DNA of 64,000 nucleotides from an uncultured virus (IMG/VR IMGVR_UViG_3300043773_000315) (lineage: Duplodnaviria; Heunggongvirae; Uroviricota; Caudoviricetes). A model generated the notes under the pieces. The model was not told where the DNA came from. It saw only the letters and a program-made list of their open reading frames with translations, and did no database searches. Location of the stretch: IMG/VR virus record IMGVR_UViG_3300043773_000315, one strand, 5' to 3'. A program made the translations under genes and the position numbers. Positions 1 to 64,000 of this stretch are shown here, one piece after another. How positions within the stretch are numbered: the first letter of the stretch is position 1; every line of letters begins with the position of its first letter.

Positions 1-262
1 GTATCTGATAGTCTTGTTCATCCAGTTTAAAGAACAACATTCTAACAGCATTTCTAGTTCCAAAAACATTAGAGAGGATGATAATGTGATTTAGTATCAA
101 CCTCTCTTTTAGTTCTCCAGTTGTTTTATACCTCTTGATAAGTCTCTTTATATACTTAATACGCTTTAAGTCTTCCTCAAATTCACTCATTATACAGTTA
201 GGAGAATCATAGCACTTCATGGCATATATCATGAAGTTCTCATCATTTAAGTCTTCAATCAT
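1..262 (-). CDS. Conserved T4-like phage hypothetical protein (3' end runs off the window)
   Basis: Hand translation MIEDLNDENFMIYAMKCYDSPNC...KYIKRLIKRYKTTGELKERLILNHIIILSNVFG; ATG overlaps the upstream TAA (TAATG); resembles a small conserved myovirus family I recall. Confidence 0.75.
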   Translation of the reverse strand, partial: MIEDLNDENFMIYAMKCYDSPNCIMSEFEEDLKRIKYIKRLIKRYKTTGELKERLILNHIIILSNVFGTRNAVRMLFFKLDEQDYQI

Positions 263-1056
263 TATTTCTTTTTACGAATCATTTTCTTAGTTTTTTTCTT
301 TGCCTTAGCTGAAATTGTTGAAGCGCGGCGGTCAGGATTAACTTTTTCTTTTCCTTTCTGAACAAAAGGAGGAACAAATGGTTCATTTTCTTCCTTCTTC
401 ATCATATTAGAAAGTGTGACTTTCTTTGCACCCATCTTCTTCTTGAGATTAGGCATAGGCTCTTCATTCATCTGTGTAAATGTTTTGCCCCGCTTTTCAT
501 GCTCAATATAATCGTCAACATCATTTGATTGCTTTTCAGATTTCATCTTATTGACTAACTTGTAGAGCATCTTGGATACACCACCCATAGAACGCTCTTC
601 CGTAAGGTCTGTTTCATCATCTTCCACTTCTGCATCAAAATCGGCCATGATTTCGTTCAGTTCGTCTTCATTTACTACACTAGCGAAAACGTCAAACATA
701 CCTTCGTCATTTAGTGACCATTCGAAATATACGAACAGTGGAGAGTCGCTGGCGGTTACGACTTCTCCCTGGTCGTTCATTCCCATCTTTTTACCAAACT
801 GAGAGATTTCAAAAACATCATTACCGTGATTTTGATCTAGAAAGATTGCCTTAGGGAGAAAGATTTTGTAGTATTCAAGAACCTTTCTAACATCCTCCAA
901 TGCGTTGTATGGAGTGCGAAATACATTAGCAGTTGTTACTTCCAAGTTTGAATTGATAGCATCAACTACTGTTGGATCATCAATGGAAATACCACCATCA
1001 TGATTGTATATCGCAGGGTCAAAATCTTCTGCTAGATATTCATTAAATCTCTTCAT
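262..1056 (-). CDS. Hypothetical protein, possible internal head protein
   Basis: N-terminus MKRFNEYLAE resembles the T4 capsid-targeting sequence MKTYQEFIAE; acidic body with a Lys-rich tail. Confidence 0.6.
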   Translation of the reverse strand: MKRFNEYLAEDFDPAIYNHDGGISIDDPTVVDAINSNLEVTTANVFRTPYNALEDVRKVLEYYKIFLPKAIFLDQNHGNDVFEISQFGKKMGMNDQGEVVTASDSPLFVYFEWSLNDEGMFDVFASVVNEDELNEIMADFDAEVEDDETDLTEERSMGGVSKMLYKLVNKMKSEKQSNDVDDYIEHEKRGKTFTQMNEEPMPNLKKKMGAKKVTLSNMMKKEENEPFVPPFVQKGKEKVNPDRRASTISAKAKKKTKKMIRKKK

Positions 1057-1078
1057 TGGTTACCGCCATTTCTTTCTA

Positions 1079-1672
1079 TTAGGTGCCTGGGAAATACTTA
1101 TCGTCGCCTGTATCATCACCAGTCATAGAACCCATGGCAACTAGAGTTTCATAATTTACTCTACCTGCACGACCACCAAGTGTTACTGAGAATGTAGCAA
1201 AGTTGGCGCTGTTTGGTCCGTTTGGTGTGAGTGTTGGAGCAACGTTGAATCCAGCACCTGGGCTGTGAATTACTACAGTAGCAATTGTGTTCCAATATGA
1301 GTTGGAAGAATATGTCTGTAGAGTATTGCGTGAGTTAGCAATGGTATATGCAAGATTTACTGTGCCATCACCACCGCCTGAAACAACGATATAGCCAGCA
1401 GAATTGTAGTTCTGACCGCCATTTACGATTGTTACAGAAGCGATTGGACCTGTGCCAATCTTCTGTGATACCCAACCAGCGTGAGCAACTTTCTTACCGT
1501 CTACTAGCGTGTTTGCTGCTTCTGTTGCAGACACACCGTACACAGCACCGTAATACTTTGCAGTATTAGCTTTGCTTCCGTTGATTGTAGAGTTTGAAAC
1601 TCTATATGTTGTGTTGGCATACAAAGGCTTTCCATTGCCTGTGATGCCGTCTAGATTTGTCCAAAGTGACAT
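1079..1672 (-). CDS. Putative virion structural protein
   Basis: Gly/Asn/Thr-rich; HAGWV and GRAGRVNYETLVAMGS motifs typical of T4-like structural proteins; late-promoter-like TAAATA upstream (~1725-1731). Confidence 0.6.
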   Translation of the reverse strand: MSLWTNLDGITGNGKPLYANTTYRVSNSTINGSKANTAKYYGAVYGVSATEAANTLVDGKKVAHAGWVSQKIGTGPIASVTIVNGGQNYNSAGYIVVSGGGDGTVNLAYTIANSRNTLQTYSSNSYWNTIATVVIHSPGAGFNVAPTLTPNGPNSANFATFSVTLGGRAGRVNYETLVAMGSMTGDDTGDDKYFPGT

Positions 1673-1683
1673 TTACTTTCTCC

Positions 1684-2082
1684 TTATTGAGTGCCTATCA
1701 TAGCCGAATCTTGTTCTGGTGTAGTATTTATTATTGTAGACTTGGTATTGGAAGATTTCTTATCTTCTCCAAGTCTGTATCTATCTGGTTTATTTCTTTG
1801 TAAACCTAAATCAGATTGCATTTTTTGTCTAGGTCCAGTCAACTTTTTAGCAATTCTTGGATGAGTCCTAATCGCGCCGCGCTTAAATTCATTCAGTTCG
1901 TCTTCTTTTACTACACCATGATGAATTTCTTTTGTTGCAGATCCTGGCTTTCTGTTTGGACTAGCAGGATCCTGTATGTCAGCTCCAGCGCCCCCGTATG
2001 GGCCACCAGAGCCAACTAACTTTTGTTCCATTTTCATTTTGCGAAGTGATTTAATCATCTCCGCTAATTGTTTGTTGTTCAT
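1684..2082 (-). CDS. Hypothetical protein
   Basis: 132-aa ORF coupled to the upstream gene (ATGA overlap). Confidence 0.65.
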   Translation of the reverse strand: MNNKQLAEMIKSLRKMKMEQKLVGSGGPYGGAGADIQDPASPNRKPGSATKEIHHGVVKEDELNEFKRGAIRTHPRIAKKLTGPRQKMQSDLGLQRNKPDRYRLGEDKKSSNTKSTIINTTPEQDSAMIGTQ

Positions 2083-4847
2083 TTTCTCACACCTGGTTTA
2101 CCTGGTTGCGGTCTTGTCATGCTGTGTACGTTTAGACCTTGAGCGTCTTTACGTGGACCAGCAGGTTCATCTCTACCTGATTTACTTCTTGCCATTTGCT
2201 GTTGTAAAGCGTTTGATTTTTTAGTAACTTGTGGCTGTGCTTGTGTTTGTACTGGCTTTGGTTTAGGAACTGGAACAGATTGAGTTGTTGCCGTTACAGG
2301 TTGAATACGCTTAACTCCAACTTTATCTCGTTCTGCTCCTGCTGACATTGCTTGAGGACTCGCAGCATTAGCTGGTGCTACTGGAGTTGTAGATGCTTGT
2401 GCTGCAGGAGGTTGATTTCCACTCAAACTTCTATTTAAAGCATATCCACCAATTGCAGCACCAGCAGCACCAGCCGCTAGTCCTGCTTTTGCTTTATCAC
2501 TGAGTCCAACAATTCTTGTTGCTCCACCTGCCGCGAGATTTGGAGAACCAGGTCTTGCAGGAAGATTTGGACCACTTGTAGGTCTTACAGCAGGAACACC
2601 AGGTCTAACATAGTTAGTTGGTTCTGTTGTTCTGCGTAAAGCTGGAAGTTGTCTAGCCTTTAAATCTGAACCAGCATTTTGTCTTGCTCTAGCTAATTTG
2701 TCTTGAAAAGTACCTCTGATACCAGCATTTCCTGATGGAATATCTGGCTTTTTTGCAGGCATAATAATTTCATCTGGTTCTCTTGCCGCTTGAGAGACAG
2801 GTTTAGCTGGCTTAGATGCAACTTTTGCTGTCGCAGATGAAACAGGTCTAGGTAGTAGTTTTTGGCCTACAGAACCTGCAGTTCTACCACCTTTTATAAA
2901 ATTATATGCTGCTTTACTCGCTTTAACAGCGCCACCTACTAAAGCACCTCCAGCAAGATTCATGCCAACATCAGCGGCTGTTTGGCCGAGACCTTGTTGA
3001 CCTCTAGCATACTTATCGATTGCCCTTGCTGCACCTACTCCAGGAACAAAAGGTGCAACAGTATCAATGCCTTTTTCCATTCTAGCGTCTAATTCTGCTC
3101 TACGTTGAGCAGCATTTTTTTGTGCGGGAATAGAACCAAGACCATAATCTGATCGCGCTCTTTGTACTGTTTTTTTCAATTCTGAAGGTTTTACACTAGA
3201 ATTAACTGAGCTTGATTTTATATTTGATGATTTAAATCCTGATGATCTGTCTGTGTTAAATGGCACATGACCATGTCCGCCTCGTGCCGTAACAATGTCT
3301 GACACTTCCGCCACAACCTGCTTTTCAGCAGAAGCAGTTACGCTCAAGCCGTGGCGGTTATTAAAACCCTCGTTTTCCTCAGCAACTCTCTTGGCTGTTT
3401 CAGTTGCAATTCTCATTTTTTTGGCCATTGGCATGCCTGGATTTTCTCTTTCCATAGCAGTAGCAACTTTTTCGCGCTTAGACTTTTCTGCTGATGTTAG
3501 CTTCTTTTCTTCAAGTCTCTTTGCAACTTTATCCATACGTTGCATTGTATCAACGTCTTTTCTAAAATCTGGACCAGGTCCCCAGCCTCGATCATCCCAA
3601 GCCCTTTTTTCTGCGGCTCTTGATTTCATAGTAGCCTTTAGTTTTAATAATTTCTTAGCAATTATGCCTTTTGGCATCATGCCGGCTTCTTCAAGATTTT
3701 CTTCCTTCATTGTGCCTGGTGGAAGAGAAGTCTTTGCAGCACGATTGACTGTCTGTTCCTTTGACTTTGCATAGTCAGGAGTTGTTCCTGCTGGAGCATA
3801 GTCTGGCTTCTTGATGCCCATCGAAGAAGGAGATGTCACATCGCTTTCTTTCATGGAACGTAGCTTCTTAAAATCTGCTGAAGTTAGATCACCAAAAGGT
3901 TCAGCAACATCCAACTTTCTTTTATTTGGATGATCAATATCGTTTTCTTCACTCTGCATTTTTTCAATTTGCGCTCTTGTTACATTTCCAGCAGCTTTAA
4001 CATTGCCTTTTTCAAGTTCTTTCATTCTCCAGAAAAGATTATTAGTAACATCTATTGCATTTTTATCTTTACGTCCTAAACGTCCTCTTTTAGGCTTTAC
4101 CTTATTTGGTATACCATACATCTTTATCTTTTCTTCATCAAGTGCTTCTTCTTCTAATCTTTTTTTAGGTCTATTAGCAGGAACAACATCTTTCTTAGGT
4201 CTTTTAGCAGGAACAACACCTTTCTTACCTTCAATCTTATCGCCTGCCAACTTTATCATCTTTGCATGTTTAGCTGCTTTTTCTGCCGAATTTATAATGA
4301 AGTCTGATGCGCCTTGAGGTGTTTTTTTTAGTTGCCAGTCCTTCATATTTCTAATTATTGCGTGAACTTGCGTTTTACGCTTATTTTTATAGTTTTCTAA
4401 AGTTTCTGGAGACAATTCATTAAGTATTTCTACACCTTCTCTCATACCAGGAACAAAACCTTTAATTTCTTTTACTTTACCGTCTTTTACTATGAATCCT
4501 CTAATTTTTCTTATAGAATCGCTTAGATTATCATGTATATGTACACCATCATTAGGATCGTATTGAACTTTACCTGGACCAGCAATTTTTCTAATTTTCA
4601 TAGACTCTGGTGTATTTAATCCAGGATGAAGTTTTGATTTTTTCTTTGCCTCATCAAGTGCTTCCACACCTTCTGTCAATACTGTCTTATAAGCAGCATC
4701 CCATTCGCCCTGACGTTCATGTGGAAGAGCCTTACGGTCTGTTACACCAAACTTTTCATTTACCAGTCTGACAGCATCACGCTCAGCCTGATTCTTTTTC
4801 ATCACTTCTTGGACTGCGCCAATTAATGGATCGTTTTTGTTAAGCAT
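2079..4847 (-). CDS. Large low-complexity protein, probable internal head/core protein
   Basis: 922 aa, Lys/Ala/Pro-rich; many L/I-x-E motifs (LTE, LDE, LNE, LEE) resembling T4 gp21 protease sites; GATAAATA upstream. Confidence 0.55.
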   Translation of the reverse strand: MLNKNDPLIGAVQEVMKKNQAERDAVRLVNEKFGVTDRKALPHERQGEWDAAYKTVLTEGVEALDEAKKKSKLHPGLNTPESMKIRKIAGPGKVQYDPNDGVHIHDNLSDSIRKIRGFIVKDGKVKEIKGFVPGMREGVEILNELSPETLENYKNKRKTQVHAIIRNMKDWQLKKTPQGASDFIINSAEKAAKHAKMIKLAGDKIEGKKGVVPAKRPKKDVVPANRPKKRLEEEALDEEKIKMYGIPNKVKPKRGRLGRKDKNAIDVTNNLFWRMKELEKGNVKAAGNVTRAQIEKMQSEENDIDHPNKRKLDVAEPFGDLTSADFKKLRSMKESDVTSPSSMGIKKPDYAPAGTTPDYAKSKEQTVNRAAKTSLPPGTMKEENLEEAGMMPKGIIAKKLLKLKATMKSRAAEKRAWDDRGWGPGPDFRKDVDTMQRMDKVAKRLEEKKLTSAEKSKREKVATAMERENPGMPMAKKMRIATETAKRVAEENEGFNNRHGLSVTASAEKQVVAEVSDIVTARGGHGHVPFNTDRSSGFKSSNIKSSSVNSSVKPSELKKTVQRARSDYGLGSIPAQKNAAQRRAELDARMEKGIDTVAPFVPGVGAARAIDKYARGQQGLGQTAADVGMNLAGGALVGGAVKASKAAYNFIKGGRTAGSVGQKLLPRPVSSATAKVASKPAKPVSQAAREPDEIIMPAKKPDIPSGNAGIRGTFQDKLARARQNAGSDLKARQLPALRRTTEPTNYVRPGVPAVRPTSGPNLPARPGSPNLAAGGATRIVGLSDKAKAGLAAGAAGAAIGGYALNRSLSGNQPPAAQASTTPVAPANAASPQAMSAGAERDKVGVKRIQPVTATTQSVPVPKPKPVQTQAQPQVTKKSNALQQQMARSKSGRDEPAGPRKDAQGLNVHSMTRPQPGKPGVRK

Positions 4848-4889
4848 TTTAGTTGTCCTCTATGGAGTTTATCTATATTTATCTAAATC

Positions 4890-7800
4890 TTATTCTTCGC
4901 AATTCCAACGTCTAAGCGACATAGCCTTACGAGTTGGTCTGCCCTTTTCGTCTTTCATTGGGCCTTTCATGCCGCCCATTCTAGCACAGAATGACTTACG
5001 GCGTTTCCAAGCTTTACCGCCTTTTTTAAGTTTTGATGGAGGTGTAGTAACCGCTGTCTTGATACCAAAGTGCTTTGCGCCTTTTCTTGTTAGTCCAGCA
5101 CCACTCTCGGTTGATCTGTATAGACCTTTTGAGTCTGCGCCGCGCTCATTTAACTGTTCTTCACTCTTACGCTGTGTTGGAATAGGACTCATATTATTGA
5201 CTCCGCCTTCCATTCCTTCACGAAGTTTCTTCACTGATTTCTTTTCTTCGCTGTGTTCACATCCGCAACCTGCATTCTCTAGTTTTAATGCCGTCTCTAC
5301 CAACTTTTCTTCCCACAAATCGCCATATTTTTCCATATACTTTTGCTGAGTTGATTCCTTTGACATCCAGTTCTGAATGCTCTCGGATAGACCCATTGAA
5401 TATGCTGAACCGTAACCGAATCCGTATGGTGTGCCTGCACGAGGAACACCGATGGTTGGGCCGATACCATCAGCGCCGAAGGCATATCCACCCTGCACAG
5501 ATGCTTCCATGGCCTCTTGCTTCAACTTGTCTGCACTACGCATTAGTTCTTCTTTTGCTTTCTTAGCTTCTTCGGCATTCTTTTCAAGATGTGGTAAAGC
5601 CTTTACCATTTTCTGCCAAGGAGTTTTCTTCTTTGATTCGGCCACGAAACTTTCAAATGCTTCGTTGACAGGTACACAGTTAGGTACCATGCGATTACCT
5701 TTCTTCTTCATGCCCTTTTGCTCATAACCATCCCAGCATGTATCCTTTTCTTCGTTGACAGATGTCCAACCACCACCCTTAGACTTATACCACTTTGCTG
5801 CCCAACCATTAGCATATGCAGATGGATATACATCAAACTTTTTTCTGGCCATAGACTTAGCTCTTGACCATAGTTCTGGATTTGTTGGCTTGTTCTTTTC
5901 CATCAAAACTTGTTCTGACATTCTGTCACGGTTAATCTTGTCAATTGCTTTTTGAACTGACTCTGTTTTGACCATAATAGGTTTATTGCCTTTACCTGAT
6001 CTATCTGCCACGGGATCCTCTCTTCTTTTTCTTCTTGCTGATGCAGCGCGTTCTTTTTTACTCATCGAATATGCTCTAGATGCCGGCATACATTTTGGTT
6101 TACCTTCACCTGGCTCTCTAGCACAATCGCCTTTAATGTTACCTTTTGTATCAACTCTTTTCCAGTTGCCCTCTGGATGTGTTTTACTAAACCAATTTCT
6201 TAAATCTTCACTCAACTGAACCTTTACTAGTTTACCGCCTTGACTGTGGAATAATACTTTGTTTATACCATTAACTTTACGACCAAATCTACCAAAACCA
6301 TAATATGACAAACCAAGTCTTCTGGCCTGATTCATCAAATCATTATCTGGCTTGTGAATAACACTTGGCATTTCGACATTCTGTCTAATCTGAGTAAGTG
6401 TCTTATATCTCTTTGGCTCTTGATATCCTGTGATACCACGATTTCTTGCTTCGCGTTCAATCCATTTTGCTGCTGCTGGATTTTGATTTTCAGAGCGAAC
6501 AAACTGTTGAGCCATACGACGAATACGATTGAAGTTGGCCTGAATCTTTTCTTTTTCTTCTGGTCCAACTTTGCGAACATCTGCTGTGTTATCGATGACA
6601 GCAAATTTTTCATTACCAAAAATCTTTTGCAGTTCGCCAATATTCTTTTGTGCTAAGTCCCATTTCTGCTGACGAATGTTTGGAGAATTATCTGGCACGC
6701 CTTGCTTATCTGTACCATCTGGAACTTTACGCTTGCCCATCTTACCGCGTTCAACGTTACGCTCACGCGATACTTCATTAGAAGTGTTTACGAATACCAT
6801 CATGGTTTCGTAGCCGTCTGCTTCCAAGTTTTGTTTGATTGTCTTGATTTTTTCTAAGTCATCTGCTGTGCCGTTGATGATGAGTCCAAGACGACCTGCA
6901 AGGGCTAGACGCTCTTGTTCTTTTGTAATGTTCTTCGCGCGGCCGCGCACGATGTCGCGCTCAACTCTTTCTTCATCCGGCATCTCAAGGTCTAGACCGT
7001 TCTTCTGCATTAGATACTCAAATGCAACGTCAGAATTGATTTCTTTCAATCCTTCACCAGCAAGAGTGGAATTCATTACGTAGTCTTTACCAGAACCTGG
7101 ACCACCAGCCAGAAAGATAGCCTTGAGTTTGCCTGGATCGTTTATACCCTCGCTAAGTTGACCACGAACAGCCTTGAATCCCTTGACTGCTTTCTTTTGA
7201 TATTCACTTGATCCTTTTTTGTCTAGCCAATATCTGTCAATACCATCGTCATACCAAAGACCAGATGTTTGATTTGTTATAACGTATTGTGACACACCAG
7301 TCGGTGATACTTCACCTGTCACATTACCTAGTCCGCGAATACCACCGCCAATTGCTGCTGTGTTTGTTTCGACAACATAAGACTTGCCGAACATATCTGG
7401 ATTGGCCTTAGCAAACCAACGCATAATCTTACCTGCTTCTGAGTTTGCTTCGTTCTCAATATCAGAACCAGTTGCGCCTTCTTTCTCTATATCTTTACCT
7501 AACCGACCATCTTCGTTCTGTTTGTGATGCACAAGTTCATGAGCAACAGAACGGAATATGTCCATCGGATGTCTGTTCATAGTAGATATAGACAGTTCAT
7601 TAGACGATGGATTATATGCTGCGAATGAATTGTATGAATCATCATCTGTCTTGTATCTAACAGTCGGCATAGATTTTAGACCAAGCTTATCGGATGCAAA
7701 TGACACAAATGAATCCAGCATAGGTGCTAGTTCTTTGCGTGTAATTTCTTCTTTTAATTGCTTTAATGTTTTTGGTTTTGGAAGTTTAGCGGATAATAGT

Positions 7801-8369
7801 TTATGCACAGATGCATCATATTTGCCAAACAAATCTTTGACAAACTCTTTCTGCTTTGCGTTGTCTAATGATACAAACTGCTTACGAAGTTCAGAAGCAG
7901 ATGTGGCTGGCTTACCTAGAACATCGAATGTAAATGTAGGAGTGACGATAACATAACCCTTAGGCATAGATGCATCACCAAAAGGCTGCAACTTCTTTTC
8001 ATTGCCTGCATATGGTTGGAGATAACTTGGATTACCAGATTTGGTTGGTTTGAATGAAAAACGAGGATCTTCTTCCATGTCTTTTTGCGACACAGCAAAG
8101 ACTAAAACCGTCGTCTTAGGATCGTAGTCTTTTAGTATTTCTCTGGCGATGTAGGGATTGGTAACTTGCTTGATACTGTTAGATGGGACACCAGCCAGTG
8201 TCATCATCTTGACTTTTTCTTTGAAATTGAATGGACTCTTAGGTAGTTCTACTTTATCAGATGTGGCAATGACTGCATCGCCGAACTTTGACTTGAGCCA
8301 TTTATAGACCTGTGCATGGCCTTTATGGAAGGGTTGAAAACGCCCTGGATATACTACTAAAACTTTCAT
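4890..8369 (-). CDS. Multi-domain protein: cytidylyltransferase-like + HExxH + P-loop (zeta-toxin-like) kinase + small basic phage domains
   Basis: YPGRFQPFHKGH (HxGH), HELVH, LAGGPGSGKD Walker A, YPSAYANGWAAKWYKSKGGGW, CWDGY...VPNCVP, RRKSFCARM...LRRWNC. Confidence 0.75.
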   Translation of the reverse strand: MKVLVVYPGRFQPFHKGHAQVYKWLKSKFGDAVIATSDKVELPKSPFNFKEKVKMMTLAGVPSNSIKQVTNPYIAREILKDYDPKTTVLVFAVSQKDMEEDPRFSFKPTKSGNPSYLQPYAGNEKKLQPFGDASMPKGYVIVTPTFTFDVLGKPATSASELRKQFVSLDNAKQKEFVKDLFGKYDASVHKLLSAKLPKPKTLKQLKEEITRKELAPMLDSFVSFASDKLGLKSMPTVRYKTDDDSYNSFAAYNPSSNELSISTMNRHPMDIFRSVAHELVHHKQNEDGRLGKDIEKEGATGSDIENEANSEAGKIMRWFAKANPDMFGKSYVVETNTAAIGGGIRGLGNVTGEVSPTGVSQYVITNQTSGLWYDDGIDRYWLDKKGSSEYQKKAVKGFKAVRGQLSEGINDPGKLKAIFLAGGPGSGKDYVMNSTLAGEGLKEINSDVAFEYLMQKNGLDLEMPDEERVERDIVRGRAKNITKEQERLALAGRLGLIINGTADDLEKIKTIKQNLEADGYETMMVFVNTSNEVSRERNVERGKMGKRKVPDGTDKQGVPDNSPNIRQQKWDLAQKNIGELQKIFGNEKFAVIDNTADVRKVGPEEKEKIQANFNRIRRMAQQFVRSENQNPAAAKWIEREARNRGITGYQEPKRYKTLTQIRQNVEMPSVIHKPDNDLMNQARRLGLSYYGFGRFGRKVNGINKVLFHSQGGKLVKVQLSEDLRNWFSKTHPEGNWKRVDTKGNIKGDCAREPGEGKPKCMPASRAYSMSKKERAASARRKRREDPVADRSGKGNKPIMVKTESVQKAIDKINRDRMSEQVLMEKNKPTNPELWSRAKSMARKKFDVYPSAYANGWAAKWYKSKGGGWTSVNEEKDTCWDGYEQKGMKKKGNRMVPNCVPVNEAFESFVAESKKKTPWQKMVKALPHLEKNAEEAKKAKEELMRSADKLKQEAMEASVQGGYAFGADGIGPTIGVPRAGTPYGFGYGSAYSMGLSESIQNWMSKESTQQKYMEKYGDLWEEKLVETALKLENAGCGCEHSEEKKSVKKLREGMEGGVNNMSPIPTQRKSEEQLNERGADSKGLYRSTESGAGLTRKGAKHFGIKTAVTTPPSKLKKGGKAWKRRKSFCARMGGMKGPMKDEKGRPTRKAMSLRRWNCEE

Positions 8370-8413
8370 TATTCCCTCTATAGGAACATTAACTTACAGA
8401 GGTATTTAGTGTT

Positions 8414-8551
8414 TTATTGTTCTGACTCCATGGCCTTGTGCCAATACTTTTTCAGTATGTCCTGACATTCCTTTTCAGAATATGATTCAGGAACAGGTTT
8501 GCCTTTCAATTTTTGCCATATAGCGTTGGCTATCTCTCTTTCCCATGTCAT
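8414..8551 (-). CDS. Small hypothetical protein (45 aa)
   Basis: MTWEREIANAIWQKLKGKPVPESYSEKECQDILKKYWHKAMESEQ; ATGA overlap with the upstream stop; not in the ORF track. Confidence 0.6.
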   Translation of the reverse strand: MTWEREIANAIWQKLKGKPVPESYSEKECQDILKKYWHKAMESEQ

Positions 8552-9207
8552 ATCTCATATTTCTTTCTTTTGAGTGTTTCACGCACAACTGAAGTGATTT
8601 CTTCAGCGATGGTCTTGACTTTAGCATTTGGAGTATATTTGGACACTCTACCATCTTTTACCAGATAACCCACTGCTTCCACGTTCGGATAAAGAGTTGC
8701 AACTTTGAATAGTATATCTAAGTTCTTTTCGTGGTCATCCCACATGCGAACACGGTCAAACTTACCAGTCTTTAGATATCTCTTGAGAATGACACCTTTG
8801 TTGATGTGGGCGGGTCCAGACTTTGAGACATTACCTGCACGTTCTACATAGACTTTATCAATCGGAAATCCATGGTCACGAAACGTCTGTAGAAACTCCT
8901 TATGGTCATCAAAGTCTGACCGAGCAGTAAGAATAATCGAATGTGAGTTTTCGGTCTGTCTTGCGACGATGTTTTTTGCATTATTCAGAACCGAACGGAT
9001 AGGCTTGAATGTATCACGAAAGATTTTGCCTGATCTGAACTGAGCAAAGTCAAACTTTTCATCTGGTGCTAGTTTGTAAGAATTAAACTCACCGGGTTCC
9101 AATATCTTTACTGTTTTGCCGTCCTTGACAACACCAACTCTGGCCGATGTTCGACCAAGAGTGTCATCGATATCCCACACATTCAATGTACGGATTTCTT
9201 TATTCAT
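8548..9207 (-). CDS. HAD-superfamily phosphatase
   Basis: WDIDDTL (DxD motif I), ILTAR (motif II), MWDD (motif IV). Confidence 0.7.
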   Translation of the reverse strand: MNKEIRTLNVWDIDDTLGRTSARVGVVKDGKTVKILEPGEFNSYKLAPDEKFDFAQFRSGKIFRDTFKPIRSVLNNAKNIVARQTENSHSIILTARSDFDDHKEFLQTFRDHGFPIDKVYVERAGNVSKSGPAHINKGVILKRYLKTGKFDRVRMWDDHEKNLDILFKVATLYPNVEAVGYLVKDGRVSKYTPNAKVKTIAEEITSVVRETLKRKKYEI

Positions 9208-10439
9208 TTTGACCAGTTCTTAGTAGCATTGAAGTTAGCTTGTGAAAATTCTAATCTATCGATTAACTTGACGGCTTTACCTATTCGGTCAATAGCAACA
9301 AAACCTTCTGGCGATGTAACTTTTAATCCAGTCGAATCAATTCGAAGATAAGTGCCTAGAGAATCGCGGACTGTCTGGAGTTTCTTGACAATCATGTTCT
9401 TTGCTTTTGTTAGCAAGTTTTGCAAATCAAATATCTTCTTCAATTCATTCTTGTTGCTTGTATAGAAACGCATCACGATATTTTTTTCTTGCTGTCTCTT
9501 GGTCTTTGTATCAGCCTTTTTTGCATCGGTAATGTTCTTGTTTAACTTTCTTTCGACCTCAAGAATGAGTCCTTGAACGTGAGCAGCAGTATTAGTAATC
9601 TCTTGACCTTCACGAACTTTGGAATTATTCCATGCTTTGATTTGAGTTTTATATCCTTCGTTCGTAGCAATCTCATTTAGTGTCCTTGCTGAGATTGTTC
9701 TGAACAGTGTGCCTGCTTGTGATAGAAGGCCATTTAGTTCAGCCGTTTCTGATGCAGTAAACGTGGCTGTACCAGATGCATCAACAAAAGATGCATCGCG
9801 GAACCAGACATTCTTTGACTGTCTAAGATTTCCAATGTCAGCACCAAACGATGCCTTCATATTTTCCATACTATCTCCAGAATAAGTCGTATGCCATACT
9901 ATGCCTATTTTAGCAGATTTTATCTGTTTTGCAAGTGAAGAATCTGCTGGTACAGTATATACGATTGTGTTCGGCTGAAAAGTGATATAATCTTTTCCAT
10001 CAATCTTTTCTGACTTCAAGTCTTCTTTGGTAAACATCATATCGCCTTGCAATATACCATCAATGCCGAGTTCAGGAAGATATTGTAAAGCGATCTTTAG
10101 TTTCCTGTTTAGGCCTTCGCCAGGATGATTATTGTCAATGTCATTGTTCGTATAGTTCAACTTTGCATTCTTTGCGAACACGCCTTTGGTGCCCACAAAG
10201 AATTTTCCATTCTCTGGATTAATACCAGCAAATATGGCTGGTGCACCATCCCACTTAGTTGTGAGATTTAGAGTTTTACCAGTAGCATGACCAGAAAGCA
10301 TATCACGAAGAGACTGTAAAAAGGATATTGCACCTCTTGTGCCAGAAACTCCTCCATTGAGTACCTCGTCCTCTAGGTGTTCTAAGTGAAGGTTCTTACC
10401 TTCTTTTGCTTCTGTTAAGTAATTTTGATAGTTTAACAT
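9204..10439 (-). CDS. Conserved T4-like protein (DUF6267-like) with ATP-dependent ligase-type motifs
   Basis: KNLHLEHLED, TTKWDGAP (KxDG), LQGD, PEGFV, VKLIDRLEFS; N-terminal YQNYLTE propeptide-like segment. Confidence 0.7.
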   Translation of the reverse strand: MLNYQNYLTEAKEGKNLHLEHLEDEVLNGGVSGTRGAISFLQSLRDMLSGHATGKTLNLTTKWDGAPAIFAGINPENGKFFVGTKGVFAKNAKLNYTNNDIDNNHPGEGLNRKLKIALQYLPELGIDGILQGDMMFTKEDLKSEKIDGKDYITFQPNTIVYTVPADSSLAKQIKSAKIGIVWHTTYSGDSMENMKASFGADIGNLRQSKNVWFRDASFVDASGTATFTASETAELNGLLSQAGTLFRTISARTLNEIATNEGYKTQIKAWNNSKVREGQEITNTAAHVQGLILEVERKLNKNITDAKKADTKTKRQQEKNIVMRFYTSNKNELKKIFDLQNLLTKAKNMIVKKLQTVRDSLGTYLRIDSTGLKVTSPEGFVAIDRIGKAVKLIDRLEFSQANFNATKNWSK

Positions 10440-10448
10440 TTTTAATCC

Positions 10449-11756
10449 TTAAGGCAATCTAAGTTCGTAGTTAACCATGCCTTGCTTGGCATCAATATCA
10501 TCTATGGCAGATTTTGATCCTATGATCTGAATGGTCGCTGAAGCTGAAGGTACCATTCTATATTTTACTTTACCTTTTTTCCATTCTGCAATATCTAAGT
10601 TTGCCTGCCAAAAGTTTTTACCTGCTAATATTTCAACCATAGCAGCAACAGATTTGGGATCTGAGTTTAATCTATCTGCCATCGATCTTGAGAAGAATGC
10701 TGTCATTGAATATGGAAGTTTATCAACAATCTTTTTATCTGCTGATTTTTTAATTATATCTAAAACTTGTTTTGCTTCAGGTGTTAACTTTTTAGGATTC
10801 TTACCATAAGTTTTTACATTTGTATATATTGCATATGGATCTTTAACCGTTGCTCTTGAAAGTCTCAATACTTTTCTGATACCATATTCATATACGACTT
10901 CTTTTGATCCTTGTTTCGATGTAAGAGCGGCAGAAGAGACGCCTGCTTTTCTGGCCGAATCAATAACATCATTTATGACGCTTCCAGAAGGCACGTTAGA
11001 ATCCATTGCCTTGTTCAGAAGATTCGAAAAGAATGAAGCTTTAGCACCAACACCATACTTTGAGCTAATTGGAACAACAGTGCCGTTGCTCATAACAAGA
11101 AAACTATCTACACCAGAGAACGAAGGATCAGTAGGAACACAGAACATATCAACTGTACCTTTGTAGAACTTTGTAGAAAAAGGTTGTGTGTTATTCTTAA
11201 GTGCAAGTAGTCCTATGATTACTTCACCAACATATTTACCCAACTCATTAATATCTGAGTCTGGTATTTGTTTTTGCCAAATGAGTGTTTCATAGTTGCT
11301 CTTTGCAAAGCTCTCAAAAACTTCTATAATACTTTCAGATACTTTAGAATTTGATTTAAGACCTTTAAGTATAGAGTTCATCAAAGATGTATGATTACTG
11401 AACGTCATACAATCAACTTTTTTACCACCAAACGCAACTTGCTTCTTTGTTCCATATTTTGTCAAAGTCTCGGCTCTTACACCTAGATTTTCTGTAGCAC
11501 CTTTCTTAAGAATTGGTTTGCCGATATATTTCTCTGAAACGAAACCTTCTACTTCTTTTCCTTTTTTCACATATTTAATTTGATACTTGGGAGAGAAGGC
11601 TGGCATCTTGACAACTGTGATAGGTGAACCATCTTCTAAAGTGTCAATGAATGCGTTTTCACCGTCAGTAACTTTAGCTGGTCCTTTAACTATTGCAGTT
11701 TGAACATCTTCTTTAGAGAAGTATTTTTGCCATTTTTGTGCGCCAGTGCTAGCCAT
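10449..11756 (-). CDS. Hypothetical protein, possible PD-(D/E)xK-like fold
   Basis: 435-aa ORF; GEV...GVDS...ISSK spacing loosely recalls the restriction-endonuclease-like motif. Confidence 0.5.
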   Translation of the reverse strand: MASTGAQKWQKYFSKEDVQTAIVKGPAKVTDGENAFIDTLEDGSPITVVKMPAFSPKYQIKYVKKGKEVEGFVSEKYIGKPILKKGATENLGVRAETLTKYGTKKQVAFGGKKVDCMTFSNHTSLMNSILKGLKSNSKVSESIIEVFESFAKSNYETLIWQKQIPDSDINELGKYVGEVIIGLLALKNNTQPFSTKFYKGTVDMFCVPTDPSFSGVDSFLVMSNGTVVPISSKYGVGAKASFFSNLLNKAMDSNVPSGSVINDVIDSARKAGVSSAALTSKQGSKEVVYEYGIRKVLRLSRATVKDPYAIYTNVKTYGKNPKKLTPEAKQVLDIIKKSADKKIVDKLPYSMTAFFSRSMADRLNSDPKSVAAMVEILAGKNFWQANLDIAEWKKGKVKYRMVPSASATIQIIGSKSAIDDIDAKQGMVNYELRLP

Positions 11757-11785
11757 TTTTTAGTTCCAAAATTTGGTTTTATTCT

Positions 11786-11980
11786 TTATTTATCTTCTTT
11801 TTCCTCAAACTCTTTCCACTTGTCCAATGGGCAGGAAACGAAGGGTAGCAAAGTCTTGTAGTCCATAAAGCATCCACATTCAGCACATTGAGAATTTCTA
11901 GGATTGAATCTATCACATCCTCTACAAACAGACAGTCTTTCTTCTGAGATTTTAAATCTGTTCTTAAAAAAGTTCTTCAT
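11786..11980 (-). CDS. Small Cys-rich (zinc-binding) phage protein
   Basis: ERLSVCRGC...CAECGC...K...CPLDKW. Confidence 0.7.
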   Translation of the reverse strand: MKNFFKNRFKISEERLSVCRGCDRFNPRNSQCAECGCFMDYKTLLPFVSCPLDKWKEFEEKEDK

Positions 11981-12036
11981 AACAAGTCTCCAAAAATTGA
12001 TTATATATAACTATGTATATCATCATGGAGTACATA

Positions 12037-13311
12037 ATGTCTGATAAAATCTTTGTGCAAATTGCTGCCTATCGTGATCCAGAACTTCTTCCAACAATCC
12101 GAGATTGTATTAAACGGGCTGATAATCCAGAAGACCTTGTGTTTGCCATTGCTTGGCAACGGGCTAAGGAAGATACCTGGGACACTTTGGAAGAATATAA
12201 AAACGATTCACGATTTAAGATCATCGAAATTGATTATAAAGAAGCACAAGGTACCTGTTGGGCTAGACATCTTTTAAATGAAGCGTATGACGGCGAAAAA
12301 TATACGTTGCAGTTAGACAGTCATCATAGATTTGTTCGTGGATGGGATACCAAGTGTAAGAAGATGATGTTAGATTTGATAGAAGAAGGATACTCAAAGC
12401 CTCTTCTCACAGCATATGTTCCTTCGTATGATCCAGACAATGATCCTGCCTCGAGAGCAAAGGAAGTTTGGAAACTTACTTTTGATAGATTTACACCAGA
12501 AGGTGTGGTGTTTATGCTTCCTACTGGAGTAGATGACATTGACATTTACAAGTTACCTATTCCTACTAGATTCTTTTCTGCTCATTTTATGTTCACTTTT
12601 GGACAATTTATCAAAGATGTGCCTTACGATCCAAATTTATACTTTCACGGTGAAGAGATTACGATGGCAGTTCGTGCTTATACGCACGGATACGATCTGT
12701 TTATTCCCAATGAGATTATTTGTTGGCACGAATATACTAGAAAAAAGCGTGTTCGCCACTGGGATGAAAAAGATAATGGATGGGAAAAAAGAAATGATGC
12801 TTCTCTAAAGAGATCAAAACAACTTCTACAAGTTGATGGCGATAAAGCAAACTATGATTTTGGTATATATGGTTTTGGCACAGAAAGAACGAAACAAGAT
12901 TATGAAGAATATGCTGGAATAAGATTTGAAGATAGAGCAGTGCAGCAATATACTCTAGAACATTATGATCCACCAAATCCTATCTACAGAAACGAGATTG
13001 CTCGTCAAAAGTCTTATAAAAACATTTTCAAACATTGTCTAGATGTATGGAAAGAATCAATTACAGAAACAGACTGTGATTTTTGGGTTGTTGCATTTAA
13101 AGACGAAAAAGATAACGACATGTATAGAGAAGACGCTAACAAATACGAAATTGAAAATATTGTTAATAATCCAGAAACTCTTGATGGCGACTTCTACAAT
13201 ATTTGGAGACAGTTTGACACAAAAAAGAGACCGCACAAATGGATTGTATGGCCTCATAGTGCGAGTAAAGGATGGTTAGATCCTATAGAAAATACTATTC
13301 CTGATATTTAA
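12037..13311 (+). CDS. Glycosyltransferase of the Skp1-hydroxyproline GlcNAc-transferase (GT60-like) family
   Basis: IFVQIAAYRDPEL, GTCWAR, LQLDSHHRF, PYDPNLYFHGEE, WHEY motifs; GGAG RBS before ATG 12037. Confidence 0.8.
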   Translation: MSDKIFVQIAAYRDPELLPTIRDCIKRADNPEDLVFAIAWQRAKEDTWDTLEEYKNDSRFKIIEIDYKEAQGTCWARHLLNEAYDGEKYTLQLDSHHRFVRGWDTKCKKMMLDLIEEGYSKPLLTAYVPSYDPDNDPASRAKEVWKLTFDRFTPEGVVFMLPTGVDDIDIYKLPIPTRFFSAHFMFTFGQFIKDVPYDPNLYFHGEEITMAVRAYTHGYDLFIPNEIICWHEYTRKKRVRHWDEKDNGWEKRNDASLKRSKQLLQVDGDKANYDFGIYGFGTERTKQDYEEYAGIRFEDRAVQQYTLEHYDPPNPIYRNEIARQKSYKNIFKHCLDVWKESITETDCDFWVVAFKDEKDNDMYREDANKYEIENIVNNPETLDGDFYNIWRQFDTKKRPHKWIVWPHSASKGWLDPIENTIPDI

Positions 13312-13751
13312 GACTTCATACCAGCAGTAGCACGAAGCATCCAACCGTGCTTCTTGTGAATGTCCATACGGTCTTGCAGAAAGTTGGCCAAACCTAGTTC
13401 GCCTTCTTTATCTGCAAGATCGTATGCTTGTTTGAGTGCATCAAGGATGATATTATTATCATTGATTAGAATCTGAAACATTCTTTCTGCTGTCGGAATG
13501 GTATCAGATTCCTCAATTCTTGTAAGTTCCTTGATTCTGTCTAATGAACTGGGAGCGAAAGAGTTCACAGCGCGGATCTGTTCTGCAATCGTGTCCACTG
13601 CACCATGCAATTCTTCGTATAGATTGCCAAAGAAAGCATGATACTCAGAAAAATTTGGACCAATTACGTTCCAGTGAAAAGAGTGCGTCTTTAGATACAT
13701 AGTGAATGTATCGGCCAAAACAATCTTTAATACGTTATGAAGTTCTTCCAT
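13308..13751 (-). CDS. dps: Dps ferritin-like DNA-protection protein
   Basis: KTHSFHWNVIG, H..F...YEE, D.IAEQIR, HKKHGWML. Confidence 0.92.
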   Translation of the reverse strand: MEELHNVLKIVLADTFTMYLKTHSFHWNVIGPNFSEYHAFFGNLYEELHGAVDTIAEQIRAVNSFAPSSLDRIKELTRIEESDTIPTAERMFQILINDNNIILDALKQAYDLADKEGELGLANFLQDRMDIHKKHGWMLRATAGMKS

Positions 13752-13782
13752 TTTATTCTCCCATAAGTGATACGATTATTTA

Positions 13783-14124
13783 TTAACCTACCACCTTAAT
13801 CTCCACTTTACAAACGCCATGACAACCTATTGCGCGGGCTGCGGCTCTTGATAGATCAATCGTACGGCCCTTAATAAACGGACCGCGGTCATTGATTCTA
13901 ACGATAACAGATTTACCTTTATATGTGACACGAACTTTTGTGCCGAACGGTAATGTTCTATGTGCTGCTGTCAGTGCATTAGGATTAAACTTCTCGCCAT
14001 TGGCGGTTCTTTTACTCTTACTGCACTGTCCAGGTGTTGCACAGTCATACCATGAAGCAATTGTTGCTTCGGCCGGGCTGATGAATAACATCAATCCAAC
14101 CAATAAAGTTACTAATGATTTCAT
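13783..14124 (-). CDS. rlpA: RlpA-family lytic transglycosylase (DPBB domain) with signal peptide
   Basis: [37 protein letters not shown]. Confidence 0.9.
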
Positions 14125-14134
14125 ATATGGTTCC

Positions 14135-14803
14135 TTATCCTATTTTGAACGTGATCTTGGAATTATCCTTAATCACGAAAGGCTTGAGTGCCTCCTTTTC
14201 TAAGACAACCATACTGTTATAGAACGAAACGGAGTACAGATTGTGAAATGTCTTTAGCACAGTTTCATCAATCTTGTTTTGAAAATGCTGTTGATTCACA
14301 ACGTCAGTTATAGTCTGTGAGTAAGAAAGAAAAGACGAATCTTTTCTAAACTCTCCACCCCATTTTGGCCAGTAACTCGTATGTGTGTCTTCGCAAATAT
14401 AAACTCCGCCCTCCCGTAAATGCGGAAATGTTTGTTGAAGTGTAATGATTTGATGGTGCATGACATGGCTACCATCATCAATGATGATATCAAAGTCGTT
14501 GTGTTCTGACATTAAACTTTCCCAGAACTCAATCGAACCTTGATCTCCCATAACAACTGTCGCATCACCATCATATTTGTATTGTAGACATCTTGGATCA
14601 ATGTCTACGCCTATGACTTTAGTTCCTTCTCCGAAGTATTTAAGCCATAATTCTATTGAACCGCCGCCAAGAACACCAATCTCCAAAATCTTTGGTGCTT
14701 TGCCTACAAACTTGCCAAGATGCTTTTCATATACATCAAAGTATCCAGACCATTTTGTAGATGGCTTTTCGGTTTCATCAAAAAGTTTTTCAATCGTATT
14801 CAT
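14135..14803 (-). CDS. Class I SAM-dependent (sugar O-)methyltransferase
   Basis: [30 protein letters not shown]. Confidence 0.85.
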
Positions 14804-15998
14804 TATTTAGTCCCTCGCAATATACAAATGGGAAATATCTTAGAAACATGTCCTTGTTATCAGGTCTGAGTGTTTTAATCTTCTTGTGTATTTCATCATA
14901 AAAATTCCATGCAAGAGGAACAAATGCAACGTCTTGCTTTTCATTCTGTAAGACTTCTGAACCATATACAGGAACATGCATACCTGGTGTGTAGAGTCCC
15001 TGCTTCATAGGATTATCATCAACGATATAGTCAAGTTCAATCTTGGAAGCATTTAGCAGAGTATTACCTTTTGCTGGTGCACCATAGCCGATAACCTTCA
15101 TTGTCTTACGAAGGGCCTCGACATGAGAAGCAAACTCATTAATGACTTCCTTGCTGTTCTCGACATACTCTTTGTAGACATGTTCATCATACAGACCTTT
15201 AAGTTTTTCTTCTTCCATAAGAAGTTGAATGTAAGAAGGTCTTGCTTTAGTTTTTGAGATGATAAAGATATAACTTGTGCCATGAATTGGATGTCTTACA
15301 ACATCAATCAAGTTCAACTTTGCCCTCTTACACAGTTCATTCATTGAGCGAATGTTATAGAAAGAAAGATGTTCGTGATATATTGTGTCAAACTCCATAT
15401 TCACAATCATATCGGCCTGAGAAACTGTGATGTAGATATAACCATCGTCAGACACAACATTACTCATATTCTCTAGGAACTCTAGTTGATTATAGTTATG
15501 AGCAAAAGCATTCTGACAGATTACAGCACCAAAACCAGTTTTTGAATAATTCTTATCGAAATAACCACAATGAACATGATGATTGCGCGAACTAATTACA
15601 TGAAGATTGGTTGCAGGATCAACGCCGAAAGTCAGTGCACCATATCTTTTGAATGCATCAAGTTGTGAACCATCATTACAGCCAATATCTAATACTCGTT
15701 CAGCTTTATGATTTTCCATAACAAACTTTGCAAACCAATCAAAGTAATCCAACTGTGTCTTTGCGGTACCAGACACATACAGATAGTTCTTGAACAGCAA
15801 GTCAGGATTGACCTTGTGTGTCAACTGTACATGATAACAATCCTTACAATAGTTTGTTGCAAGAGGAAACTTGTCTTCTGAATCTTTCGGACTCTTTAGA
15901 AAAGAATTAGCAAGTGGTTGAACACCTAAGTCGAGTAAAGGTTTTAGATGTGTGCCACCACAAGCAATACACTCTTTGATTTCTACACAGTTTTCCAT
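14790..15998 (-). CDS. NDP-sugar C-methyltransferase with zinc-binding N-terminus
   Basis: CIACG...C..C, LDIGCNDG, FDTIYHEH, HG.S, GYGAPAKGNTLL, DDNPMKQGLYTPG, LAWNF. Confidence 0.88.
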   Translation of the reverse strand: MENCVEIKECIACGGTHLKPLLDLGVQPLANSFLKSPKDSEDKFPLATNYCKDCYHVQLTHKVNPDLLFKNYLYVSGTAKTQLDYFDWFAKFVMENHKAERVLDIGCNDGSQLDAFKRYGALTFGVDPATNLHVISSRNHHVHCGYFDKNYSKTGFGAVICQNAFAHNYNQLEFLENMSNVVSDDGYIYITVSQADMIVNMEFDTIYHEHLSFYNIRSMNELCKRAKLNLIDVVRHPIHGTSYIFIISKTKARPSYIQLLMEEEKLKGLYDEHVYKEYVENSKEVINEFASHVEALRKTMKVIGYGAPAKGNTLLNASKIELDYIVDDNPMKQGLYTPGMHVPVYGSEVLQNEKQDVAFVPLAWNFYDEIHKKIKTLRPDNKDMFLRYFPFVYCEGLNNEYD

Positions 15999-15999
15999 C

Positions 16000-17025
16000 T
16001 TACATTCCTAACCATTTGGTGTTATTTACATACCAATCAGATACCTCTTTAATTCTATCACTAAGAGCCACGCGAGGTTCCCAGCCGAGAGAACGCATAA
16101 GATCACCGGATAAAGCATAACGTAAGTCATGCCCTGGTCTGGATGTATGGAAGTCAACCATTTCATATTTTAGTTCCTTACCTTGAGCAGACGCAATCAT
16201 CTTAGCTAGAGACAGATTGTCCACTTCTTCTTTGCCAACGATATTAAACTTGCGACACTTTGCCATGCCATAATCAGGTTCAAGTTGTGGATTGTTCTGC
16301 AAAAGGAACAGCAGAGCATCAGCCACATCACGCGCATGTACGTAGAAGCGCGAACCAGCCTTTGTCTTTGTTGCATCAGCATGGATTGTTACAGTCTCAT
16401 CATGCAAGACCTTCTTGATGCAAAGTGGAATAAACTTTTCGGGTGTTTGACGTTCACCAAACACATTCATTGTGTGAGTGATCATCATGGGCATCTTGTA
16501 TGTGTTTTCATACGCAACACACAGTTCTTCTGCTCCAGCCTTCGATGCGGAGTATGGATTGGTCGAGTTATATCGATCACGTTCCTTGTAAGCGACACCA
16601 GGAGGTGCAACACCAAAGATTTCATCGGTGCTGAAATACAGAAACATTTCTAGATGATCCAACTTGCGGGCATACTCTAGCAGATTGGCCGTGCCCATGA
16701 TGTTGTCTGTGATAAACTCAAGAGGATGTGTGATAGACCTATCTACGTGTGATGCTGCGGCTAAGTGAAGAATGATATCTACCTTGCCAATAAAGTTTTG
16801 CACAAGAGGATTCAGTTCAGCCTTCAAATCATGAAAGACTGTTCTAACTCGCTTTTGTGTTTCGTAGGGATATGGATCAATAACTTCGTGTAGACGATTA
16901 AGATTTCCAGAATAGTCAAGACGATCCAGTGTAATGATATTCCAATCTGTCTTTTGCAGAAACAAGTCCACAACATGATGTGCAATAAAGCCTGCACCGC
17001 CTGTAATTAATACCGTTTTACTCAT
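16000..17025 (-). CDS. rfbB: dTDP-glucose 4,6-dehydratase
   Basis: LITGGAGFI, HLAAASHVDRSI, STDE, PYSASK, RPGHDLRYA. Confidence 0.88.
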   Translation of the reverse strand: MSKTVLITGGAGFIAHHVVDLFLQKTDWNIITLDRLDYSGNLNRLHEVIDPYPYETQKRVRTVFHDLKAELNPLVQNFIGKVDIILHLAAASHVDRSITHPLEFITDNIMGTANLLEYARKLDHLEMFLYFSTDEIFGVAPPGVAYKERDRYNSTNPYSASKAGAEELCVAYENTYKMPMMITHTMNVFGERQTPEKFIPLCIKKVLHDETVTIHADATKTKAGSRFYVHARDVADALLFLLQNNPQLEPDYGMAKCRKFNIVGKEEVDNLSLAKMIASAQGKELKYEMVDFHTSRPGHDLRYALSGDLMRSLGWEPRVALSDRIKEVSDWYVNNTKWLGM

Positions 17026-17707
17026 CAATGTAATCTCCACTTGGTGCTATATTACCACATACACCAATTTTGTCAAGTTCAATCGTCTTATATGTATGCA
17101 AGTTTTTATAGTAAGAATGCTCAACATCTATTCCATATGTTGCACAATCTTGAAGTATCTTTGAAAGATTTAATTGAAATGTATCTAGAAGATTGTAGTC
17201 CATGTGCCAACAGCGAAGACGGAATAGTTTATGCGCTCCAATACTATCTTGTCTATGCTTTGGCATCCATGAATCAAGAGCGGTCGCAAATACAAACGCA
17301 TCCTTGAAGTCTTCTCTATCAACAATGAAGTTGTCGTTCAGTCTGTAACGACCAGAGAGTTTATAGATGCGTTTTGATTTGAAGTCTTGCTTTTGAAACC
17401 AATTGAGGAAATACAGAAACGTGATGCATTCTGCGATGCTTCGCTGGCCCAACTGAGAAAATCTCTTAACGTCTGGCTCGTCACCAGTATAAAAGATAAT
17501 TACGCCTCTATTGCTAAGTTCCTGGAAGTATTCTACATTGGGACGTTCTGGAGAAGAATCGAAGATGAATACTTGATTATTTGGGCAATACTTGTTGATG
17601 GAATCAAGAGTTTCAACAGTCTGCTTGAAACGTTCTTCTTCATTATAGATAGAAAGTTGATTGACTTTCAGTGCATGATTAACAAAAAATATTCCATCAT
17701 ATATCAT
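17018..17707 (-). CDS. Hypothetical protein (glycan-island associated)
   Basis: ERFKQTVETL.SI and IYKLSGRY motifs; 229-aa ORF. Confidence 0.6.
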   Translation of the reverse strand: MIYDGIFFVNHALKVNQLSIYNEEERFKQTVETLDSINKYCPNNQVFIFDSSPERPNVEYFQELSNRGVIIFYTGDEPDVKRFSQLGQRSIAECITFLYFLNWFQKQDFKSKRIYKLSGRYRLNDNFIVDREDFKDAFVFATALDSWMPKHRQDSIGAHKLFRLRCWHMDYNLLDTFQLNLSKILQDCATYGIDVEHSYYKNLHTYKTIELDKIGVCGNIAPSGDYIDE

Positions 17708-17724
17708 AGTTTGCTCACATAAAA

Positions 17725-17798
17725 TGGTGCCCCCACAGGGAATCGAACCCCAAACCGCGGATTACAAAGCCGCTGTTATACCATTTAACTATAAGGGC
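17725..17798 (-). tRNA. tRNA-Thr(UGU)
   Basis: Cloverleaf; loop TT-TGT-AA; GGTTCGATTCC; encoded CCA. Confidence 0.9.
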
Positions 17799-17837
17799 TA
17801 ATATCATATATATAGTCGTGTGTGAAAAGGATTTAAA

Positions 17838-18401
17838 ATGCCCACATTAGAACAATTTGAAACAAATTGCGTGTCAATAGAAAAATTACAAAAGATTTAC
17901 TCCTTTACAGTTATGGTTGAAACAGGATGCTACATTGGAGAATCTTTAGAACATGCTTCATCTTATGATTTTATACTGGAAATATATTCTTGTGATATAA
18001 ATGAAGATTTCGTTGATGCGTGTAAGAAAAAATTTCAAAGCAAATCACATATAAAAATATTCAACGAAGATTCACATTCTTTTCTTCATAGACTATTGCC
18101 TTCACTAGATCATCATGATAGCATTTTTTTCTGGCTAGACGCACACTATTGGAAATCTTATATTCCTGAGTATAATAATATAGACTATCCTCTTGTGAAA
18201 GAACTAAACATCATTGATCAGTATAGAAAAGATAAAAATGATGTTATTGTCATTGACGATGTTTATACTTATATTAAAAAATCAGAAAATTTTAAACATA
18301 CACACAATATTCCAAAAACAGGCACTGAGTTTTTAAAGAAGTTTAACTATAGCATTACAAACTTTGATTCTGATTCTGGCTATCTTTTACTTACAAGATA
18401 A
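17838..18401 (+). CDS. Putative SAM-dependent methyltransferase
   Basis: VETGCYIGES, FWLDAH, IVIDD; AT-rich; opposite strand to neighbours. Confidence 0.65.
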   Translation: MPTLEQFETNCVSIEKLQKIYSFTVMVETGCYIGESLEHASSYDFILEIYSCDINEDFVDACKKKFQSKSHIKIFNEDSHSFLHRLLPSLDHHDSIFFWLDAHYWKSYIPEYNNIDYPLVKELNIIDQYRKDKNDVIVIDDVYTYIKKSENFKHTHNIPKTGTEFLKKFNYSITNFDSDSGYLLLTR

Positions 18402-18408
18402 TTTATAT

Positions 18409-18990
18409 CTAAACTTTTTTAGACCTCTTTACATTATAAAGCTTTTCGTGTATCGATGAATAATCTCTCGGCATATATAAAACATTCAACAAGCATCTTG
18501 TTGTTCCTATCGAACTACCCACAACGTGCCAGTGATTTGGTTTATTAGCAAATAGAAAAGCTGTATTTTTCTTCCACTCAACTTTTTTGACAAAATTTTT
18601 ATTATCGTCGTATAATTCAGTGCCTGATCCTGTGTCAGATATAGGAATTAAACATGATAGTTGTTTATCGAAACTATCAGTGTGTAAGTACATGCCATGT
18701 TTCTCGTAGTCGGTGCAATTGTTATAAGAGACATATTGTAATACGACACGACTTTCAATCATAGTTAGTTTTGGAATTTCTAGTTTATCACAAAATATAG
18801 AGTACAGATCAAAAAGATAACTATGAAAGTTTTTGTTGTTGCCTTCATAATTAATCAGCGATCTATGATTTTGTGTTTTTAAGTCTAGAATTTTATTTGC
18901 GGTATCTTCCGCTTCTTTAAACATATCATCGGGCAAAAAATTAGGAATACTATAATGTAACCAGGGATCAGTATATCTTTGAAATTCCAT
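18409..18990 (-). CDS. 2OG-Fe(II) oxygenase-like protein
   Basis: HTD...GTELY...HWH...R; start moved to MEFQ because the longer ORF runs through tRNA-Leu. Confidence 0.7.
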   Translation of the reverse strand: MEFQRYTDPWLHYSIPNFLPDDMFKEAEDTANKILDLKTQNHRSLINYEGNNKNFHSYLFDLYSIFCDKLEIPKLTMIESRVVLQYVSYNNCTDYEKHGMYLHTDSFDKQLSCLIPISDTGSGTELYDDNKNFVKKVEWKKNTAFLFANKPNHWHVVGSSIGTTRCLLNVLYMPRDYSSIHEKLYNVKRSKKV

Positions 18991-19007
18991 TATACTACCT
19001 ATAAAAT

Positions 19008-19089
19008 TGGTGCGGATAGAGGGACTTGAACCCCCACGCCGAAGCACTAGTTCCTAAGACTAGCGTGTCTGCCATTTCACCATATCCGC
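19008..19089 (-). tRNA. tRNA-Leu(UAG)
   Basis: CTAGT-CTTAGGA-ACTAG anticodon arm; long variable arm; CCA. Confidence 0.92.
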
Positions 19090-19090
19090 G

Positions 19091-19162
19091 TAGCCGATGA
19101 GAGGGTCGAACTCCCGACATTCTGCGTGTAAAGCAGCTACTCTACCACTGAGTTAATCGGCT
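19091..19162 (-). tRNA. tRNA-Val(UAC), CCA not encoded
   Basis: AGCCGAT/ATCGGCT acceptor; loop TT-TAC-AC. Confidence 0.85.
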
Positions 19163-19209
19163 ATGAAGACTAGCCCGTACACCTTAGTGCAGAGGAGCTA
19201 GCCATATTT

Positions 19210-19383
19210 TTACATTCCTGATGTAAGAGCAGTAATGGAGTCGTGAACCCACAACCACCAAGCTGCTGCGGCTGCAACGATAGCAGCAGCACCCTTCTTT
19301 ACATCCCAGCCGTTCTGCCATAGATTCCAAAGAACCCAAAGAACTGCCGCAACTAAAACTAAAACTACGATTGTGTTTAGCAT
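19210..19383 (-). CDS. Small two-helix membrane protein (57 aa)
   Basis: MLNTIVVLVLVAAVLWVLWNLWQNGWDVKKGAAAIVAAAAAWWLWVHDSITALTSGM; GAGG RBS; CTAAATA upstream; not in the ORF track. Confidence 0.7.
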   Translation of the reverse strand: MLNTIVVLVLVAAVLWVLWNLWQNGWDVKKGAAAIVAAAAAWWLWVHDSITALTSGM

Positions 19384-19429
19384 GTTATTACCTCATTAGG
19401 CCGTGATTGGCCTATCATTATTTAGAAAA

Positions 19430-19504
19430 TGGAGCGGGCAATGGGGATCGAACCCATGACCTTCTGCTTGGCAAGCAGACGCACTACCCCTGTGCTATAC
19501 CCGC
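19430..19504 (-). tRNA. tRNA-Gly(GCC)
   Basis: TCTGC-TTGCCAA-GCAGA; ends TCCA. Confidence 0.92.
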
Positions 19505-19507
19505 GAT

Positions 19508-19583
19508 TGGTGCGTCTTCCAAGTTTCGAACTGGGTTGTTCGGCTTATGAGACCGATGAGATTGCCAACACCTCCCAAGACGC
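19508..19583 (-). tRNA. tRNA-Met(CAU)
   Basis: TCGGT-CTCATAA-GCCGA; CCA; Met versus Ile2 identity not certain. Confidence 0.82.
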
Positions 19584-19700
19584 TTATAATGATTTACTGA
19601 GCAACCTAATCTCATCAATAGCCTTAGACTTCTCTTCTTTGTCTCTAGAGCCTACAAGAAGATATAGTATGAGACATGCTATGTGTTTTTCGGTTGTCAT
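19584..19700 (-). CDS. Small hypothetical protein (38 aa)
   Basis: MTTEKHIACLILYLLVGSRDKEEKSKAIDEIRLLSKSL; fills the spacer between two tRNAs; GAGAG RBS. Confidence 0.45.
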   Translation of the reverse strand: MTTEKHIACLILYLLVGSRDKEEKSKAIDEIRLLSKSL

Positions 19701-19714
19701 TATCACTCTCTAAA

Positions 19715-19790
19715 TGGTGCTGCCTCTCTGAATCGAACAGAGTCCCCACGCTCTTCAGGCGTATGTACGCACCAGCTATACCAAGGCAGC
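19715..19790 (-). tRNA. tRNA-Phe(GAA)
   Basis: TACGC-CTGAAGA-GCGTG; CCA. Confidence 0.88.
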
Positions 19791-20465
19791 CAGAATTTTT
19801 CTTGTTTCTTCCCAATTTTTTACATTATACACTACATCGGCCACTTTTGCAAGAGGATAATCGTTTCCACCTTTCTCGCACTTGTCGCCAAAGAATACCA
19901 GTTTATTCTCTATCCAATCTTTAACTTGCGACTTATCTTTTCCTTTTGGATAGATATCAAGTCCAGTCTCGCCAGCAATAGTGCAATCCAGTTCAGGAAA
20001 TAGTTTTCTGATACGTTCTGCAATTTGCACTCGTTCATTTGTTGCATTGTCCCATTCGACATACAATGCTCTTTGTGCTTTGTCTGCATTACGACCAACG
20101 ACTGAGAAATTGACCATTCCTGTTCTCATCTCAGAATGTTTGCCAGTACGAATGTTAAAGCCACTCTTGCGCTTTTCATATTCCAAAGTCATGAACAAGA
20201 TACCGCCCGCTTTCCAAGTGGACTGATATCTAACTTTGTCTTTTGAACGAACTTCGTTGCCACAGCAATTGAATATAAACGAACACGAATCAATAACTTC
20301 TTGACCTACTTGTTCTAATGTTTTTGGATAATCTGAGCCTGTAACAAGACACACATCATGCTTGTTCGCAAACTCAACAAACTCTTTGCGAAATTGTTCT
20401 TCCATTACTGAACGACTAGGAGTCAGTGTACCATCAACATCAAAACAGTAAGTAGTCTTTTCCAT
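19776..20465 (-). CDS. HAD-IIB phosphomannomutase (eukaryotic PMM-like)
   Basis: FDVDGTLTPSR, VTGSD, R.GMVNFS.VGRNA, DIYPKGKDK, FFGDKCEKGGNDY. Confidence 0.88.
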   Translation of the reverse strand: MEKTTYCFDVDGTLTPSRSVMEEQFRKEFVEFANKHDVCLVTGSDYPKTLEQVGQEVIDSCSFIFNCCGNEVRSKDKVRYQSTWKAGGILFMTLEYEKRKSGFNIRTGKHSEMRTGMVNFSVVGRNADKAQRALYVEWDNATNERVQIAERIRKLFPELDCTIAGETGLDIYPKGKDKSQVKDWIENKLVFFGDKCEKGGNDYPLAKVADVVYNVKNWEETRKILAALV

Positions 20466-20466
20466 T

Positions 20467-20613
20467 TCAACCTTTCAACAATTGAGGCGCCGATTCGTTC
20501 AATTGCTTATTTTCGTATTCTTTCTTCTTAGCATCATATTGTTCATTTGTCAAGTTATGCCAACCGCAACACTTGCCATCTGGACTACGTCCACAACCAC
20601 AGTCTTTACTCAT
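20467..20613 (-). CDS. Small CDGSH-like metal/Fe-S binding protein (48 aa)
   Basis: MSKDCGCGRSPDGKCCGWHNLTNEQY...; AGGAG RBS; not in the ORF track. Confidence 0.7.
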   Translation of the reverse strand: MSKDCGCGRSPDGKCCGWHNLTNEQYDAKKKEYENKQLNESAPQLLKG

Positions 20614-20628
20614 TTGTTTCTCCTATAT

Positions 20629-20719
20629 TGGCGGACAGAGTGGGATTTGAACCCACGATACCTTATTAGGGTATGCCTCGTTAGCAGTGAGGTGCCTTCG
20701 ACCGCTCGGCCATCTGTCC
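20629..20719 (-). tRNA. tRNA-Ser(GCU)
   Basis: Loop CT-GCT-AA; long variable arm; GCCA end. Confidence 0.92.
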
Positions 20720-21135
20720 TAATTCTGTATAATAATCGTCGTGTTTTCCTTACCGTACTCGCTGACAATTCTATATAGCCACTTTGCATTCTGCGGGTGC
20801 AGACGGATGCAGCCGTGAGATGCTGGTCTACCAAGACGCTTTAAATCTTCCGTCGCATGTATTGCATATCCGTCAAGAAAGAAGATAGAATTTGGCATCG
20901 GCGCATTATCATACTTACGAGAATAGTGCATCTTGACCATATGATACGGCTGAAACACACCGCGAGGAGTATTGTATCCCTTTCGCCCAGTAGAAACATT
21001 CCACTCATAATAGTCCGTTGGTGTTTCTACTAACATGATTTGATCCGAGACATCAACCGTGATGATTACATCTTCGGCCTTAGCAACTCCAGTCATTGCA
21101 ACCAGAGCCGCCATCATAACGAAAAACTTCTTCAT
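20719..21135 (-). CDS. L,D-transpeptidase (YkuD/ErfK family) with signal peptide
   Basis: VSTGRKGYNTP, APMP.SIFF, YAIHAT, LGRPASHGCIRL. Confidence 0.9.
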   Translation of the reverse strand: MKKFFVMMAALVAMTGVAKAEDVIITVDVSDQIMLVETPTDYYEWNVSTGRKGYNTPRGVFQPYHMVKMHYSRKYDNAPMPNSIFFLDGYAIHATEDLKRLGRPASHGCIRLHPQNAKWLYRIVSEYGKENTTIIIQN

Positions 21136-21632
21136 GCTACCTTATCTTCCTTAGGCAAATGTTGAATTGCGTCCTTGTAACGGTCAGCGCAGTAAGATGC
21201 TGCCCATGCGTTTGGCTTTACAAGCGGAATCACATTACACATTCCACGAATATAACCTACAGCTTCATTTATAACACAAGATGAGCCGTGTTTCAAGTCA
21301 GGATTTATGTCTAAGTGAATTTCAACTCCACGTTCACCAATTGCTTCCTCTAAGTCAAGATACAACTGTGCCGTCTTCATTACCTCATTCATGAGACGCA
21401 TACGTGGCTTGTCCTTCTGCTGGTCATAGTCACGTTCACGAACAACAGAACCAAATACGCGACAACCATTCTTTCCATTCTTATGCACAACTACCACGTT
21501 GATGTAGTCGGCATACCAAATTCCATCTATCTGGAAACGTTCTGAGTCGCCACCAAGATATATCTTTGTTTCTGGAGTTTGTGCTTGAATGAATGCGCGG
21601 ACTTCTTCCATGTTCATGTTTTTGCGTATCAT
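21132..21632 (-). CDS. RNase H-like YkuK-family protein
   Basis: IYLGGDS, RLMNEV, EIHLDINP, KPNAWAAS.CAD. Confidence 0.8.
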   Translation of the reverse strand: MIRKNMNMEEVRAFIQAQTPETKIYLGGDSERFQIDGIWYADYINVVVVHKNGKNGCRVFGSVVRERDYDQQKDKPRMRLMNEVMKTAQLYLDLEEAIGERGVEIHLDINPDLKHGSSCVINEAVGYIRGMCNVIPLVKPNAWAASYCADRYKDAIQHLPKEDKVA

Positions 21633-22522
21633 TTTTGTTTTCCTAATTCTACCAAATCTTCTAGTACATTATAGAATGATTTGAGATGTTTTACAAGTTC
21701 TATTTTTTCTAGACTATCTGCATATATGGAATGCAAATTATCTTCATGCCACCACATTTCAAATTTTTCTATCGCAAAAAAATCTAGATTTTTTTGCCAA
21801 ATTATATGATATATGCATTCCTCATCATGAACTTCTTTTAACAGTTCAATGACAACTTTTGCGATATTGTCAAATATAAAATGAAATTTTTGAACTGTAG
21901 TTTTCTTTCCACCTAATATTCCAGCAATTGCGTGATAATTAATGGTATCAAGTCTTTGATCTATAATATTTCTTCTGTAAAACACAGGATAAGTATTATT
22001 AATAGCAAACATTAAAAATCTGTCTTCCGTTTTCTTTTTCATACCTTCAATTAGTTCATTACAGAATAAATCTGAATTATAATATTCAGATGTGCTATTG
22101 TCTGCAAATATCAGATGTTTATCTGGTATCAGTCCTGAGTATGAAATTCCAACATCAATCCAAAATACGTAATTGTAGTCTACAATTTCATTCATCCAGT
22201 AAGATTTTAGATATTGTATTTCTTGACATCTATCAGATGTTAACGCTTCCTCAAAGTTTTTATATTCATCAAACAAGTCTTTCATGTAGAAATTTTCTAA
22301 GTTGTAAGGAACAATAATAACTTTTGTTTTTGCTATAGGTTCAATAAATTCTCTTACATCAGATTCTTGTAAAGGATCACAGTAGATGTAGAAATCTGCA
22401 TTTGTAATTTTAAGAAGTGACGCAAGAGAGTGTAAATATTGATGATATCTGTGTTGTCTTCCGCCATAATTTGTGCCGTGAAGATTAGTATAGAAACATG
22501 TCACAATAGCTGTATCGTTCAT
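21629..22522 (-). CDS. HtrL/WlaTC-like glycosyltransferase
   Basis: IVT.FY, FWIDVG, GILGG, DEE; start moved to MNDT because the longer ORF runs through tRNA-Ser. Confidence 0.6.
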   Translation of the reverse strand: MNDTAIVTCFYTNLHGTNYGGRQHRYHQYLHSLASLLKITNADFYIYCDPLQESDVREFIEPIAKTKVIIVPYNLENFYMKDLFDEYKNFEEALTSDRCQEIQYLKSYWMNEIVDYNYVFWIDVGISYSGLIPDKHLIFADNSTSEYYNSDLFCNELIEGMKKKTEDRFLMFAINNTYPVFYRRNIIDQRLDTINYHAIAGILGGKKTTVQKFHFIFDNIAKVVIELLKEVHDEECIYHIIWQKNLDFFAIEKFEMWWHEDNLHSIYADSLEKIELVKHLKSFYNVLEDLVELGKQK

Positions 22523-22536
22523 TATTACTCTCAATA

Positions 22537-22624
22537 TGGCGGATAGAGTAGGATTCGAACCCACGAAACATTGCTGTTCTCCAGTTTTCAAGACTGGCGC
22601 CTTCAACCACTCGGCCATCTATCC
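22537..22624 (-). tRNA. tRNA-Ser(UGA)
   Basis: CCAGT-CTTGAAA-ACTGG; long variable arm. Confidence 0.93.
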
Positions 22625-22678
22625 AAAATTCGATGCGATTTCTTATAGTGGTTACGCCCTCCACTTTTAGTATATAGT

Positions 22679-22755
22679 TGGCGCACTCGGATGGACTCAA
22701 ACCACCAACCTCCGGTTTCGTAGACCGGCATTCTATTCAGTTGAACTACGAGTGC
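22679..22755 (-). tRNA. tRNA-Arg(ACG)
   Basis: CCGGT-CTACGAA-ACCGG; CCA. Confidence 0.92.
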
Positions 22756-23268
22756 TTATCTGAGCCAATTAATTATTTTGAAATGGAATGCAATGGTCAC
22801 TCTTAACTTAAAGCATTCTCTTGAAGGAGCTTTTCCATAATGTAGCACGTTTGAAGGGAAAAAAATACCTTTATTGTGTTTTGGAATTATAGTTATAATT
22901 TTTTTGTTTATATTAAATAGAGTTTCTCCGCCCCAATCAGATTTCCAATCTTCATTAACATAATATACAAAAGTATATTGATCCGAATCGAGACTGTCAG
23001 TGTGCCAACATCCATCTAAACCATATGTTTGTCCGTTAGCAAAAACTCTTCTAAGATCACACTGCACTCCTATTTTAAATTGAATTTTTTCAAACAGATT
23101 CGTTGTGAAAAAAGAATCGTCTCTAAGTTGAATAAACCAAAATCTACTTTTACTTTCTGGAGTAGCCGAATGTCCAAATTTCCACGAAGATTTGTCTATT
23201 TTCTTGACAATTTTTAATCTGTCATCATCATCAAACACATTATCAAATTCTTCGACTGTGTTTCTCAT
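22756..23268 (-). CDS. 2OG-Fe(II) oxygenase (prolyl-hydroxylase-like)
   Basis: ANGQTYG.DG.WHTD, WGGET, LH, RVTIAF. Confidence 0.8.
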   Translation of the reverse strand: MRNTVEEFDNVFDDDDRLKIVKKIDKSSWKFGHSATPESKSRFWFIQLRDDSFFTTNLFEKIQFKIGVQCDLRRVFANGQTYGLDGCWHTDSLDSDQYTFVYYVNEDWKSDWGGETLFNINKKIITIIPKHNKGIFFPSNVLHYGKAPSRECFKLRVTIAFHFKIINWLR

Positions 23269-23283
23269 CTTACGCCTTTTGTT

Positions 23284-23359
23284 TGGAGGAGACGGCCAGA
23301 TTCGAACTGGCACCTCAAGGATTTGCAGTCCCGTACATTAACCGTTTTGCTACGTCTCC
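23284..23359 (-). tRNA. tRNA-Cys(GCA)
   Basis: Loop CT-GCA-AA; U73 discriminator; CCA. Confidence 0.9.
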
Positions 23360-23778
23360 GGATTTATTTTAAAATGTTCAACAGCAATTCTTCTTCTTAA
23401 CTCTGATGAACTGAAACTGTGTTCGCGCTTATTAAAATGATATTTCATCTTTGATATTTTATAACCTGTGAATGCTTTACCTCTATACTCTTCACCAAGT
23501 ATACGTATATTTATAGGAAGCATGTTTAGGATATCAAGCAATTCTGCTTCTGTAGAATACACAATAATCTCATCAACAAACTTGCAGGCTCTTACTTGTA
23601 ATTGCCTTTCAATCAAACTTTGAACTGGTTTGTTTTTCTCTGGTCTATCAATTGTAGGATCCACTTGTAGTCCAACAATTAACCAATCACATTGCTGCTT
23701 TGCTTCTTCTAACATTGCAACATGACCAGCATGAAACAAATCAAACGTAGAACATGTAAATCCAATAATCTTGTTCAT
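23350..23778 (-). CDS. Glycerol-3-phosphate cytidylyltransferase-like (TagD family)
   Basis: STFDLFHAGH, LIVGLQVDP, R.HSFSSSELR; AGGAG RBS before MNKI. Confidence 0.85.
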   Translation of the reverse strand: MNKIIGFTCSTFDLFHAGHVAMLEEAKQQCDWLIVGLQVDPTIDRPEKNKPVQSLIERQLQVRACKFVDEIIVYSTEAELLDILNMLPINIRILGEEYRGKAFTGYKISKMKYHFNKREHSFSSSELRRRIAVEHFKINPET

Positions 23779-23794
23779 AATGTTTTCTCCTAAT

Positions 23795-23868
23795 TGGCTG
23801 CCCTTCGTGGATTCGAACCACAATTGCTGGAGTCAGAGGCCAGAGTCCTGCCGTTAGACGAAAGGGCA
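23795..23868 (-). tRNA. tRNA-Gln(CUG)
   Basis: Loop CT-CTG-AC; U1-A72; GCCA. Confidence 0.9.
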
Positions 23869-23869
23869 A

Positions 23870-23943
23870 TGGTACTGCATAGTGGAATCGAACCACTGTA
23901 ATCGGCTCCACAAACCGATGTTCTACCATTGAACTAATGCAGC
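23870..23943 (-). tRNA. tRNA-His(GUG), G-1-less type
   Basis: TCGGT-TTGTGGA-GCCGA; G1.U72, A73, T at position -1. Confidence 0.9.
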
Positions 23944-23952
23944 ACTTGTAAT

Positions 23953-24699
23953 CTACATATGACAGAAAAATAATTTTTCATCTTCTGTGAGTAAAGACCA
24001 AAATATATTGTTTAAGTGTTTACGAAAAAACATTATGTTTTGGTATAGGTCTTCCGAAAAATGAAAGTCTGCGTATCTTGCTGCTATACCTATTTCTAGA
24101 CCTTCGGCGATTTGTGGAACTTTATTGTTTTGTAGTTTCCAATAAAGTTCTTCCCATTTATCAATGAAATATTTAAGTTTAAATGTATTGCGAAATACTA
24201 TAAAACCTTCTTGAAATGTAAATATGGAATCGTTCTTATCAAATTCCAACACATCATATTTCTCATCGTAAGCTTCTCTGTGTCCAGAAGAAAATAGCGG
24301 CGTTACTATATCAAATCTTTCTCTTTTACACTCTTCTAAGAAATTCTGAATTTTCAGTTCTTCATATGAATCATTAAATACGAAGTCACTATCAATGTAT
24401 ATTATGTATTCCGATGTAGATTTTTGAAACGCATTTTTTAGTGCTAAAAATTTTAGATTATAGTTGAAGTGAGAAGTCGATTGAATTTCTTCATTCTCGT
24501 AAAATATAGGATATTTTTCAGGTATCTTATATGTGTATAAATTTTTTATGTTTGGCACAATATCATTTGTTGTTAAATAAACTTTTGCGTTGTTGTGTTT
24601 ATTTTTATCTTCAACAAAACTTGCCGCTAACTCGGAATAAGGAGATTTAAATCGCCAATTGTATCCAGCAGATAGCATTGTATAATCATATGTAATCAT
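23953..24699 (-). CDS. Putative glycosyltransferase-like protein
   Basis: FNYNLK, IIYIDSD (DxD), EGLEIG; very AT-rich. Confidence 0.55.
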   Translation of the reverse strand: MITYDYTMLSAGYNWRFKSPYSELAASFVEDKNKHNNAKVYLTTNDIVPNIKNLYTYKIPEKYPIFYENEEIQSTSHFNYNLKFLALKNAFQKSTSEYIIYIDSDFVFNDSYEELKIQNFLEECKRERFDIVTPLFSSGHREAYDEKYDVLEFDKNDSIFTFQEGFIVFRNTFKLKYFIDKWEELYWKLQNNKVPQIAEGLEIGIAARYADFHFSEDLYQNIMFFRKHLNNIFWSLLTEDEKLFFCHM

Positions 24700-24721
24700 A
24701 ATATGTCCTATACTTTAGAAA

Positions 24722-24798
24722 TGGTTGCGGGAGTGGGATTCGAACCGCACGATCTTCGACTTATGAGGCCGATGAGATGACCGCTTCTCTATCCCGCA
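24722..24798 (-). tRNA. tRNA-Met(CAU), initiator-like scaffold
   Basis: TGCGGGATAGAG...CCCGCAACCA; loop CT-CAT-AA; lacks the three consecutive G-C anticodon-stem pairs of fMet. Confidence 0.82.
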
Positions 24799-24801
24799 AT
24801 G

Positions 24802-25320
24802 TCAATGTTGTATTGTTTTAAAATTAACGGCGATAACCGTTTTTCTACCTTTCGATTTGTTGAAACTTGATCTATGTTCTAGTAGAGATGGAAATAAAAT
24901 GAAATCGCCTTCTTTTACGTTTGCTGTGTAAGTTTCTTCACTATTAAGAGGATTTCTAAATTCAGTAGCCGGAGAATCCTCTGGCAATTCAAGATAATAC
25001 ACTAAATTCCAATCTGATCCTGAATGTCTATGCCATTCATGATGATCATTGGTTTCATATTGTTGAAACCAATAACGACCCATTTCAAATCGATCATAAT
25101 GCATATTTTTAAAATATCTTTTCAAGATTGGATTGAAATACATCATTAGCGTTTCGATGTATTCGCTATTATGATTAGGATATTGCCAATCGCTCTTTGT
25201 AACTTTTTCACCATCAAGTAGAGTGTTACATCCAACAGACTCTTCTATCATCTGTAGAAAATCTTTTTTAAGATGATTGTGTTTATGAAACGACTCAATT
25301 ATTAATGGTATTTGGAACAC
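24802..25320 (-). CDS. Putative 2OG-Fe(II) oxygenase / cupin
   Basis: WFQQY...H.WH.H, VYYLELP, EGDFILFPS.LEH; GTG start with GGAGAG RBS. Confidence 0.7.
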   Translation of the reverse strand: MFQIPLIIESFHKHNHLKKDFLQMIEESVGCNTLLDGEKVTKSDWQYPNHNSEYIETLMMYFNPILKRYFKNMHYDRFEMGRYWFQQYETNDHHEWHRHSGSDWNLVYYLELPEDSPATEFRNPLNSEETYTANVKEGDFILFPSLLEHRSSFNKSKGRKTVIAVNFKTIQH

Positions 25321-25363
25321 TATAAACTCTCCGCTGTCGATTGTAAGTATATATGTCGCAAAT

Positions 25364-25438
25364 TGGTAGAGCATACGGGAGTCGAACCCGTCTCTCATCC
25401 TTGAAAGGGATGTGACCTAACCGATAGTCGAATGCTCC
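25364..25438 (-). tRNA. tRNA-Glu(UUC)
   Basis: CATCC-CTTTCAA-GGATG; CCA. Confidence 0.9.
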
Positions 25439-25447
25439 ATTAATAGT

Positions 25448-25527
25448 TTGTCAATCGTATAGGATTTGCACCTATGTTTCATCCGACTCCGCAGATGTTT
25501 CCTAACTTCTAGAAGAACGATTAACAA
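25448..25527 (-). ncRNA. tRNA-like element, copy 1
   Basis: Cloverleaf-like, non-canonical anticodon loop, no CCA; 68-nt core identical to 26783-26850. Confidence 0.65.
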
Positions 25528-25529
25528 TA

Positions 25530-25604
25530 TGGAGAACCCTCTGGGATTCGAACCCAGGACAGACGGATTAAAAGCCCGCTACTCTACCACTGAGTTAAGG
25601 GTTC
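25530..25604 (-). tRNA. tRNA-Lys(UUU)
   Basis: GCGGG-CTTTTAA-TCCGT; CCA. Confidence 0.92.
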
Positions 25605-25607
25605 AAT

Positions 25608-25681
25608 TGGCTGGGAGACTAGGATTCGAACCTAGATAGTTGGAATCAAAATCCAACGTCCTGCCGTTAGACGATCTCCCA
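25608..25681 (-). tRNA. tRNA-Gln(UUG)
   Basis: TTGGA-TTTTGAT-TCCAA; GCCA. Confidence 0.92.
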
Positions 25682-25715
25682 ATAATTGGTGCCTAGTCCG
25701 GAACTAGGACTTAAA

Positions 25716-25789
25716 TGGTTGGCCAGTAGAGAATCGAACTCTCATCGGACGCCTATCAAGCGCCTGCTTTACCATTAAGCTACAAGCCA
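25716..25789 (-). tRNA. tRNA-Ile(GAU)
   Basis: GGCGC-TTGATAG-GCGTC; some stem mismatches; CCA. Confidence 0.82.
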
Positions 25790-25795
25790 TTGAAT

Positions 25796-25957
25796 TGCAC
25801 CGCATCATGATATCCTCATGTCTCCTGGTCAAGCGGGTGACCTCCCCTCAGACTTGCGACTAACACCGCTCAAAGTGTTAGTTAGAGGGCGTGGTGGAAA
25901 ACAAAAACTCCATGTTGAGTACATTTCAGCGTTTTTGTTAACGGTACCACGGCGCAC
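25796..25957 (-). ncRNA. Putative structured ncRNA (multi-stem, possible kissing loop)
   Basis: Stems AACAAAAAC/GTTTTTGTT, CGTGGT/ACCACG, CCCTC/GAGGG, ACTAACAC/GTGTTAGT, GGTCA/TGACC. Confidence 0.55.
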
Positions 25958-25959
25958 TT

Positions 25960-26045
25960 TGGTGGGTGAGGTAGGATTCGAACCTACTAAGTACTAGACA
26001 GGGGATTTACAGTCCGCCGCAACTCGCCATCGTTGCCGCTCACCC
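25960..26045 (-). tRNA. tRNA-Tyr(GUA)
   Basis: Loop CT-GTA-AA; long variable arm; CCA. Confidence 0.9.
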
Positions 26046-26052
26046 GAAACTT

Positions 26053-26159
26053 GTTGAGCCTCACGCTGCTTGGCTCAACTCATCTGTAACTTCTCGACTC
26101 ATTCGCAGTAGCGTAGCTCCGCACTCAAACGTACGGCACCCTGCGCGATGGTGACAGAT
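26053..26159 (-). ncRNA. Putative structured ncRNA (pseudoknot)
   Basis: ATCTGTCAC/GTTACAGAT, CGCAG/CTGCG, CCGTAC/GTGCGG, GTTGAGCC/GGCTCAAC; loop AGCGT complementary to ACGCT. Confidence 0.55.
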
Positions 26160-26165
26160 TGAATA

Positions 26166-26240
26166 TGGTGGACCCTAAGAGAATCGAACTCTTACCCTCG
26201 CCGTGCAAAGGCGATGTGCTCCCATTATCACTAAGGGCCC
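26166..26240 (-). tRNA. tRNA-Ala(UGC)
   Basis: TCGCC-TTTGCAC-GGCGA; G3.U70. Confidence 0.93.
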
Positions 26241-26245
26241 TATTA

Positions 26246-26366
26246 ATAGCTCCTGTCACTATCGCAGTCAGGCAAACGGTTACTTATTTAACGGTCTCTC
26301 TTTAATCGGCCGAAGAGAGAAAATCATTCAGTAACACCCTAGTTTATTTCAACCGTAAAGGGCATG
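26246..26366 (-). ncRNA. Putative structured ncRNA
   Basis: GCCCT/AGGGT, GTTACT/AGTAAC, TCTCTCTT/AAGAGAGA, CCTG/CAGG stems. Confidence 0.45.
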
Positions 26367-26376
26367 TTTCTTGAAT

Positions 26377-26450
26377 TGGCACCAGTGCAAGGATTCGAAC
26401 CCTGACAAACGGTTTTGGAGACCGCTGTGCTACCGTTACACCACACTGAT
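26377..26450 (-). tRNA. tRNA-Trp(CCA)
   Basis: GCGGT-CTCCAAA-ACCGT; GCCA. Confidence 0.92.
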
Positions 26451-26452
26451 AT

Positions 26453-26680
26453 TGGCGACCCATTCCCCGACTTTTCGTATGCTGGACTTTCACTCTATTA
26501 CTTGCCATAGAGATTAACCAGTTCTGTGCCACATTTCATTGGCTGCTACTACTAGCGGATCAAGACAGGTCATAATTACGAATGAGGAAAGAAGCAGCAT
26601 CAAAACTACGCCTACTGTTTCTTTTACACCAAATACTGGGCACTTTTGGGTGTGCTACATCGCAGTATTCGATAACCTCA
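26453..26680 (-). ncRNA. Putative structured ncRNA(s); 3' domain ends in CCA
   Basis: TGAGG/CCTCA domain with ATCGAATACTG/CAGTATTTGGT; second domain TGACC/GGTCG-CCA enclosing three hairpins. Confidence 0.55.
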
Positions 26681-26684
26681 ATAT

Positions 26685-26761
26685 TGGTCGGAGTACTAGG
26701 ATTCGAACCCAGGACCCTCTGCTCCCAAAGCAGATGCGCTACCAGACTGCGCTACACTCCG
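26685..26761 (-). tRNA. tRNA-Pro(UGG)
   Basis: CGGAGTGTAGCGCAG start; TCTGC-TTTGGGA-GCAGA. Confidence 0.94.
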
Positions 26762-26778
26762 TTATAATTTATATAGTA

Positions 26779-26854
26779 TGTTATCGTATAGGATTTGCAC
26801 CTATGTTTCATCCGACTCCGCAGATGTTTCCTAACTTCTAGAAGAACGATAACA
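26779..26854 (-). ncRNA. tRNA-like element, copy 2
   Basis: 68-nt core identical to 25454-25521; different but still paired terminal stem. Confidence 0.65.
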
Positions 26855-26858
26855 ATCT

Positions 26859-26932
26859 TGGCGACCTATGCGAGACTCAAACTCGCTACACCTCTTAGAC
26901 AGAGAGGTATGATATCCATTCACTAATAGGCC
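26859..26932 (-). tRNA. tRNA-Asp(GUC)
   Basis: CCTCT-CTGTCTA-AGAGG; GCCA. Confidence 0.87.
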
Positions 26933-26941
26933 ATGTTAGGA

Positions 26942-27020
26942 TAGTGAGTGCTAACGGCGTATCTAAATCACACATGACGCATCAACGCCGTATTGCCTGT
27001 ATGATTGAAGTCACTCACTA
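26942..27020 (-). ncRNA. Putative compact pseudoknotted ncRNA
   Basis: TAGTGAGTG/CACTCACTA, ACGGCGT/ACGCCGT; AATCATACA complementary to loop TGTGTGATT. Confidence 0.6.
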
Positions 27021-27022
27021 AT

Positions 27023-27097
27023 TGGTGTGCCAGGTGAGAATTGAACTCACGACATTCGGTTTAAGAGACCGCTACTCTACCACTGAGTTACTGGCGC
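27023..27097 (-). tRNA. tRNA-Lys(CUU)
   Basis: Loop CT-CTT-AA; CCA. Confidence 0.9.
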
Positions 27098-27102
27098 AAA
27101 TT

Positions 27103-27305
27103 TGGAGTGGGCTAACGACAACATTCTGGATGTTCCCGCTTGTCTTATCGGCGTATCCCCACTCAATACGCTGGAGTCAGTCTTTACTAACACGTAGCTA
27201 CACGACTGACAGCGTTCTACGAATAGGCTTCACGGCGAAGATCGGTCACAGTATGCATCCTGCCGACTCGTTACTTTAATCGCGCAAACTCTAACGAACC
27301 GTGAA
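27103..27305 (-). ncRNA. Putative structured ncRNA ending in CCA with a possible 3' pseudoknot
   Basis: TTCACGG/CCGTGAA domain; TCAGTC/GACTGA; GCGTATT/GATACGC hairpin whose loop GAGTGGG matches the 3' CCCACTC(CA). Confidence 0.55.
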
Positions 27306-27306
27306 T

Positions 27307-27382
27307 TGGCTGGATAGCTTGGATTCGAACCAAGGACATCCTCGTTAACAGCGAGGCGCTCTACCGCTGGAGCTACTATCCA
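27307..27382 (-). tRNA. tRNA-Asn(GUU)
   Basis: CCTCG-CTGTTAA-CGAGG; GCCA. Confidence 0.93.
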
Positions 27383-27385
27383 ATA

Positions 27386-27513
27386 TTCTATACTTTCAGA
27401 TATGCACCGACGGTTTCGAAGCCGTCCACCTTGAACGCCCCATACGGAGCGCGGCTGTGACCTACACATGAGCGGTAGCTACAACGCCCTGGTGCATATC
27501 TGAAAATATAGAA
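27386..27513 (-). ncRNA. Long-stem ncRNA with a T-arm-like hairpin
   Basis: 23-bp terminal inverted repeat (27386-27408 / 27491-27513) with one G.U on the minus strand; GACGG-CTTCGAAA-CCGTC next to the stem. Confidence 0.65.
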
Positions 27514-27514
27514 C

Positions 27515-27674
27515 TCTCTTTTCGTCAGCGGTTGAAGTAGATGATGAGATTTTGCAACTCATACTGGATCTCCGATTCGTTCGTCAGAGGAACTACTAAG
27601 AATCACCGTTCTACTATTAAACTACATCTACTGATTCATCTTGGCCGAGACTATCAACCACTGACGAAAAGAGA
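27515..27674 (-). ncRNA. Long-stem multibranch ncRNA
   Basis: 21-bp terminal inverted repeat (27515-27535 / 27654-27674), inner AGTAGATG/CATCTACT, three apical hairpins. Confidence 0.65.
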
Positions 27675-27831
27675 ATTATGTGAGGCTACGCCGAATCGTA
27701 GTAATCTCACCGGTGTTTCGTCATTCGGTACGCTCAGTTTTAAAAAACTAAGAAAAAGGAACTTAACAATGTAAATCAGCGGTGCTGCTTATCCTGCAGC
27801 TAGGAAACTCTTTCAATCAACTTACAAACAC

Positions 27832-27860
27832 AATATAGCAGTTCAGAACCAGGAAGTCAA
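27832..27860 (-). promoter_or_regulatory. Sigma70-type promoter for the tRNA/ncRNA operon
   Basis: TTGACT-17nt-TATATT with an A-rich UP-like tract. Confidence 0.8.
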
Positions 27861-27902
27861 CTTTTATTTTTGCATAACTGCTATGTTCTGGACGCATAAC
27901 TC

Positions 27903-27940
27903 AAAAAGAAGAACCCCGAAACTTTTGGCTTCGGGGTTCT
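27903..27940 (-). terminator. Intrinsic terminator (attenuator)
   Basis: AGAACCCCGAAGC-CAAAA-GTTTCGGGGTTCT followed by TCTTTTT. Confidence 0.9.
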
Positions 27941-27965
27941 AAGAAACTAAGTCTATCCGTAAGAC

Positions 27966-28049
27966 TTAAAGCATAGAACCCCTCGCGTCTGCCCATGCTG
28001 GGCGACCTTCAAATTGATTATTCGTAATTGGGCAATAATGCGATTTCAT
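27966..28049 (-). CDS. Putative leader peptide (27 aa, contains 19 of 20 amino acids)
   Basis: MKSHYCPITNNQFEGRPAWADARGSML; purine-rich AGAAAGAACGGAA before ATG; 3' end carries GGGGTTCTA complementary to the terminator 5' arm. Confidence 0.78.
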   Translation of the reverse strand: MKSHYCPITNNQFEGRPAWADARGSML

Positions 28050-28074
28050 TTCCGTTCTTTCTAACTTTGTATTC

Positions 28075-28105
28075 TATTTATATCACAAGGAAGTCAATTT
28101 GTCAA
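28075..28105 (-). promoter_or_regulatory. Overlapping T4-type late promoter (TATAAATA) and sigma70 promoter
   Basis: TTGACA(28105-28100)-17nt-TATAAA; TATAAATA at 28082-28075. Confidence 0.8.
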
Positions 28106-28106
28106 G

Positions 28107-28733
28107 TTATTCTCTAACTTTTCTAATTCTTTTTTCGTCGCCTAGATTTGCTCTTCCATCGTATGCCAAATCTGCGTTTGGACCATTTGCATCAACGTAG
28201 TGCAAAAATACTTGTGCTTGCCATCTGCCTGTATATTTTTCTCTCCAGTGCCAGAGATCCATTCCTCTGTAAAGAACAGCACCGCCCACTTCGATTATCT
28301 GTCTATGAACATCTGTGTGTTTATCAGTTTTAGAAAAAAAGAAAGGCCAGATAGATGACTTTTTATCGTGACCTAAAGTTATTGTGGCTGATATTTCGCA
28401 ACTAGGGCGATCTTTGTGTATATTTAAAACTTCATTTTTATTGTAGAGTCTGGCATACGTATACGTTGGAAGTAGCGATATATTGATAAGAGATGATATC
28501 TTTGATCGATTTAGATCAAGAAACTTATCTAAAAGGGATTCTCCATATATACTACCTGAAAGAGTACACTGTTTATCTGGTTTTAATCTTCCTTCATTTT
28601 TCAAGGAAAGAAGATGATTCGTGAGCATTTCACACTCATACTTGTCCACAAGATTAGGAACATATGCCCAGCCATGTTTTGCAAAATGCTGCTCTACATT
28701 TAGACAGGATTCTCTTTTATCTAAATTTTCCAT
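28107..28733 (-). CDS. 2OG-Fe(II) oxygenase
   Basis: PTYTYARLY, HKDRPSCEIS.T, HWRE, QVFLHYVD; TATAAATA at 28752-28759 upstream. Confidence 0.8.
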   Translation of the reverse strand: MENLDKRESCLNVEQHFAKHGWAYVPNLVDKYECEMLTNHLLSLKNEGRLKPDKQCTLSGSIYGESLLDKFLDLNRSKISSLINISLLPTYTYARLYNKNEVLNIHKDRPSCEISATITLGHDKKSSIWPFFFSKTDKHTDVHRQIIEVGGAVLYRGMDLWHWREKYTGRWQAQVFLHYVDANGPNADLAYDGRANLGDEKRIRKVRE

Positions 28734-28790
28734 TTTACACTCTTTTATTTTTATTTATAATGGAGTGTATAACTCTAACCTTAATTAAGA

Positions 28791-29438
28791 TCATTCTTTT
28801 GATAAGATTCTATCTGTTGCTTTTTTCCAGGCTTCTTCATTGTCTAAAATGTAAGCTATCGAAATTCTTTTCGATTTTGTCTCTGCGGCATGCCAAAAAA
28901 GTTTGTTTTCGTCTTCTATGGAAGGAAAATAACCTACTTTTATATTCCAACCAGGATTATCTTGAATCGTTGTTATGGATTTTGTTTCTCTGTCCCAATA
29001 TTTGAAATTGCCACTTCCGTCAACACTATACGTAAATAGTGCATTGTAACCGGGAGCATTTCCATTATGGTGCCATCCAATGTATCCATTTTCAGGATAT
29101 ATGATAGATAGAGAATTTTTTGTTGAACTTATAATCTTTCCAAGACTTAGTAATTTGGTTTCAATCATTACTAATTCTCGTAGATTGAAATAGGCCATAT
29201 CTTTTATTGAAATGCCCAAAACTGCGCGGGGATGACAAAATTGTAATACGTCAAGTTTATGTGCTTCAAATAGATATTTGTCTGAACATGGATGATATGA
29301 AGTGATAAGACTATCTTCTAATCTTTTCATTTCCCAATCATCAACAAGTTTTGAAACATTATCACTCAAATAGTATCTTTCTATTTGAGACAATATACTT
29401 TTTATTTTTTCATTCTCTACATTGATGACTTTCATCAT
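28791..29438 (-). CDS. Hypothetical cupin/2OG-fold phage protein
   Basis: YPENGYIGWHHNGNAPGYN, G.G.F.Y.D, WHAA...R. Confidence 0.65.
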   Translation of the reverse strand: MMKVINVENEKIKSILSQIERYYLSDNVSKLVDDWEMKRLEDSLITSYHPCSDKYLFEAHKLDVLQFCHPRAVLGISIKDMAYFNLRELVMIETKLLSLGKIISSTKNSLSIIYPENGYIGWHHNGNAPGYNALFTYSVDGSGNFKYWDRETKSITTIQDNPGWNIKVGYFPSIEDENKLFWHAAETKSKRISIAYILDNEEAWKKATDRILSKE

Positions 29439-29463
29439 GATAATTGTTATCCATATTATTTTT

Positions 29464-29545
29464 TGGTGCGAGTGGAGGGACTTGAACCCCCATGCTTTCG
29501 CGGTTGATTTTGAGTCAACTGTGTCTACCGTTTCACCACACTCGC
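29464..29545 (-). tRNA. tRNA-Leu(CAA)
   Basis: GTTGA-CTCAAAA-TCAAC; variable arm; CCA. Confidence 0.93.
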
Positions 29546-29637
29546 TGGTCGGCGTGCTTGGATTCGAACCAAGTCAAGAACACTCATCTAGTGCTAAAGG
29601 GATTATAAGGCCCTCCCGTGTACCAACACCCACGCCG
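29546..29637 (-). tRNA. Atypical tRNA with UAU anticodon and long variable arm
   Basis: CGGCGTG/CACGCCG-ACCA; loop CT-TAT-AA; 4-nt D loop; AGCACT/AGTGTT variable stem. Confidence 0.75.
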
Positions 29638-29838
29638 TTAAATCTTCTTGATACCGTTTACATAATTCTCTGCGGCATCTTCATGATACAGAAGATTATG
29701 TTCTTCATACGATTCAGTAGCAACGATTAAACCATTTTTACCAAACTCAACTTCAAACTTATCTTGAGACGCATTATAATATACAATGGCCTTCAAGTCA
29801 AAGTCTTCTGAATGAAATACTGATACTTGGCTTCTCAT
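29638..29838 (-). CDS. Hypothetical protein
   Basis: 66 aa; GAGG RBS; EDAAENYVNG motif common in T4-like phages. Confidence 0.7.
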   Translation of the reverse strand: MRSQVSVFHSEDFDLKAIVYYNASQDKFEVEFGKNGLIVATESYEEHNLLYHEDAAENYVNGIKKI

Positions 29839-29854
29839 GCTATCCTCTTTGTTT

Positions 29855-29930
29855 TGGTGCGCCCGCTCAGATTCGAACTGAGGATCGGACGGTTATGAGC
29901 CGTCAGCATTAACCGCTATGCTACAGGCGC
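29855..29930 (-). tRNA. tRNA(CAU), probably Ile2 (lysidine type)
   Basis: GACGG-CTCATAA-CCGTC; C4-G69 and C5-G68 pairs. Confidence 0.85.
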
Positions 29931-29934
29931 GAGT

Positions 29935-30010
29935 TGGTGCCCCTTGTCAGATTCGAACTGACCCTTGAAGGATTTTAAGTCCTCTGCCTCTACCGCTGGG
30001 CTAAAGGGGC
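29935..30010 (-). tRNA. tRNA-Leu(UAA) with short variable loop
   Basis: GAGGA-CTTAAAA-TCCTT; 76 nt in total. Confidence 0.88.
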
Positions 30011-30016
30011 TTTATC

Positions 30017-30283
30017 TTAGTCCTTGCTTGACCCGTGAATGAAACCCTTGCGAGGATCACCCCAATATGTATCTGCGCGGACACGAACGAACCGTGCGCG
30101 AGTATCGGCCGTGTTCTCATTTGGAACAGACAACCAAGGATTCTTGCCAGCCAACCACGCCTTCTGCTTCATTGTCCACTTTACAATAGCAGACCGATCA
30201 CGCTTGATGGCCTTAGAAATCTGTCGATTTGCTTCACGCTCACCCTTTGAGGTGTAAGTAGATTTAGTCTTTGGTGCGGACAT
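30017..30283 (-). CDS. Hypothetical basic protein
   Basis: GGAG RBS; AWLAGKNPWLSVPN motif. Confidence 0.7.
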   Translation of the reverse strand: MSAPKTKSTYTSKGEREANRQISKAIKRDRSAIVKWTMKQKAWLAGKNPWLSVPNENTADTRARFVRVRADTYWGDPRKGFIHGSSKD

Positions 30284-30307
30284 TCACTTTCTCCATTATA
30301 CTTTAAT

Positions 30308-30384
30308 TGGCGACTCCGGAGGGACTTGAACCCCCAGCATTCAGATTAGAAGTCTGACACTCTATCCAGTTGAGTTACGGAGCC
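30308..30384 (-). tRNA. tRNA-Arg(UCU)
   Basis: TCAGA-CTTCTAA-TCTGA; GCCA. Confidence 0.93.
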
Positions 30385-30396
30385 ATTGAACTTTAT

Positions 30397-30585
30397 TTAT
30401 GCTACCTGATCAACAGGAAAGCCTCTGATGTAACAGCCATCAAGAAAACGATGACCAGTCTTGTGTGCATCATCGCTGTCCAGGAAAAACTGTTCCCAGA
30501 TGCAATCATCTTCTTCAAAGCAATATAGCATGAAGCCGACGCGGTTGTCAACTACAGAAAAATCTACTTCATATGACCTAACCAT
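30397..30585 (-). CDS. Hypothetical protein
   Basis: Coupled small ORF with RBS. Confidence 0.6.
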   Translation of the reverse strand: MVRSYEVDFSVVDNRVGFMLYCFEEDDCIWEQFFLDSDDAHKTGHRFLDGCYIRGFPVDQVA

Positions 30586-30808
30586 TGTCTATATCCTTCT
30601 TAATTTTGGGCATAACCATAGTTAGTGCTTGTGCAAGAGTGTAAGCCATTTCACGAGGAATGGATACAGATTCTCTGTTATCAGCAAAGTTATAAACAAT
30701 GGTGATAGGATCATTCATAAAGTTATTACGAGTGTAAACTTCGATCCATTGTTTGGATCTACGATCACCGTAAAACTTATGTTTCGTTTCAATAGTATCA
30801 TCAAACAT
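30578..30808 (-). CDS. Hypothetical protein
   Basis: Coupled small ORF (TAATG). Confidence 0.6.
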   Translation of the reverse strand: MFDDTIETKHKFYGDRRSKQWIEVYTRNNFMNDPITIVYNFADNRESVSIPREMAYTLAQALTMVMPKIKKDIDNG

Positions 30809-31044
30809 TATGCTGCACCTTTGCGAAGCTTAACACCAGTAACTCGTTCCAATGCGATGATAGAAACGGGATACTGAGGATTGCCAGTGTATAAACGAAA
30901 AGTATTTTTTGGATCGTATCGCTCACTTTTCACTACCCTTCCACTCTTGATGAGAATGTCATGCCGACAACCGTACTTATATTCAGTACGGACATGCAGC
31001 AGATCGCCAACGTTCGGTTTCCAATCATTTGTCATCATGGTCAA
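30808..31044 (-). CDS. Hypothetical protein
   Basis: Coupled small ORF. Confidence 0.6.
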   Translation of the reverse strand: MTMMTNDWKPNVGDLLHVRTEYKYGCRHDILIKSGRVVKSERYDPKNTFRLYTGNPQYPVSIIALERVTGVKLRKGAA

Positions 31045-31577
31045 ATCTTAGCAGTTGTCTTGAAGGATGTCAACATCTTTTTTGTCAGACGTTTCCCACG
31101 AATATAAGGATATCCGTGCTTGAACTTAATCTTTTCCTGTTTCAGGACACAAGAATAGAGAAGATATAGCGAACGGTCGCGACCATACGCTTCAATTTCC
31201 CAAGGCCAGTTCAGATAGTCCTCGAAAGAATTGGTAATCTTGTAGGTCTTGCCCTGCCACTTGGCTGTGATTAGTTCGTGCCGCAACTCGCCCTTTGCAT
31301 ATTGCTTCATATGGACAATCTCATGCGCGAGGCATTGCAGCATCTTGTATCGGGACAGCTTTGAATTGATACCGATTTCAAACATTCGCGGGCGCGGACT
31401 ATCATCATAAGAAAAACAATGGCCCTGTGCATACTTGCCCTGCTTCTCAAAGCAGATGTCAACCTGAATATTTTCTAGCAGTCTCTTGCTCATGATATAC
31501 TGAGCAAAGAAGATTGTGGCAAACTTGATTTCGGCCTTACACATGGCCGAAGTCTTACCGCGAATGTTGATTTTCAT
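31041..31577 (-). CDS. Putative zinc metallopeptidase-like protein
   Basis: LAHEIVHMKQY (HExxH) and PWEIEAY. Confidence 0.75.
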   Translation of the reverse strand: MKINIRGKTSAMCKAEIKFATIFFAQYIMSKRLLENIQVDICFEKQGKYAQGHCFSYDDSPRPRMFEIGINSKLSRYKMLQCLAHEIVHMKQYAKGELRHELITAKWQGKTYKITNSFEDYLNWPWEIEAYGRDRSLYLLYSCVLKQEKIKFKHGYPYIRGKRLTKKMLTSFKTTAKI

Positions 31578-31578
31578 T

Positions 31579-31785
31579 CTATTCCTTTATATCGCTATAT
31601 GACTTGTTCCGTGGCGCCTGTGTATGGTCGCCATTTGCAAACACAACCGTATCGCCTGGTGCAATCTCACGAAAAGCACGGAGATCCCAACCAGGATGAA
31701 TGAAATCTGGCTGCCCGAACAAACGCACGGCAGTCAGATACCTCTCATCCTTGAAACCGACGAAATGCAGGCAGGTGTTAGTCAC
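31579..31785 (-). CDS. Hypothetical protein
   Basis: HFVGFKDERY..AVRLFGQPDFIH..WD.RA; GGAGAG RBS. Confidence 0.65.
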   Translation of the reverse strand: MTNTCLHFVGFKDERYLTAVRLFGQPDFIHPGWDLRAFREIAPGDTVVFANGDHTQAPRNKSYSDIKE

Positions 31786-31924
31786 TCATTAACTCTCCGT
31801 TCATATACATCACATAGAAGCCCCAAGCCATCAGACCGAGACCGATTGCGCCCATTACCATCTGGAGTCCAAGTCCAGTCGTGGCCGAAGCGCCGAGAAC
31901 CATACCGAGCAGAAATCTAAGCAT
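31778..31924 (-). CDS. Small hydrophobic membrane protein (48 aa)
   Basis: MLRFLLGMVLGASATTGLGLQMVMGAIGLGLMAWGFYVMYMNGELMSD; TAATG coupling; not in the ORF track. Confidence 0.6.
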   Translation of the reverse strand: MLRFLLGMVLGASATTGLGLQMVMGAIGLGLMAWGFYVMYMNGELMSD

Positions 31925-32118
31925 TAGCGAATCTCCCTAAGACGCAACTTGACCCAAGTATTGATTTCTTCAACTTGCAGGTCATATTCCCAGTCCGACA
32001 TATCAGAGTGGAGGTATTCACTATCAAGCCGATACATCATACGCTCGGCCGCACGTTCAATCTGGTCTTCGGACGAATATTGATTATACATTAGAGCCAA
32101 CCTTCCTGATAATGACAA
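31924..32118 (-). CDS. Hypothetical protein (start probably 32091)
   Basis: Acidic ORF coupled to the upstream gene. Confidence 0.55.
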   Translation of the reverse strand: MSLSGRLALMYNQYSSEDQIERAAERMMYRLDSEYLHSDMSDWEYDLQVEEINTWVKLRLREIR

Positions 32119-32534
32119 GCCACATAGTCAATCTTTTCGGGCTGTTCAGCCAGCCAAGCGGCCCGTTCCGCTTCCTGCTCAAGGCGATATTCTTCTTCCT
32201 GGCGCTGCCACTCTTCCTCGCGCTTGATCTCATCTTCCATCATGCGACCGAGAAGATCAATCTCACGTTCCAGTTCCTCGTCGGACATGTCCTTGAGATT
32301 GATGTGGCGCGGACGACAACCCGTAACGTCCTTATACATTTCCCAGAACAAGGTCTCGTTTTCGTAACGCCTAAACTCAGCCACAGTTGTGACACCCATC
32401 TCGGCCCAGAAATCAAGTTCCTCGACATAGAGACCAGTCCAACGATTGTCCGGATCTTCGGCAATCCAAGCCAGCTTTTCAGCGTTAAGCTTTGCAAGAT
32501 GTTCAACGAGGGTCATAGTGTTCTCCGTCATCAT
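32091..32534 (-). CDS. Hypothetical early protein
   Basis: YKDVTGCRPR motif with acidic coiled tail; first gene after the promoter at 32542-32570. Confidence 0.7.
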   Translation of the reverse strand: MMTENTMTLVEHLAKLNAEKLAWIAEDPDNRWTGLYVEELDFWAEMGVTTVAEFRRYENETLFWEMYKDVTGCRPRHINLKDMSDEELEREIDLLGRMMEDEIKREEEWQRQEEEYRLEQEAERAAWLAEQPEKIDYVACHYQEGWL

Positions 32535-32541
32535 ACACTAT

Positions 32542-32570
32542 AGATGGGGATGGCAAGTCGGTTTTTCAAG
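32542..32570 (-). promoter_or_regulatory. RpoH/sigma32-like promoter
   Basis: CTTGAAA-14nt-CCCCATCT. Confidence 0.6.
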
Positions 32571-32610
32571 TGGTCAAAATGCATACCAGCTATGCATCCA
32601 GAGCATGGGC

Positions 32611-32647
32611 TAAGTGCTTGATTTGTCGTTCGGCTAAGTGATTGATT
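32611..32647 (-). promoter_or_regulatory. Two tandem IHF-consensus sites
   Basis: AATCAAGCACTTA and AATCAATCACTTA match WATCAANNNNTTR. Confidence 0.55.
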
Positions 32648-32759
32648 TTATTGAGGTCGGTCCAGACGCAGGAGGAGAGGGCTGGAGCGGGTAGATCCAG
32701 CCAGATATATCCATACTACCCGCTGGCCAGTCGCTTTTCCAGCCCATTCCTACCGAGTT

Positions 32760-33041
32760 TTAAGCAGAAATGAAGTCGGAGAAGTCGGCGTTGACATTCC
32801 GTGCGAATACAACTTCCCGTAGTACAAAAGTCGGAGTGAATCCGTCAAAGCCGCCGCCTGATTCCAGAAAATTAGCATAGTCTAATGCATCTTCCTCGAA
32901 CTCAAAAGCCTTAATCAGTTGCTCGGTCTTGTTTTCCATAACGCACCAGATGTAATCAGAGTTGACTTCAAGTGGTAGAACGTAGTAGTTATCCATTCTT
33001 TTTCTCCAGATAGCAGGTGCAGGCTTCAAATTCAAATTCAC
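32760..33041 (-). CDS. Hypothetical protein (start probably 32996)
   Basis: GGGFDGFTP.F motif; GGAG RBS before MDNYY. Confidence 0.65.
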   Translation of the reverse strand: MNLNLKPAPAIWRKRMDNYYVLPLEVNSDYIWCVMENKTEQLIKAFEFEEDALDYANFLESGGGFDGFTPTFVLREVVFARNVNADFSDFISA

Positions 33042-33231
33042 AAGTTTCGTCTATCGGCATAAAGTCCCACTCAGGACAATAGTGTCGTTTTTCTCCAGTC
33101 AATATCTGACCATAAAATAACATACACTCTTTTGCCCATATAATCTCAAAGTCTTCGTCGGTCATCTCTTTGGGATCATCCGTGCTTACTTCTTTGAACT
33201 TCTGCCTTAGTTCTATCTTGTCGCTTGTCAT
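32989..33231 (-). CDS. Hypothetical protein
   Basis: HYCPEWDFMPIDE...C.C motif. Confidence 0.6.
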   Translation of the reverse strand: MTSDKIELRQKFKEVSTDDPKEMTDEDFEIIWAKECMLFYGQILTGEKRHYCPEWDFMPIDETCEFEFEACTCYLEKKNG

Positions 33232-33232
33232 G

Positions 33233-34603
33233 TCACACCTTTAGACTTTTAAACTTATCTTTTGAACTACTTGTCTGTGGAACTTGACCACTATCAACAA
33301 TATCTATCTGAGCGGATTGTTCTACATCATACAACTTCATCTTTGCTTTGTCGATGCCGATAACAAATCTCTTGTTCTGAGTCGGATCAGAATATCGATT
33401 CTTCAACTGCTTTACCATTATCTGATTTAGTTCTTGTAGTTGCTCGGTAGAAATCAAGGCTGCCATAAAGTCAGCAGTAGCAGGAAGACCAAACGATTCG
33501 GAAGTATCTTCAAGACCAACGTCTGAACTTGTAAAGCCAGTTCTGTTTGTCTGAGTGGCCGAAACAACTGGCACTTCAAACTCTACAGCAAGACCGCGCA
33601 ACTCTTCTGCGATAGACTTGATGTATGTATAACTGTTCACATTACCGCCAGGCTTGATGCGAGAAGATGCACAGATGTTTAGATAGTCAACAAAGATGAT
33701 ATCTGGCTTGAATGATTTCTTCAAGTGCAACTCATTCAGCAAGGCTTTGAAATGCAAAGTGGATGCTGCTGCGGTTGGATATTCCTTGACGATAAGTTTT
33801 CCTTGTGCCTTGTTCTTGAGAACAGAAGCTTTCTTCAAATACAAATCACGAGGAAGTTGGAGCAAGTCATCAATCGTAATGTTCATGAGATTTGCGTCAA
33901 TACGCTTTGCAACTTCTTCTTCGGCCAACTCAAGTGTGATATACAACACATTCTTGCCTTGAGCCAAACAAGCGGCAGCAATGTGACACATAGTCAGAGA
34001 CTTACCGACACCAGTACCAGCCAAAAAGATGTTGAGTGTCTTACGGCTGAAACCATTCTTGGTAATCTTGTTGAAGAAATCTAGATCGAAAGGAATCTTG
34101 TGTTCGACACGATGATAGTATTCGAATCGTTCTTCAAAGTCTTCAAGATAATCGTGACCAACATTTGGATCAAAAGTGACAGCAAGTGCTTGTGTCAATA
34201 GATCAGGGATGGCACCCTTTGTGAGAGTGCCACCCTTGTTGTTCATGATTTCGATAGACTGCATTATTGCATTATAGATTGCTTTCTCTTGACAGAACTT
34301 TTCGGTGCTATCAAGAAGCCAGTCTGCATTTGTATCCACTTCATCAGCGTTGAGGTCTTTGATGAGAGTAGATGCGTCTCTGGCCTGGTCTGCTGTCAAC
34401 CCGCGAAGTGAATCAACTTCAATCAGCAATGCGTCTGTGGTAGGTAGATTGTTATACTTGATAGTGAAATCACGAATTTCGTTGAAGATGTTGCGTTCAA
34501 CTTCATTCGTGAAGTATTCACTCTTGAGAAACGGCAGAACCCTTCGCGTGAACGATTCGTTCTTCACCAGATTCTTCAATATAACTTTCTCTATCTGCAC
34601 CAT
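33233..34603 (-). CDS. 41: Replicative DNA helicase (T4 gp41, DnaB-like)
   Basis: LAGTGVGKS, KEYPTA, DYLNIC, SATQTNR, SESFGLPATAD, KQLKNRY. Confidence 0.96.
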   Translation of the reverse strand: MVQIEKVILKNLVKNESFTRRVLPFLKSEYFTNEVERNIFNEIRDFTIKYNNLPTTDALLIEVDSLRGLTADQARDASTLIKDLNADEVDTNADWLLDSTEKFCQEKAIYNAIMQSIEIMNNKGGTLTKGAIPDLLTQALAVTFDPNVGHDYLEDFEERFEYYHRVEHKIPFDLDFFNKITKNGFSRKTLNIFLAGTGVGKSLTMCHIAAACLAQGKNVLYITLELAEEEVAKRIDANLMNITIDDLLQLPRDLYLKKASVLKNKAQGKLIVKEYPTAAASTLHFKALLNELHLKKSFKPDIIFVDYLNICASSRIKPGGNVNSYTYIKSIAEELRGLAVEFEVPVVSATQTNRTGFTSSDVGLEDTSESFGLPATADFMAALISTEQLQELNQIMVKQLKNRYSDPTQNKRFVIGIDKAKMKLYDVEQSAQIDIVDSGQVPQTSSSKDKFKSLKV

Positions 34604-34877
34604 CCAACTCCGCAATATCTATGATTAAAGTATTCAATATCAAACCAAGATGCTGTTCAAAATACTTATCCTTACGCAGCAACTCTTCTTTGAACTTACC
34701 TGATGAAAGTATTTCGTAAGAGAACCGAAGAGTGGCATTTCCATCTTCTGGATTTTCACGAATGCCTACGTTCGTAAAACGAAATATAACATCTTTGTAT
34801 GCTTCTGTCAATAACTGAATAGCAGTTGTGTCCGTATTATAGACATTACTGAATCGGAAATCTGTACCTAAAATCAT
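34518..34877 (-). CDS. Hypothetical protein in the T4 gp40 position
   Basis: Lies between uvsX and gene 41, as gene 40 does in T4. Confidence 0.5.
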   Translation of the reverse strand: MILGTDFRFSNVYNTDTTAIQLLTEAYKDVIFRFTNVGIRENPEDGNATLRFSYEILSSGKFKEELLRKDKYFEQHLGLILNTLIIDIAELDGADRESYIEESGEERIVHAKGSAVSQE

Positions 34878-35926
34878 TCAGATTCCTCCGTATCTGTGAC
34901 ATTGGACTTACCATAAAGAAACTCATTCTTACATGCTTCGTCAATTTTGTCCATGATGTCCTTTGTAAAATACTTTTCTGGATTTATTTGAATGACAGAC
35001 TCGAAAGCCTTAGTTCCATCTGGCATTTCATACTTGTTTGCTACCTTCTTCATGATACCAAACTTTTCAGCCAAATCAATCAGACCATAGTATGGATCAA
35101 GGCCGTAAGAATAGTCGAGTAGAGTTTCGACCTTCTTGTTCTCAATCGTCAGACGAGCCTTCTTGAGATTGGCCGTGATGATTGCGCCAGATACACTACC
35201 GTCTTTGTCCTTGTCTTTCTTCTTTGACAGGAACAGAATGGTCGATGCAGCATATTCAAGACCAGAACCGCCACCCATCTTCTTGGTCGGAACATACGAA
35301 CCTACTACATCATAAACGTGATTGGTCACGATGAGAGGCACCTTAGCCTTACCAAGCTTGAGTGTAAGAACACGGAACGCACCACGAACAAGTTGTGCGC
35401 GTGTCATGTCGCGTGTGTCCTTGCCGTCTGCGATATCGGCCATTTCTTTGTCTGTAGAAAGATTGCCGAGTGAATCAAGAACAAAGAGCATCGGCGGGCG
35501 ATCCTTCTTCTCCTTGTCTTCAATATACTTGTCGAGGATTTTTACGGCTTGAGTTCTAAATTCTTGGATAGTTGCGACTGGCACAACTGCAACTCGCTTT
35601 GTGTCAACGTTTCTGTCTGAAAGCATTTGCTTAGATATAGCGGATTCTGATTCAAAGTAGAAGACGAATCCATCTTTATTGTCTCTGAGGAACTGTCTGA
35701 CAATGTTGATTGCGTAAAAGGTCTTGCCGGTTGAGGGTTCACCTGCGAGTGCTGTGACCTTGTTTGCAGGTAAGCCACCGTAAATGCTACCGCTAAGTAG
35801 AGCATTGAGACTATAAGAGCCAGTACCAATGAACCCAGTGACATCACCAGCTTCGATACCTTCGTCTGCAATTCCCGCATATTCATTATCAATCTCCTTG
35901 AGTAAGGAAGTAAACATGTTTGACAT
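34874..35926 (-). CDS. uvsX: RecA-like recombinase UvsX
   Basis: TGSYSLNALLSGS, AGEPSTGKT, DSLGNL, DMTRAQ, MGGGSGLEYAAS. Confidence 0.95.
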   Translation of the reverse strand: MSNMFTSLLKEIDNEYAGIADEGIEAGDVTGFIGTGSYSLNALLSGSIYGGLPANKVTALAGEPSTGKTFYAINIVRQFLRDNKDGFVFYFESESAISKQMLSDRNVDTKRVAVVPVATIQEFRTQAVKILDKYIEDKEKKDRPPMLFVLDSLGNLSTDKEMADIADGKDTRDMTRAQLVRGAFRVLTLKLGKAKVPLIVTNHVYDVVGSYVPTKKMGGGSGLEYAASTILFLSKKKDKDKDGSVSGAIITANLKKARLTIENKKVETLLDYSYGLDPYYGLIDLAEKFGIMKKVANKYEMPDGTKAFESVIQINPEKYFTKDIMDKIDEACKNEFLYGKSNVTDTEESE

Positions 35927-35977
35927 ATAGATTCTCCTATATTATGTTGAACGTCACGATTCTCCGTGACGCTGTAT

Positions 35978-36367
35978 TTAGCAGCGAACGATATCGTCCT
36001 CTCTGCAAATTTCGCCGATTTGCACCTCAATTGCAATTAAAATTTCCTTGAGATGTGTGTTTGTGATTTTGTGAATGCCCTGTCTTGGCACAAAGAATGT
36101 ATCACCCTTCTTGACAGAAAACACATTACCATCAACAATCACTTTGCCTTCGCCTTGAACAATCGTCCAAGTTTCTGTACGATGGATGTGATACTGTAGT
36201 GAGATGGCCTGGTCTGGTAGAATTTCCAGCTTCTTTACCTTGAATCCCTGATCCACATCTAGGACATACCAGCGACCCCAAGGTCTAGATGCACCATCAA
36301 GATACTTTCTTGATGCTACAATGTCTTCCAACACTTTATGAAAATCGTCATAATCATCTTTTGTCAT
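35978..36367 (-). CDS. Cupin, mannose-6-phosphate isomerase type II C-terminal-like
   Basis: RPWG, SLQYH.HR.E.W, EVQ.G...EDDIVR. Confidence 0.85.
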   Translation of the reverse strand: MTKDDYDDFHKVLEDIVASRKYLDGASRPWGRWYVLDVDQGFKVKKLEILPDQAISLQYHIHRTETWTIVQGEGKVIVDGNVFSVKKGDTFFVPRQGIHKITNTHLKEILIAIEVQIGEICREDDIVRC

Positions 36368-37154
36368 TCTCTAATTCTTCCATATCTAAAAATTCAATTC
36401 GTCTATTCTGTGCTGCGGATATGTTAAATGCTAACAGTAGTAATATTGCCAGCGGATCAAACACGAATATGAGCAGCATTATAACAAATCTGATGGCTTT
36501 GTCAACTATTTCTTGATCGGATGAGCCATAAATTAGTTCAGCAACATATTTGATTGGTCCGACTTCTGCTTCTATTTTTTTGAACTCAGATTCCAACTTT
36601 ATGCGCTGAGATTTCATTTGTGATAGTTTATCCGTTTCTGTTTTCTTTTCATCGACCAAAGCTTGGCGTGTTTCTTTCTGTTGCTTTGCTGCGGCTAGAG
36701 AAGATTTTGTTTGTCCCTTTTCAATCATCTTATTGATTGAATCGTCTATCACTTTTATCTGTTTGTCTAAGTCTGCGATGCGTTCCTGTTGCAGAGTGAT
36801 TTCGCTATTCAGTATTTCAACTTGTTCTGTCACACCAGTATTGAGTTGCAACTGTTGTTCAATATGTGCCTTGGAAAGAAAGCCAAAGATGCCCATGCTT
36901 GTGATGAGCATCAATACACCGATAGCAGCAAACAGATAAGTCTTGATTAGAAACGGCGCTTGTTTCCAGTTATTGTATAGCCAAGATGTTGCTACAAGTT
37001 TGCCGACTTCCAATACTGAACCCATGATGATAATAGGCCAGAATGCTCCAGCAAAAATGGATGTAAGACCGATTATACTATAATAAGCGGCTACAGCAGA
37101 TATTGCGATTCCTGTGAAAAACACAAGAATTGTGAGGATACGTGATTGCATCAA
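36354..37154 (-). CDS. Conserved membrane protein with coiled coil
   Basis: AAYYSIIGL, LEVGKLV, TSMGIFGFLSKAH, EVGPIKYVAE, VFDPLA. Confidence 0.75.
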   Translation of the reverse strand: MMQSRILTILVFFTGIAISAVAAYYSIIGLTSIFAGAFWPIIIMGSVLEVGKLVATSWLYNNWKQAPFLIKTYLFAAIGVLMLITSMGIFGFLSKAHIEQQLQLNTGVTEQVEILNSEITLQQERIADLDKQIKVIDDSINKMIEKGQTKSSLAAAKQQKETRQALVDEKKTETDKLSQMKSQRIKLESEFKKIEAEVGPIKYVAELIYGSSDQEIVDKAIRFVIMLLIFVFDPLAILLLLAFNISAAQNRRIEFLDMEELENDKR

Positions 37155-37159
37155 TATAT

Positions 37160-39721
37160 TTAGTTGAAGAAATCTTCAAGCGAAGATACATGTTCAGTCT
37201 TCCAGTCAATACTATCAAGAATAATCTTTAATGGCTCTAGAAAAGATTTGTCAAACTGCAAATCATAGTCGATATACTTTTCGATGTCCAACTCTTTCGG
37301 CACAATTGTAGGAAACGAGATGACATTAGACTGAATGGTGTTTGGCTCTTTGAGATAGATGAACTTAATCTTCTCACCCTCTTTGATTGCCTGATATGTC
37401 TTGTTCAACTTCTTGCGCTTGATTAAATCGTTATACAGCAAAGAACCGCGCACATGAATTGGGCAACCCTTACCAAAGATAGCCTTGGCGTCAGCAAACT
37501 TATCAAGTCCATTTACACCACGAGGAAACGCGATGTCTGAAATATTCTGATGCCTAAACTCTTGACGCCAAGTTTCAATCATGCCAATCAAATCATTCTC
37601 GGTCTTGTTGAGAACAATATCGATTGCTTCCCACATAATCTTGCGGCAATATGTAGGAGTAGATGACTTAATCATCTCAAGACCCATGACTTTCGGCTTA
37701 GGCTTTGCGTATTCAACACCTTCGTTATTGTATACATTCAGAATGTAACGCTTCTTGGCTGTCCAGATACCCTTGTCGGCCAGAGCCTCACGCTTCATTT
37801 GCATCTTTTGTTCGTAGGCATTAATATATTCAGCAAGTTCAGCATAAGCAGAGTCAATAAACGGTTGAATTTTATTTTCGCAGACCTTATCCATGAATGC
37901 GATAATTTGTTTTGTTGTAGCATTTGGACTCTGCTCAATAATAGTCTTGCTGACCAGTTTATCAAGACAGAGGTAAATGCTATCCGTATCCGAGGCGATA
38001 ACATAGTCTTCTTTGTCCGTCTTTAGAATTTTGTTCATGTATTCATTTAGTTTCTTTTCGATCCAACGAATGGACAACTGACCAGCAGTTGTGATGCCTG
38101 AGGCCTGTCGAACGTCGAAGTATCGGAAGTATTGATTGCCGAGAGCGCCGTAAGCAGAGTTCAGAGAAACCTTCTTAGCCAACTGGAGATTATTGAAACG
38201 TGCTACACGCTTTTCAATTTCAATTCTCTTTTCTGGATCAGTTTCTTTCTCTAGTTCTTTCTTGGCCGCAATAGCCTTCTTCTTGTATGCGCTGCGGTCA
38301 TTATACATTGTTTCCATAATCTCAGGCAAGAAACCCTGCTTTGTACGACGATAGAAATGTCCGTTCGGTGTCACAGTCACGTTTTCATATTTGAGTTGAT
38401 TGTTGTTGTTTATTTGGTCAAGAAACTCATCAACCTCAAAGTGATTGTCTTTCACATACATTCTCAGACCAGGAGTGTAATCTTCTGGCTCAATGATTGT
38501 ATCAGGCGAAATGTTGTATTGCATAATCAAATGTGGATACAGACTGTTCAAGTCGAATGATGCGACCCACTTATACAGACCAGGCACAGGTTCTTTCACA
38601 TGTGCGCCCTCATACGCGGAATCTTTACTGTGCTTGACAATAGGATCCACAACCATATTCTTCTTGCGAAGATGATTATAAACGATAGCGTCCCACATAC
38701 GAACCTGTGAGAAGGAATCGTCTGGATTAGTTTTGCTGTCGTATGCAAGAGTAAGAGCAAGTTCAATGAGTTTCAGCTTGTCATCAATCTTGTCAACAAG
38801 TTCAACGTCTTTGATGTTGTACTCAATAAACTTTTGATAGTTCTCTTTGTAGAGATTGTGCAGATTGCCATATTCTTCATACGACAACTTCTTTTCGCCA
38901 AGTTCTACATTGGCAATGTTGTTGAGTGAATAAGATTCCTGAGACTGACCACCAGGAGCAAACTTGCGATACATGGCAATATAATCAAGAGTGGCGATGC
39001 CAAGAATGCGGTAGATTGTTTCTACTTGACCCAGCTTGTTTGTAGTCTTGCCTTCATTGATAACATTCCAAGGTGATAGTCTGTTAGCAAACTCTTCACC
39101 CATCAACTTGCGAAAGCGATTGACGAGATAGACGATATCGAACCGTTCTACGTTCCAGCCAGTGATGATATCAGGATAGTCACCAGACCACTCATCAATA
39201 AATCTCTTGATAAGGTCAATCTCATCACGACAATGAATATACTGGACATCATCACGGGTGTTGTTAAACACACCACAGCCAAATACGATAAACTTGCCTT
39301 GATTGTTCTTGAATGTGATGGCTGTTATTGGTTCATTGGCCAGAGACGGCTCAGGAAAACCATTCTCTGAACCAACCTCAATATCGATGTTTGTCACATT
39401 GATTTTAGAGATATCCCAATCAACATCATTTGGAAAAGTTTCTGCGATGAAGGCATATTCATATTTGTTATTGCCATAGACAATAAAGCCTTCAACTTCC
39501 TCATACATCTTGAGAAAGTCTCTAGCTTCACGAATGTTTCCAGGCTTCAACTCAGAAACATACTTGCCATGAATTGTTGTCCAGTCCGTTGGTTCTTTTG
39601 AGGGAACAAAAAAAGTAGGAAAGTAATCTATCTTGCGTCTTACTTTCCTACCGTTTTCTATGCCTCTATAAAGTATTCTGGAACCATACACTTGAACGTT
39701 AGTGTAAAAGTTGTCGGACAT
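37160..39721 (-). CDS. 43: Family B DNA polymerase (T4 gp43)
   Basis: DIEV exonuclease motif, SFDLNSLYPH, K..LNSAYG, DTDS, KKRY. Confidence 0.97.
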   Translation of the reverse strand: MSDNFYTNVQVYGSRILYRGIENGRKVRRKIDYFPTFFVPSKEPTDWTTIHGKYVSELKPGNIREARDFLKMYEEVEGFIVYGNNKYEYAFIAETFPNDVDWDISKINVTNIDIEVGSENGFPEPSLANEPITAITFKNNQGKFIVFGCGVFNNTRDDVQYIHCRDEIDLIKRFIDEWSGDYPDIITGWNVERFDIVYLVNRFRKLMGEEFANRLSPWNVINEGKTTNKLGQVETIYRILGIATLDYIAMYRKFAPGGQSQESYSLNNIANVELGEKKLSYEEYGNLHNLYKENYQKFIEYNIKDVELVDKIDDKLKLIELALTLAYDSKTNPDDSFSQVRMWDAIVYNHLRKKNMVVDPIVKHSKDSAYEGAHVKEPVPGLYKWVASFDLNSLYPHLIMQYNISPDTIIEPEDYTPGLRMYVKDNHFEVDEFLDQINNNNQLKYENVTVTPNGHFYRRTKQGFLPEIMETMYNDRSAYKKKAIAAKKELEKETDPEKRIEIEKRVARFNNLQLAKKVSLNSAYGALGNQYFRYFDVRQASGITTAGQLSIRWIEKKLNEYMNKILKTDKEDYVIASDTDSIYLCLDKLVSKTIIEQSPNATTKQIIAFMDKVCENKIQPFIDSAYAELAEYINAYEQKMQMKREALADKGIWTAKKRYILNVYNNEGVEYAKPKPKVMGLEMIKSSTPTYCRKIMWEAIDIVLNKTENDLIGMIETWRQEFRHQNISDIAFPRGVNGLDKFADAKAIFGKGCPIHVRGSLLYNDLIKRKKLNKTYQAIKEGEKIKFIYLKEPNTIQSNVISFPTIVPKELDIEKYIDYDLQFDKSFLEPLKIILDSIDWKTEHVSSLEDFFN

Positions 39722-40050
39722 TATGCTCCTGGCTTGATCAAATTGGAAGTTGGAAGAACAAGTCCGCCAAACATGGAATTGTATTGATTGACGAACTCTT
39801 TAATTGGCTCTATTATACACAATACATGAGACTTGTCAATAATAAAAGTTTTTTGATCACTAAATTCTGCCCAAGGAGCAAAGCCAATATTAGCAGGAGA
39901 TTTAGGATTATATTGCATTGCTGGATTCGAAGGAATCACAACGATACGAACAGGGTTTTTGATTTCACAAACTGAGGGTCCACCTGGTAGAATTTCACCA
40001 AGCAGTTCCTCACCAGTAATTAACTTGAGTATCTTCACATTCGCAGCCAT
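39721..40050 (-). CDS. Sm-like-fold phage protein
   Basis: KILKLITGEELLG...KNP...PW...Y...FGGLV.P. Confidence 0.65.
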   Translation of the reverse strand: MAANVKILKLITGEELLGEILPGGPSVCEIKNPVRIVVIPSNPAMQYNPKSPANIGFAPWAEFSDQKTFIIDKSHVLCIIEPIKEFVNQYNSMFGGLVLPTSNLIKPGA

Positions 40051-40232
40051 TATTCTAGTTCTCCCACATAATCAAACACGCCGACTGTCATCCACTTGGT
40101 AGGAATATAAGTCAGATTAGAACCAGACTCACTCTTATAGACATACTTGTTCTCATAGTCCATAACCTTAGCAAGTTTTTCCCACTTGCTATCGTGTGTT
40201 CGCTGCTTCCATTGCGTCTCAAGAATATTCAT
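40050..40232 (-). CDS. Hypothetical protein
   Basis: Small ORF with GGAG RBS. Confidence 0.6.
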   Translation of the reverse strand: MNILETQWKQRTHDSKWEKLAKVMDYENKYVYKSESGSNLTYIPTKWMTVGVFDYVGELE

Positions 40233-40247
40233 TATAAAACTCCAATC

Positions 40248-40448
40248 TTAATTAAACTTAGTGCCGTTCATCTTTTCTTCTGTAGTAACAAATACCATCT
40301 TTTCAGAATCGTCTGTGTAGTATACAGGGTTCATGCCTGCTTGTCTATACTCTTCACCCCATTTTAATGCAACATGAAAGTTGCTATCTGGGCCCATAAT
40401 TTCTGCTGCTTGTCGGATAATCTCTTCGGAAATAGTTTGATATGCCAT
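40248..40448 (-). CDS. Hypothetical protein
   Basis: Small ORF with AAGGA RBS. Confidence 0.6.
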   Translation of the reverse strand: MAYQTISEEIIRQAAEIMGPDSNFHVALKWGEEYRQAGMNPVYYTDDSEKMVFVTTEEKMNGTKFN

Positions 40449-40452
40449 TTTG

Positions 40453-40617
40453 CTATTCCTTCTTGGGTTTGTTTAGTTCCTCTAGAAATCCTCGCATAAA
40501 GTTCTCATAAAAACTAGGCGTATTCTTATATATCTCGGCCCAAAATCTACCCATGTCTTCTGCATGTTCAGTCATATAGGTTCTGAGAATACTTTCGTTA
40601 TACTTCCATCCTAACAT
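40453..40617 (-). CDS. Small hypothetical protein (54 aa)
   Basis: MLGWKYNESILRTYMTEHAEDMGRFWAEIY...; TGATG coupling; not in the ORF track. Confidence 0.5.
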   Translation of the reverse strand: MLGWKYNESILRTYMTEHAEDMGRFWAEIYKNTPSFYENFMRGFLEELNKPKKE

Positions 40618-40844
40618 CACCAAACACCGTCCTCTATTTTTTGTGCAACGCCTTCATTGATTAGTTGTCTCACACAGTCATCACAAATATCACCTACAGA
40701 ATATGTGGCTCTTTTGAGAGCATAAAGTTCCATGTCATATCGTGAGCCGTATTGTCCAAGAATATAGAAAGATCCCTCTTTCAGGAAGAGAGAGTTCGAA
40801 CTATCATTATTGCTACACGAATTACATGCCATTTTTATGTCCAC
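40617..40844 (-). CDS. Small Cys-containing protein
   Basis: C..C...YGSRYD...ICDDC. Confidence 0.6.
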   Translation of the reverse strand: MDIKMACNSCSNNDSSNSLFLKEGSFYILGQYGSRYDMELYALKRATYSVGDICDDCVRQLINEGVAQKIEDGVW

Positions 40845-41425
40845 AAACTCTGATAATATTTAGCAAAGAGACGAAGCCCGTTGTTAATGCGCTTTTGAAT
40901 TTCATCACGCTCTTCAAGGGCTTCGGTAGTCCAACCATTATGTCTCTCGTAGATTTCTAAGTCCCATTCTCCGTCTTTGATTTTCTCAAAGGCAAAAATC
41001 ATCTCATCAAGAATATAATGCCAGCGCATTGCGTTAAAGGGTCGATCCCAATCATTATCTTCGGTGCGATCATCATAGATAACATCATCGGGCGCATCTT
41101 CACGATAGGTGTATGGAGTGCCAAACTTACCTTTTTTAATCTTTAGAAGAATAGGATGAATGATGTGGGCTAGAGTAACATCAGCACTCCAAGTGTCCCA
41201 ATCATCAATACGAACACTAATCTTTCGCTTACGATGCTTGATAATAGAATTAATCGTTACGTCATAGAACGATTGAATGATACCCTCAAGCAACTCTAAG
41301 AAGTCTTCAATCTTAGTTGGTGTTGAAGGATGAGGCCAAACATGACCGTACTTCTTGTTCATGTAACGGTCATGAATCCTACATATCAATCTGTCTGTAG
41401 GATATCTACTAATCTTGACTTTCAT
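40835..41425 (-). CDS. Conserved phage hypothetical protein
   Basis: IDDWDTWSAD.TLA.II.P.L, RW.YILDEMIFAF, GLRLFAKYY..LW. Confidence 0.75.
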   Translation of the reverse strand: MKVKISRYPTDRLICRIHDRYMNKKYGHVWPHPSTPTKIEDFLELLEGIIQSFYDVTINSIIKHRKRKISVRIDDWDTWSADVTLAHIIHPILLKIKKGKFGTPYTYREDAPDDVIYDDRTEDNDWDRPFNAMRWHYILDEMIFAFEKIKDGEWDLEIYERHNGWTTEALEERDEIQKRINNGLRLFAKYYQSLWT

Positions 41426-41573
41426 CTTCTTTTGCCTCGTTAGCCGCTTCAATTAAAGTTGCAAGAAGTCCCTTCTTCGCAAAGAAGAGAATAATTTCGT
41501 AATCCATTGTGATAGTAATGGTAGCAGAACCATCTTCGTTCTCTACAAAATCATTCACTTCGATGTGTTTCAT
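41409..41573 (-). CDS. Small hypothetical protein (54 aa)
   Basis: MKHIEVNDFVENEDGSATITITMD...; not in the ORF track. Confidence 0.6.
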   Translation of the reverse strand: MKHIEVNDFVENEDGSATITITMDYEIILFFAKKGLLATLIEAANEAKEDESQD

Positions 41574-41813
41574 TTACGTGCCGCTTCCACCCTTACCGAT
41601 GGCTGCCGTAATGTCTTCAAATGGAATTGCCTTGCAGATGTAGTATGTGCGACCGGCGTTTGTGCCGACTTCAAGTTGCAACTGATCAACAAGAATTTGT
41701 CCTGCTTCCTTGCAGGACTGTTCATTGTTAAATTCTGGTTTGTTTGGAGTGCGAATGTCGGTGTAGAGAGTGCCGTCATTCATCATGGTATTCAAAACGA
41801 TAAGCCAAAGCAT
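41574..41813 (-). CDS. Hypothetical protein
   Basis: GAGG RBS; 79 aa. Confidence 0.6.
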   Translation of the reverse strand: MLWLIVLNTMMNDGTLYTDIRTPNKPEFNNEQSCKEAGQILVDQLQLEVGTNAGRTYYICKAIPFEDITAAIGKGGSGT

Positions 41814-41833
41814 GTATCACCTCATTATAAAAT

Positions 41834-41907
41834 TGGAGCGGAGTACGAGATTCGAACTCGTTTCACTAGCTTGGAAGGCTAGGGCACAACCCATATACCA
41901 ACCCCGC
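41834..41907 (-). tRNA. tRNA-Gly(UCC)
   Basis: CTAGC-CTTCCAA-GCTAG; TCCA end. Confidence 0.92.
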
Positions 41908-41918
41908 ATTGTTTGTAT

Positions 41919-42149
41919 TTAGTTCAGTCTAGAGATGCCCTTTAGTTCAGGCAATTCACGTTCAAGAAGGATCAATGCTTCCTTTAAATTTCCACGTTCA
42001 ATATGCCAAGCAACATCAACGAAACAAGCATCTGCGGCAGGATCTTTAGTAACAGTATAACCGCGTCTTTCTAGTTCGTCAATCAGATCGTCATCATCAA
42101 AATCATCGGCATCAACATCAACATAAACCGTTTGTTCAAAAGTAGGCAT
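41919..42149 (-). CDS. Hypothetical acidic protein
   Basis: DFDDDDLIDELERRG; GAGG RBS; TTGACA...TAATAT promoter-like sequence at ~42183-42209. Confidence 0.7.
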   Translation of the reverse strand: MPTFEQTVYVDVDADDFDDDDLIDELERRGYTVTKDPAADACFVDVAWHIERGNLKEALILLERELPELKGISRLN

Positions 42150-42205
42150 TTGTGTTCCTCTGTGTGTTTGTCAGTATGGACATATTAGCATATCCATTCA
42201 ATTTG

Positions 42206-44557
42206 TCAAGACTCTTTTCTGTCCTCAGCCGCATAAAAATCAAAACGATGATGGAAAATAGGACTTAATGCTAACACTGCCGCTCTTATTTTTCCTTGCT
42301 TCTGTAATTGAAATATGTGGCTCATCCATGTATGTTCATTAGGATAAGCCCATTTAGTATCAAGAAAAACTTTCTTATTACCTTGTCTAGAGAACCAGAG
42401 TGGCCAGTTGCAATAATAAAATTCTCCTTCAAAGTATTTCAAGTCTTTATATCTTTTCTCACAAAATATTTCCGTTTTTGGTGGATCAGAATCTAGACCC
42501 TCTTCTGGAAGTTTTGTTTTTTCAGGAAAATATTTTTCTCTTACATCTCGAGGAATATTATACCATGCCCATTGAGTTTCATTTGTTCCATAAAATTCTG
42601 AGTAGGACAATTTTAGATAATCATATCTGTTCCTATGCATTATTTCCAAAGATTTTAGATAGAGATTATCAACGTGTCTTTTAAATCCTGAATCACACAG
42701 TTCTTCTGTTGAACCATGAATTGTCATATCATCTTCTAAAAAGATATAGTATTCAGAATCACTCTCATTAAAATGTTCCGCAACAAACTGTCTGGCACCA
42801 CTAATACCAAGATTTATTTCTTTTTTTATGTGTTCAAACTTATGAGTTTTACACAAACTATTGTACTTCTCATAAGTTGACGAATCTGTAGAATTATCGA
42901 TTAGTATCTTTCGTGTTCTGTCTAGAAAATCTGATTCACCGTGCCTATACGATTCTATAAGAGTTTCGAATTGCTCTGGACTATTATATGTTAGAACATA
43001 TAAAGATGTCTTTAATTCTTCGGCAGTCTTCTTTTTGTTCCAAAGTATTAGTTCTGAATTTGGAACAGAATATTCTTCAACTTCACTTAACATTTCAAAG
43101 AAAGGATAAACAAGACCATTATCAGACAATTCAAATCTATGAGTATCATTTGGATTATGATATGTTAACATAGTGTGAAAGTTTTCTTCTGTTCCCATAT
43201 ATCCTGATTTGAGCGTGTCTGATGCTAAGTTATAATATTCACCATTAAGTTTTTTTACTCTATCTTTGTGTCCACCGAAGAATCCTCCGCGACAAACATA
43301 TTCCGTTTTGTCTACACCACAAAACTCAGCGAATTTTGAACTTTCAAATCCATGAACTTCATTATCGTTTTCGTATGGAAAAGAGAGAAACAGAAATTTA
43401 TTCTTTATCTTCTTCATATAGTTTTCTATAGAAGAAAGATTTTTTAGCATATTTAAGTCTACTGTATTTGTTAAACCGGCGTCTATCCAAAAAAAGTAGT
43501 CTGTTTTAAATTCATTTCTAACCGAACAGTCGTGTAAGAAAAAGAATTTAGACATAACAATAGGATTGTAATATTCTAGTTTAGCTTGTGGAGAATTTTC
43601 TAACCAAGACGCCCTTTTATACCAATTTTCATCTTTTCTTATGTCTTGCACAATATCAAAGAAGTCAAAATTATTTTTAATATCTTCAAGATCATAAACA
43701 ATTATTGTTGTGTTTTTGTTAGAGCGATGAGTGTCTACAAATGTTGTCAATTCTTTTGGCACATAAACACACATATTAAAGTCGAGACTTAACAATTTGC
43801 TAAAGTTATCTAGATAGTGATCGAATGAACGGTTAAAATCTTTCAGTTCACCTCTTCTAATATCCCATAGTCCAGTTACCAGAGTAAAGTTTGATTTATC
43901 TGTTGAAATATTATTTCGCTTTGGAGTTAAATTTTTTTTAGGTTTTACTGAGTAGTTGTTTCCTTTTTTTGTTTTACAAACCCAAACAATAGACTGAAAC
44001 TCTTCATCCATAAATCCTTCAAGTTGATTTTTTTTGGATGCCTCAGCAATATCATCTTCTACTATTTCACACCAGTTCCAAATTTTTCCGTTGATATTTT
44101 CTTCAAAAAACTCGCGTGATTTCGAATAGTCGTGGGCCATAATGAAGTCGCCAGGTTTAAGATAGTCTGATATTACATTAAACTCTGCAACTTTATAGCC
44201 GCCGTCACACAAAACTAATGTTGTTCCGGAACTCTGAATGAAAGATATTACATCTGTGACATCTCTTAACTTATAATCGTCTGTAAATATATTCTCGATT
44301 CTCAGATCGATTCCTGTTTCAATAATTTTAGAGTAAACACTTCTTCCAGAAATGTCATATGTTCTGATCTCGCACGGTTTATTCAAACTCAGCATAATAT
44401 CGTTCAACGCGAGAATAGTACCGCCACCAGCAGTTCCTATTTCTAATATTCTATCTGGTTTAATTTCTCTTAGAAATTTTTCAAATACAGAATAAAAATT
44501 ATCGTGTTGCATAGCGACAAGGTCTTTGTACACTATGTATCCAGTCATTTCAGTCAT
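42206..44557 (-). CDS. Fusion protein: SAM methyltransferase + HtrL-like GT + GT2-like domain
   Basis: LEIGTAGGG/CDGG/AHDY; TLVTGLWDI, FWIDAG, RGGFFGG, MGTEE; IDNS, FLEDD. Confidence 0.75.
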   Translation of the reverse strand: MTEMTGYIVYKDLVAMQHDNFYSVFEKFLREIKPDRILEIGTAGGGTILALNDIMLSLNKPCEIRTYDISGRSVYSKIIETGIDLRIENIFTDDYKLRDVTDVISFIQSSGTTLVLCDGGYKVAEFNVISDYLKPGDFIMAHDYSKSREFFEENINGKIWNWCEIVEDDIAEASKKNQLEGFMDEEFQSIVWVCKTKKGNNYSVKPKKNLTPKRNNISTDKSNFTLVTGLWDIRRGELKDFNRSFDHYLDNFSKLLSLDFNMCVYVPKELTTFVDTHRSNKNTTIIVYDLEDIKNNFDFFDIVQDIRKDENWYKRASWLENSPQAKLEYYNPIVMSKFFFLHDCSVRNEFKTDYFFWIDAGLTNTVDLNMLKNLSSIENYMKKIKNKFLFLSFPYENDNEVHGFESSKFAEFCGVDKTEYVCRGGFFGGHKDRVKKLNGEYYNLASDTLKSGYMGTEENFHTMLTYHNPNDTHRFELSDNGLVYPFFEMLSEVEEYSVPNSELILWNKKKTAEELKTSLYVLTYNSPEQFETLIESYRHGESDFLDRTRKILIDNSTDSSTYEKYNSLCKTHKFEHIKKEINLGISGARQFVAEHFNESDSEYYIFLEDDMTIHGSTEELCDSGFKRHVDNLYLKSLEIMHRNRYDYLKLSYSEFYGTNETQWAWYNIPRDVREKYFPEKTKLPEEGLDSDPPKTEIFCEKRYKDLKYFEGEFYYCNWPLWFSRQGNKKVFLDTKWAYPNEHTWMSHIFQLQKQGKIRAAVLALSPIFHHRFDFYAAEDRKES

Positions 44558-44568
44558 ATTTAAACTAT

Positions 44569-44775
44569 CTACCCCTGCCCGACGGCCTCACGTTTGGCCT
44601 TTGTGCGCGCCCTTGCGGCTTTGGCGATTTCGACTTTGCGTTCTCTGGTCGCATAAAGCCATTCTGTGATTTCTGACGCCGTACGGCCGCAGCCTCTGCA
44701 AGTCTTTTCTTCGTCTTCTCTATATGTTCTTTCACTGTCATATTCACACACCTTTGTACAGATTGAGTTTGTCAT
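44569..44775 (-). CDS. DUF1289-like Cys-rich protein
   Basis: SICTKVC...C.GCGRT..EI..W. Confidence 0.75.
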   Translation of the reverse strand: MTNSICTKVCEYDSERTYREDEEKTCRGCGRTASEITEWLYATRERKVEIAKAARARTKAKREAVGQG

Positions 44776-45641
44776 GTCTTCTCTACTAGATTTTTGATAG
44801 AAGTATAAAGTTGTCCTGGATCTACATACTTCTCAAATATATAGTTTGATTTCTTAGAAATACCCATCGTAAAACAGTCTGATTCCTGATGACCGAATGC
44901 GTAAAATGTCTTGTGAGGATCATTCAAGTTTTCACCAGTAGAAGCATAACAGAATGGACCAGAGTTGCGTCCAATTATAAGACTGCAAAACTTAGAAAGA
45001 TATGCAATCTCGTTTAGATCACATCTGTCAGACTGAATGATATCTCCAGTGTACATAACATTTGGCCAGATATTGTCTAGCTTATGAGTTGTAAGAAATA
45101 CCTTATTCTCATGCTGTGCTGCTAGAGGTCCGATAATCTCTCTCATATCACCATTATACTGACACTGACCCGACATAGCTGGTCCATTGCAGAATAATAT
45201 TTTTGGTCTTGGTTCGCTGTCAATAAAAGAACGAGCATGAGCCAAATCATACTTGCTATAGTCAATATAAGGCAAATAGTTTTCTACTGGACCAAGTTTC
45301 ATCTTCTTCTTAAATGTAGTATTGATATCTTCATAGATATCTGCCCACATCTTCATATTGAAGTTGAGTGTGCATTCTCCAGTATACTTGTCAAAATAAG
45401 AACCAATCCAAGTATTGACAAACAGTATGTCAGGATTTTTTGGTCTTAGTATCTTTACCTTATCTGATATTCCTTCAAGATGCACATGCTGCAATCCTAA
45501 ATCTTCGATTGCGCGAGGGTCTTTGTTGTGTGCATACATGACTTTCTCTTTGCCAAGATGCTTGATGACTTCACGAACAAATGGCTTGCTGTGGAACAAA
45601 TCACCATTATGATAGAAGTTGAAGAAGCAAAGTTTTGTCAC
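44772..45641 (-). CDS. Hypothetical protein, possible GT-B glycosyltransferase
   Basis: HNGD...S; IIGRNSGP. Confidence 0.55.
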   Translation of the reverse strand: MTKLCFFNFYHNGDLFHSKPFVREVIKHLGKEKVMYAHNKDPRAIEDLGLQHVHLEGISDKVKILRPKNPDILFVNTWIGSYFDKYTGECTLNFNMKMWADIYEDINTTFKKKMKLGPVENYLPYIDYSKYDLAHARSFIDSEPRPKILFCNGPAMSGQCQYNGDMREIIGPLAAQHENKVFLTTHKLDNIWPNVMYTGDIIQSDRCDLNEIAYLSKFCSLIIGRNSGPFCYASTGENLNDPHKTFYAFGHQESDCFTMGISKKSNYIFEKYVDPGQLYTSIKNLVEKT

Positions 45642-46009
45642 TTTTCTTTTACACCCTTGTATAATTTAACTGATTCTTCACGCAAAGACTTGTTGTGTAC
45701 AATAGCATCATCAATCATAGCATTCAATGCTGCAACTAACTTAGGGCGCTTGACCTTGAAGCAGATGTCGACCTTGCGCTTTAGGTCGGCCAGTTCTTCA
45801 TCTGACTTTGCAGCCTGCATAGCATCTTCAAGGTGCCAAGTGCGAATGTGAAGAATAGCCAACTTCTCTAGAACTTCACCGATGCTATCAGATGCGGCAT
45901 ATTCTGGAGGTGGATTAAAGTTTAATATCTGACGACCGAGAATGTCATACACATGCTCCTTCAAAATCATATCCAACATTTCAGAAACAATCTTATTGTT
46001 ATTCATCAC
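45638..46009 (-). CDS. DUF4254-like helical protein
   Basis: SIGEVLEKLAILHIRTWHLED. Confidence 0.6.
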   Translation of the reverse strand: MMNNNKIVSEMLDMILKEHVYDILGRQILNFNPPPEYAASDSIGEVLEKLAILHIRTWHLEDAMQAAKSDEELADLKRKVDICFKVKRPKLVAALNAMIDDAIVHNKSLREESVKLYKGVKEK

Positions 46010-47184
46010 AAACTCCTAATGATGTCTTCAAGAATATTCATTTCTCTATCACCAACAAACTGGTTATTACCTATATAGATACCATTATTATGCACGATGT
46101 CAACTTTGTATTCTGGCTCTTTGTCCGAGATGCCATAACCTGCCATGTAGGGTTGACGAAGCAAGTTGCCGCCAACGACAGGACGATATTCAATTGAGTT
46201 TGCCTTGAGAAGTTCAATAAGTTTATACTTCACATATTGCGCCCTAGCGATGAATGGAAAGCAGAATGAACTATTGCCTTCTTCAACATATCCATCAGCA
46301 GGAACATAGAACTTATCTTTTCCATCAATTAACATAATTCGCATGTATCTTGCATAGTTCTTTCTACGTTGCTCAATAAAGCCATCAAGTTTCTTCAACT
46401 GTGATAAACCAAGAACAGCGCCGAGTTCTGTATTGCGGAAGTTATATCCAGCAGTTACAAATAGAAACTGTGGATCAATATCAGGATGATTTTCTGCATA
46501 CGACTCAGGAGTCATCGATACGCGAGACATGCCATGTGAACGCTTCATACGCATTAAATTATATAGAGCAAGGTTGTTGGTACAAACCATGCCACCTTCA
46601 ACTGTAGACATATGATGACCAAAGTAGAAACTGAATGTAGAACCGTTTGACCTTGAACCAACTTTATGACCAAATATATCTTTTACACCATGACTTTCGC
46701 AAACATCTTCTAACATGATTGCTTTTGGAAATATGGATCTAAGAGAAAAAATAGGAGCGGGAAGTCCAAGCAAATGTGTCGTGAACACAATATCAATCTT
46801 GTGCTTCTTTGCAATCTCCGCAGCATTGTCTAAATCAAAACTATAATTATCTAGATTGATATCGCAGAAGATTGGTTCCATGCCAAGTTGCATAACAGGA
46901 TTGATATTCGTTACCCACGTACACGCGGGTACGAGAACCTTAATCTTCTTCTTATTCTTAAAGTATAGTTCCTTAACAGCATCAAGCAATAAGAAGTTTG
47001 CTGTACTGCCAGACGTTACAAACAAAGAATACTTAACACCAAGCCATTCTGACCAAGCTTTCTCAAACTCTTCGACCTTTTTGCCTTGAGTGAACTTGTC
47101 TGTAGTCATCACGAACTTGGCCAAGTTCCATCTGTCGCACCAAGTCAGTGTGTCCTTCATCAATGGCCATTTATACGCGGTCAT
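46006..47184 (-). CDS. DegT/DnrJ-family PLP enzyme, ColD-like (His in place of the catalytic Lys)
   Basis: SGSTAN, EDVCESHG, FSFYFGHHMSTVEGG, GYNFR, RPVVGGNL. Confidence 0.85.
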   Translation of the reverse strand: MTAYKWPLMKDTLTWCDRWNLAKFVMTTDKFTQGKKVEEFEKAWSEWLGVKYSLFVTSGSTANFLLLDAVKELYFKNKKKIKVLVPACTWVTNINPVMQLGMEPIFCDINLDNYSFDLDNAAEIAKKHKIDIVFTTHLLGLPAPIFSLRSIFPKAIMLEDVCESHGVKDIFGHKVGSRSNGSTFSFYFGHHMSTVEGGMVCTNNLALYNLMRMKRSHGMSRVSMTPESYAENHPDIDPQFLFVTAGYNFRNTELGAVLGLSQLKKLDGFIEQRRKNYARYMRIMLIDGKDKFYVPADGYVEEGNSSFCFPFIARAQYVKYKLIELLKANSIEYRPVVGGNLLRQPYMAGYGISDKEPEYKVDIVHNNGIYIGNNQFVGDREMNILEDIIRSL

Positions 47185-48106
47185 ATGTTTTCCTATTCTC
47201 TAAGAACCAATCAATTGTCATTTTCAATCCATCTTCAAGTGAAGTCTTGGCTTTCCAACCAAGTGCATCCATCTTGCTAGTATCTAGTGCGCGGCGCGGT
47301 GTGCCGTTTGGCTGTGCAGTGTCCCAAATCATCGTACCCTCATATCCGACAAGAGATGCAATCAACTCTGACAGGCAACGAATCGATATCTCACGATTTG
47401 GTCCAATGTTGATTGGCTTTGGATCATTATAGTTCTTCATTAGGAAAATTAGTCCGTCAGCCAAATCATCGGCAAAAAGAAATTCTCGCGTAGGACTGCC
47501 GTCACCAAAGCATACTACACTAGACAAACCTCTTTCTTTCGCGTCGATAAATCCATTGATGAATGCAGGAATAACATGACACTCATTTCGTCTAAAGTTA
47601 TCGAAAATGCCATAGAGATTATTTGGCATGACGGAAACAGTTTGCATACCATACTGCTCAGTATATTTCTGGCACATGGTAAGACCAGCAATCTTCGCTA
47701 GAGCATAACCAATGTTAGTTTCCTCTAGCGGACCAGTCATTAAGTATTCTTCTTTGATCGGCACAGGTGCATGTTTTGGATAGATACATGCTGTGCCTAA
47801 AAACATTAGCTTTCTGCAACCATACTGCTCTGCGCTACTGATAACATTGGTCTGAATCATCAAGTTGTCATACATAAAGTCAGCAGGGAAAGACTTATTG
47901 AAGCCAATACCACCAACCTTTGCCGCCGCAAGAAACACATATTCAGGCTCGTAATCATTGAAGAAATGTTGTACAAGCTTCTGATCACGCAAATCTATAT
48001 CACTTGTGATGATATTCTTGTAACCTTGTGCCTGCAACTGACGAATGAGTGCTGTACCGACAAGACCTCTATGACCTGCCACATAAATTCTGCTATTACT
48101 GTCCAT
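47171..48106 (-). CDS. fcl: GDP-L-fucose synthase (or ColC-like GDP-colitose synthase)
   Basis: [51 protein letters not shown]. Confidence 0.92.
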
Positions 48107-49103
48107 TGATACACATATCCTCTACAAGTTTTTCAAATGTGAACTTTGGTTTCCAACCAAGAACTCTACGAGCCTTGCTGGAATCACCAAGTAATGTTTC
48201 TACTTCCGCTGGTCTGAAATACTTTTCACTCACACGAATAATTGGAGTTGACTTGTATCTTTCATCATAACCAACTTCATCAACACCTTCACCATGCCAC
48301 TTGATATTCATTCCGAAGTACGGCGCTGCTGTCTCTACAAACTGACGAACTGAATACTGCTCACCAGTAGCAATCACATAGTCATCTGGCTTGTCTTGCT
48401 GGAGCATGAGCCACATGGCCTCAACGAAGTCCTTAGCATGACCCCAATCTCTCTTTGCGTTTAGATTGCCAAGTGTTAGTGATGACTGATAGCCAGTGCT
48501 GATACGAGAAAGGCCCTGCACAATCTTCCTTGTCACGAATGTTTCACCGCGTCGAGGGCTTTCGTGATTGAATAGAATACCAGATGAACAGTGCATACCA
48601 TATGCTTCACGATAATTCTTTACAATCCAGAAGCCGTAGAGTTTAGCAACGCCGTATGGTGAGCGAGGATAGAACGGTGTCTTTTCTGTCTGCGGAGTTT
48701 CTTGCACAAGACCATAAAGTTCAGATGTCGATGCTTGATAGATACGAACATCTTTTTCCATGCCAAGCAGACGCACAGCCTCAAGAATGCGAAGTGTGCC
48801 AAGAGCATCAACCTGACCAGTGTATTCAGGAATCTCAAAGGATACCTTCACATGAGATTGTGCAGCCAGATTGTAAATCTCTGTCGGCTTGATTTGCTGA
48901 ATAAGACGAATGAGTGAAGAACTATCCGTCAAATCTCCGTAGTGAAGAGCAATGCGAGGATAAATATGGTCGATACGGTCAGTATTAATAGAAGAAGAAC
49001 GTCTGATGATTCCATGTACTTCATATCCTTTTTCTAATAAAAGTTCGGCCAGATAAGAACCATCTTGCCCTGTAATACCTGTAATTAATGCCACCTTACT
49101 CAT
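48096..49103 (-). CDS. gmd: GDP-mannose 4,6-dehydratase
   Basis: [47 protein letters not shown]. Confidence 0.97.
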
Positions 49104-50149
49104 AGAAAATCCTTCAAGTTATCACTATCACGTTGGATGTTTATCGCTGTTGCCCGAGGATATGGATTAGACTTATTGTAGTCGTTAATCAAAATTCTTG
49201 CGCTGTTATTTAGTCCTGTAATCAACTCAAAGTTTTTGAATCCTAGAAGACTAAGCATCTTGTTTGTTTGCTCACGATAAGTATGCGGTCGTGCAGTCGT
49301 AAAGATAATCTGACAACCCTTGTCATGATACTCTTTCACTCTGTTACGATTTTCTTCTAGAACAACAGGCGGATCGTTATATGTATAAAAACCATAACGA
49401 GACTGAGCCTTGATTAGAGTGCCATCAATATCACAGAAGATAACAGGCATGTCATTATACTTGTGCCAATCTTCTGCTGTACCCACATCGACATAGTTTG
49501 AAACTTCATTCTTCACGAAGATTTGGTCACTGCCAAGCATGTCTTGAATGATGTGTGAAACAAATAATTCGCCTTCTCTATTCTGTATTCTATCATAGAT
49601 GTCCAGATAATAGTTAGCCGAGTTGAACTTGTACGCGCCGACACAAAACGTATCAGATACGACTTTCTTCTCAATGATATCGGTAACAATATTCTGATTG
49701 TTGTACTTCACGAAACTCTTTGAAGAAATCTTCTGGAGAGTTTCATGGTCTGCTATGTTTGACACGCAGACATAGTTCTGCGGAAGAATTTCATGAGAAA
49801 AAAACGAGTCGCAATCTTTCACCAGAAAGGAAAAATCTTTAGGTGGATAACTAAGACCTTTTGAGTATTGAATGTTTTTCAAAGCAATACGAACAGTCTC
49901 GGCTGGTCCGCGCGTGGGTTTATATACAGTAACGATATTGGCCTCAGGAAGTTCGTTTCTCACAAATTCAAAAGCATTATACTTATCAATATGATCTTGT
50001 AGAATGACAACGGTGATGTCGTGTTTACCGATGAAAGGCTCTACGGCTTTCACAAGCATCATCTTGTTATCATATCCGAAATGTAGATACTTTGGCTTTA
50101 CATTTGGAAATCTGGTAGAAAGACCAGCGGCTGGTACAATCACTTCCAT
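49100..50149 (-). CDS. Nucleotidyltransferase + C-terminal HAD phosphatase fusion
   Basis: [10 protein letters not shown]...K, T.GPAET, DCD, DVGT; CDIDGTL, TTAR, LIND. Confidence 0.8.
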
Positions 50150-50880
50150 AATCTGTTTATCTCCTTCACGATGAAGTTATATTCTAGAGTATTTTTATCA
50201 CAATGTAAATAGACGCGAAGCAGCATGAGTATCAGTAGATAATCGTTGTTCGCAATCGGGAATCGTTTTAGTATATTATCTTGAATGTTTAGCAGTTTCA
50301 CATCTAGCATGATAGGATCACGCCGTAAAAACCACTTGCATTCCAAATCTTGTCTTAACTTTGCTATGTCAAACACCCAGGAATCATATTGCAAAGTGAC
50401 AGCATCAATAAAGTAAAATCTTCCTTCTGTAGAGCAGATGACGTTTTCCAAAGTCATGTCACCATGATACTGAGAACACGGCAGAACTTTCGGCAGTCTT
50501 TCTATCAATTCGTTCTTTGTGAAAGGAAACATTCCGTCTTCTATCCACGATAGCATATGATTATATACTAGAGTGTAGTCTTTGTCAATACTTTTCGATG
50601 CGAATAATTCTATGGTACGAATAAGAAAGTCACTCAAATCTCTTATTGGATTATTGACCAGATAATTTTGCATATCTAGTCCATAAATGTATTCCATGTC
50701 GAGAGTTGTGCCATCATAACTGTAGATTCTAGGAACATCGATGTAGCCAACAAGCGCAGATAATCTTTCGTGATTGCGTTCTACATTACCAACCTTACGA
50801 ACGAATATCTTTTGGTTGTCTTGCAGTAAAGATACAACTGAGCCAGAATGTCCCTTGAGTGTCTTTATGAGTTTTTCCAT
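50140..50880 (-). CDS. APH/protein-kinase-like phosphotransferase
   Basis: GHSG, VRK, MEYI, HGDMTLEN, FID, DIAKLRQD. Confidence 0.8.
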   Translation of the reverse strand: MEKLIKTLKGHSGSVVSLLQDNQKIFVRKVGNVERNHERLSALVGYIDVPRIYSYDGTTLDMEYIYGLDMQNYLVNNPIRDLSDFLIRTIELFASKSIDKDYTLVYNHMLSWIEDGMFPFTKNELIERLPKVLPCSQYHGDMTLENVICSTEGRFYFIDAVTLQYDSWVFDIAKLRQDLECKWFLRRDPIMLDVKLLNIQDNILKRFPIANNDYLLILMLLRVYLHCDKNTLEYNFIVKEINRLWK

Positions 50881-51569
50881 AGTTCCATGTCATCACGAAT
50901 GAGTGAGTGAGGCGTTGCGTTATATTTGCCTGGTGGAAATGGATTGTTCATGTTCACATATGTCAGTCTTTGTCCAACAAGTCCCGCTCTCTTGAGATTA
51001 GCACTTAACATATTTTCACCAATCATGGGTTCACCGTTATTGTAATATTGATCCATGTGCAAATATGTAGACATGTATTCTGTCATGACTTTGTTGCTGC
51101 CAAAAGCAAACTGGTCATTACCAAAGTCATGAGTTGGCACCATTCTACAGTTTGGAATATAAAGATTGTTCTTGTCTAACTGACTGAATGGAATAACACC
51201 ATTGATAGCATAGTCAAATCTTGTTTTCACAACCCAATCATACTTGTCAAATATCAATTCATACTTTGTTTTAAGAAGCAAAGATTGAAAAACAGAATAG
51301 AACATGGATACAGTTGCGTGTGGTGGCCATCCAGCGGCATTTGGTGTGTTAGTATACTTGTTGTCATAGAATGATCTTGATAAAGGATTTTCTACCAAAG
51401 ATTCCACTGGCTTATACAAGTTAATCACATCTTTAGACTTGTAGACTTTGTTGTGCCAAGTGTGAATGAATATATCGCAATTGTAGTGATTTAACAAATT
51501 GTGTTTCATGTACTCATAGCCTTTCTCATAAGAGCGAGGCTGACCTGAGATGCAGACTGCAATCTTCAT
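50865..51569 (-). CDS. Hypothetical glycan-related protein
   Basis: KIAVCISGQPR, DIFIHTW, SMFYS, YD.VVK.RFD, NDQFAFG. Confidence 0.7.
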   Translation of the reverse strand: MKIAVCISGQPRSYEKGYEYMKHNLLNHYNCDIFIHTWHNKVYKSKDVINLYKPVESLVENPLSRSFYDNKYTNTPNAAGWPPHATVSMFYSVFQSLLLKTKYELIFDKYDWVVKTRFDYAINGVIPFSQLDKNNLYIPNCRMVPTHDFGNDQFAFGSNKVMTEYMSTYLHMDQYYNNGEPMIGENMLSANLKRAGLVGQRLTYVNMNNPFPPGKYNATPHSLIRDDMELWKNS

Positions 51570-52447
51570 GAGCGAACTCCTTTATACACGTTCTCTAAGA
51601 ACCAAAGATTAAAGCGTTTGAGATTCCAAAACTTATCGTGAACATAAGGCAAAGGAAGAGTGTTTGCCATAACTTCCCATGTATGTTTATCTTGATCCAC
51701 TTTTATGATTGTATCGATAAATTCGTTATCACTAACGAAATCATGACGAGATATAAAAGATCCTTCTTGAAAGTCCATTGTAACAGTTGGTGAACCCCAA
51801 TAGATTGGCACTGTTCTTGCAATAAAGCCGTGCATAATCTTTTCTGTGCAATAACCAGGATAAGAACTATTCTCAAAACATAGTGAGAAACGACACTTGC
51901 GAAAGAAGTTAATCTTAGACATCACATCACGCGGAAGAACACCTCCAATGTTGTTGAACAATGGACCACCAGACATGACTGGCTTGTATTCATTCAACAT
52001 ATGAAACATCTTGTTACGGTACTCAGATGCGCCATTGCCCGCAACAAATCCACAAAACCATTCTTTTTCTTCATACTTCACAGGCTTCAAGTTTAAAGAG
52101 TCATAACTGAGCATATCAGGTACGCCATTCTTTGTCTGTACCCAATTGTCTAGAACATAGAGTGGCAGACGATAGAACTGACTTCCGTCCATATGGTCAA
52201 ATGAAATCGCATGATGAGCGACATAGTTCCATGGGCGTCTGTTCTCACCCGTGAAGAATATCTTGACTACTTTGTTCGGATCAAAGTTCTTGTTGTTCTG
52301 ACCGAATGTTTCATCGCAAAAGATTAGATAGTCTGGATTAACATCATCGCGTTCTATATCAAAGGACATAGACAAGACACTCATGAAGAAATCATCAAGC
52401 GTGTTGTAGTAGTCTGTAAATCCAAGTTTAAGCTTCGGCTTAGTCAT
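51566..52447 (-). CDS. GT10 alpha-1,3-fucosyltransferase-like
   Basis: FFTGEN, FSLCFENSSYPGYCTEKI, VPIYWG. Confidence 0.88.
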   Translation of the reverse strand: MTKPKLKLGFTDYYNTLDDFFMSVLSMSFDIERDDVNPDYLIFCDETFGQNNKNFDPNKVVKIFFTGENRRPWNYVAHHAISFDHMDGSQFYRLPLYVLDNWVQTKNGVPDMLSYDSLNLKPVKYEEKEWFCGFVAGNGASEYRNKMFHMLNEYKPVMSGGPLFNNIGGVLPRDVMSKINFFRKCRFSLCFENSSYPGYCTEKIMHGFIARTVPIYWGSPTVTMDFQEGSFISRHDFVSDNEFIDTIIKVDQDKHTWEVMANTLPLPYVHDKFWNLKRFNLWFLENVYKGVRS

Positions 52448-53330
52448 TATACTTTGCTCTAATCTTTTCTACTAGACCTGCAACTCTATCATACTGATGA
52501 ACAATATAGAATGGCATTTCATAAGCATTATAAACTGTACCATCTTCGCCGATAACAGGCTGATCAGCCAGATACTTTGTCTGATACATGATTTGTGTAG
52601 ATGGATCGTTTCTCTGACCAATATCACCAGCACCAGATTGAATGGCGGCAAGAGTTGTGCCAAGATTACATGCCCAACCTGATCCATTGCCGAAGAACTC
52701 GGTTTGGTTCTTGAAAACGTCAGTATTCAGAATGAAGTTGTAAACAGCCTGATCAACGATGGGAATAGGACGATTAACACTCAACTGTAGAATCATCAAC
52801 AGCATATCACGAACAAGGTCATATTTTCCTGCCATCACACCGACATTATAAATCTCTTTGTCTTTGATGAGATTATGAAAGAATGGACCAAATGCTTGTA
52901 GATAGTTGTTATTGCCCCATGGTTCATCTTTATAAGCAAGACCTTCGCCTGCTGCAATAAAGCCAATAAAGTCATCCTGTGTAAGAAAGTCTGACGGATT
53001 TTTCTGAAACACAACGTCACGAACGTCTGTTGTAATAACAAAATCATATTTTTCTTTAGTTGTGTTCAGATAATTCCAGATATGAAAGAAACGCTCTACG
53101 TGCGGAGGCATCTGACTGTTAGATGAATAGTTACCATCTGCATCCTTCTGACCGTATGCGAGAATGTTCACACCCTTTTCAGAAACTTTTGCAAGTTCTT
53201 CGATCTTCATATTTGTTGCTACAAGAACAATATCACCTTCAAAGCCCGACTTCTTGATTGAATTGATCCAATACTTGATATCATCATACTTGTAATTTGA
53301 AGCTCCGCCAATGATTAGGTCTTTAGCCAT
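52440..53330 (-). CDS. Putative glycosyltransferase
   Basis: ERF, TDVRDVVFQKNP, DQAVYN, VHQYDR. Confidence 0.7.
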   Translation of the reverse strand: MAKDLIIGGASNYKYDDIKYWINSIKKSGFEGDIVLVATNMKIEELAKVSEKGVNILAYGQKDADGNYSSNSQMPPHVERFFHIWNYLNTTKEKYDFVITTDVRDVVFQKNPSDFLTQDDFIGFIAAGEGLAYKDEPWGNNNYLQAFGPFFHNLIKDKEIYNVGVMAGKYDLVRDMLLMILQLSVNRPIPIVDQAVYNFILNTDVFKNQTEFFGNGSGWACNLGTTLAAIQSGAGDIGQRNDPSTQIMYQTKYLADQPVIGEDGTVYNAYEMPFYIVHQYDRVAGLVEKIRAKYND

Positions 53331-54052
53331 GGTAGTTCTCCATTATAATGTTTCAGTTGTTCAGCATTGCCCTTGATAAAGAAGTCTGCATCTACAGAGC
53401 CAGGATTGCCGTCGAGACGATAGCAAAGAGTGTGCTTGTAGTTTGTGTCCCACTTTGGATTCATCGGCAACACACTATAGAAATATCTACGGTCGCCGCC
53501 CCAACCAGAATGCCAGAGATGACAAGTTTTTTCTAAGAACTCGCGCTTAAATGCGAATGAAGATGTATCAACTAGATACTGTGGATCGTTGTGAGAGAAG
53601 TATATCGGCCATTTGCCGAGTGCTTCGCAGTTATCATCTGCAACATAAGACTTATCTGGATTGAAAATCTTACGAAACGAATAAGCAAAGTCGTTGCCGC
53701 GATCAAGCACCTCAACAAGAGAAGAAACATGGTCTGGCTCATACCAGTTATCTTCGTCAAGGAAGAAAATGTAATCGGCATTAAGCAGATGAGGAATACC
53801 AGAATATATACGATGACCATAGAAGCCGTTTGCCCCTGTATTGTAAGGCAAAGGAAGAATTTGAATGTCACTATCTTTACCAAATGGAATATTCTCTACA
53901 GCATTGTTAAAATACTCAGTGCCGTCCACTACGATAAGATGTTTGAGATTGGAATATGTTTGATTTTGGACAGATAGTGCTGCGTCTTGCAGCTTCTTAG
54001 ATCCGATTGTTGGCGTGATTACGACTACAGACTTTTCAATAATGAGTTTCAT
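53315..54052 (-). CDS. GT2-family glycosyltransferase
   Basis: VITPT, SVQNQTY, VVDG, FLDEDN. Confidence 0.85.
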   Translation of the reverse strand: MKLIIEKSVVVITPTIGSKKLQDAALSVQNQTYSNLKHLIVVDGTEYFNNAVENIPFGKDSDIQILPLPYNTGANGFYGHRIYSGIPHLLNADYIFFLDEDNWYEPDHVSSLVEVLDRGNDFAYSFRKIFNPDKSYVADDNCEALGKWPIYFSHNDPQYLVDTSSFAFKREFLEKTCHLWHSGWGGDRRYFYSVLPMNPKWDTNYKHTLCYRLDGNPGSVDADFFIKGNAEQLKHYNGELPWLKT

Positions 54053-54081
54053 GTTATATCCATAATGGAAGAAGAGACACT

Positions 54082-54110
54082 ATTATATAGCATCTCTCCT
54101 GTATTGTCAA
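54082..54110 (-). promoter_or_regulatory. Consensus sigma70 promoter heading the glycan island
   Basis: TTGACA-17nt-TATAAT. Confidence 0.85.
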
Positions 54111-54111
54111 A

Positions 54112-55086
54112 TTATTCTAGAGAGATTAGACCTTTCTCTACCAGATATCCATCTTCACCGATGGCGTCTCCACTCTGGTATTCTTCCATAAACTTCTTTA
54201 AGTCTGGAACAAGTTCAAAGTGTTCGTTCTTGAAATACACAAACAATGGACGAGAGATTGCGTAATCGCCCTGCTTGATTGTATCATACTCAGGAACAAC
54301 ACCATTGATTGTTGCGCCCTTGAGTGTAGATGCGTTTTCTTCAAGGAAAGAAAAGCCGAAGATTCCAAGTGCTGCTGGATTTGCTTGAAGCTTCTGAACA
54401 ATTAGATTATCATTCTCACCAGCCTCGACATACGCGCCGTCTTCACGAACAGACTTACAATACTTCTTTTCATCATCAGGTGTTACAGTCAATCCTGCTT
54501 CCTTGATAGCAGACTTACATTCACGCTCAAGGACAAGTTCTACGAAAGAGTCGCGTGTTCCTGATGTTGGTGGTGGACCAAGAACTTCAATCTTTTCGTT
54601 TGGCAAACTTGGATCCAAATCACTCCAAGTCTTGACTGGATTATCTACGAACTGACCTTCAACAATAATATATTTGGCTAGTGCCTTATAGATTTGTTCT
54701 GTAGTCAAAGCCATATCAGCATGTTCTTTTGTCATAGCAAGAACAATAGCGTCATAACCAATCTTCAACTCGGTCACAGTTACGCCATTGGCTTTACACA
54801 TCTCAAGTTCAGATTCCTTGATAGGGCGAGAAGCATTCACTGCGTCTGGCGTATCTTCACCTGTACCTCCACAAAACATCTTGATGCCGCCACCAGTTCC
54901 TGTCGATTCAACGATAGGAGTAGGCGAGTCAGTCTTTTTGCCAAACTGTTCTGCTACGATAGTCGTGAAAGGATATACAGTAGATGAGCCGACAATACGA
55001 ATTGTATCACGGGCTGCAAGTGCTGGTGCAACAATCAAACCAAGAGCAACAGCAGCAAACACAAGTTTCTTCATACATTTCTCCAT
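54112..55086 (-). CDS. pstS: Phosphate ABC transporter substrate-binding protein
   Basis: Signal peptide; IVGSSTVYPF, STGTGGG, NASR, GPPPTSGTRD, ENDNLIVQKL, SRPLFVY; start may be 55074. Confidence 0.93.
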   Translation of the reverse strand: MEKCMKKLVFAAVALGLIVAPALAARDTIRIVGSSTVYPFTTIVAEQFGKKTDSPTPIVESTGTGGGIKMFCGGTGEDTPDAVNASRPIKESELEMCKANGVTVTELKIGYDAIVLAMTKEHADMALTTEQIYKALAKYIIVEGQFVDNPVKTWSDLDPSLPNEKIEVLGPPPTSGTRDSFVELVLERECKSAIKEAGLTVTPDDEKKYCKSVREDGAYVEAGENDNLIVQKLQANPAALGIFGFSFLEENASTLKGATINGVVPEYDTIKQGDYAISRPLFVYFKNEHFELVPDLKKFMEEYQSGDAIGEDGYLVEKGLISLE

Positions 55087-55087
55087 A

Positions 55088-55120
55088 ATAAAACTGAGGG
55101 AGTTAATTCTCCCTCAGTAT
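55088..55120 (-). terminator. Intrinsic terminator downstream of the hsp20 operon
   Basis: ACTGAGGGAG-AATTAA-CTCCCTCAGT then TTTATT. Confidence 0.75.
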
Positions 55121-55173
55121 GTAGCGTTACCGGCCAGATAGCCAGTCAGATTCTTCGTTCGTGTAAGGATACA

Positions 55174-55323
55174 TCACCATTGTTTCCTATCTGCATAGGA
55201 CATGCGATCCCATTCACGTTGAAGAACTTCTAGATGAGCAGTATCGGTAGCTTGACTTAGATAGTCGTGCATTCTTTGCTGCTCAGATTTATTACTGAAA
55301 AGTCTCTTTAGAAACGACATCAT
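55174..55323 (-). CDS. Small protein, DUF3563-like (49 aa)
   Basis: MMSFLKRLFSNKSEQQRMHDYLSQATDTAHLEVLQREWDRMSYADRKQW; TAATG-coupled to hsp20; not in the ORF track. Confidence 0.65.
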   Translation of the reverse strand: MMSFLKRLFSNKSEQQRMHDYLSQATDTAHLEVLQREWDRMSYADRKQW

Positions 55324-55808
55324 TACTTGTCGCCATACTTCTCAGTAAGAAACTGCTTTGTAGATGATTCAGTTTCAGATTCACCGATGTTGATCTTCTT
55401 CGGCTTCTTTTCTTCTGGAATGAAGCGTTCAAGCCAAATCTTCAACATGCCATTGATTAGGTCTGCATTCTTCACTTCAACAGTATCAGCAAGTGTGAAC
55501 TGGCGAGTGAAGGCACGTTCAGCGATTCCCTTGTAGAGATAATCGCCGTCTTCTGAATTGACAGATCCCTTTACTGTGAGAGTGCCGTCCTGCAATTCAA
55601 GTTCAAGGTCTTGACGACCAAAACCTGCCACGGCTAACTCAATCACATACTTGTTTTCATCAATCTTCTTGATGTTGTATGGAGGATAAGTCTGCATCTT
55701 TGGCATAGTTTCAGCCATCTCAGCAAGACGCTTGAGAATTGGCTCAAAGCCTACAGTGGTATTGAACTGCTTGGGAAAAGAAAAAGGATCGAAAAGTAAC
55801 TTGTTCAT
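55323..55808 (-). CDS. Small heat-shock protein (Hsp20/IbpA family)
   Basis: YPPYNI, IELAVAGF, YLYKGIAERAF.RQF.LA, A.L.NGML.I.L, PEEKKPKKI. Confidence 0.95.
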   Translation of the reverse strand: MNKLLFDPFSFPKQFNTTVGFEPILKRLAEMAETMPKMQTYPPYNIKKIDENKYVIELAVAGFGRQDLELELQDGTLTVKGSVNSEDGDYLYKGIAERAFTRQFTLADTVEVKNADLINGMLKIWLERFIPEEKKPKKINIGESETESSTKQFLTEKYGDK

Positions 55809-55892
55809 GTTTAACTCCTGTTTAGCAAGTTAGTTATGTTTTAGTCTTCCTTTCGGCAAGACTGTGTGAGGTACGCATTACATTATCCTCAC
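55809..55892 (-). promoter_or_regulatory. ROSE-like RNA thermometer in the hsp20 5' UTR
   Basis: Three hairpins; the last has TTGCT opposite the SD AGGAG. Confidence 0.65.
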
Positions 55893-55899
55893 TATGGTA

Positions 55900-55928
55900 T
55901 ATATAACACATTTCAATTCAAATGTCAA
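55900..55928 (-). promoter_or_regulatory. Sigma70-type promoter of hsp20
   Basis: TTGACA-17nt-TATATA. Confidence 0.7.
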
Positions 55929-56221
55929 GGGCCCGCATAAACATTTGGAGAGCCAGCAGCAACGGAAGTGCAGCCAGTGATAGCATCACCTATACGACCA
56001 GCACCCATTCCATTTACAAACACAGTAGTGGAACCTGTTGTTATTGGTGCGGAATGAGGCAGACATTCTGGAACAAGTGGTGGCTTTAGATGAACTGTGT
56101 TATTATCACCTTGTCTAGACCAAGGAATACCATTAACAAATACGTCTGGTGAACCTGCTGCTCTTGTCATTCCTGAACAATGAGACACATCAGCATCACC
56201 TATTCTTGTTGCGGCTGGCAT
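55925..56221 (-). CDS. PAAR-domain spike-tip protein (T4 gp5.4-like)
   Basis: PAATRIGD, GSPDVFVNG, GSTTVFVNG..AGRIGD, GSPNV. Confidence 0.92.
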   Translation of the reverse strand: MPAATRIGDADVSHCSGMTRAAGSPDVFVNGIPWSRQGDNNTVHLKPPLVPECLPHSAPITTGSTTVFVNGMGAGRIGDAITGCTSVAAGSPNVYAGP

Positions 56222-56417
56222 TTCTTCTTTCTCTCTCCATTAGTATTTGTAGTTTGTCATTCCATGCATCAATTTCTTCATGCTGTTCTTCTGTATGAGG
56301 ACCTTCAGGAATCTCAGGCAGAAACTTTATTACGTGTTCGAAATCGTCTGGAATATCTTCGAACTGAGTGTATGTTTCCAAAATGCCGTTTCTTTTGACA
56401 ACAAATTCGTGCGGCAT
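56196..56417 (-). CDS. Conserved T4-like hypothetical protein
   Basis: FEDIP..F.HVIKF.P.IP.GPHTEEQHEEI..W. Confidence 0.75.
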   Translation of the reverse strand: MPHEFVVKRNGILETYTQFEDIPDDFEHVIKFLPEIPEGPHTEEQHEEIDAWNDKLQILMERERRNASRNKNR

Positions 56418-57040
56418 TACGCTACCTTCTTTGGTCTACCTCTACCACGCTTTACAGGCTCATTCTCTTGTATAGTGTACTTTCTCATTTCTTCTTGAGT
56501 CATTGTGATATTACCAGACATTATACCAGTTGAACCTAGGCCACCCACGCGGTCTGTCTTCTGTGTTGGTGCATCAAAGATTTCCCATAACACATATTCT
56601 TCACTCTTTATCAACTCGGCCTGAGCAATACGGTCGCCGTGATAAATCGTCTGGTCGACATCGGACTGATTAGTCAGAATGATAAATGTTTCTTCGATGT
56701 AATCAGAATCGATGACTGCTTCTAGATTGGCCAAAACAAGACCCTGCTTGTAAGACAGTCCAGAGCGAGGATGAATGCGTAGAGAGTGTCCTGCAGGAAT
56801 ATCAAAGATGAGTCCTGTAGGCACTAACACTCTGTCGCCTGGCATGATACGAATTGAACCTGTCGATAGTGGTCGAGTGAAAGGCGCATTCGTCTTGTTA
56901 TAGCCGTGATAGAGAGACTTGCCCTCGGCCTGAAATGATAAGTCAAAACATGCTGATTGCTTTGTGGCAAACTTAGGTAATGTAATATTTGGATCAGTCT
57001 TATATACGTTCAATCTTTTCATAGTATACTCCATTGTCAT
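56417..57040 (-). CDS. dut: Trimeric dUTPase
   Basis: SACFDL, VPTGL, HPRSGL, VIDSDY, DRIAQ, R.GGLGSTG. Confidence 0.92.
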   Translation of the reverse strand: MTMEYTMKRLNVYKTDPNITLPKFATKQSACFDLSFQAEGKSLYHGYNKTNAPFTRPLSTGSIRIMPGDRVLVPTGLIFDIPAGHSLRIHPRSGLSYKQGLVLANLEAVIDSDYIEETFIILTNQSDVDQTIYHGDRIAQAELIKSEEYVLWEIFDAPTQKTDRVGGLGSTGIMSGNITMTQEEMRKYTIQENEPVKRGRGRPKKVA

Positions 57041-57042
57041 AA

Positions 57043-58359
57043 TTATCTTGAAATTTCTTCCCAGTCCATAGATCCATGAACGTCCAAGTTATCAGATACT
57101 CCCGCAACTGTAAGAGTTAAAGGATAACCTGCTGTGTCGTTCAAAGAATCTCTTTCTAACTGGAACTTAAATAGTGCTTCTTTTAGAATATCAGTTGGTA
57201 CCGCACTCTGAGTGTCTGATGAAAGATATCCTTGAGCCATTACTATACCACCAGTTACAACATTGTTTGCTACCATATTATATTCTACGGCCGAATCTGT
57301 GCCAGCAGAAGTAAACATGGTATTAGATAATGTTGCGTTACGAATAACTTTCCATACAAACTTACCGTTGTTACCGATACCCATTACTGATAATGCTGTA
57401 AGAATAACTATAGCATCTTTTCTAGCTTCTTTCAATCGTATTGCTGCAACAGCATAATCTGTACCAGCAGTAAACAATCTTCTAGGTGTCAGTATGGAAG
57501 TACCGATAGATTGCTGAAATCCTCTTAGTTCGTAACCGCCTTCCGAGATGACAGAAGAACACACTTGCTTCAATGTGCTTGAGTTGCCTGTCGGCCCAAC
57601 ATTCTTAATCTCATATCTCAAAGGCAGAGATGCTGTAGTCATGTATGTTGTTGCAACATAATTTGCATGATGAAAAGAGTGACAGTGAATTAACTGACCG
57701 TCGAGTACAAATCCACAACGAACTGTGCCGAGACCTAACCATTCAATGTCAGTAAATAGAATTTGCGCTTTGCTCAAGTCTAGAGTTCTTTGAGACGGGC
57801 TACTTTCTACTGTACCTAGAAGTGTGTCTATATTCCAATCGGCTTGTGCAACTCTATTCTCAGTCATTACACCAGATGATGATGTTCTTTCTACAAAGTA
57901 GATATCGCCGTTAGCCTGTTCCAGATAGATGCCATTGTTTGATCCGTAATAACCAACGCGCTGTGTTAGATTTAACTGAGCGTTTGCCATCACAAATGTA
58001 TTAAGAACTTGTAATGATTTACCTGGCTGATAGGAGAAGACTTTGGTTGTTTCGCGGATAATCTCATGACTGGTAGTTGTACCAACAGATAGATTGATTA
58101 CACCTTCATTGGGAGAGAACGTGATTGTGGTACCAGAACTATTAGACTGCACCCAAAGTCCGTTGTCTCTATATCTGTGAGACGAATCAAACATAGTCAA
58201 AGGAGCAGAAACTCTGGATCTGCCGAAAGCATCTACGGACATGCCAGATGGATTAGCAGGACCAACCAGATTGCCGTATTGATCGGCCAGCATCATAACT
58301 TCGAAGATTGTAGTCTCTTGCGGTAGATACTTGTGCGTGTCTTTACGGAACTGTGCCAT
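57043..58359 (-). CDS. Putative virion structural protein
   Basis: DAFGR.RVS.P, YQPGKS, EWLG.G.VR.GF, MTTASLPLRYEI, C.SVISEGG; beta-rich. Confidence 0.6.
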   Translation of the reverse strand: MAQFRKDTHKYLPQETTIFEVMMLADQYGNLVGPANPSGMSVDAFGRSRVSAPLTMFDSSHRYRDNGLWVQSNSSGTTITFSPNEGVINLSVGTTTSHEIIRETTKVFSYQPGKSLQVLNTFVMANAQLNLTQRVGYYGSNNGIYLEQANGDIYFVERTSSSGVMTENRVAQADWNIDTLLGTVESSPSQRTLDLSKAQILFTDIEWLGLGTVRCGFVLDGQLIHCHSFHHANYVATTYMTTASLPLRYEIKNVGPTGNSSTLKQVCSSVISEGGYELRGFQQSIGTSILTPRRLFTAGTDYAVAAIRLKEARKDAIVILTALSVMGIGNNGKFVWKVIRNATLSNTMFTSAGTDSAVEYNMVANNVVTGGIVMAQGYLSSDTQSAVPTDILKEALFKFQLERDSLNDTAGYPLTLTVAGVSDNLDVHGSMDWEEISR

Positions 58360-58360
58360 A

Positions 58361-58765
58361 TTATTCTTCCTTGCGCTTCTTGCCTATATTGTATTTAGCG
58401 ACGAGATTCCACTCGGACTTTTCTTTATGAGATATTATCTTGATTTGAGACAATGGAGCGACTGGATCACTACTCTTTTGCTCACTTACCAGATTGACCA
58501 ATTCCCACTCATGAAGCAGGTTGGCAATAGTATTAAGACGGGCGCGGTCATCCTCTGTGAAGTCTGACTGCTTCCCGTCTAGTAAAAATAACTGCTTAAA
58601 ATGAACTATGTAATATCTGCCCTGCTTATGTAATATGTGACATGATTGATACAGGGTCTTATCTTTCTTAGAGGCTACACCTATGCGCGAAAGGGTCTCA
58701 CGAACCTTTAGAAAGTTGTCAGGATTTGGTAGCGTTACCTCCACTAGTTCTTTTATGTCTAACAT
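58361..58765 (-). CDS. regA: Translational repressor RegA
   Basis: FLKVRETLSRIGVAS, LYQSCHILHKQGRYYIVHFK. Confidence 0.96.
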   Translation of the reverse strand: MLDIKELVEVTLPNPDNFLKVRETLSRIGVASKKDKTLYQSCHILHKQGRYYIVHFKQLFLLDGKQSDFTEDDRARLNTIANLLHEWELVNLVSEQKSSDPVAPLSQIKIISHKEKSEWNLVAKYNIGKKRKEE

Positions 58766-59144
58766 TCAAACCACCTTTATTTAAACTCTTTTTAATCTCT
58801 TCGATTTGCGCGTTAGACAAGATGGTAAGGGCTTCTTTGGCCTTCTCATTTGAGTAGCCAAAATACTCTTTAACCGCCTCCAAATTCTCTATAATCTCAC
58901 GCTTTTGCCATTTTTGAAAAGGACGCTTATACGCCCTTACAGTATTTAGCAAATAGTGGTATTGTAGGAGACTATCGGTCGAGGGCTGGAGATTCATCTG
59001 GTTAGCAGGCATCACCATATCCATGTGAAAGGATATGGAACGATTAACGACGAACGGGACATAGTCCCGCTCGTTCTCTTGTGTTATGACTACCTTCTTG
59101 GTCTGCTGGATAGAAGGTATAATATCTTTGAAAAGATCAGTCAA
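58719..59144 (-). CDS. 62: Clamp loader small subunit (T4 gp62)
   Basis: Y.PFVVNR, N.MN, VKEYFGYSNEKA, KGG; adjacent to regA. Confidence 0.9.
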   Translation of the reverse strand: MTDLFKDIIPSIQQTKKVVITQENERDYVPFVVNRSISFHMDMVMPANQMNLQPSTDSLLQYHYLLNTVRAYKRPFQKWQKREIIENLEAVKEYFGYSNEKAKEALTILSNAQIEEIKKSLNKGGLNVRHKRTSGGNATKS

Positions 59145-60287
59145 TTAGTTTTTCCAATCAAAAGGTTTACCGTCTACATCTACAACGGTAGTTTCTTTCT
59201 TAATGCCCTTCTTCTTTGGATCAGCATCTATAAGTTGCGGTAAAAATCCACCGAAAGCGATAGGAAACTTTTTGTTGGATTTAGAATCTGTCATATATTC
59301 ACAGATGGCAACAATAGAGTCGAGAGTGTTTTGAAACGCAATCAACCAGTTTTGTCTTTGCTCTCTCAAAGGAGTCTTGCCAGGATTTTCAAAATATGCA
59401 AAAATCTTAACTTCAGGAAGTTCTTTCAGATGACCATAAGCGCCGCTCTTGTGTTCTATGTCATCAAGAACTTGCTTGAGAAGTTTGATAGCATTTGAAA
59501 TTGTCATTCGAGCAGTCTTTTCTGTCGTGATATATCCAAAATATCCCGTGTCATCATAGTTCGCATCGCCGCCATAAGGAATCTTAAATTCGTTTGCAGC
59601 AGCATTAGAAACGTTATGATCACCAACACCCTTAACAAGGTAGACACGATACTTTGAATTACCCTGTCTATTCATGACATCGTTAATGATGGTCTGACGC
59701 CGAGACTTTGAAAGATGACTTCCAGTCTCATTAACAAAATCAGTTACAGACTTTAGATCAGAAGCAAGATACTTCTTGTTGATGCAATTAAGAGCAGAGT
59801 TTGTAATATCACCTGCATCAGATCCTCTCTTTGGCTTGTCTACCTTATTAAGGTTCAGCTTAGAGATTTCTAGAGAAAGTGGATTTTCTGGTTGATACAC
59901 ATCTGCTACAATGTGTTGACAACCAAGATCGTTCGTCGCATTAATTCGCGTGAATCCATCATGAACGATATACTTCTTGTTTTTAGGATCCCAAACAACA
60001 AGAATTGGTTGCTCATCATATAACCAACCGTTATTCTCAAAAGAATCTCTTAGATCATTCTTATGATCTGCATGAGTTCCTTTATGACGCGCCTGATGTT
60101 CAGTATCAACTACAGCATCATTTTCAATGTTGATTACCTTACGCTCAATCCACTTCATTCCCCTTGGCTTTAAAGGAGGAGCTTCTCTCAAAGACCTCTT
60201 TATATCAAAAGTGATAGGATCAATAAAGTCAGTTTTGGAATATCCTGTATTCCAGACGTTTTTGTGTTCTGTTTCTTCAAACAACAT
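59145..60287 (-). CDS. Hypothetical protein with ParB/Srx-like N-terminal domain
   Basis: Q.R...L..SF...GW...PI.V...VHDGFTR..A. Confidence 0.55.
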   Translation of the reverse strand: MLFEETEHKNVWNTGYSKTDFIDPITFDIKRSLREAPPLKPRGMKWIERKVINIENDAVVDTEHQARHKGTHADHKNDLRDSFENNGWLYDEQPILVVWDPKNKKYIVHDGFTRINATNDLGCQHIVADVYQPENPLSLEISKLNLNKVDKPKRGSDAGDITNSALNCINKKYLASDLKSVTDFVNETGSHLSKSRRQTIINDVMNRQGNSKYRVYLVKGVGDHNVSNAAANEFKIPYGGDANYDDTGYFGYITTEKTARMTISNAIKLLKQVLDDIEHKSGAYGHLKELPEVKIFAYFENPGKTPLREQRQNWLIAFQNTLDSIVAICEYMTDSKSNKKFPIAFGGFLPQLIDADPKKKGIKKETTVVDVDGKPFDWKN

Positions 60288-60395
60288 GTTTTTTTTCTTT
60301 CAACAGCGATTGAAAGTCAATTAATTCACATTCAATCTTGGTTTATGTTACATACTAAAGATGACCGATAAATCCTTCATTCTTAGCATTGTTAT

Positions 60396-60424
60396 ATATT
60401 AGCAAATTTTCTTAGAAGTGTCAA
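60396..60424 (-). promoter_or_regulatory. Sigma70-type promoter
   Basis: TTGACA-17nt-TAATAT upstream of the ParB-like gene. Confidence 0.7.
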
Positions 60425-60432
60425 CTCTTTTT

Positions 60433-61380
60433 TTAATTATATTCACAGTCTACCATCAATTCAGTTAGACACGCTACTAGATTGATTTCTTGATCGGCCA
60501 CAAACGCGGCCTGATACTGATACTTGCCGATAGTTACCACCGCTTGTGGAATACTATGCGGCTTCATATACTCATACAGACCATCGTAAATCTTGCGATA
60601 GATACGTGCAGGCTCAATATCAGAATTGGCTACACACCACTTCCGCATTTCTCCAAAGTTCTTTTCTTTCAGAGAGTTTACTAGATCGGCAATCTTTCTT
60701 ACGTCAGAAAGTTGAGATACAATACCAGCATCCAAGTTGCCACTGCTGCTGAAACGCTGCAACTCATTAAGAGTACGGCGATAATCAGGAAAATACTTTT
60801 CAATGATTTTTGCAAGGACTGCCTTGTCATACTTGACACTTTCTTCGGTAAGAATGTTCTCCATTCGCTTCATCAATTGCATTGCCATCTTTGGCTTTTC
60901 GTCAGCCTTGAGAGCAAAGTCAATTACAGAACAGCGAGAATGTAGAGCGTCAATCAAACGAGCCTTGAAGTTGCAAGTGAAGATGAATGTGCAGTTAGCA
61001 GCAAACTCTTCAATTGCACCACGCATCGCGGCCTGTGCTTCTGGTGTAAGATAGTCGGCCTCGTCCAGGATGATTACCTTAGTACCGCCAGTCAGCGAAA
61101 CAGTTGAGGCATAGTTACGAATGGTTGTTCGCAACATATCAATACCACGATTTTCAGACGCATTGATGTAGAGATGATTGATACCAATCTCATCACACAT
61201 GGCCTTAGCAATTGTAGTTTTACCTACACCTGCTGAACCAGTGAGCATGAGATTTGGTATTTCTTTACGGTCAACATATTCCTGAAACGGCTTCTTTAGT
61301 CGATCAGGAAGAATACAATCACTGACCGAGGTTGGGCGGTACTTCTCTACCCACAGGAAGGATTCGTTCGTCAATTTCAT
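60433..61380 (-). CDS. 44: Clamp loader large subunit (T4 gp44)
   Basis: LWVEKYRP, GSAGVGKTT, ILDEADYL, LHSRC. Confidence 0.96.
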   Translation of the reverse strand: MKLTNESFLWVEKYRPTSVSDCILPDRLKKPFQEYVDRKEIPNLMLTGSAGVGKTTIAKAMCDEIGINHLYINASENRGIDMLRTTIRNYASTVSLTGGTKVIILDEADYLTPEAQAAMRGAIEEFAANCTFIFTCNFKARLIDALHSRCSVIDFALKADEKPKMAMQLMKRMENILTEESVKYDKAVLAKIIEKYFPDYRRTLNELQRFSSSGNLDAGIVSQLSDVRKIADLVNSLKEKNFGEMRKWCVANSDIEPARIYRKIYDGLYEYMKPHSIPQAVVTIGKYQYQAAFVADQEINLVACLTELMVDCEYN

Positions 61381-61570
61381 TCACCATTCTTTGAAGAAGT
61401 TCTTTAGCGCCAATGCCGCCAAGATTTTGCACGAAGATGCTCTTAGACGTTACCATCATGTTAGATGCCAACATTAGAACATCTTCAACATTATCGCACA
61501 TCATGATCTGCCTGTCAATAGGCTCCATGAGTTCTACCATGCGTCTAATCAAATTTTCCTTTTCAATCAT
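61319..61570 (-). CDS. Hypothetical protein
   Basis: Coupled small ORF. Confidence 0.6.
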   Translation of the reverse strand: MIEKENLIRRMVELMEPIDRQIMMCDNVEDVLMLASNMMVTSKSIFVQNLGGIGAKELLQRMVNEIDERILPVGREVPPNLGQ

Positions 61571-62073
61571 CAGATTCGTTTCCTTTTGTTGAATCTAGAT
61601 TTCAGCAAAATAGCACACGTTTCGTCAAGTGTTTCATATTCAACTCTCAGATTTTCTACTTTAGGAAACTCTGATTGTGGAAAAAACTTTACATAGATGT
61701 TATCAGGACTAACCCCAGCAAGTCTTGCTTTTTTACCTGCTGGATGATCCTCATCGTGTCTCGAAACATTATGGAGTTCTTTCACGAAACGATATACTCT
61801 TTGGTGCATTGAGTAATTTGATGTGCCAGTATATAGGCAAGAAAGACTATTCCAAGTCTTTTCGTATATTGCATAAAGACCTGGAACATCTATCTCACTG
61901 TGTCTCGGTTGAAAAAACTTAAACCCTTCCATAAAAAACGCAACCGAACATCCATTATTTGGTGTAACAAACGAATGAACTTTATAGAATGGTAGTTTTG
62001 CTCCGAGAGTTACAATCTTACGAGCGTAATCCCAGTTACTAACGTAGGACTCGCCATAAAGATCAACTGACAT
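61570..62073 (-). CDS. Hypothetical protein, possibly GIY-YIG-like
   Basis: GLYAIY...LYTG.S...R. Confidence 0.5.
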   Translation of the reverse strand: MSVDLYGESYVSNWDYARKIVTLGAKLPFYKVHSFVTPNNGCSVAFFMEGFKFFQPRHSEIDVPGLYAIYEKTWNSLSCLYTGTSNYSMHQRVYRFVKELHNVSRHDEDHPAGKKARLAGVSPDNIYVKFFPQSEFPKVENLRVEYETLDETCAILLKSRFNKRKRI

Positions 62074-62357
62074 TACTTCATGACTCCATCATAGAACTCT
62101 TCAAAGTTCCTATTCTCTTCCTGTTCCTGAGAATAGTTGGCCTTGAAGTAGACCTTAGCCATGCGGCGGATGATCTTCTTGTCAACACCAGTCTTGTCTG
62201 AAATGGAGTTGACACTATCCTTCTGAAAGTCTCTCTCAGCAGCAACTCGCGTCATGCTATCATTCAATTGCTGAATTGCTTCCTTGAGTTCCTTTTTCTG
62301 AGATTCCGTCAGAGAATTGATACTAACAAAGTTTTGATTGTGACCCATACCAGCCAT
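62073..62357 (-). CDS. dsbA: T4 DsbA-like dsDNA-binding transcription factor
   Basis: Helical ~90 aa; S..R...E.D..K...KK..RRMAKVY.K.N...E..E.FY pattern. Confidence 0.7.
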   Translation of the reverse strand: MAGMGHNQNFVSINSLTESQKKELKEAIQQLNDSMTRVAAERDFQKDSVNSISDKTGVDKKIIRRMAKVYFKANYSQEQEENRNFEEFYDGVMK

Positions 62358-63010
62358 TACTTGCTCTCCAGTGCGATGAAATACTTGATCTTGCCAGACT
62401 TAGATACAAACTTAGCGAATGCTCCAAGCTGAATTTCAACATCATAGTCACCAGGAATCAACTTGATGTTTTCGACCTTGAACGATGCAGTAAAGTCTTC
62501 GCCAGTATAATCATTCAGCTTGAACGATGCATAGTTAGAAGTATCGTTGGCCTTTTCATGCGTCTGCAAACGAATCTCGCCGTTCTTACCAACAACGGAA
62601 AGATGTGTGAGATTGTTCATTGCAGCCAGACGCAGCAACTTGGTAAGAATGGCGTTTGTAAGAGAGAAACTTACATCAACCTGTTTCAACTTCAACTCCT
62701 TGTCGGGAGGAGAAACGATGAGATTGGTAGAACAAGAATAATAGTTGAACTTGATATCACCATCATTCATGAGAACCGCGTTGTCAGTAAACGTCAAGTC
62801 TGGATTGTTCAGTGTAGAGATGTTACCAAGAAACTGGTTCAAGTCATAGATGCCGAACTGTTCGGGCAGAACATCTTCAACTTCCGCTTCGACCAGAATG
62901 GACTTTTCGGGAGAGATAGTCTTCTGTAGATTTCCCTTTTGAAGGACAATTCCAGAATTGATAGACGAAAAGTTCTTCAATACACTCAGGGTGTTTTCAC
63001 TCAACTTCAT
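62357..63010 (-). CDS. 45: Sliding clamp (T4 gp45)
   Basis: MKLSENTLSVLKNFSSIN, FGIYDLNQFL, FKVENIKLIPGDY, YFIALE. Confidence 0.95.
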   Translation of the reverse strand: MKLSENTLSVLKNFSSINSGIVLQKGNLQKTISPEKSILVEAEVEDVLPEQFGIYDLNQFLGNISTLNNPDLTFTDNAVLMNDGDIKFNYYSCSTNLIVSPPDKELKLKQVDVSFSLTNAILTKLLRLAAMNNLTHLSVVGKNGEIRLQTHEKANDTSNYASFKLNDYTGEDFTASFKVENIKLIPGDYDVEIQLGAFAKFVSKSGKIKYFIALESK

Positions 63011-63036
63011 AATATAAACTCCGATTTGTTTTTGGA

Positions 63037-63696
63037 TTACGCTGCTATTGTATCAGGCTTTTGAGGCCCTGTAAAGACCTTTTTCATGTGTTCGATATCT
63101 CCTTCAAGTGAGGAGATAGTTCCAGTATTGTGCAATTCATGATCCATTATAGAACCAATCCATGCCCATTCTGAATAATGAATACCAGTCTTTTCCATTT
63201 CTTCTTGTGCTTCTGGATTATGTGCAAAACTGATATTGTTAGCAGCATGAGCGAGATCATACCAATCGGGATCAGGACCACGCTTTACACGAATGACAAA
63301 GCCACCCTTTGACTGGATGAATGCAATCTCGTTAGGGAAACGAACGTCAGCAATGACTACGTTTGGATACATGTCCATCTTACGTTCAAGTGAATGAATC
63401 CAAATGTCTGGATGAAATACCTCACGGCCAGCCTCGGTACCCATCATCTGGAGAGCCATGCGAGGAGAGAAATTGTAGCCCATCTTCTCTGACCACCAAT
63501 CGTCAGTTGCCTCACGAAATGCTCGGCTCTCATCAGTATCGCCTTCTAAAAGATGTCGCGGCCATCCGAAGATGGCCGCTGTAGCGTCCTTTACTGTATC
63601 AGCAAAAGACAGTTTTGTAAAGTTATGCTTGTTCACAAGAATATCAGCAACAGTACCTTTACCTGAGCCGATAAATCCTACAATACCAATTAGCAT
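63037..63696 (-). CDS. 1: Deoxynucleoside monophosphate kinase (T4 gp1-like)
   Basis: GFIGSGKGT, SFAD..K, PR.ALQ.MGTE..R, DVRFPNE, H.SE. Confidence 0.9.
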   Translation of the reverse strand: MLIGIVGFIGSGKGTVADILVNKHNFTKLSFADTVKDATAAIFGWPRHLLEGDTDESRAFREATDDWWSEKMGYNFSPRMALQMMGTEAGREVFHPDIWIHSLERKMDMYPNVVIADVRFPNEIAFIQSKGGFVIRVKRGPDPDWYDLAHAANNISFAHNPEAQEEMEKTGIHYSEWAWIGSIMDHELHNTGTISSLEGDIEHMKKVFTGPQKPDTIAA

Positions 63697-63697
63697 G

Positions 63698-64000
63698 TTA
63701 TAGATTCCCTGTTAGTTCCGCAATCTTGACCATGTTACCATTGAACGCATAAGTTCCCATATGCGTAGTTCTCATCCACGGACACAACCAGATTGAGCCG
63801 CCGATCTTGCGCCAATACTGACAGAACATATAGTCTTCTGACAGATAGCGATGAGACGAGTTGACTTCCTTTTCAAGGAGTTCTTTGGCTTGATCTTGGA
63901 CGTTCTCGCCTTTCGCTGCGGCTTCCATCATTTGATGGACCTTATCGAAAGGATCACCACGATCAATGACAGTATCAAAGTATGCATGAATATACCTTGA
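63698..64000 (-). CDS. Glycosyltransferase-like phage protein (5' part outside the window)
   Basis: Open to the window edge: SRYIHAYFDTVID...RYLSEDYMFCQ.WR..GG.IWLCPW...H.G.Y.F. Confidence 0.7.
   Translation of the reverse strand, partial: SRYIHAYFDTVIDRGDPFDKVHQMMEAAAKGENVQDQAKELLEKEVNSSHRYLSEDYMFCQYWRKIGGSIWLCPWMRTTHMGTYAFNGNMVKIAELTGNL

Follow-up and report, generated by a model that had tools for sequence, protein, structure and literature searches.

An apparently uncatalogued phage RNA family with a covarying, tRNA-Glu-like body

The duplicated element described here belongs to a real and selected phage RNA family, apparently uncatalogued and derived from tRNA-Glu. As judged by comparison of its members, the family is a tRNA paralogue of about 80 nt, supported by covariation and missed by standard annotation, in which the tRNA body has been kept and both working ends have been replaced.

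The two copies in the tRNA array

The window analysed is a stretch of 64,000 nucleotides that forms part of a 98.5-kb virus record, and this record contains T4-like phage genes for the gp43 polymerase, the gp41 helicase, UvsX, the clamp and its loader, RegA and gp23. The best polymerase matches among annotated phages were those of cyanophages, with about 50% identity. The source of the phage was a lake. ARAGORN identified 30 tRNA genes in the window, on the minus strand throughout, and the features relevant to the element are the following:

25364..25438, minus strand: tRNA-Glu(UUC), intact and with CCA, the nearest relative of the element in the window (51.6 bits with covariance model R1, described below)
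25448..25527, minus strand: copy 1 of the tRNA-like RNA, 80 nt, with an 11-bp closing (acceptor) stem, between tRNA-Lys(UUU) and tRNA-Glu(UUC)
25454..25521, no strand assigned: first copy of the 68-nt exact repeat unit (sequence match)
25459..25475, minus strand: T arm of copy 1, with a UGCAAAU loop whose G55 matches A18
25480..25497, minus strand: anticodon-position arm of copy 1, a 6-bp stem with the CGGAGU hexaloop at 25486-25491
25499..25514, minus strand: D arm of copy 1, with a UUCU/GGAA stem, U11-A24, U13·G22 and A18-G19 in the loop
25530..25604, minus strand: tRNA-Lys(UUU), adjoining copy 1 upstream (ARAGORN)
26685..26761, minus strand: tRNA-Pro(UGG), adjoining copy 2 downstream (ARAGORN)
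26779..26855, minus strand: copy 2 of the tRNA-like RNA, 77 nt, with a 9-bp closing (acceptor) stem, between tRNA-Asp(GUC) and tRNA-Pro(UGG)
26783..26850, no strand assigned: second copy of the 68-nt exact repeat unit (sequence match)
26788-26804, minus strand: T arm of copy 2, counterpart of that of copy 1
26809-26826, minus strand: anticodon-position arm of copy 2, with the hexaloop at 26815-26820
26828-26843, minus strand: D arm of copy 2, counterpart of that of copy 1
26859..26932, minus strand: tRNA-Asp(GUC), adjoining copy 2 upstream (ARAGORN)
27832..27860, minus strand: candidate sigma-70-like promoter, possibly the start of a polycistron, with 10/12 consensus positions and an extended −10; the best upstream of the array block

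Sigma-70-like matches numbered 8 when 6.8 were expected in shuffled sequences, and the candidate at 27832..27860 was identified by its consensus match alone.

Sequence comparison confirmed that positions 25454-25521 and 26783-26850 are identical over 68 nt, as the sequence-only reading of this DNA had stated, and the identity extends to neither side. It is the longest exact direct repeat of the 98.5-kb record, the second one being of 24 nt. Both copies have the features described in the same reading, namely a hexaloop (CGGAGU) closed by a 6-bp stem, no U33, a T loop of sequence TGCAAAT and no CCA; their 3′ ends are A-CAA in copy 1 and C-AUA in copy 2. That reading had also considered that the two different flanks extend the closing stem separately. 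The extension is real, giving stems of 11 and 9 bp, but the flanks are not independent: they are homologous, the differences being one inserted A-U pair, the change of a U-A pair to U·G and a few outer changes. It is in addition modest, an eighth acceptor pair being ordinary in tRNAs of the same arrays (61/110 controls). The two copies are unlike each other at 1-72, 2-71, 3-70 and 73.

Both copies fold as a cloverleaf on the minus strand, in the MFE as well as in the centroid structure, with −20.9 kcal/mol for copy 1 (z −2.43, 7 of 200 shuffles being as good) and −19.1 kcal/mol for copy 2 (z −2.48, 3 of 200), and the plus strand of both gave a poorer fold. This signal from single sequences is modest, and the strong support for the fold is that of covariation. 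When scored with ARAGORN, as the earlier reading had proposed, neither window copy was called, and neither gave an Rfam match at gathering thresholds or at E values up to 10, RF00005 included. In the RNA runs X15-X20, which were available as contigs and not as raw RNA reads, 0.05-0.16 of the words were contained; in the X15 contigs, related tRNA genes were seen and no listed piece lay over the element, a result that is uninformative either way.

The possibility that the duplication is an assembly artefact was checked and largely ruled out. The L209 contig, which could come from the same reads, contains both copies and is 100% identical to the record over 2304 nt. Furthermore, contigs of run X3 enter and leave the repeat at 4/4 junctions, and the depth is even, with 7.07 between the copies and 6.05-9.41 for the other listed pieces. 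In one hybrid contig, L215, the 5′ flank of copy 2 is linked with the 3′ flank of copy 1 and the 1329 nt between the copies are missing, the closing stem being broken to 5 contiguous pairs. Either an assembly jump or a rare deletion would account for this contig, and its existence indicates that assemblers are able to jump across the repeat.

Family, fold and descent

Homologues were obtained by pattern scanning, in eight scans over viral contigs and a ninth over metagenome contigs, and the matches were inspected singly. This search for homologues and covariation, also proposed beforehand, gave 17 distinct sequences with covarying stems, namely the two window copies and 15 others, and all homologues were found by patterns derived from the window copy. 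Those of L307, L308, L310 and L327 came from patterns that demanded the loop, and the 13 others from patterns without this demand. Every remaining match was a duplicate, an ordinary tRNA or a product of chance. Not counted among the 17 are identical copies (L209 being one), the L215 hybrid and two doubtful cases, L160 and L185 (34.6 and 40.8 bits against the covariance model); by our own grouping the 17 correspond to about 10-11 lineages. The carriers are distant: of 14 records, 5 contain the DNA polymerase gene, and these polymerases are 47-60% identical. The covariance model, R1, was built from the first 13 members and gave 90-104 bits with the training set and its duplicates (97.8 with copy 1, itself a training sequence), 57 with the best true tRNA, and 104, 101, 74 and 54 with the four later members.

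Sixteen of the 17 members lie within a tRNA array or at its head. That of L327 is outside any such array, in an extended non-coding region; its record, of 50 kb, gave no match to the gp41-type helicase of the window. In their position the members resemble T4 RNAs C and D, which are non-tRNA small RNA genes inside a T4-like tRNA cluster and whose roles are given as unknown in the available excerpt of PMC3014915; the likeness is one of position, and the element showed no sequence match to annotated phages. Indeed, blastn of the 80-nt copy against annotated phages gave short chance pieces in 59 records, the best of 29-35 nt and none covering 80% of the query, and blastn of the 2.6-kb block gave tRNA genes only. 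Two pattern scans of cellular genomes gave 0 and 1 stretches, the latter being a chance match without a T arm, and none of the 80 loci around relatives of the ORF at 28107-28733 contained a member, the sole R1 match there being the tRNA-Glu of L216. The members in L310, L327, L184, L156 and L307 gave neither an ARAGORN call nor a match to Rfam RF00005, and the L150-type member only was called by ARAGORN, as tRNA-Arg(GCG). No description of the family was found in the literature covered, which for PMC10690425 took in passages and part of one table; the family may be an unnamed candidate in that survey of 10,000 candidates.

Comparison of the members indicates that the cloverleaf fold is under selection, as had been proposed for the structure of the window copies, since covariation was found in all four helices across distant phages. 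When parsed by structure, 372 of the 374 stem cells of the 17 sequences are paired (acceptor stem 118/119, D stem 68/68, anticodon-position stem 101/102 and T stem 85/85). In the alignment, two-sided changes occur in 14 of 24 pairs spread over all four helices, counts that are raised by relatedness among members and lowered because automatic alignment misplaces the 3′ half of L327. By any measure, 0/500 shuffles reached these values, and slid registers paired at 27-52%. The closing stem has 8-19 bp in 16/17 members (8-11 bp in 15 of them and 19 bp in L184) and 5 bp in L310, which with 5 contiguous acceptor pairs gives no cloverleaf from its own sequence (z −0.08). Two or more extra acceptor pairs are present in 10/17 members, and two extra pairs in 5 of the 110 control tRNAs. 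The variable loop has 4 nt in 17/17. As regards the elbow, read here from the sequences, G19-C56 is present in 16/17 members and U54-A58 in 15/17, and positions 18/55 are A/G in 13, A/U in 2, G/U in 1 and U/U in 1. In L327 the elbow is degraded, with a 9-nt T loop, and the D stem and loop are retained.

These data also bear on the explanation that the element is a tRNA pseudogene in decay after a recent duplication, or else an assembly artefact, which we consider extremely improbable. It would agree with the assembler jump suggested by L215 and with single-sequence fold z values of only about −2.5. However, L209 and, with even depth, run X3 show the form with two copies, covariation extends over all four helices in phages with 47-60% identical polymerases, and the scans gave no homologue combining the family body with a normal anticodon. 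The sequence-only reading had judged a decaying pseudogene to be the less likely case, and in this respect it is supported.

The relationships found indicate that the element is a descendant of a phage tRNA-Glu-type gene. Its nearest tRNAs by alignment and model were mostly tRNA-Glu, with one phage tRNA-Val(GAC) and some tRNA-Gln, and the D loop, anticodon stem and variable loop of phage tRNA-Glu genes are closely similar to its own. The window tRNA-Glu(UUC) and most members share the D loop pattern, the CAUC/GAUG anticodon-stem pairs, the AGAG variable loop and an odd U15/G48 (G15-C48 in the window copies). With tRNA-Glu(UUC), as represented in RF00005, the element has in common the 7/4/5(6)/5 stems, U11-A24, U13·G22·A46 and the lack of residue 47, and it differs by having no UUC anticodon, U33, encoded CCA or G1-C72 and by its variable discriminator. 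The three core features, which make up the core identity set of tRNA-Glu according to the accessible portion of PMC9976931, are present in 17/17 members, a count that is partly built in because the search patterns themselves specified U13, G22 and A24. The same core was found in 14/28 Glu, 5/27 Gln and 9/423 other tRNAs among the ARAGORN tRNAs examined. In a set of 478 tRNAs, biased by the search patterns, G55 occurred with an AG D loop without GG in 79/83 and U55 with a GG D loop in 359/368. The unusual T loop would then not be a sign of decay, since the A18/G55 combination occurs in real tRNAs; L310 has switched back to G18/U55. Of the 9 distinct carrier arrays that were mapped (L301 and L304 repeat L297 and L303), 7 also contain an intact tRNA-Glu(UUC), so the element is no replacement for it. 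At 12/13 loci the element was closer between carriers than the median same-anticodon tRNA, a similarity inflated because the homologues were found by window-copy patterns.

The anticodon position and possible roles

The 17 sequences indicate that both working ends of the tRNA are lost at the DNA level and that the loop is constrained. An encoded CCA is present in 0/17 members versus 107/110 tRNAs of the same arrays, its post-transcriptional addition being a separate matter. The discriminator is U in 7, A in 6, C in 2 and G in 2, pairs 2-71 to 4-69 vary across the family, and positions 73-74 are paired in 10/17. The anticodon position is occupied by a hexaloop on a 6-bp stem, its sequence being CGGAGU in 14 members, CAUGGU in 2 (L149 and L161) and CGGAAU in 1 (L150). 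CGGAGU was found in 10 of the 13 members obtained without loop demand, and it occurs on four unrelated stems, that of L156 with no loop selection in the search and those of L310 and L327 with it. U33 is absent in 17/17, there is no 7-nt anticodon loop with purine 37, and the GluRS anticodon determinants U34, U35, C36 and A37 are absent from all the sequences; the part of PMC9976931 available lists these residues and G1-C72 as tRNA-Glu determinants. G1-C72 is present in 1/17 members, U1 in 16/17 and U1-A72 in 14/17; these two are a tRNA-Gln-like mark according to the same excerpt, and in the element U1 is inseparable from A/U-rich stem ends. With no U33, a replaced anticodon loop and no encoded CCA in any of the 17 sequences, the non-decoding character already attributed to the window copies is very probable.

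The contrary explanation, quite unlikely in our opinion, is that of an unusual working tRNA, cut by RNase P at +1, trimmed at its trailer and provided with CCA, whose 8-nt loop would decode or promote +1 frameshifts, or which would be a non-ribosomal amino-acid donor. The 7+5-bp top half is perfect, the tRNA-Gln-like U1 (16/17) and U1-A72 (14/17) would fit, A18/G55 is a variant of real tRNAs (79/83), a CCA-adding-type (head) domain was found in 1/5 carrier records, one member was called as tRNA-Arg(GCG), and, as stated in the excerpt of PMC7609411, yeast mitochondrial tRNA-Thr decodes with an 8-nt loop. However, the absence of U33 and of the GluRS anticodon determinants, the variation of the discriminator and of pairs 2-4, even between the window copies, the lack of encoded CCA and the pairing of 73-74 in 10/17 all speak against it. 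Allo-tRNAs, as presented in the available part of PMC5389517, also have an irregular cloverleaf and a longer acceptor stem, and some irregular tRNAs are translation-inactive and near toxin-antitoxin genes (Mukai et al., PMC5389517); however, their branch is 8/4 or 9/3 and their variable arm is long, whereas in the element the T stem is of 5 bp, the variable loop is of 4 nt and an anticodon loop is lacking.

The reading that we prefer, held tentatively and rated a little short of an even chance, is that the element is a non-charged tRNA mimic binding a host protein that reads the D-stem/anticodon face of tRNA-Glu or tRNA-Gln, for instance a tRNA-cutting defence enzyme; the binding partner is one that we infer only. 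The element would be co-transcribed with the tRNA array and freed when the adjoining tRNAs are cut out, its paired ends would protect the RNA, and it would be neither charged nor used in decoding. It could then occupy, as a decoy or a competing ligand, a host protein that holds the D stem and the face of the anticodon arm, most plausibly a tRNA-cutting anti-phage nuclease (a nuclease decoy was the example given in the sequence-only reading), the purine-rich loop being a bindable but non-cleavable stand-in for a U-rich anticodon loop. The second copy would add dose without being required. A decoy of this face is favoured because the invariant parts lie there while the elbow can degrade, as in L327; however, the invariant D-stem core may be inherited structure and not a binding determinant. 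T5 tRNA-Lys against PARIS and tRNA-Tyr against retron Eco7 are, like the element, phage array genes with an altered anticodon arm. But these cleavage-resistant phage tRNAs, in the portions of the sources available, are functional and rescue translation, whereas the element is without the parts needed to translate. Both published cases of phage-tRNA counter-defence (PMC11555353; 10.1101/2024.01.02.573894) act, according to their available excerpts, by the supply of working tRNA, which speaks against a decoy, as does the recognition by AriB of the anticodon loop, the part replaced here (10.1101/2024.01.02.573894). An anticodon change abolished the phage-tRNA rescue from retron Eco7 in the excerpt of PMC11555353.

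Another non-charged RNA present in phages, with D and T arms capable of tRNA tertiary contacts, is YrlA, which the accessible part of PMC4201824 describes as permuted, with a loop-capped acceptor stem and a GNCGAA motif, located beside the Ro60 gene and bound by Ro60/Rsr. Unlike YrlA, the element has the normal tRNA arm order, and by inspection GNCGAA is absent from the aligned members. A TROVE (Ro60) gene was found in 0/11 records, those of 10 carriers and the non-carrier L216, ten of them being fragments and one complete; the control search gave a match in 2/14 genomes.

The constancy of the loop is also compatible with a rather unlikely explanation in which the tRNA body is a stable scaffold displaying the loop for RNA-RNA pairing, including loop-to-loop pairing with the tRNA-Glu anticodon that would shield or sequester it, or a GGAG bait resembling a Shine-Dalgarno sequence. 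Complementary tRNAs are known to pair through their anticodons. When the loop is counted from its 3′ stem, the anticodon position holds GAG (GAA in L150), both of them glutamate codons, and the loop sequence is kept on four stems with GAG to GAA as its sole single-base variant. However, L149 and L161 have CAUGGU, a single synonymous-looking change is weak evidence, and the pairing would involve 3-4 base pairs at most. The full six-base complement was found without conserved context in 14 carrier regions, with 0-5 matches against 0.2-2.3 expected. A separate candidate, pairing of the loop with the acceptor strand of tRNA-Pro, was rejected, as it holds in the window only and is not conserved.

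The GGA exposed in the hexaloop of 15/17 members would also fit a sponge for CsrA/RsmA-type proteins, binders of GGA in hairpin loops. The CsrA consensus is ANGGA, with an A two bases before GGA. That A is absent from the element, in which GGA is preceded by GC or UC, and there is one site per RNA, whereas sponges of the CsrB/RsmZ type have several ANGGA loop motifs. In addition, a CsrA gene was found in 0/5 carrier records and the tRNA core would be left unexplained, all of which makes a sponge very improbable.

Going further than the mimic reading, we regard as possible, though doubtful, a phage 'anti-tRNA', an uncharged and uncleavable tRNA-Glu paralogue whose fixed loop would jam a host tRNA-targeting defence enzyme or cap the tRNA-Glu anticodon with a glutamate codon. 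If true, this would be an RNA-only counter-defence by decoy or masking and not by tRNA resupply. One synthetic RNA, together with mutants of its loop, would be enough to put the decoy idea to a direct test. More generally, the family suggests that tRNA arrays contain functional genes skipped by tRNA finders.

Copy state in relatives

The two copies are a local state and the duplication is incidental, as the 13 other carrier records that were searched over their full length, most of them fragments, have a single copy each. L216 is 96-100% identical over the shared parts of the block and has the same tRNA order, and both copies are absent from it. In a relative from run X12, copy 1 is unchanged and tRNA-Pro is joined directly to tRNA-Asp, copy 2 being skipped cleanly (joint 26767>26859). 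In run X10, copy 2 was found at a depth of 26.9 and the form without it at 11.4, and a joint also spans the slot of copy 1, which may be filled or empty there. Since close relatives carry both copies, one or none, the element is a whole-unit accessory cassette.

The exact presence or absence between tRNA genes of such 96-100% identical relatives (L216, runs X10 and X12), and the like exchange of other array spacers, could be explained if the element were a structured passenger or punctuation cassette that recombines between flanking tRNA genes and is folded to spare or aid the processing of its neighbours by RNase P/E. We consider this unlikely: it leaves unexplained both the fixed loop on changing stems and an identity above that of working tRNAs, the neighbours have their own processing signals, and L327 is outside a tRNA array. 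Even as a passenger, the element would still illustrate clearly how cassettes turn over in the tRNA arrays of phages.

Among the spacers swapped between relatives, one slot of L216 contains a short ORF which, by eye and with no domain scan, has a nuclease-like zinc-finger look.

Mosaic structure of the tRNA array

The tRNA array of the window is a mosaic of accessory cassettes, since several of its structured spacers are missing or exchanged for other sequence in L216, a closely related contig carrying neither copy of the element, and are partly skipped or replaced in contigs of sequencing runs X10, X12 and X15. The spacers concerned were the following:

25790-25959 (-), structured spacer
26046-26165 (-), structured spacer
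26933-27022 (-), structured spacer
27100-27230 (-), structured spacer

The slot occupied by copy 2 in the window contained substitute sequence in L216:

L216 7298-7748, self-closing RNA-like stretch and short ORF

This ORF has CxxC motifs and, judged by eye from its sequence, has the look of a gene of the homing or endonuclease VII type.

Two adjoining long-stemmed spacers were both retained in L216, the second lying directly upstream of the first:

27386-27513 (-), 128-nt RNA-like spacer, fold z -8.3
27512-27677 (-), spacer with 24-nt inverted arms, 92% complementary

In its predicted fold, the former is closed by a stem of 23 bp and contains internal hairpins as well as one resembling a T arm, and an Rfam search gave no match for it.

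Another spacer had homologues in other arrays:

26241-26376 (-), spacer between tRNA-Trp and tRNA-Ala

Its identity to the homologues in the arrays of contigs L152, L159, L169 and L199, in all of which the element is also present, was 76-78%. From this sequence comparison, it is a second candidate RNA family.

Other tRNA-like elements and unusual tRNAs

A tRNA-like element distinct from that of the window was observed in contigs L125-L129 and L134 (e.g., L125 2991-3071, minus strand). It displayed an 8-bp acceptor stem and an encoded CCA; its anticodon arm was weak, its T loop read UGCAAAU, and its acceptor pairs covaried between L125 and L127. ARAGORN reported no tRNA near it. Furthermore, L145, L147, L157, L163, L166 and L168 carry phage tRNAs in which odd T loops accompany a D arm of the Glu type. 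ARAGORN misses some of these tRNAs, and in two of them the anticodon on the Glu-like body is one for valine (GAC, CAC).

Two further cloverleaves had the same D arm as the element and different loops:

L160 2991-3073 (-), CCA-less cloverleaf, 333-kb record
L185 2985-3069 (-), CCA-less cloverleaf, 525-kb record

They could be either distant members of the element family or parallel inventions.

Protein genes elsewhere in the window

The array is flanked by two large gene blocks, and a multidomain protein is encoded further away:

12013-17707 and 42206-54052, sugar-nucleotide, glycosyl- and methyltransferase genes
4890-8369 (-), 1159-aa multidomain protein

The 1159-aa protein combines DUF6321 with a cytidylyltransferase-like domain and a kinase domain of the zeta-toxin/AAA_33 type, and the gene encoding it is adjoined by a polynucleotide-kinase-like gene.

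Follow-up and report, generated by a model that had tools for sequence, protein, structure and literature searches.

A candidate ribosome-mediated transcription attenuator, with a conserved leader peptide, among the tRNA genes of an uncultured T4-like phage

Ribosome-mediated attenuation of amino-acid operons is described in general terms in PMC1183508. The trp leader (trpL) and the other enteric attenuators have a short leader ORF together with four RNA segments that pair 1:2, 2:3 or 3:4, of which 3:4 is an intrinsic terminator. In trpL, a ribosome at the stop codon sits over the antiterminator strand, and a hairpin lies in or beside the leader ORF. A second described system is toiL, the multipurpose upstream ORF (uORF) of the E. 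coli topAI-yjhQ transcript; in the portions of PMC12121999 devoted to it, ribosomes stalled at various positions remodel the downstream RNA, and the uORF reports many translation stresses, not one amino acid. Common in T4-type phages are PeSLs, composite terminator/promoter cassettes which parts of PMC2839356 and PMC4122927 present as a stable G/C-tract stem-loop expected to end transcription, an AT-rich stretch and a sigma-70-like promoter, located where neighbour genes differ among relatives. The tRNA genes of phages are now viewed, in the sections of PMC10264068, PMC11555353 and PMC12409363 that treat them, as a means of withstanding host defences that cleave tRNAs or run down their supply. 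Our full-text literature searches found no leader-peptide attenuator tied to phage tRNA genes, in agreement with a preliminary description of the present locus whose author knew of no account of such a design. To our knowledge, the regulation of phage tRNA genes is hardly known. The trp-type layout itself is familiar; a trp-type translation-sensing switch at phage tRNA genes would be a use of it that has not previously been described.

The element reported here lies in what we call the window, the whole 64,000-nucleotide stretch of DNA analysed, which is part of a 98,496-base virus record rated 59% complete. The family B DNA polymerase of this record is ~51% identical to T4-like cyanophage counterparts, and on sequence evidence the source is an uncultured T4-like phage lineage. 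Thirty tRNA genes occur in the window. The preliminary description had placed the element in control of a complete phage tRNA set, and in one respect this stands, as the 24 tRNA genes downstream of the element, spread across 9.6 kb, cover all 20 amino acids. The wider claim of control must be trimmed: about 10 ORFs are interspersed among these genes, a second promoter (P2) follows the terminator, and another five tRNA genes are found upstream on the strand of the element (29464-30384), which places it within the tRNA region instead of in front. All 25 homologues sit between tRNA-Leu(CAA) and tRNA-Asn; the first downstream tRNA is tRNA-Asn(GTT) in 16 of 16 loci, and the first upstream tRNA is tRNA-Leu(CAA) in each of the 15 loci with a flank long enough to show it. 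The upstream context of the element differs between relatives, and the lineage of the window has a pair of inserted 2OG-Fe(II)-oxygenase-like ORFs between tRNA-Leu and the element. A single copy is found in each of five virus records, one of which is estimated complete at 167 kb. DNA searches of 50,697 phage records, in a near mode (1.5 kb) and a distant mode (728 nt), returned only a 53-nt tRNA-Asn match, and no cultured phage otherwise shares DNA of the region.

We judge it about an even chance that this element is a ribosome-mediated (trp-type) transcription attenuator within the phage tRNA region. Every sequence feature that the preliminary description had listed is present on the minus strand at the position it was given (Table 1). 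Like trpL, the element has a short leader ORF and segments that could pair 1:2, 2:3 or 3:4, with 3:4 as intrinsic terminator, and, again like trpL, its antiterminator strand would lie under a ribosome at the stop codon and it carries a hairpin in or beside the ORF. Unlike trpL, it has no run of regulatory codons; downstream are phage tRNA and other RNA genes instead of biosynthetic enzymes; a promoter lies 3' of the terminator, so that the downstream genes are not reliant on read-through; the peptide sequence itself is conserved; and the antiterminator covers just the lower 8-9 bp of the 13-bp terminator stem. In concept, the element comes closest to general translation-stress uORFs such as toiL, with the difference that the output of toiL, in the portions of PMC12121999 that describe it, is the topAI ribosome-binding site and Rho-dependent termination, whereas that of the element would be an intrinsic terminator. 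It resembles a PeSL in that the terminator (27940-27903) is followed by P2 (27860-27832). PeSLs, however, are repeated intergenic motifs in the accounts given in parts of PMC2839356 and PMC4122927, with many copies in the hyperplastic genome regions, whereas the stem sequence of the element is single in the window and, unlike that of a PeSL, is tied to the upstream ORF by covarying complementarity.

Table 1. Features of the element in the order in which they follow one another on the minus strand; positions are those of the window.
Feature	Position	Strand	Basis or remark
P1, -35 hexamer TTGACA	28105-28100	minus	sequence
TATAAATA, -10 hexamer TATAAA (28082-28077) overlapping a T4-type late-promoter-like octamer	28082-28075	minus	sequence
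Leader ORF, MKSHYCPITNNQFEGRPAWADARGSML, 27 codons and TAA	28049-27966	minus	open in 25/25 homologues
Segment 1, GCATTATTGCCC, with the C-run of codons 6.3-7.2; may pair with segment 2	28030..28041	minus	predicted pairing
ORF-internal hairpin, GTCGCCCA-gca-TGGGCaGAC	27987..28006	minus	covariation
Segment 2, GGGGTTCTA, codons 23-26	27982-27974	minus	exact complement of TAGAACCCC
Hairpin TTAAGTCT/AGACTTAG, stop codon in 5' arm	27947..27969	minus	conservation
Segment 3, TAGAACCCC; partner is segment 2 (antiterminator) or segment 4 (terminator)	27941-27933	minus	sequence, covariation
Intrinsic terminator, U-tract TCTTTTT	27903..27940	minus	stem 27940-27910: 13 pairs, 7 G-C, 5-nt loop
Repeat/palindrome GTTATGC-N8-CATAGC-AG-TTATGC, between terminator and P2	27872..27900	minus	kept in 13/14 rows of alignment A3; absent in row L066
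Downstream promoter P2, TTGACT-17-TATATT with TG	27832..27860	minus	promoter scan; 43 nt past U-tract

Homologues were collected with an exact-match scan for the terminator, which gave 5 viral contigs, and, because relatives should not be picked by the feature under test, with three additional scan designs. The first of these used a 15-mer from the downstream RNA region, with matches filtered by BLAST; the second, a pattern spanning the ORF end and the stop-codon hairpin, gave 28 viral loci; and the third, a pattern free of GGGGTTCT and of the terminator, gave 45 metagenome loci, about half of which were dropped as chance matches that had no ORF. Alignment A4 comprises 25 distinct sequences from uncultured phage contigs, leaving out duplicates and a truncated row (L159), and alignment A3 has 14 rows. 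When the family pattern was run against bacterial and archaeal genomes, it produced 5 matches, none with the ORF or the terminator, and hence no homologue there. A 26-28 codon ORF, the stop-codon hairpin and a strong terminator are retained in all 25 homologues.

Conservation of the leader ORF in relatives, on which the preliminary description had made its case depend, is borne out by these sequences. Frame 0 is open in all 25 and both other frames contain stops in all 25; at least 6 indel events fall within the ORF and all are of 3 nt, and indels of 1-2 nt are found outside it, in the 5' leader and in the loops of the hairpin and the terminator. The ORF is conserved and, in our judgement, almost certainly translated. 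Its Shine-Dalgarno sequence is poor, with the GGA of ACGGAA 1 nt from the ATG, and a well-spaced SD-like core occurs in 4 of the 25 homologues as compared with 28 of 54 long ORFs of the window. An overlapping 31-aa ORF (27901-27996) was rejected, as its frame is broken by the 1-2 nt loop indels of relatives.

The peptide of the window has 19 of the 20 amino acids, with Val missing, and 17 different ones in its first 19 codons, just as had been reported. As to how rare this composition is, a question raised in the preliminary description, 19 different residues in 27 are reached in 11 of 14,726 same-length windows drawn from the long ORFs of the window (7.5e-4), and by the leader ORF alone among 83 six-frame ORFs of 25-29 aa. 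What did not hold was the expectation that amino-acid diversity would be kept despite sequence divergence, for the peptide is conserved residue by residue, and diversity in the family ranges from 14 to 20 different residues per 26-28 codons against a null mean of 13.9, with 11-15 different residues in codons 2-18 and, in one relative, all 20 amino acids in 26 residues. These values fit the suggested design of one codon of each kind, but peptide diversity is inherited by descent and is one observation, not 25. It may be explained by RNA constraints, as an alternation of G+C-rich stems and A+U-rich linkers alone would encode a varied peptide. No clustered regulatory codons are present, the nearest approach in the leader being at most Asn-Asn.

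Residues M1, N11, Q12, P17, W20, A21 and G26 never vary, H4, Y5, P7 and T9 hardly do, and synonymous codons are used at P7 (CCA, CCG, CCC), T9 and H4; this combination of residue-level conservation and synonymous variation suggests that the peptide itself may have a function. Searches of the peptide against Pfam-A and PHROGs returned 0 families in each. Third codon positions do not vary at all in AAT, CAA, the CCA of P17, GGT and TCA, the AAT and CAA of N11 and Q12 showing no synonymous change in any of the 25 sequences, and codon 6, which encodes six different residues, nonetheless ends in C in 22 of 23 sequences. The fixed third positions and the C-ending codon 6 show selection at the RNA level too.

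The transcript of the element folds far more stably than its shuffles (z = -4.9). The terminator, a 13-bp stem that the preliminary description had proposed, is real: across 11 homologues its folding energy is -20.0 to -23.1 kcal/mol, and its upper stem covaries. Within the ORF, GCCCA (28003-27999) pairs with TGGGC (27995-27991) to form the core of a hairpin that had been suggested as a pause site; the hairpin is present and covarying. At pair 107:127 of this hairpin, A4 has C-G in 10 sequences, U-A in 10 and U-G in 4, and two of its inner pairs do not form in 10 of the 25. In the stop-codon hairpin, TAAGTCT (27968-27962) pairs with AGACTTA (27954-27948); 96.5% of cells are paired, and the stem is almost invariant, with a loop variable in both sequence and length.

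Pairing between the ORF 3' end and the terminator 5' arm (2:3), which in the window rests on the perfect complementarity of GGGGTTCTA and TAGAACCCC that had been noted at the outset, is present in every homologue, with duplex energies of -9.1 to -15.0 kcal/mol across 17 haplotypes. Cognate duplexes beat permuted ones, only 6 of 20,000 permutations being as good, a figure inflated by relatedness. In A4, pair 144:179 is A-U in 18 sequences and G-C in 7, never unpaired, while at pair 137:189 there are 24 G-C and a single A-U. Two of the nine pairs of the helix thus carry compensatory changes, and two others are unpaired in 7 and 5 of the 25 sequences. The single A-U case at pair 137:189 is relative L154, where three sites changed jointly: one in segment 2 (G>A), one in segment 3 (C>T) and one in the terminator 3' arm (G>A); its segment 2 codon is GGA (Gly), where 12 homologues have GGG and 12, its nearest relatives included, have AGG (Arg). 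On the tree of the 25 sequences the G-C group needs 1-2 changes, which together with the L154 event makes two or three independent compensatory events in 2:3. A counter-example is L135, in which a change in the terminator stem is compensated in the 3' arm and not in segment 2, leaving 2:3 at -9.1 kcal/mol. For the whole structure in A4, none of 500 shuffles reaches the observed covariation score, and when partners are slid as controls pairing drops from 93% to 20-51%. The covariation between ORF end and terminator that the preliminary description had predicted is thus found. The ORF, the helices, and their conservation and covariation are properties of the alignment itself. Three copies of GGGGTTCT occur in the 64 kb window, all within the element, against 0.62 expected, and TTGACTTCCT has 3 exact copies, and 9 with one mismatch against 6.6 expected.

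Segment 2 ends 5 nt upstream of the TAA, a spacing retained in A4, and, going by the usual ribosome footprint, it would be masked by a ribosome at the stop codon. Pairing of the C-run with the G-run of segment 2 (1:2) is the main predicted pairing in 20 of 25 transcripts ending at the stop codon, and is not the predicted one in 5 of 25; 95% of its cells are paired, and no pair has changed on both sides. As the fourth segment of a trp-like layout, 1:2 is consistent with the predicted folds but unproven. A scan of positions 17000-31000 with Rfam 15, which includes the T-box and amino-acid leaders, gave no match up to E 1 within 27383-28110, and elsewhere returned tRNAs and chance hits. A T-box or riboswitch reading was rejected, there being no Rfam match and segment 2 lying within the translated ORF.

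Folding calculations fit the mutually exclusive antiterminator that had been put forward. In a nascent transcript ending before the terminator 3' arm, 2:3 forms around the stop-codon hairpin in 8 of the 8 homologues printed, and in the full-length transcript all 25 prefer the terminator state, by 5.0-17.0 kcal/mol. A computed barrier of only 3.6-4.6 kcal/mol separates the antiterminator from the terminator when the first converts to the second; since the terminator is favoured and the barrier low, the antiterminator could reduce termination but not abolish it. Calculated locally in the window, the antiterminator with the terminator top has an energy of -37.7 kcal/mol, the terminator -38.9 and the terminator with 1:2 -46.7, and it is therefore the availability of segment 1 that decides the balance. 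With segment 1 free, termination looks strongly favoured in these calculations; with it masked, the two states look nearly equal and termination should be partial.

The mechanism that we propose is modelled on ribosome-mediated attenuation as treated in passages of PMC1183508, and by this analogy we infer that the element depends on a ribosome and in which direction it responds; the signal that it senses is likewise inferred. Transcripts carrying the 26-28 codon ORF would start at P1, which is sigma-70-like and includes the late-type TATAAATA, or would come from the upstream tRNA genes. In the RNA, segment 2 (GGGGUUCUA, the last ORF codons) could pair either with segment 1, the C-run of codons 6-7, or with segment 3 (UAGAACCCC), which would double as the lower 5' arm of the terminator hairpin. 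On a leader that carries no ribosome, 1:2 and 3:4 would form and transcription would terminate. A ribosome that reaches the stop codon would cover segment 2, and 3:4 would again form and terminate. Should a ribosome be slow or stalled in about codons 2-18, segment 1 would be covered or parted from segment 2, and once segment 1 is unavailable, 2:3 would compete with the terminator and some polymerases would read through, passing P2 into the structured RNAs, tRNA-Asn and the later tRNA genes.

Because the leader has no run of any codon, we favour general elongation speed, that is, aminoacyl-tRNA supply, as the signal, a preference that carries about half of the confidence we place in the attenuator as a whole. 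The preliminary description had suggested that a ribosome stalled at nearly any hungry codon would trigger read-through. We keep this suggestion in a tentative form, regarding it as possible and, taken singly, rather unlikely: slowing at almost any of ~15 different codons at positions 2-18 would free the antiterminator, which would make the leader a general sensor of decoding capacity. Such slowing could come from host anticodon nucleases that cut tRNAs or from loss of charged tRNA, and polymerases started at the late-type promoter would then continue into the tRNA genes of the phage itself. If this is correct, the phage would gauge its tRNA supply and respond by producing tRNA, closing a feedback loop. 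More broadly, a working switch would couple translation status to tRNA gene transcription in a virus, and would offer an attenuator leader that has no codon run, in which to test how such sensors become general. The family is compact (~200 nt) and includes natural compensatory variants, so that cell-free testing should be easy. The constant downstream tRNA-Asn and the invariant AAT-CAA allow a more specific reading, and the conserved residues allow a function of the peptide, in the tunnel or in trans.

The main rival, which we think unlikely, is that P1, the ORF and a constitutive terminator form a stand-alone micropeptide gene, a PeSL-like terminator/promoter cassette whose peptide acts in trans, for instance on some factor of host or phage that has to do with tRNA or translation. 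As a transcription unit the element is indeed complete, having a promoter to itself and a strong terminator, the position-by-position conservation of the peptide alongside synonymous variation at P7 (three codons), T9 and H4 is what such a gene would show, the succession of terminator, AT-rich stretch and sigma-70-like promoter is the one described for PeSLs in parts of PMC2839356, and the variable upstream context is as expected at a shuffling point. However, a constitutive terminator leaves unexplained why segment 2 tracks the terminator 5' arm, as in the triple change of L154 and the A-U/G-C pair, why a covarying hairpin lies within the ORF, and why the third positions of AAT CAA, CCA, GGT and TCA are fixed; nor has the peptide a Pfam or PHROG match.

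It is improbable, in our estimation, that the attenuator has a specific input at the invariant AAT-CAA (Asn-Gln, extended to Asn-Asn-Gln in the window), where a waiting ribosome would still cover segment 1. The absence of synonymous change in AAT and CAA at the invariant N11 and Q12 in 25 of 25 sequences is suggestive here, as regulatory codons are expected to show particular synonymous choice according to passages of PMC1183508, and in all 16 loci tRNA-Asn(GTT) comes first downstream. Known amino-acid attenuators, however, use far more regulatory codons than the one or two for Asn and the single one for Gln present here, the invariance of AAT-CAA could equally reflect an RNA contact, and the argument from the ribosome footprint rests on an estimate.

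Arrest peptides, unlike codon-run leaders, are typically conserved at the level of their residues. A nascent-peptide sensor, which we consider less probable again, would accordingly have HYCP...NQ...P-S-W-A...GG-S-M act in the tunnel and hold the ribosome near the stop codon, perhaps in a ligand-dependent manner, setting the time for which segment 2 is covered and so termination. The conservation of the leader peptide at the level of residues, and the invariant W20, A21 and G26 at 2-9 residues from the C-terminus, would fit such a role, although most of the conserved residues overlap predicted RNA helices that could explain them. Least probable of all is that the ~165 nt between P1 and the terminator act as a small regulatory RNA, possibly dual-function, in which the conserved single-stranded UAAUCAA would pair with a putative target and the ORF would be secondary: a discrete promoter-to-terminator unit, the z = -4.9 of its fold against shuffles and invariant nucleotides outside any predicted helix speak for it, but in-frame-only indels and 25 of 25 open frames favour translation, and no Rfam family matches.

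Returning to the attenuator, RNA-library contigs from two studies span the terminator, X1 covering 27714-28052 and X2 27874-28025, and give a weak hint of transcription and read-through, as such contigs tell neither ends nor levels and the libraries may contain DNA. Stretches left uncovered in the RNA runs, for example 28088-28500, carry no meaning, because the relatives do not have the genes located there.

Of the dual promoter that the preliminary description had drawn, the sequences stand: TTGACA, a 17-nt spacer and TATAAA overlapping TATAAATA. A TG also lies one base upstream of the -10 hexamer. P1 is missing from the output of the promoter scan, because its -10 hexamer has no T at position 6, and TATAAATA shows no enrichment in the window (3 copies, 3.4 expected). 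TATAAATAG hardly varies in alignments A3 and A4, and TTGACA occurs in relatives, lying ~10 nt farther upstream in one clade, which has another -10 (TAGGAT). The late-type TATAAATA is present in P1 but not in P2, from which we speculate that read-through may matter most late in infection. A sigma-70-like promoter lies 3' of the terminator in the window and in every homologue read through it, and the downstream genes are therefore independent of read-through. A consensus fold of the RNA 3' of P2, taken over ten mixed relatives, showed almost no structure. In several relatives P2 first drives a 64-aa ORF, not RNA genes.

Within this part of the tRNA gene region, an RNA of conserved structure is encoded immediately 5' of tRNA-Asn(GTT), the first tRNA downstream of the leader. 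In the predicted fold, a closing stem of approximately 23 bp leads into a tRNA-like core whose canonical T-arm adjoins the 3' strand. Support for this fold comes from compensatory changes at 20 of the 43 predicted pairs across six relatives and from a fold z of -5.7. Rfam returned no match to this RNA, and ARAGORN called it, as an "intron"-containing tRNA, only once its threshold was relaxed. Its long terminal stem and tRNA-like domain resemble, we presume, those of bacterial Y-RNA-like RNAs.

Features of the tRNA gene region, related loci and the wider window
Feature	Coordinates	Strand	Position or remark
Repeat GTTATGC-N8-CATAGC-AG-TTATGC	27872-27900	-	Between terminator and P2 -35
23-nt motif GCTGATTNACATTGTTAAGTTCCT	27766-27789	-	Invariant among relatives
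160-nt insertion	27514-27673	-	17-bp inverted repeat at borders
Conserved structured RNA	27386-27513	-	Immediately 5' of tRNA-Asn
Inserted ORFs (two)	28107-28733; 28791-29438	-	Between tRNA-Leu(CAA) and leader
TATAAATA	28752-28759		19 nt 5' of start of first-listed inserted ORF
64-aa ORF (MLHFVGFKGDEY...)	L017 1530-1724	-	Also in L031, L046, L058, L086, L030
tRNA-Ile(tat)	29546-29637	-	92 nt
Multidomain protein	4890-8369	-	1159 aa

The 160-nt insertion that borders this RNA is flanked by the 17-bp inverted repeat CTCTTTTCGTCAG.GG / CC.CTGACGAAAAGAG, and is found in the window and in the homologous locus L004 while missing in L002 and L005. Within it lies a low-scoring tRNA-like sequence, to which relaxed ARAGORN assigned either the anticodon tta ("tRNA-Stop") or Leu(tag) with a 16-nt intron.

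Between the terminator and P2, the sigma-70-like promoter downstream of it, the repeat is palindromic as DNA (relatives have CATAGCnGCTATG) and is kept in every row of the 14-row alignment except L066; it is possibly an operator of P2. Further downstream, the 23-nt motif is unchanged in relatives despite diverged flanks, and is followed by a variable hairpin. In some relatives this motif is preceded by a 64-aa ORF in place of the P2 leader. In this branch, represented by six loci on uncultured phage contigs, the ORF has a good ribosome-binding site and sits between P2, which drives it, and the conserved motif; the window lacks this ORF.

Upstream of the leader, the insertion of two ORFs is limited to the window's lineage. 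The one nearer the leader matches PHROG 2954, labelled "ferrochelatase", as well as cyanophage and pelagiphage genes annotated as ferrochelatase or 2OG-Fe(II) oxygenase.

Elsewhere in the window, ARAGORN reports an unusually long tRNA-Ile with its anticodon at position 31, for which Rfam gives just a weak tRNA-Sec-type match; relatives also carry this gene. In the multidomain protein, DUF6321 occurs together with a cytidylyltransferase-like domain and a P-loop kinase domain of the zeta-toxin/AAA_33 type.
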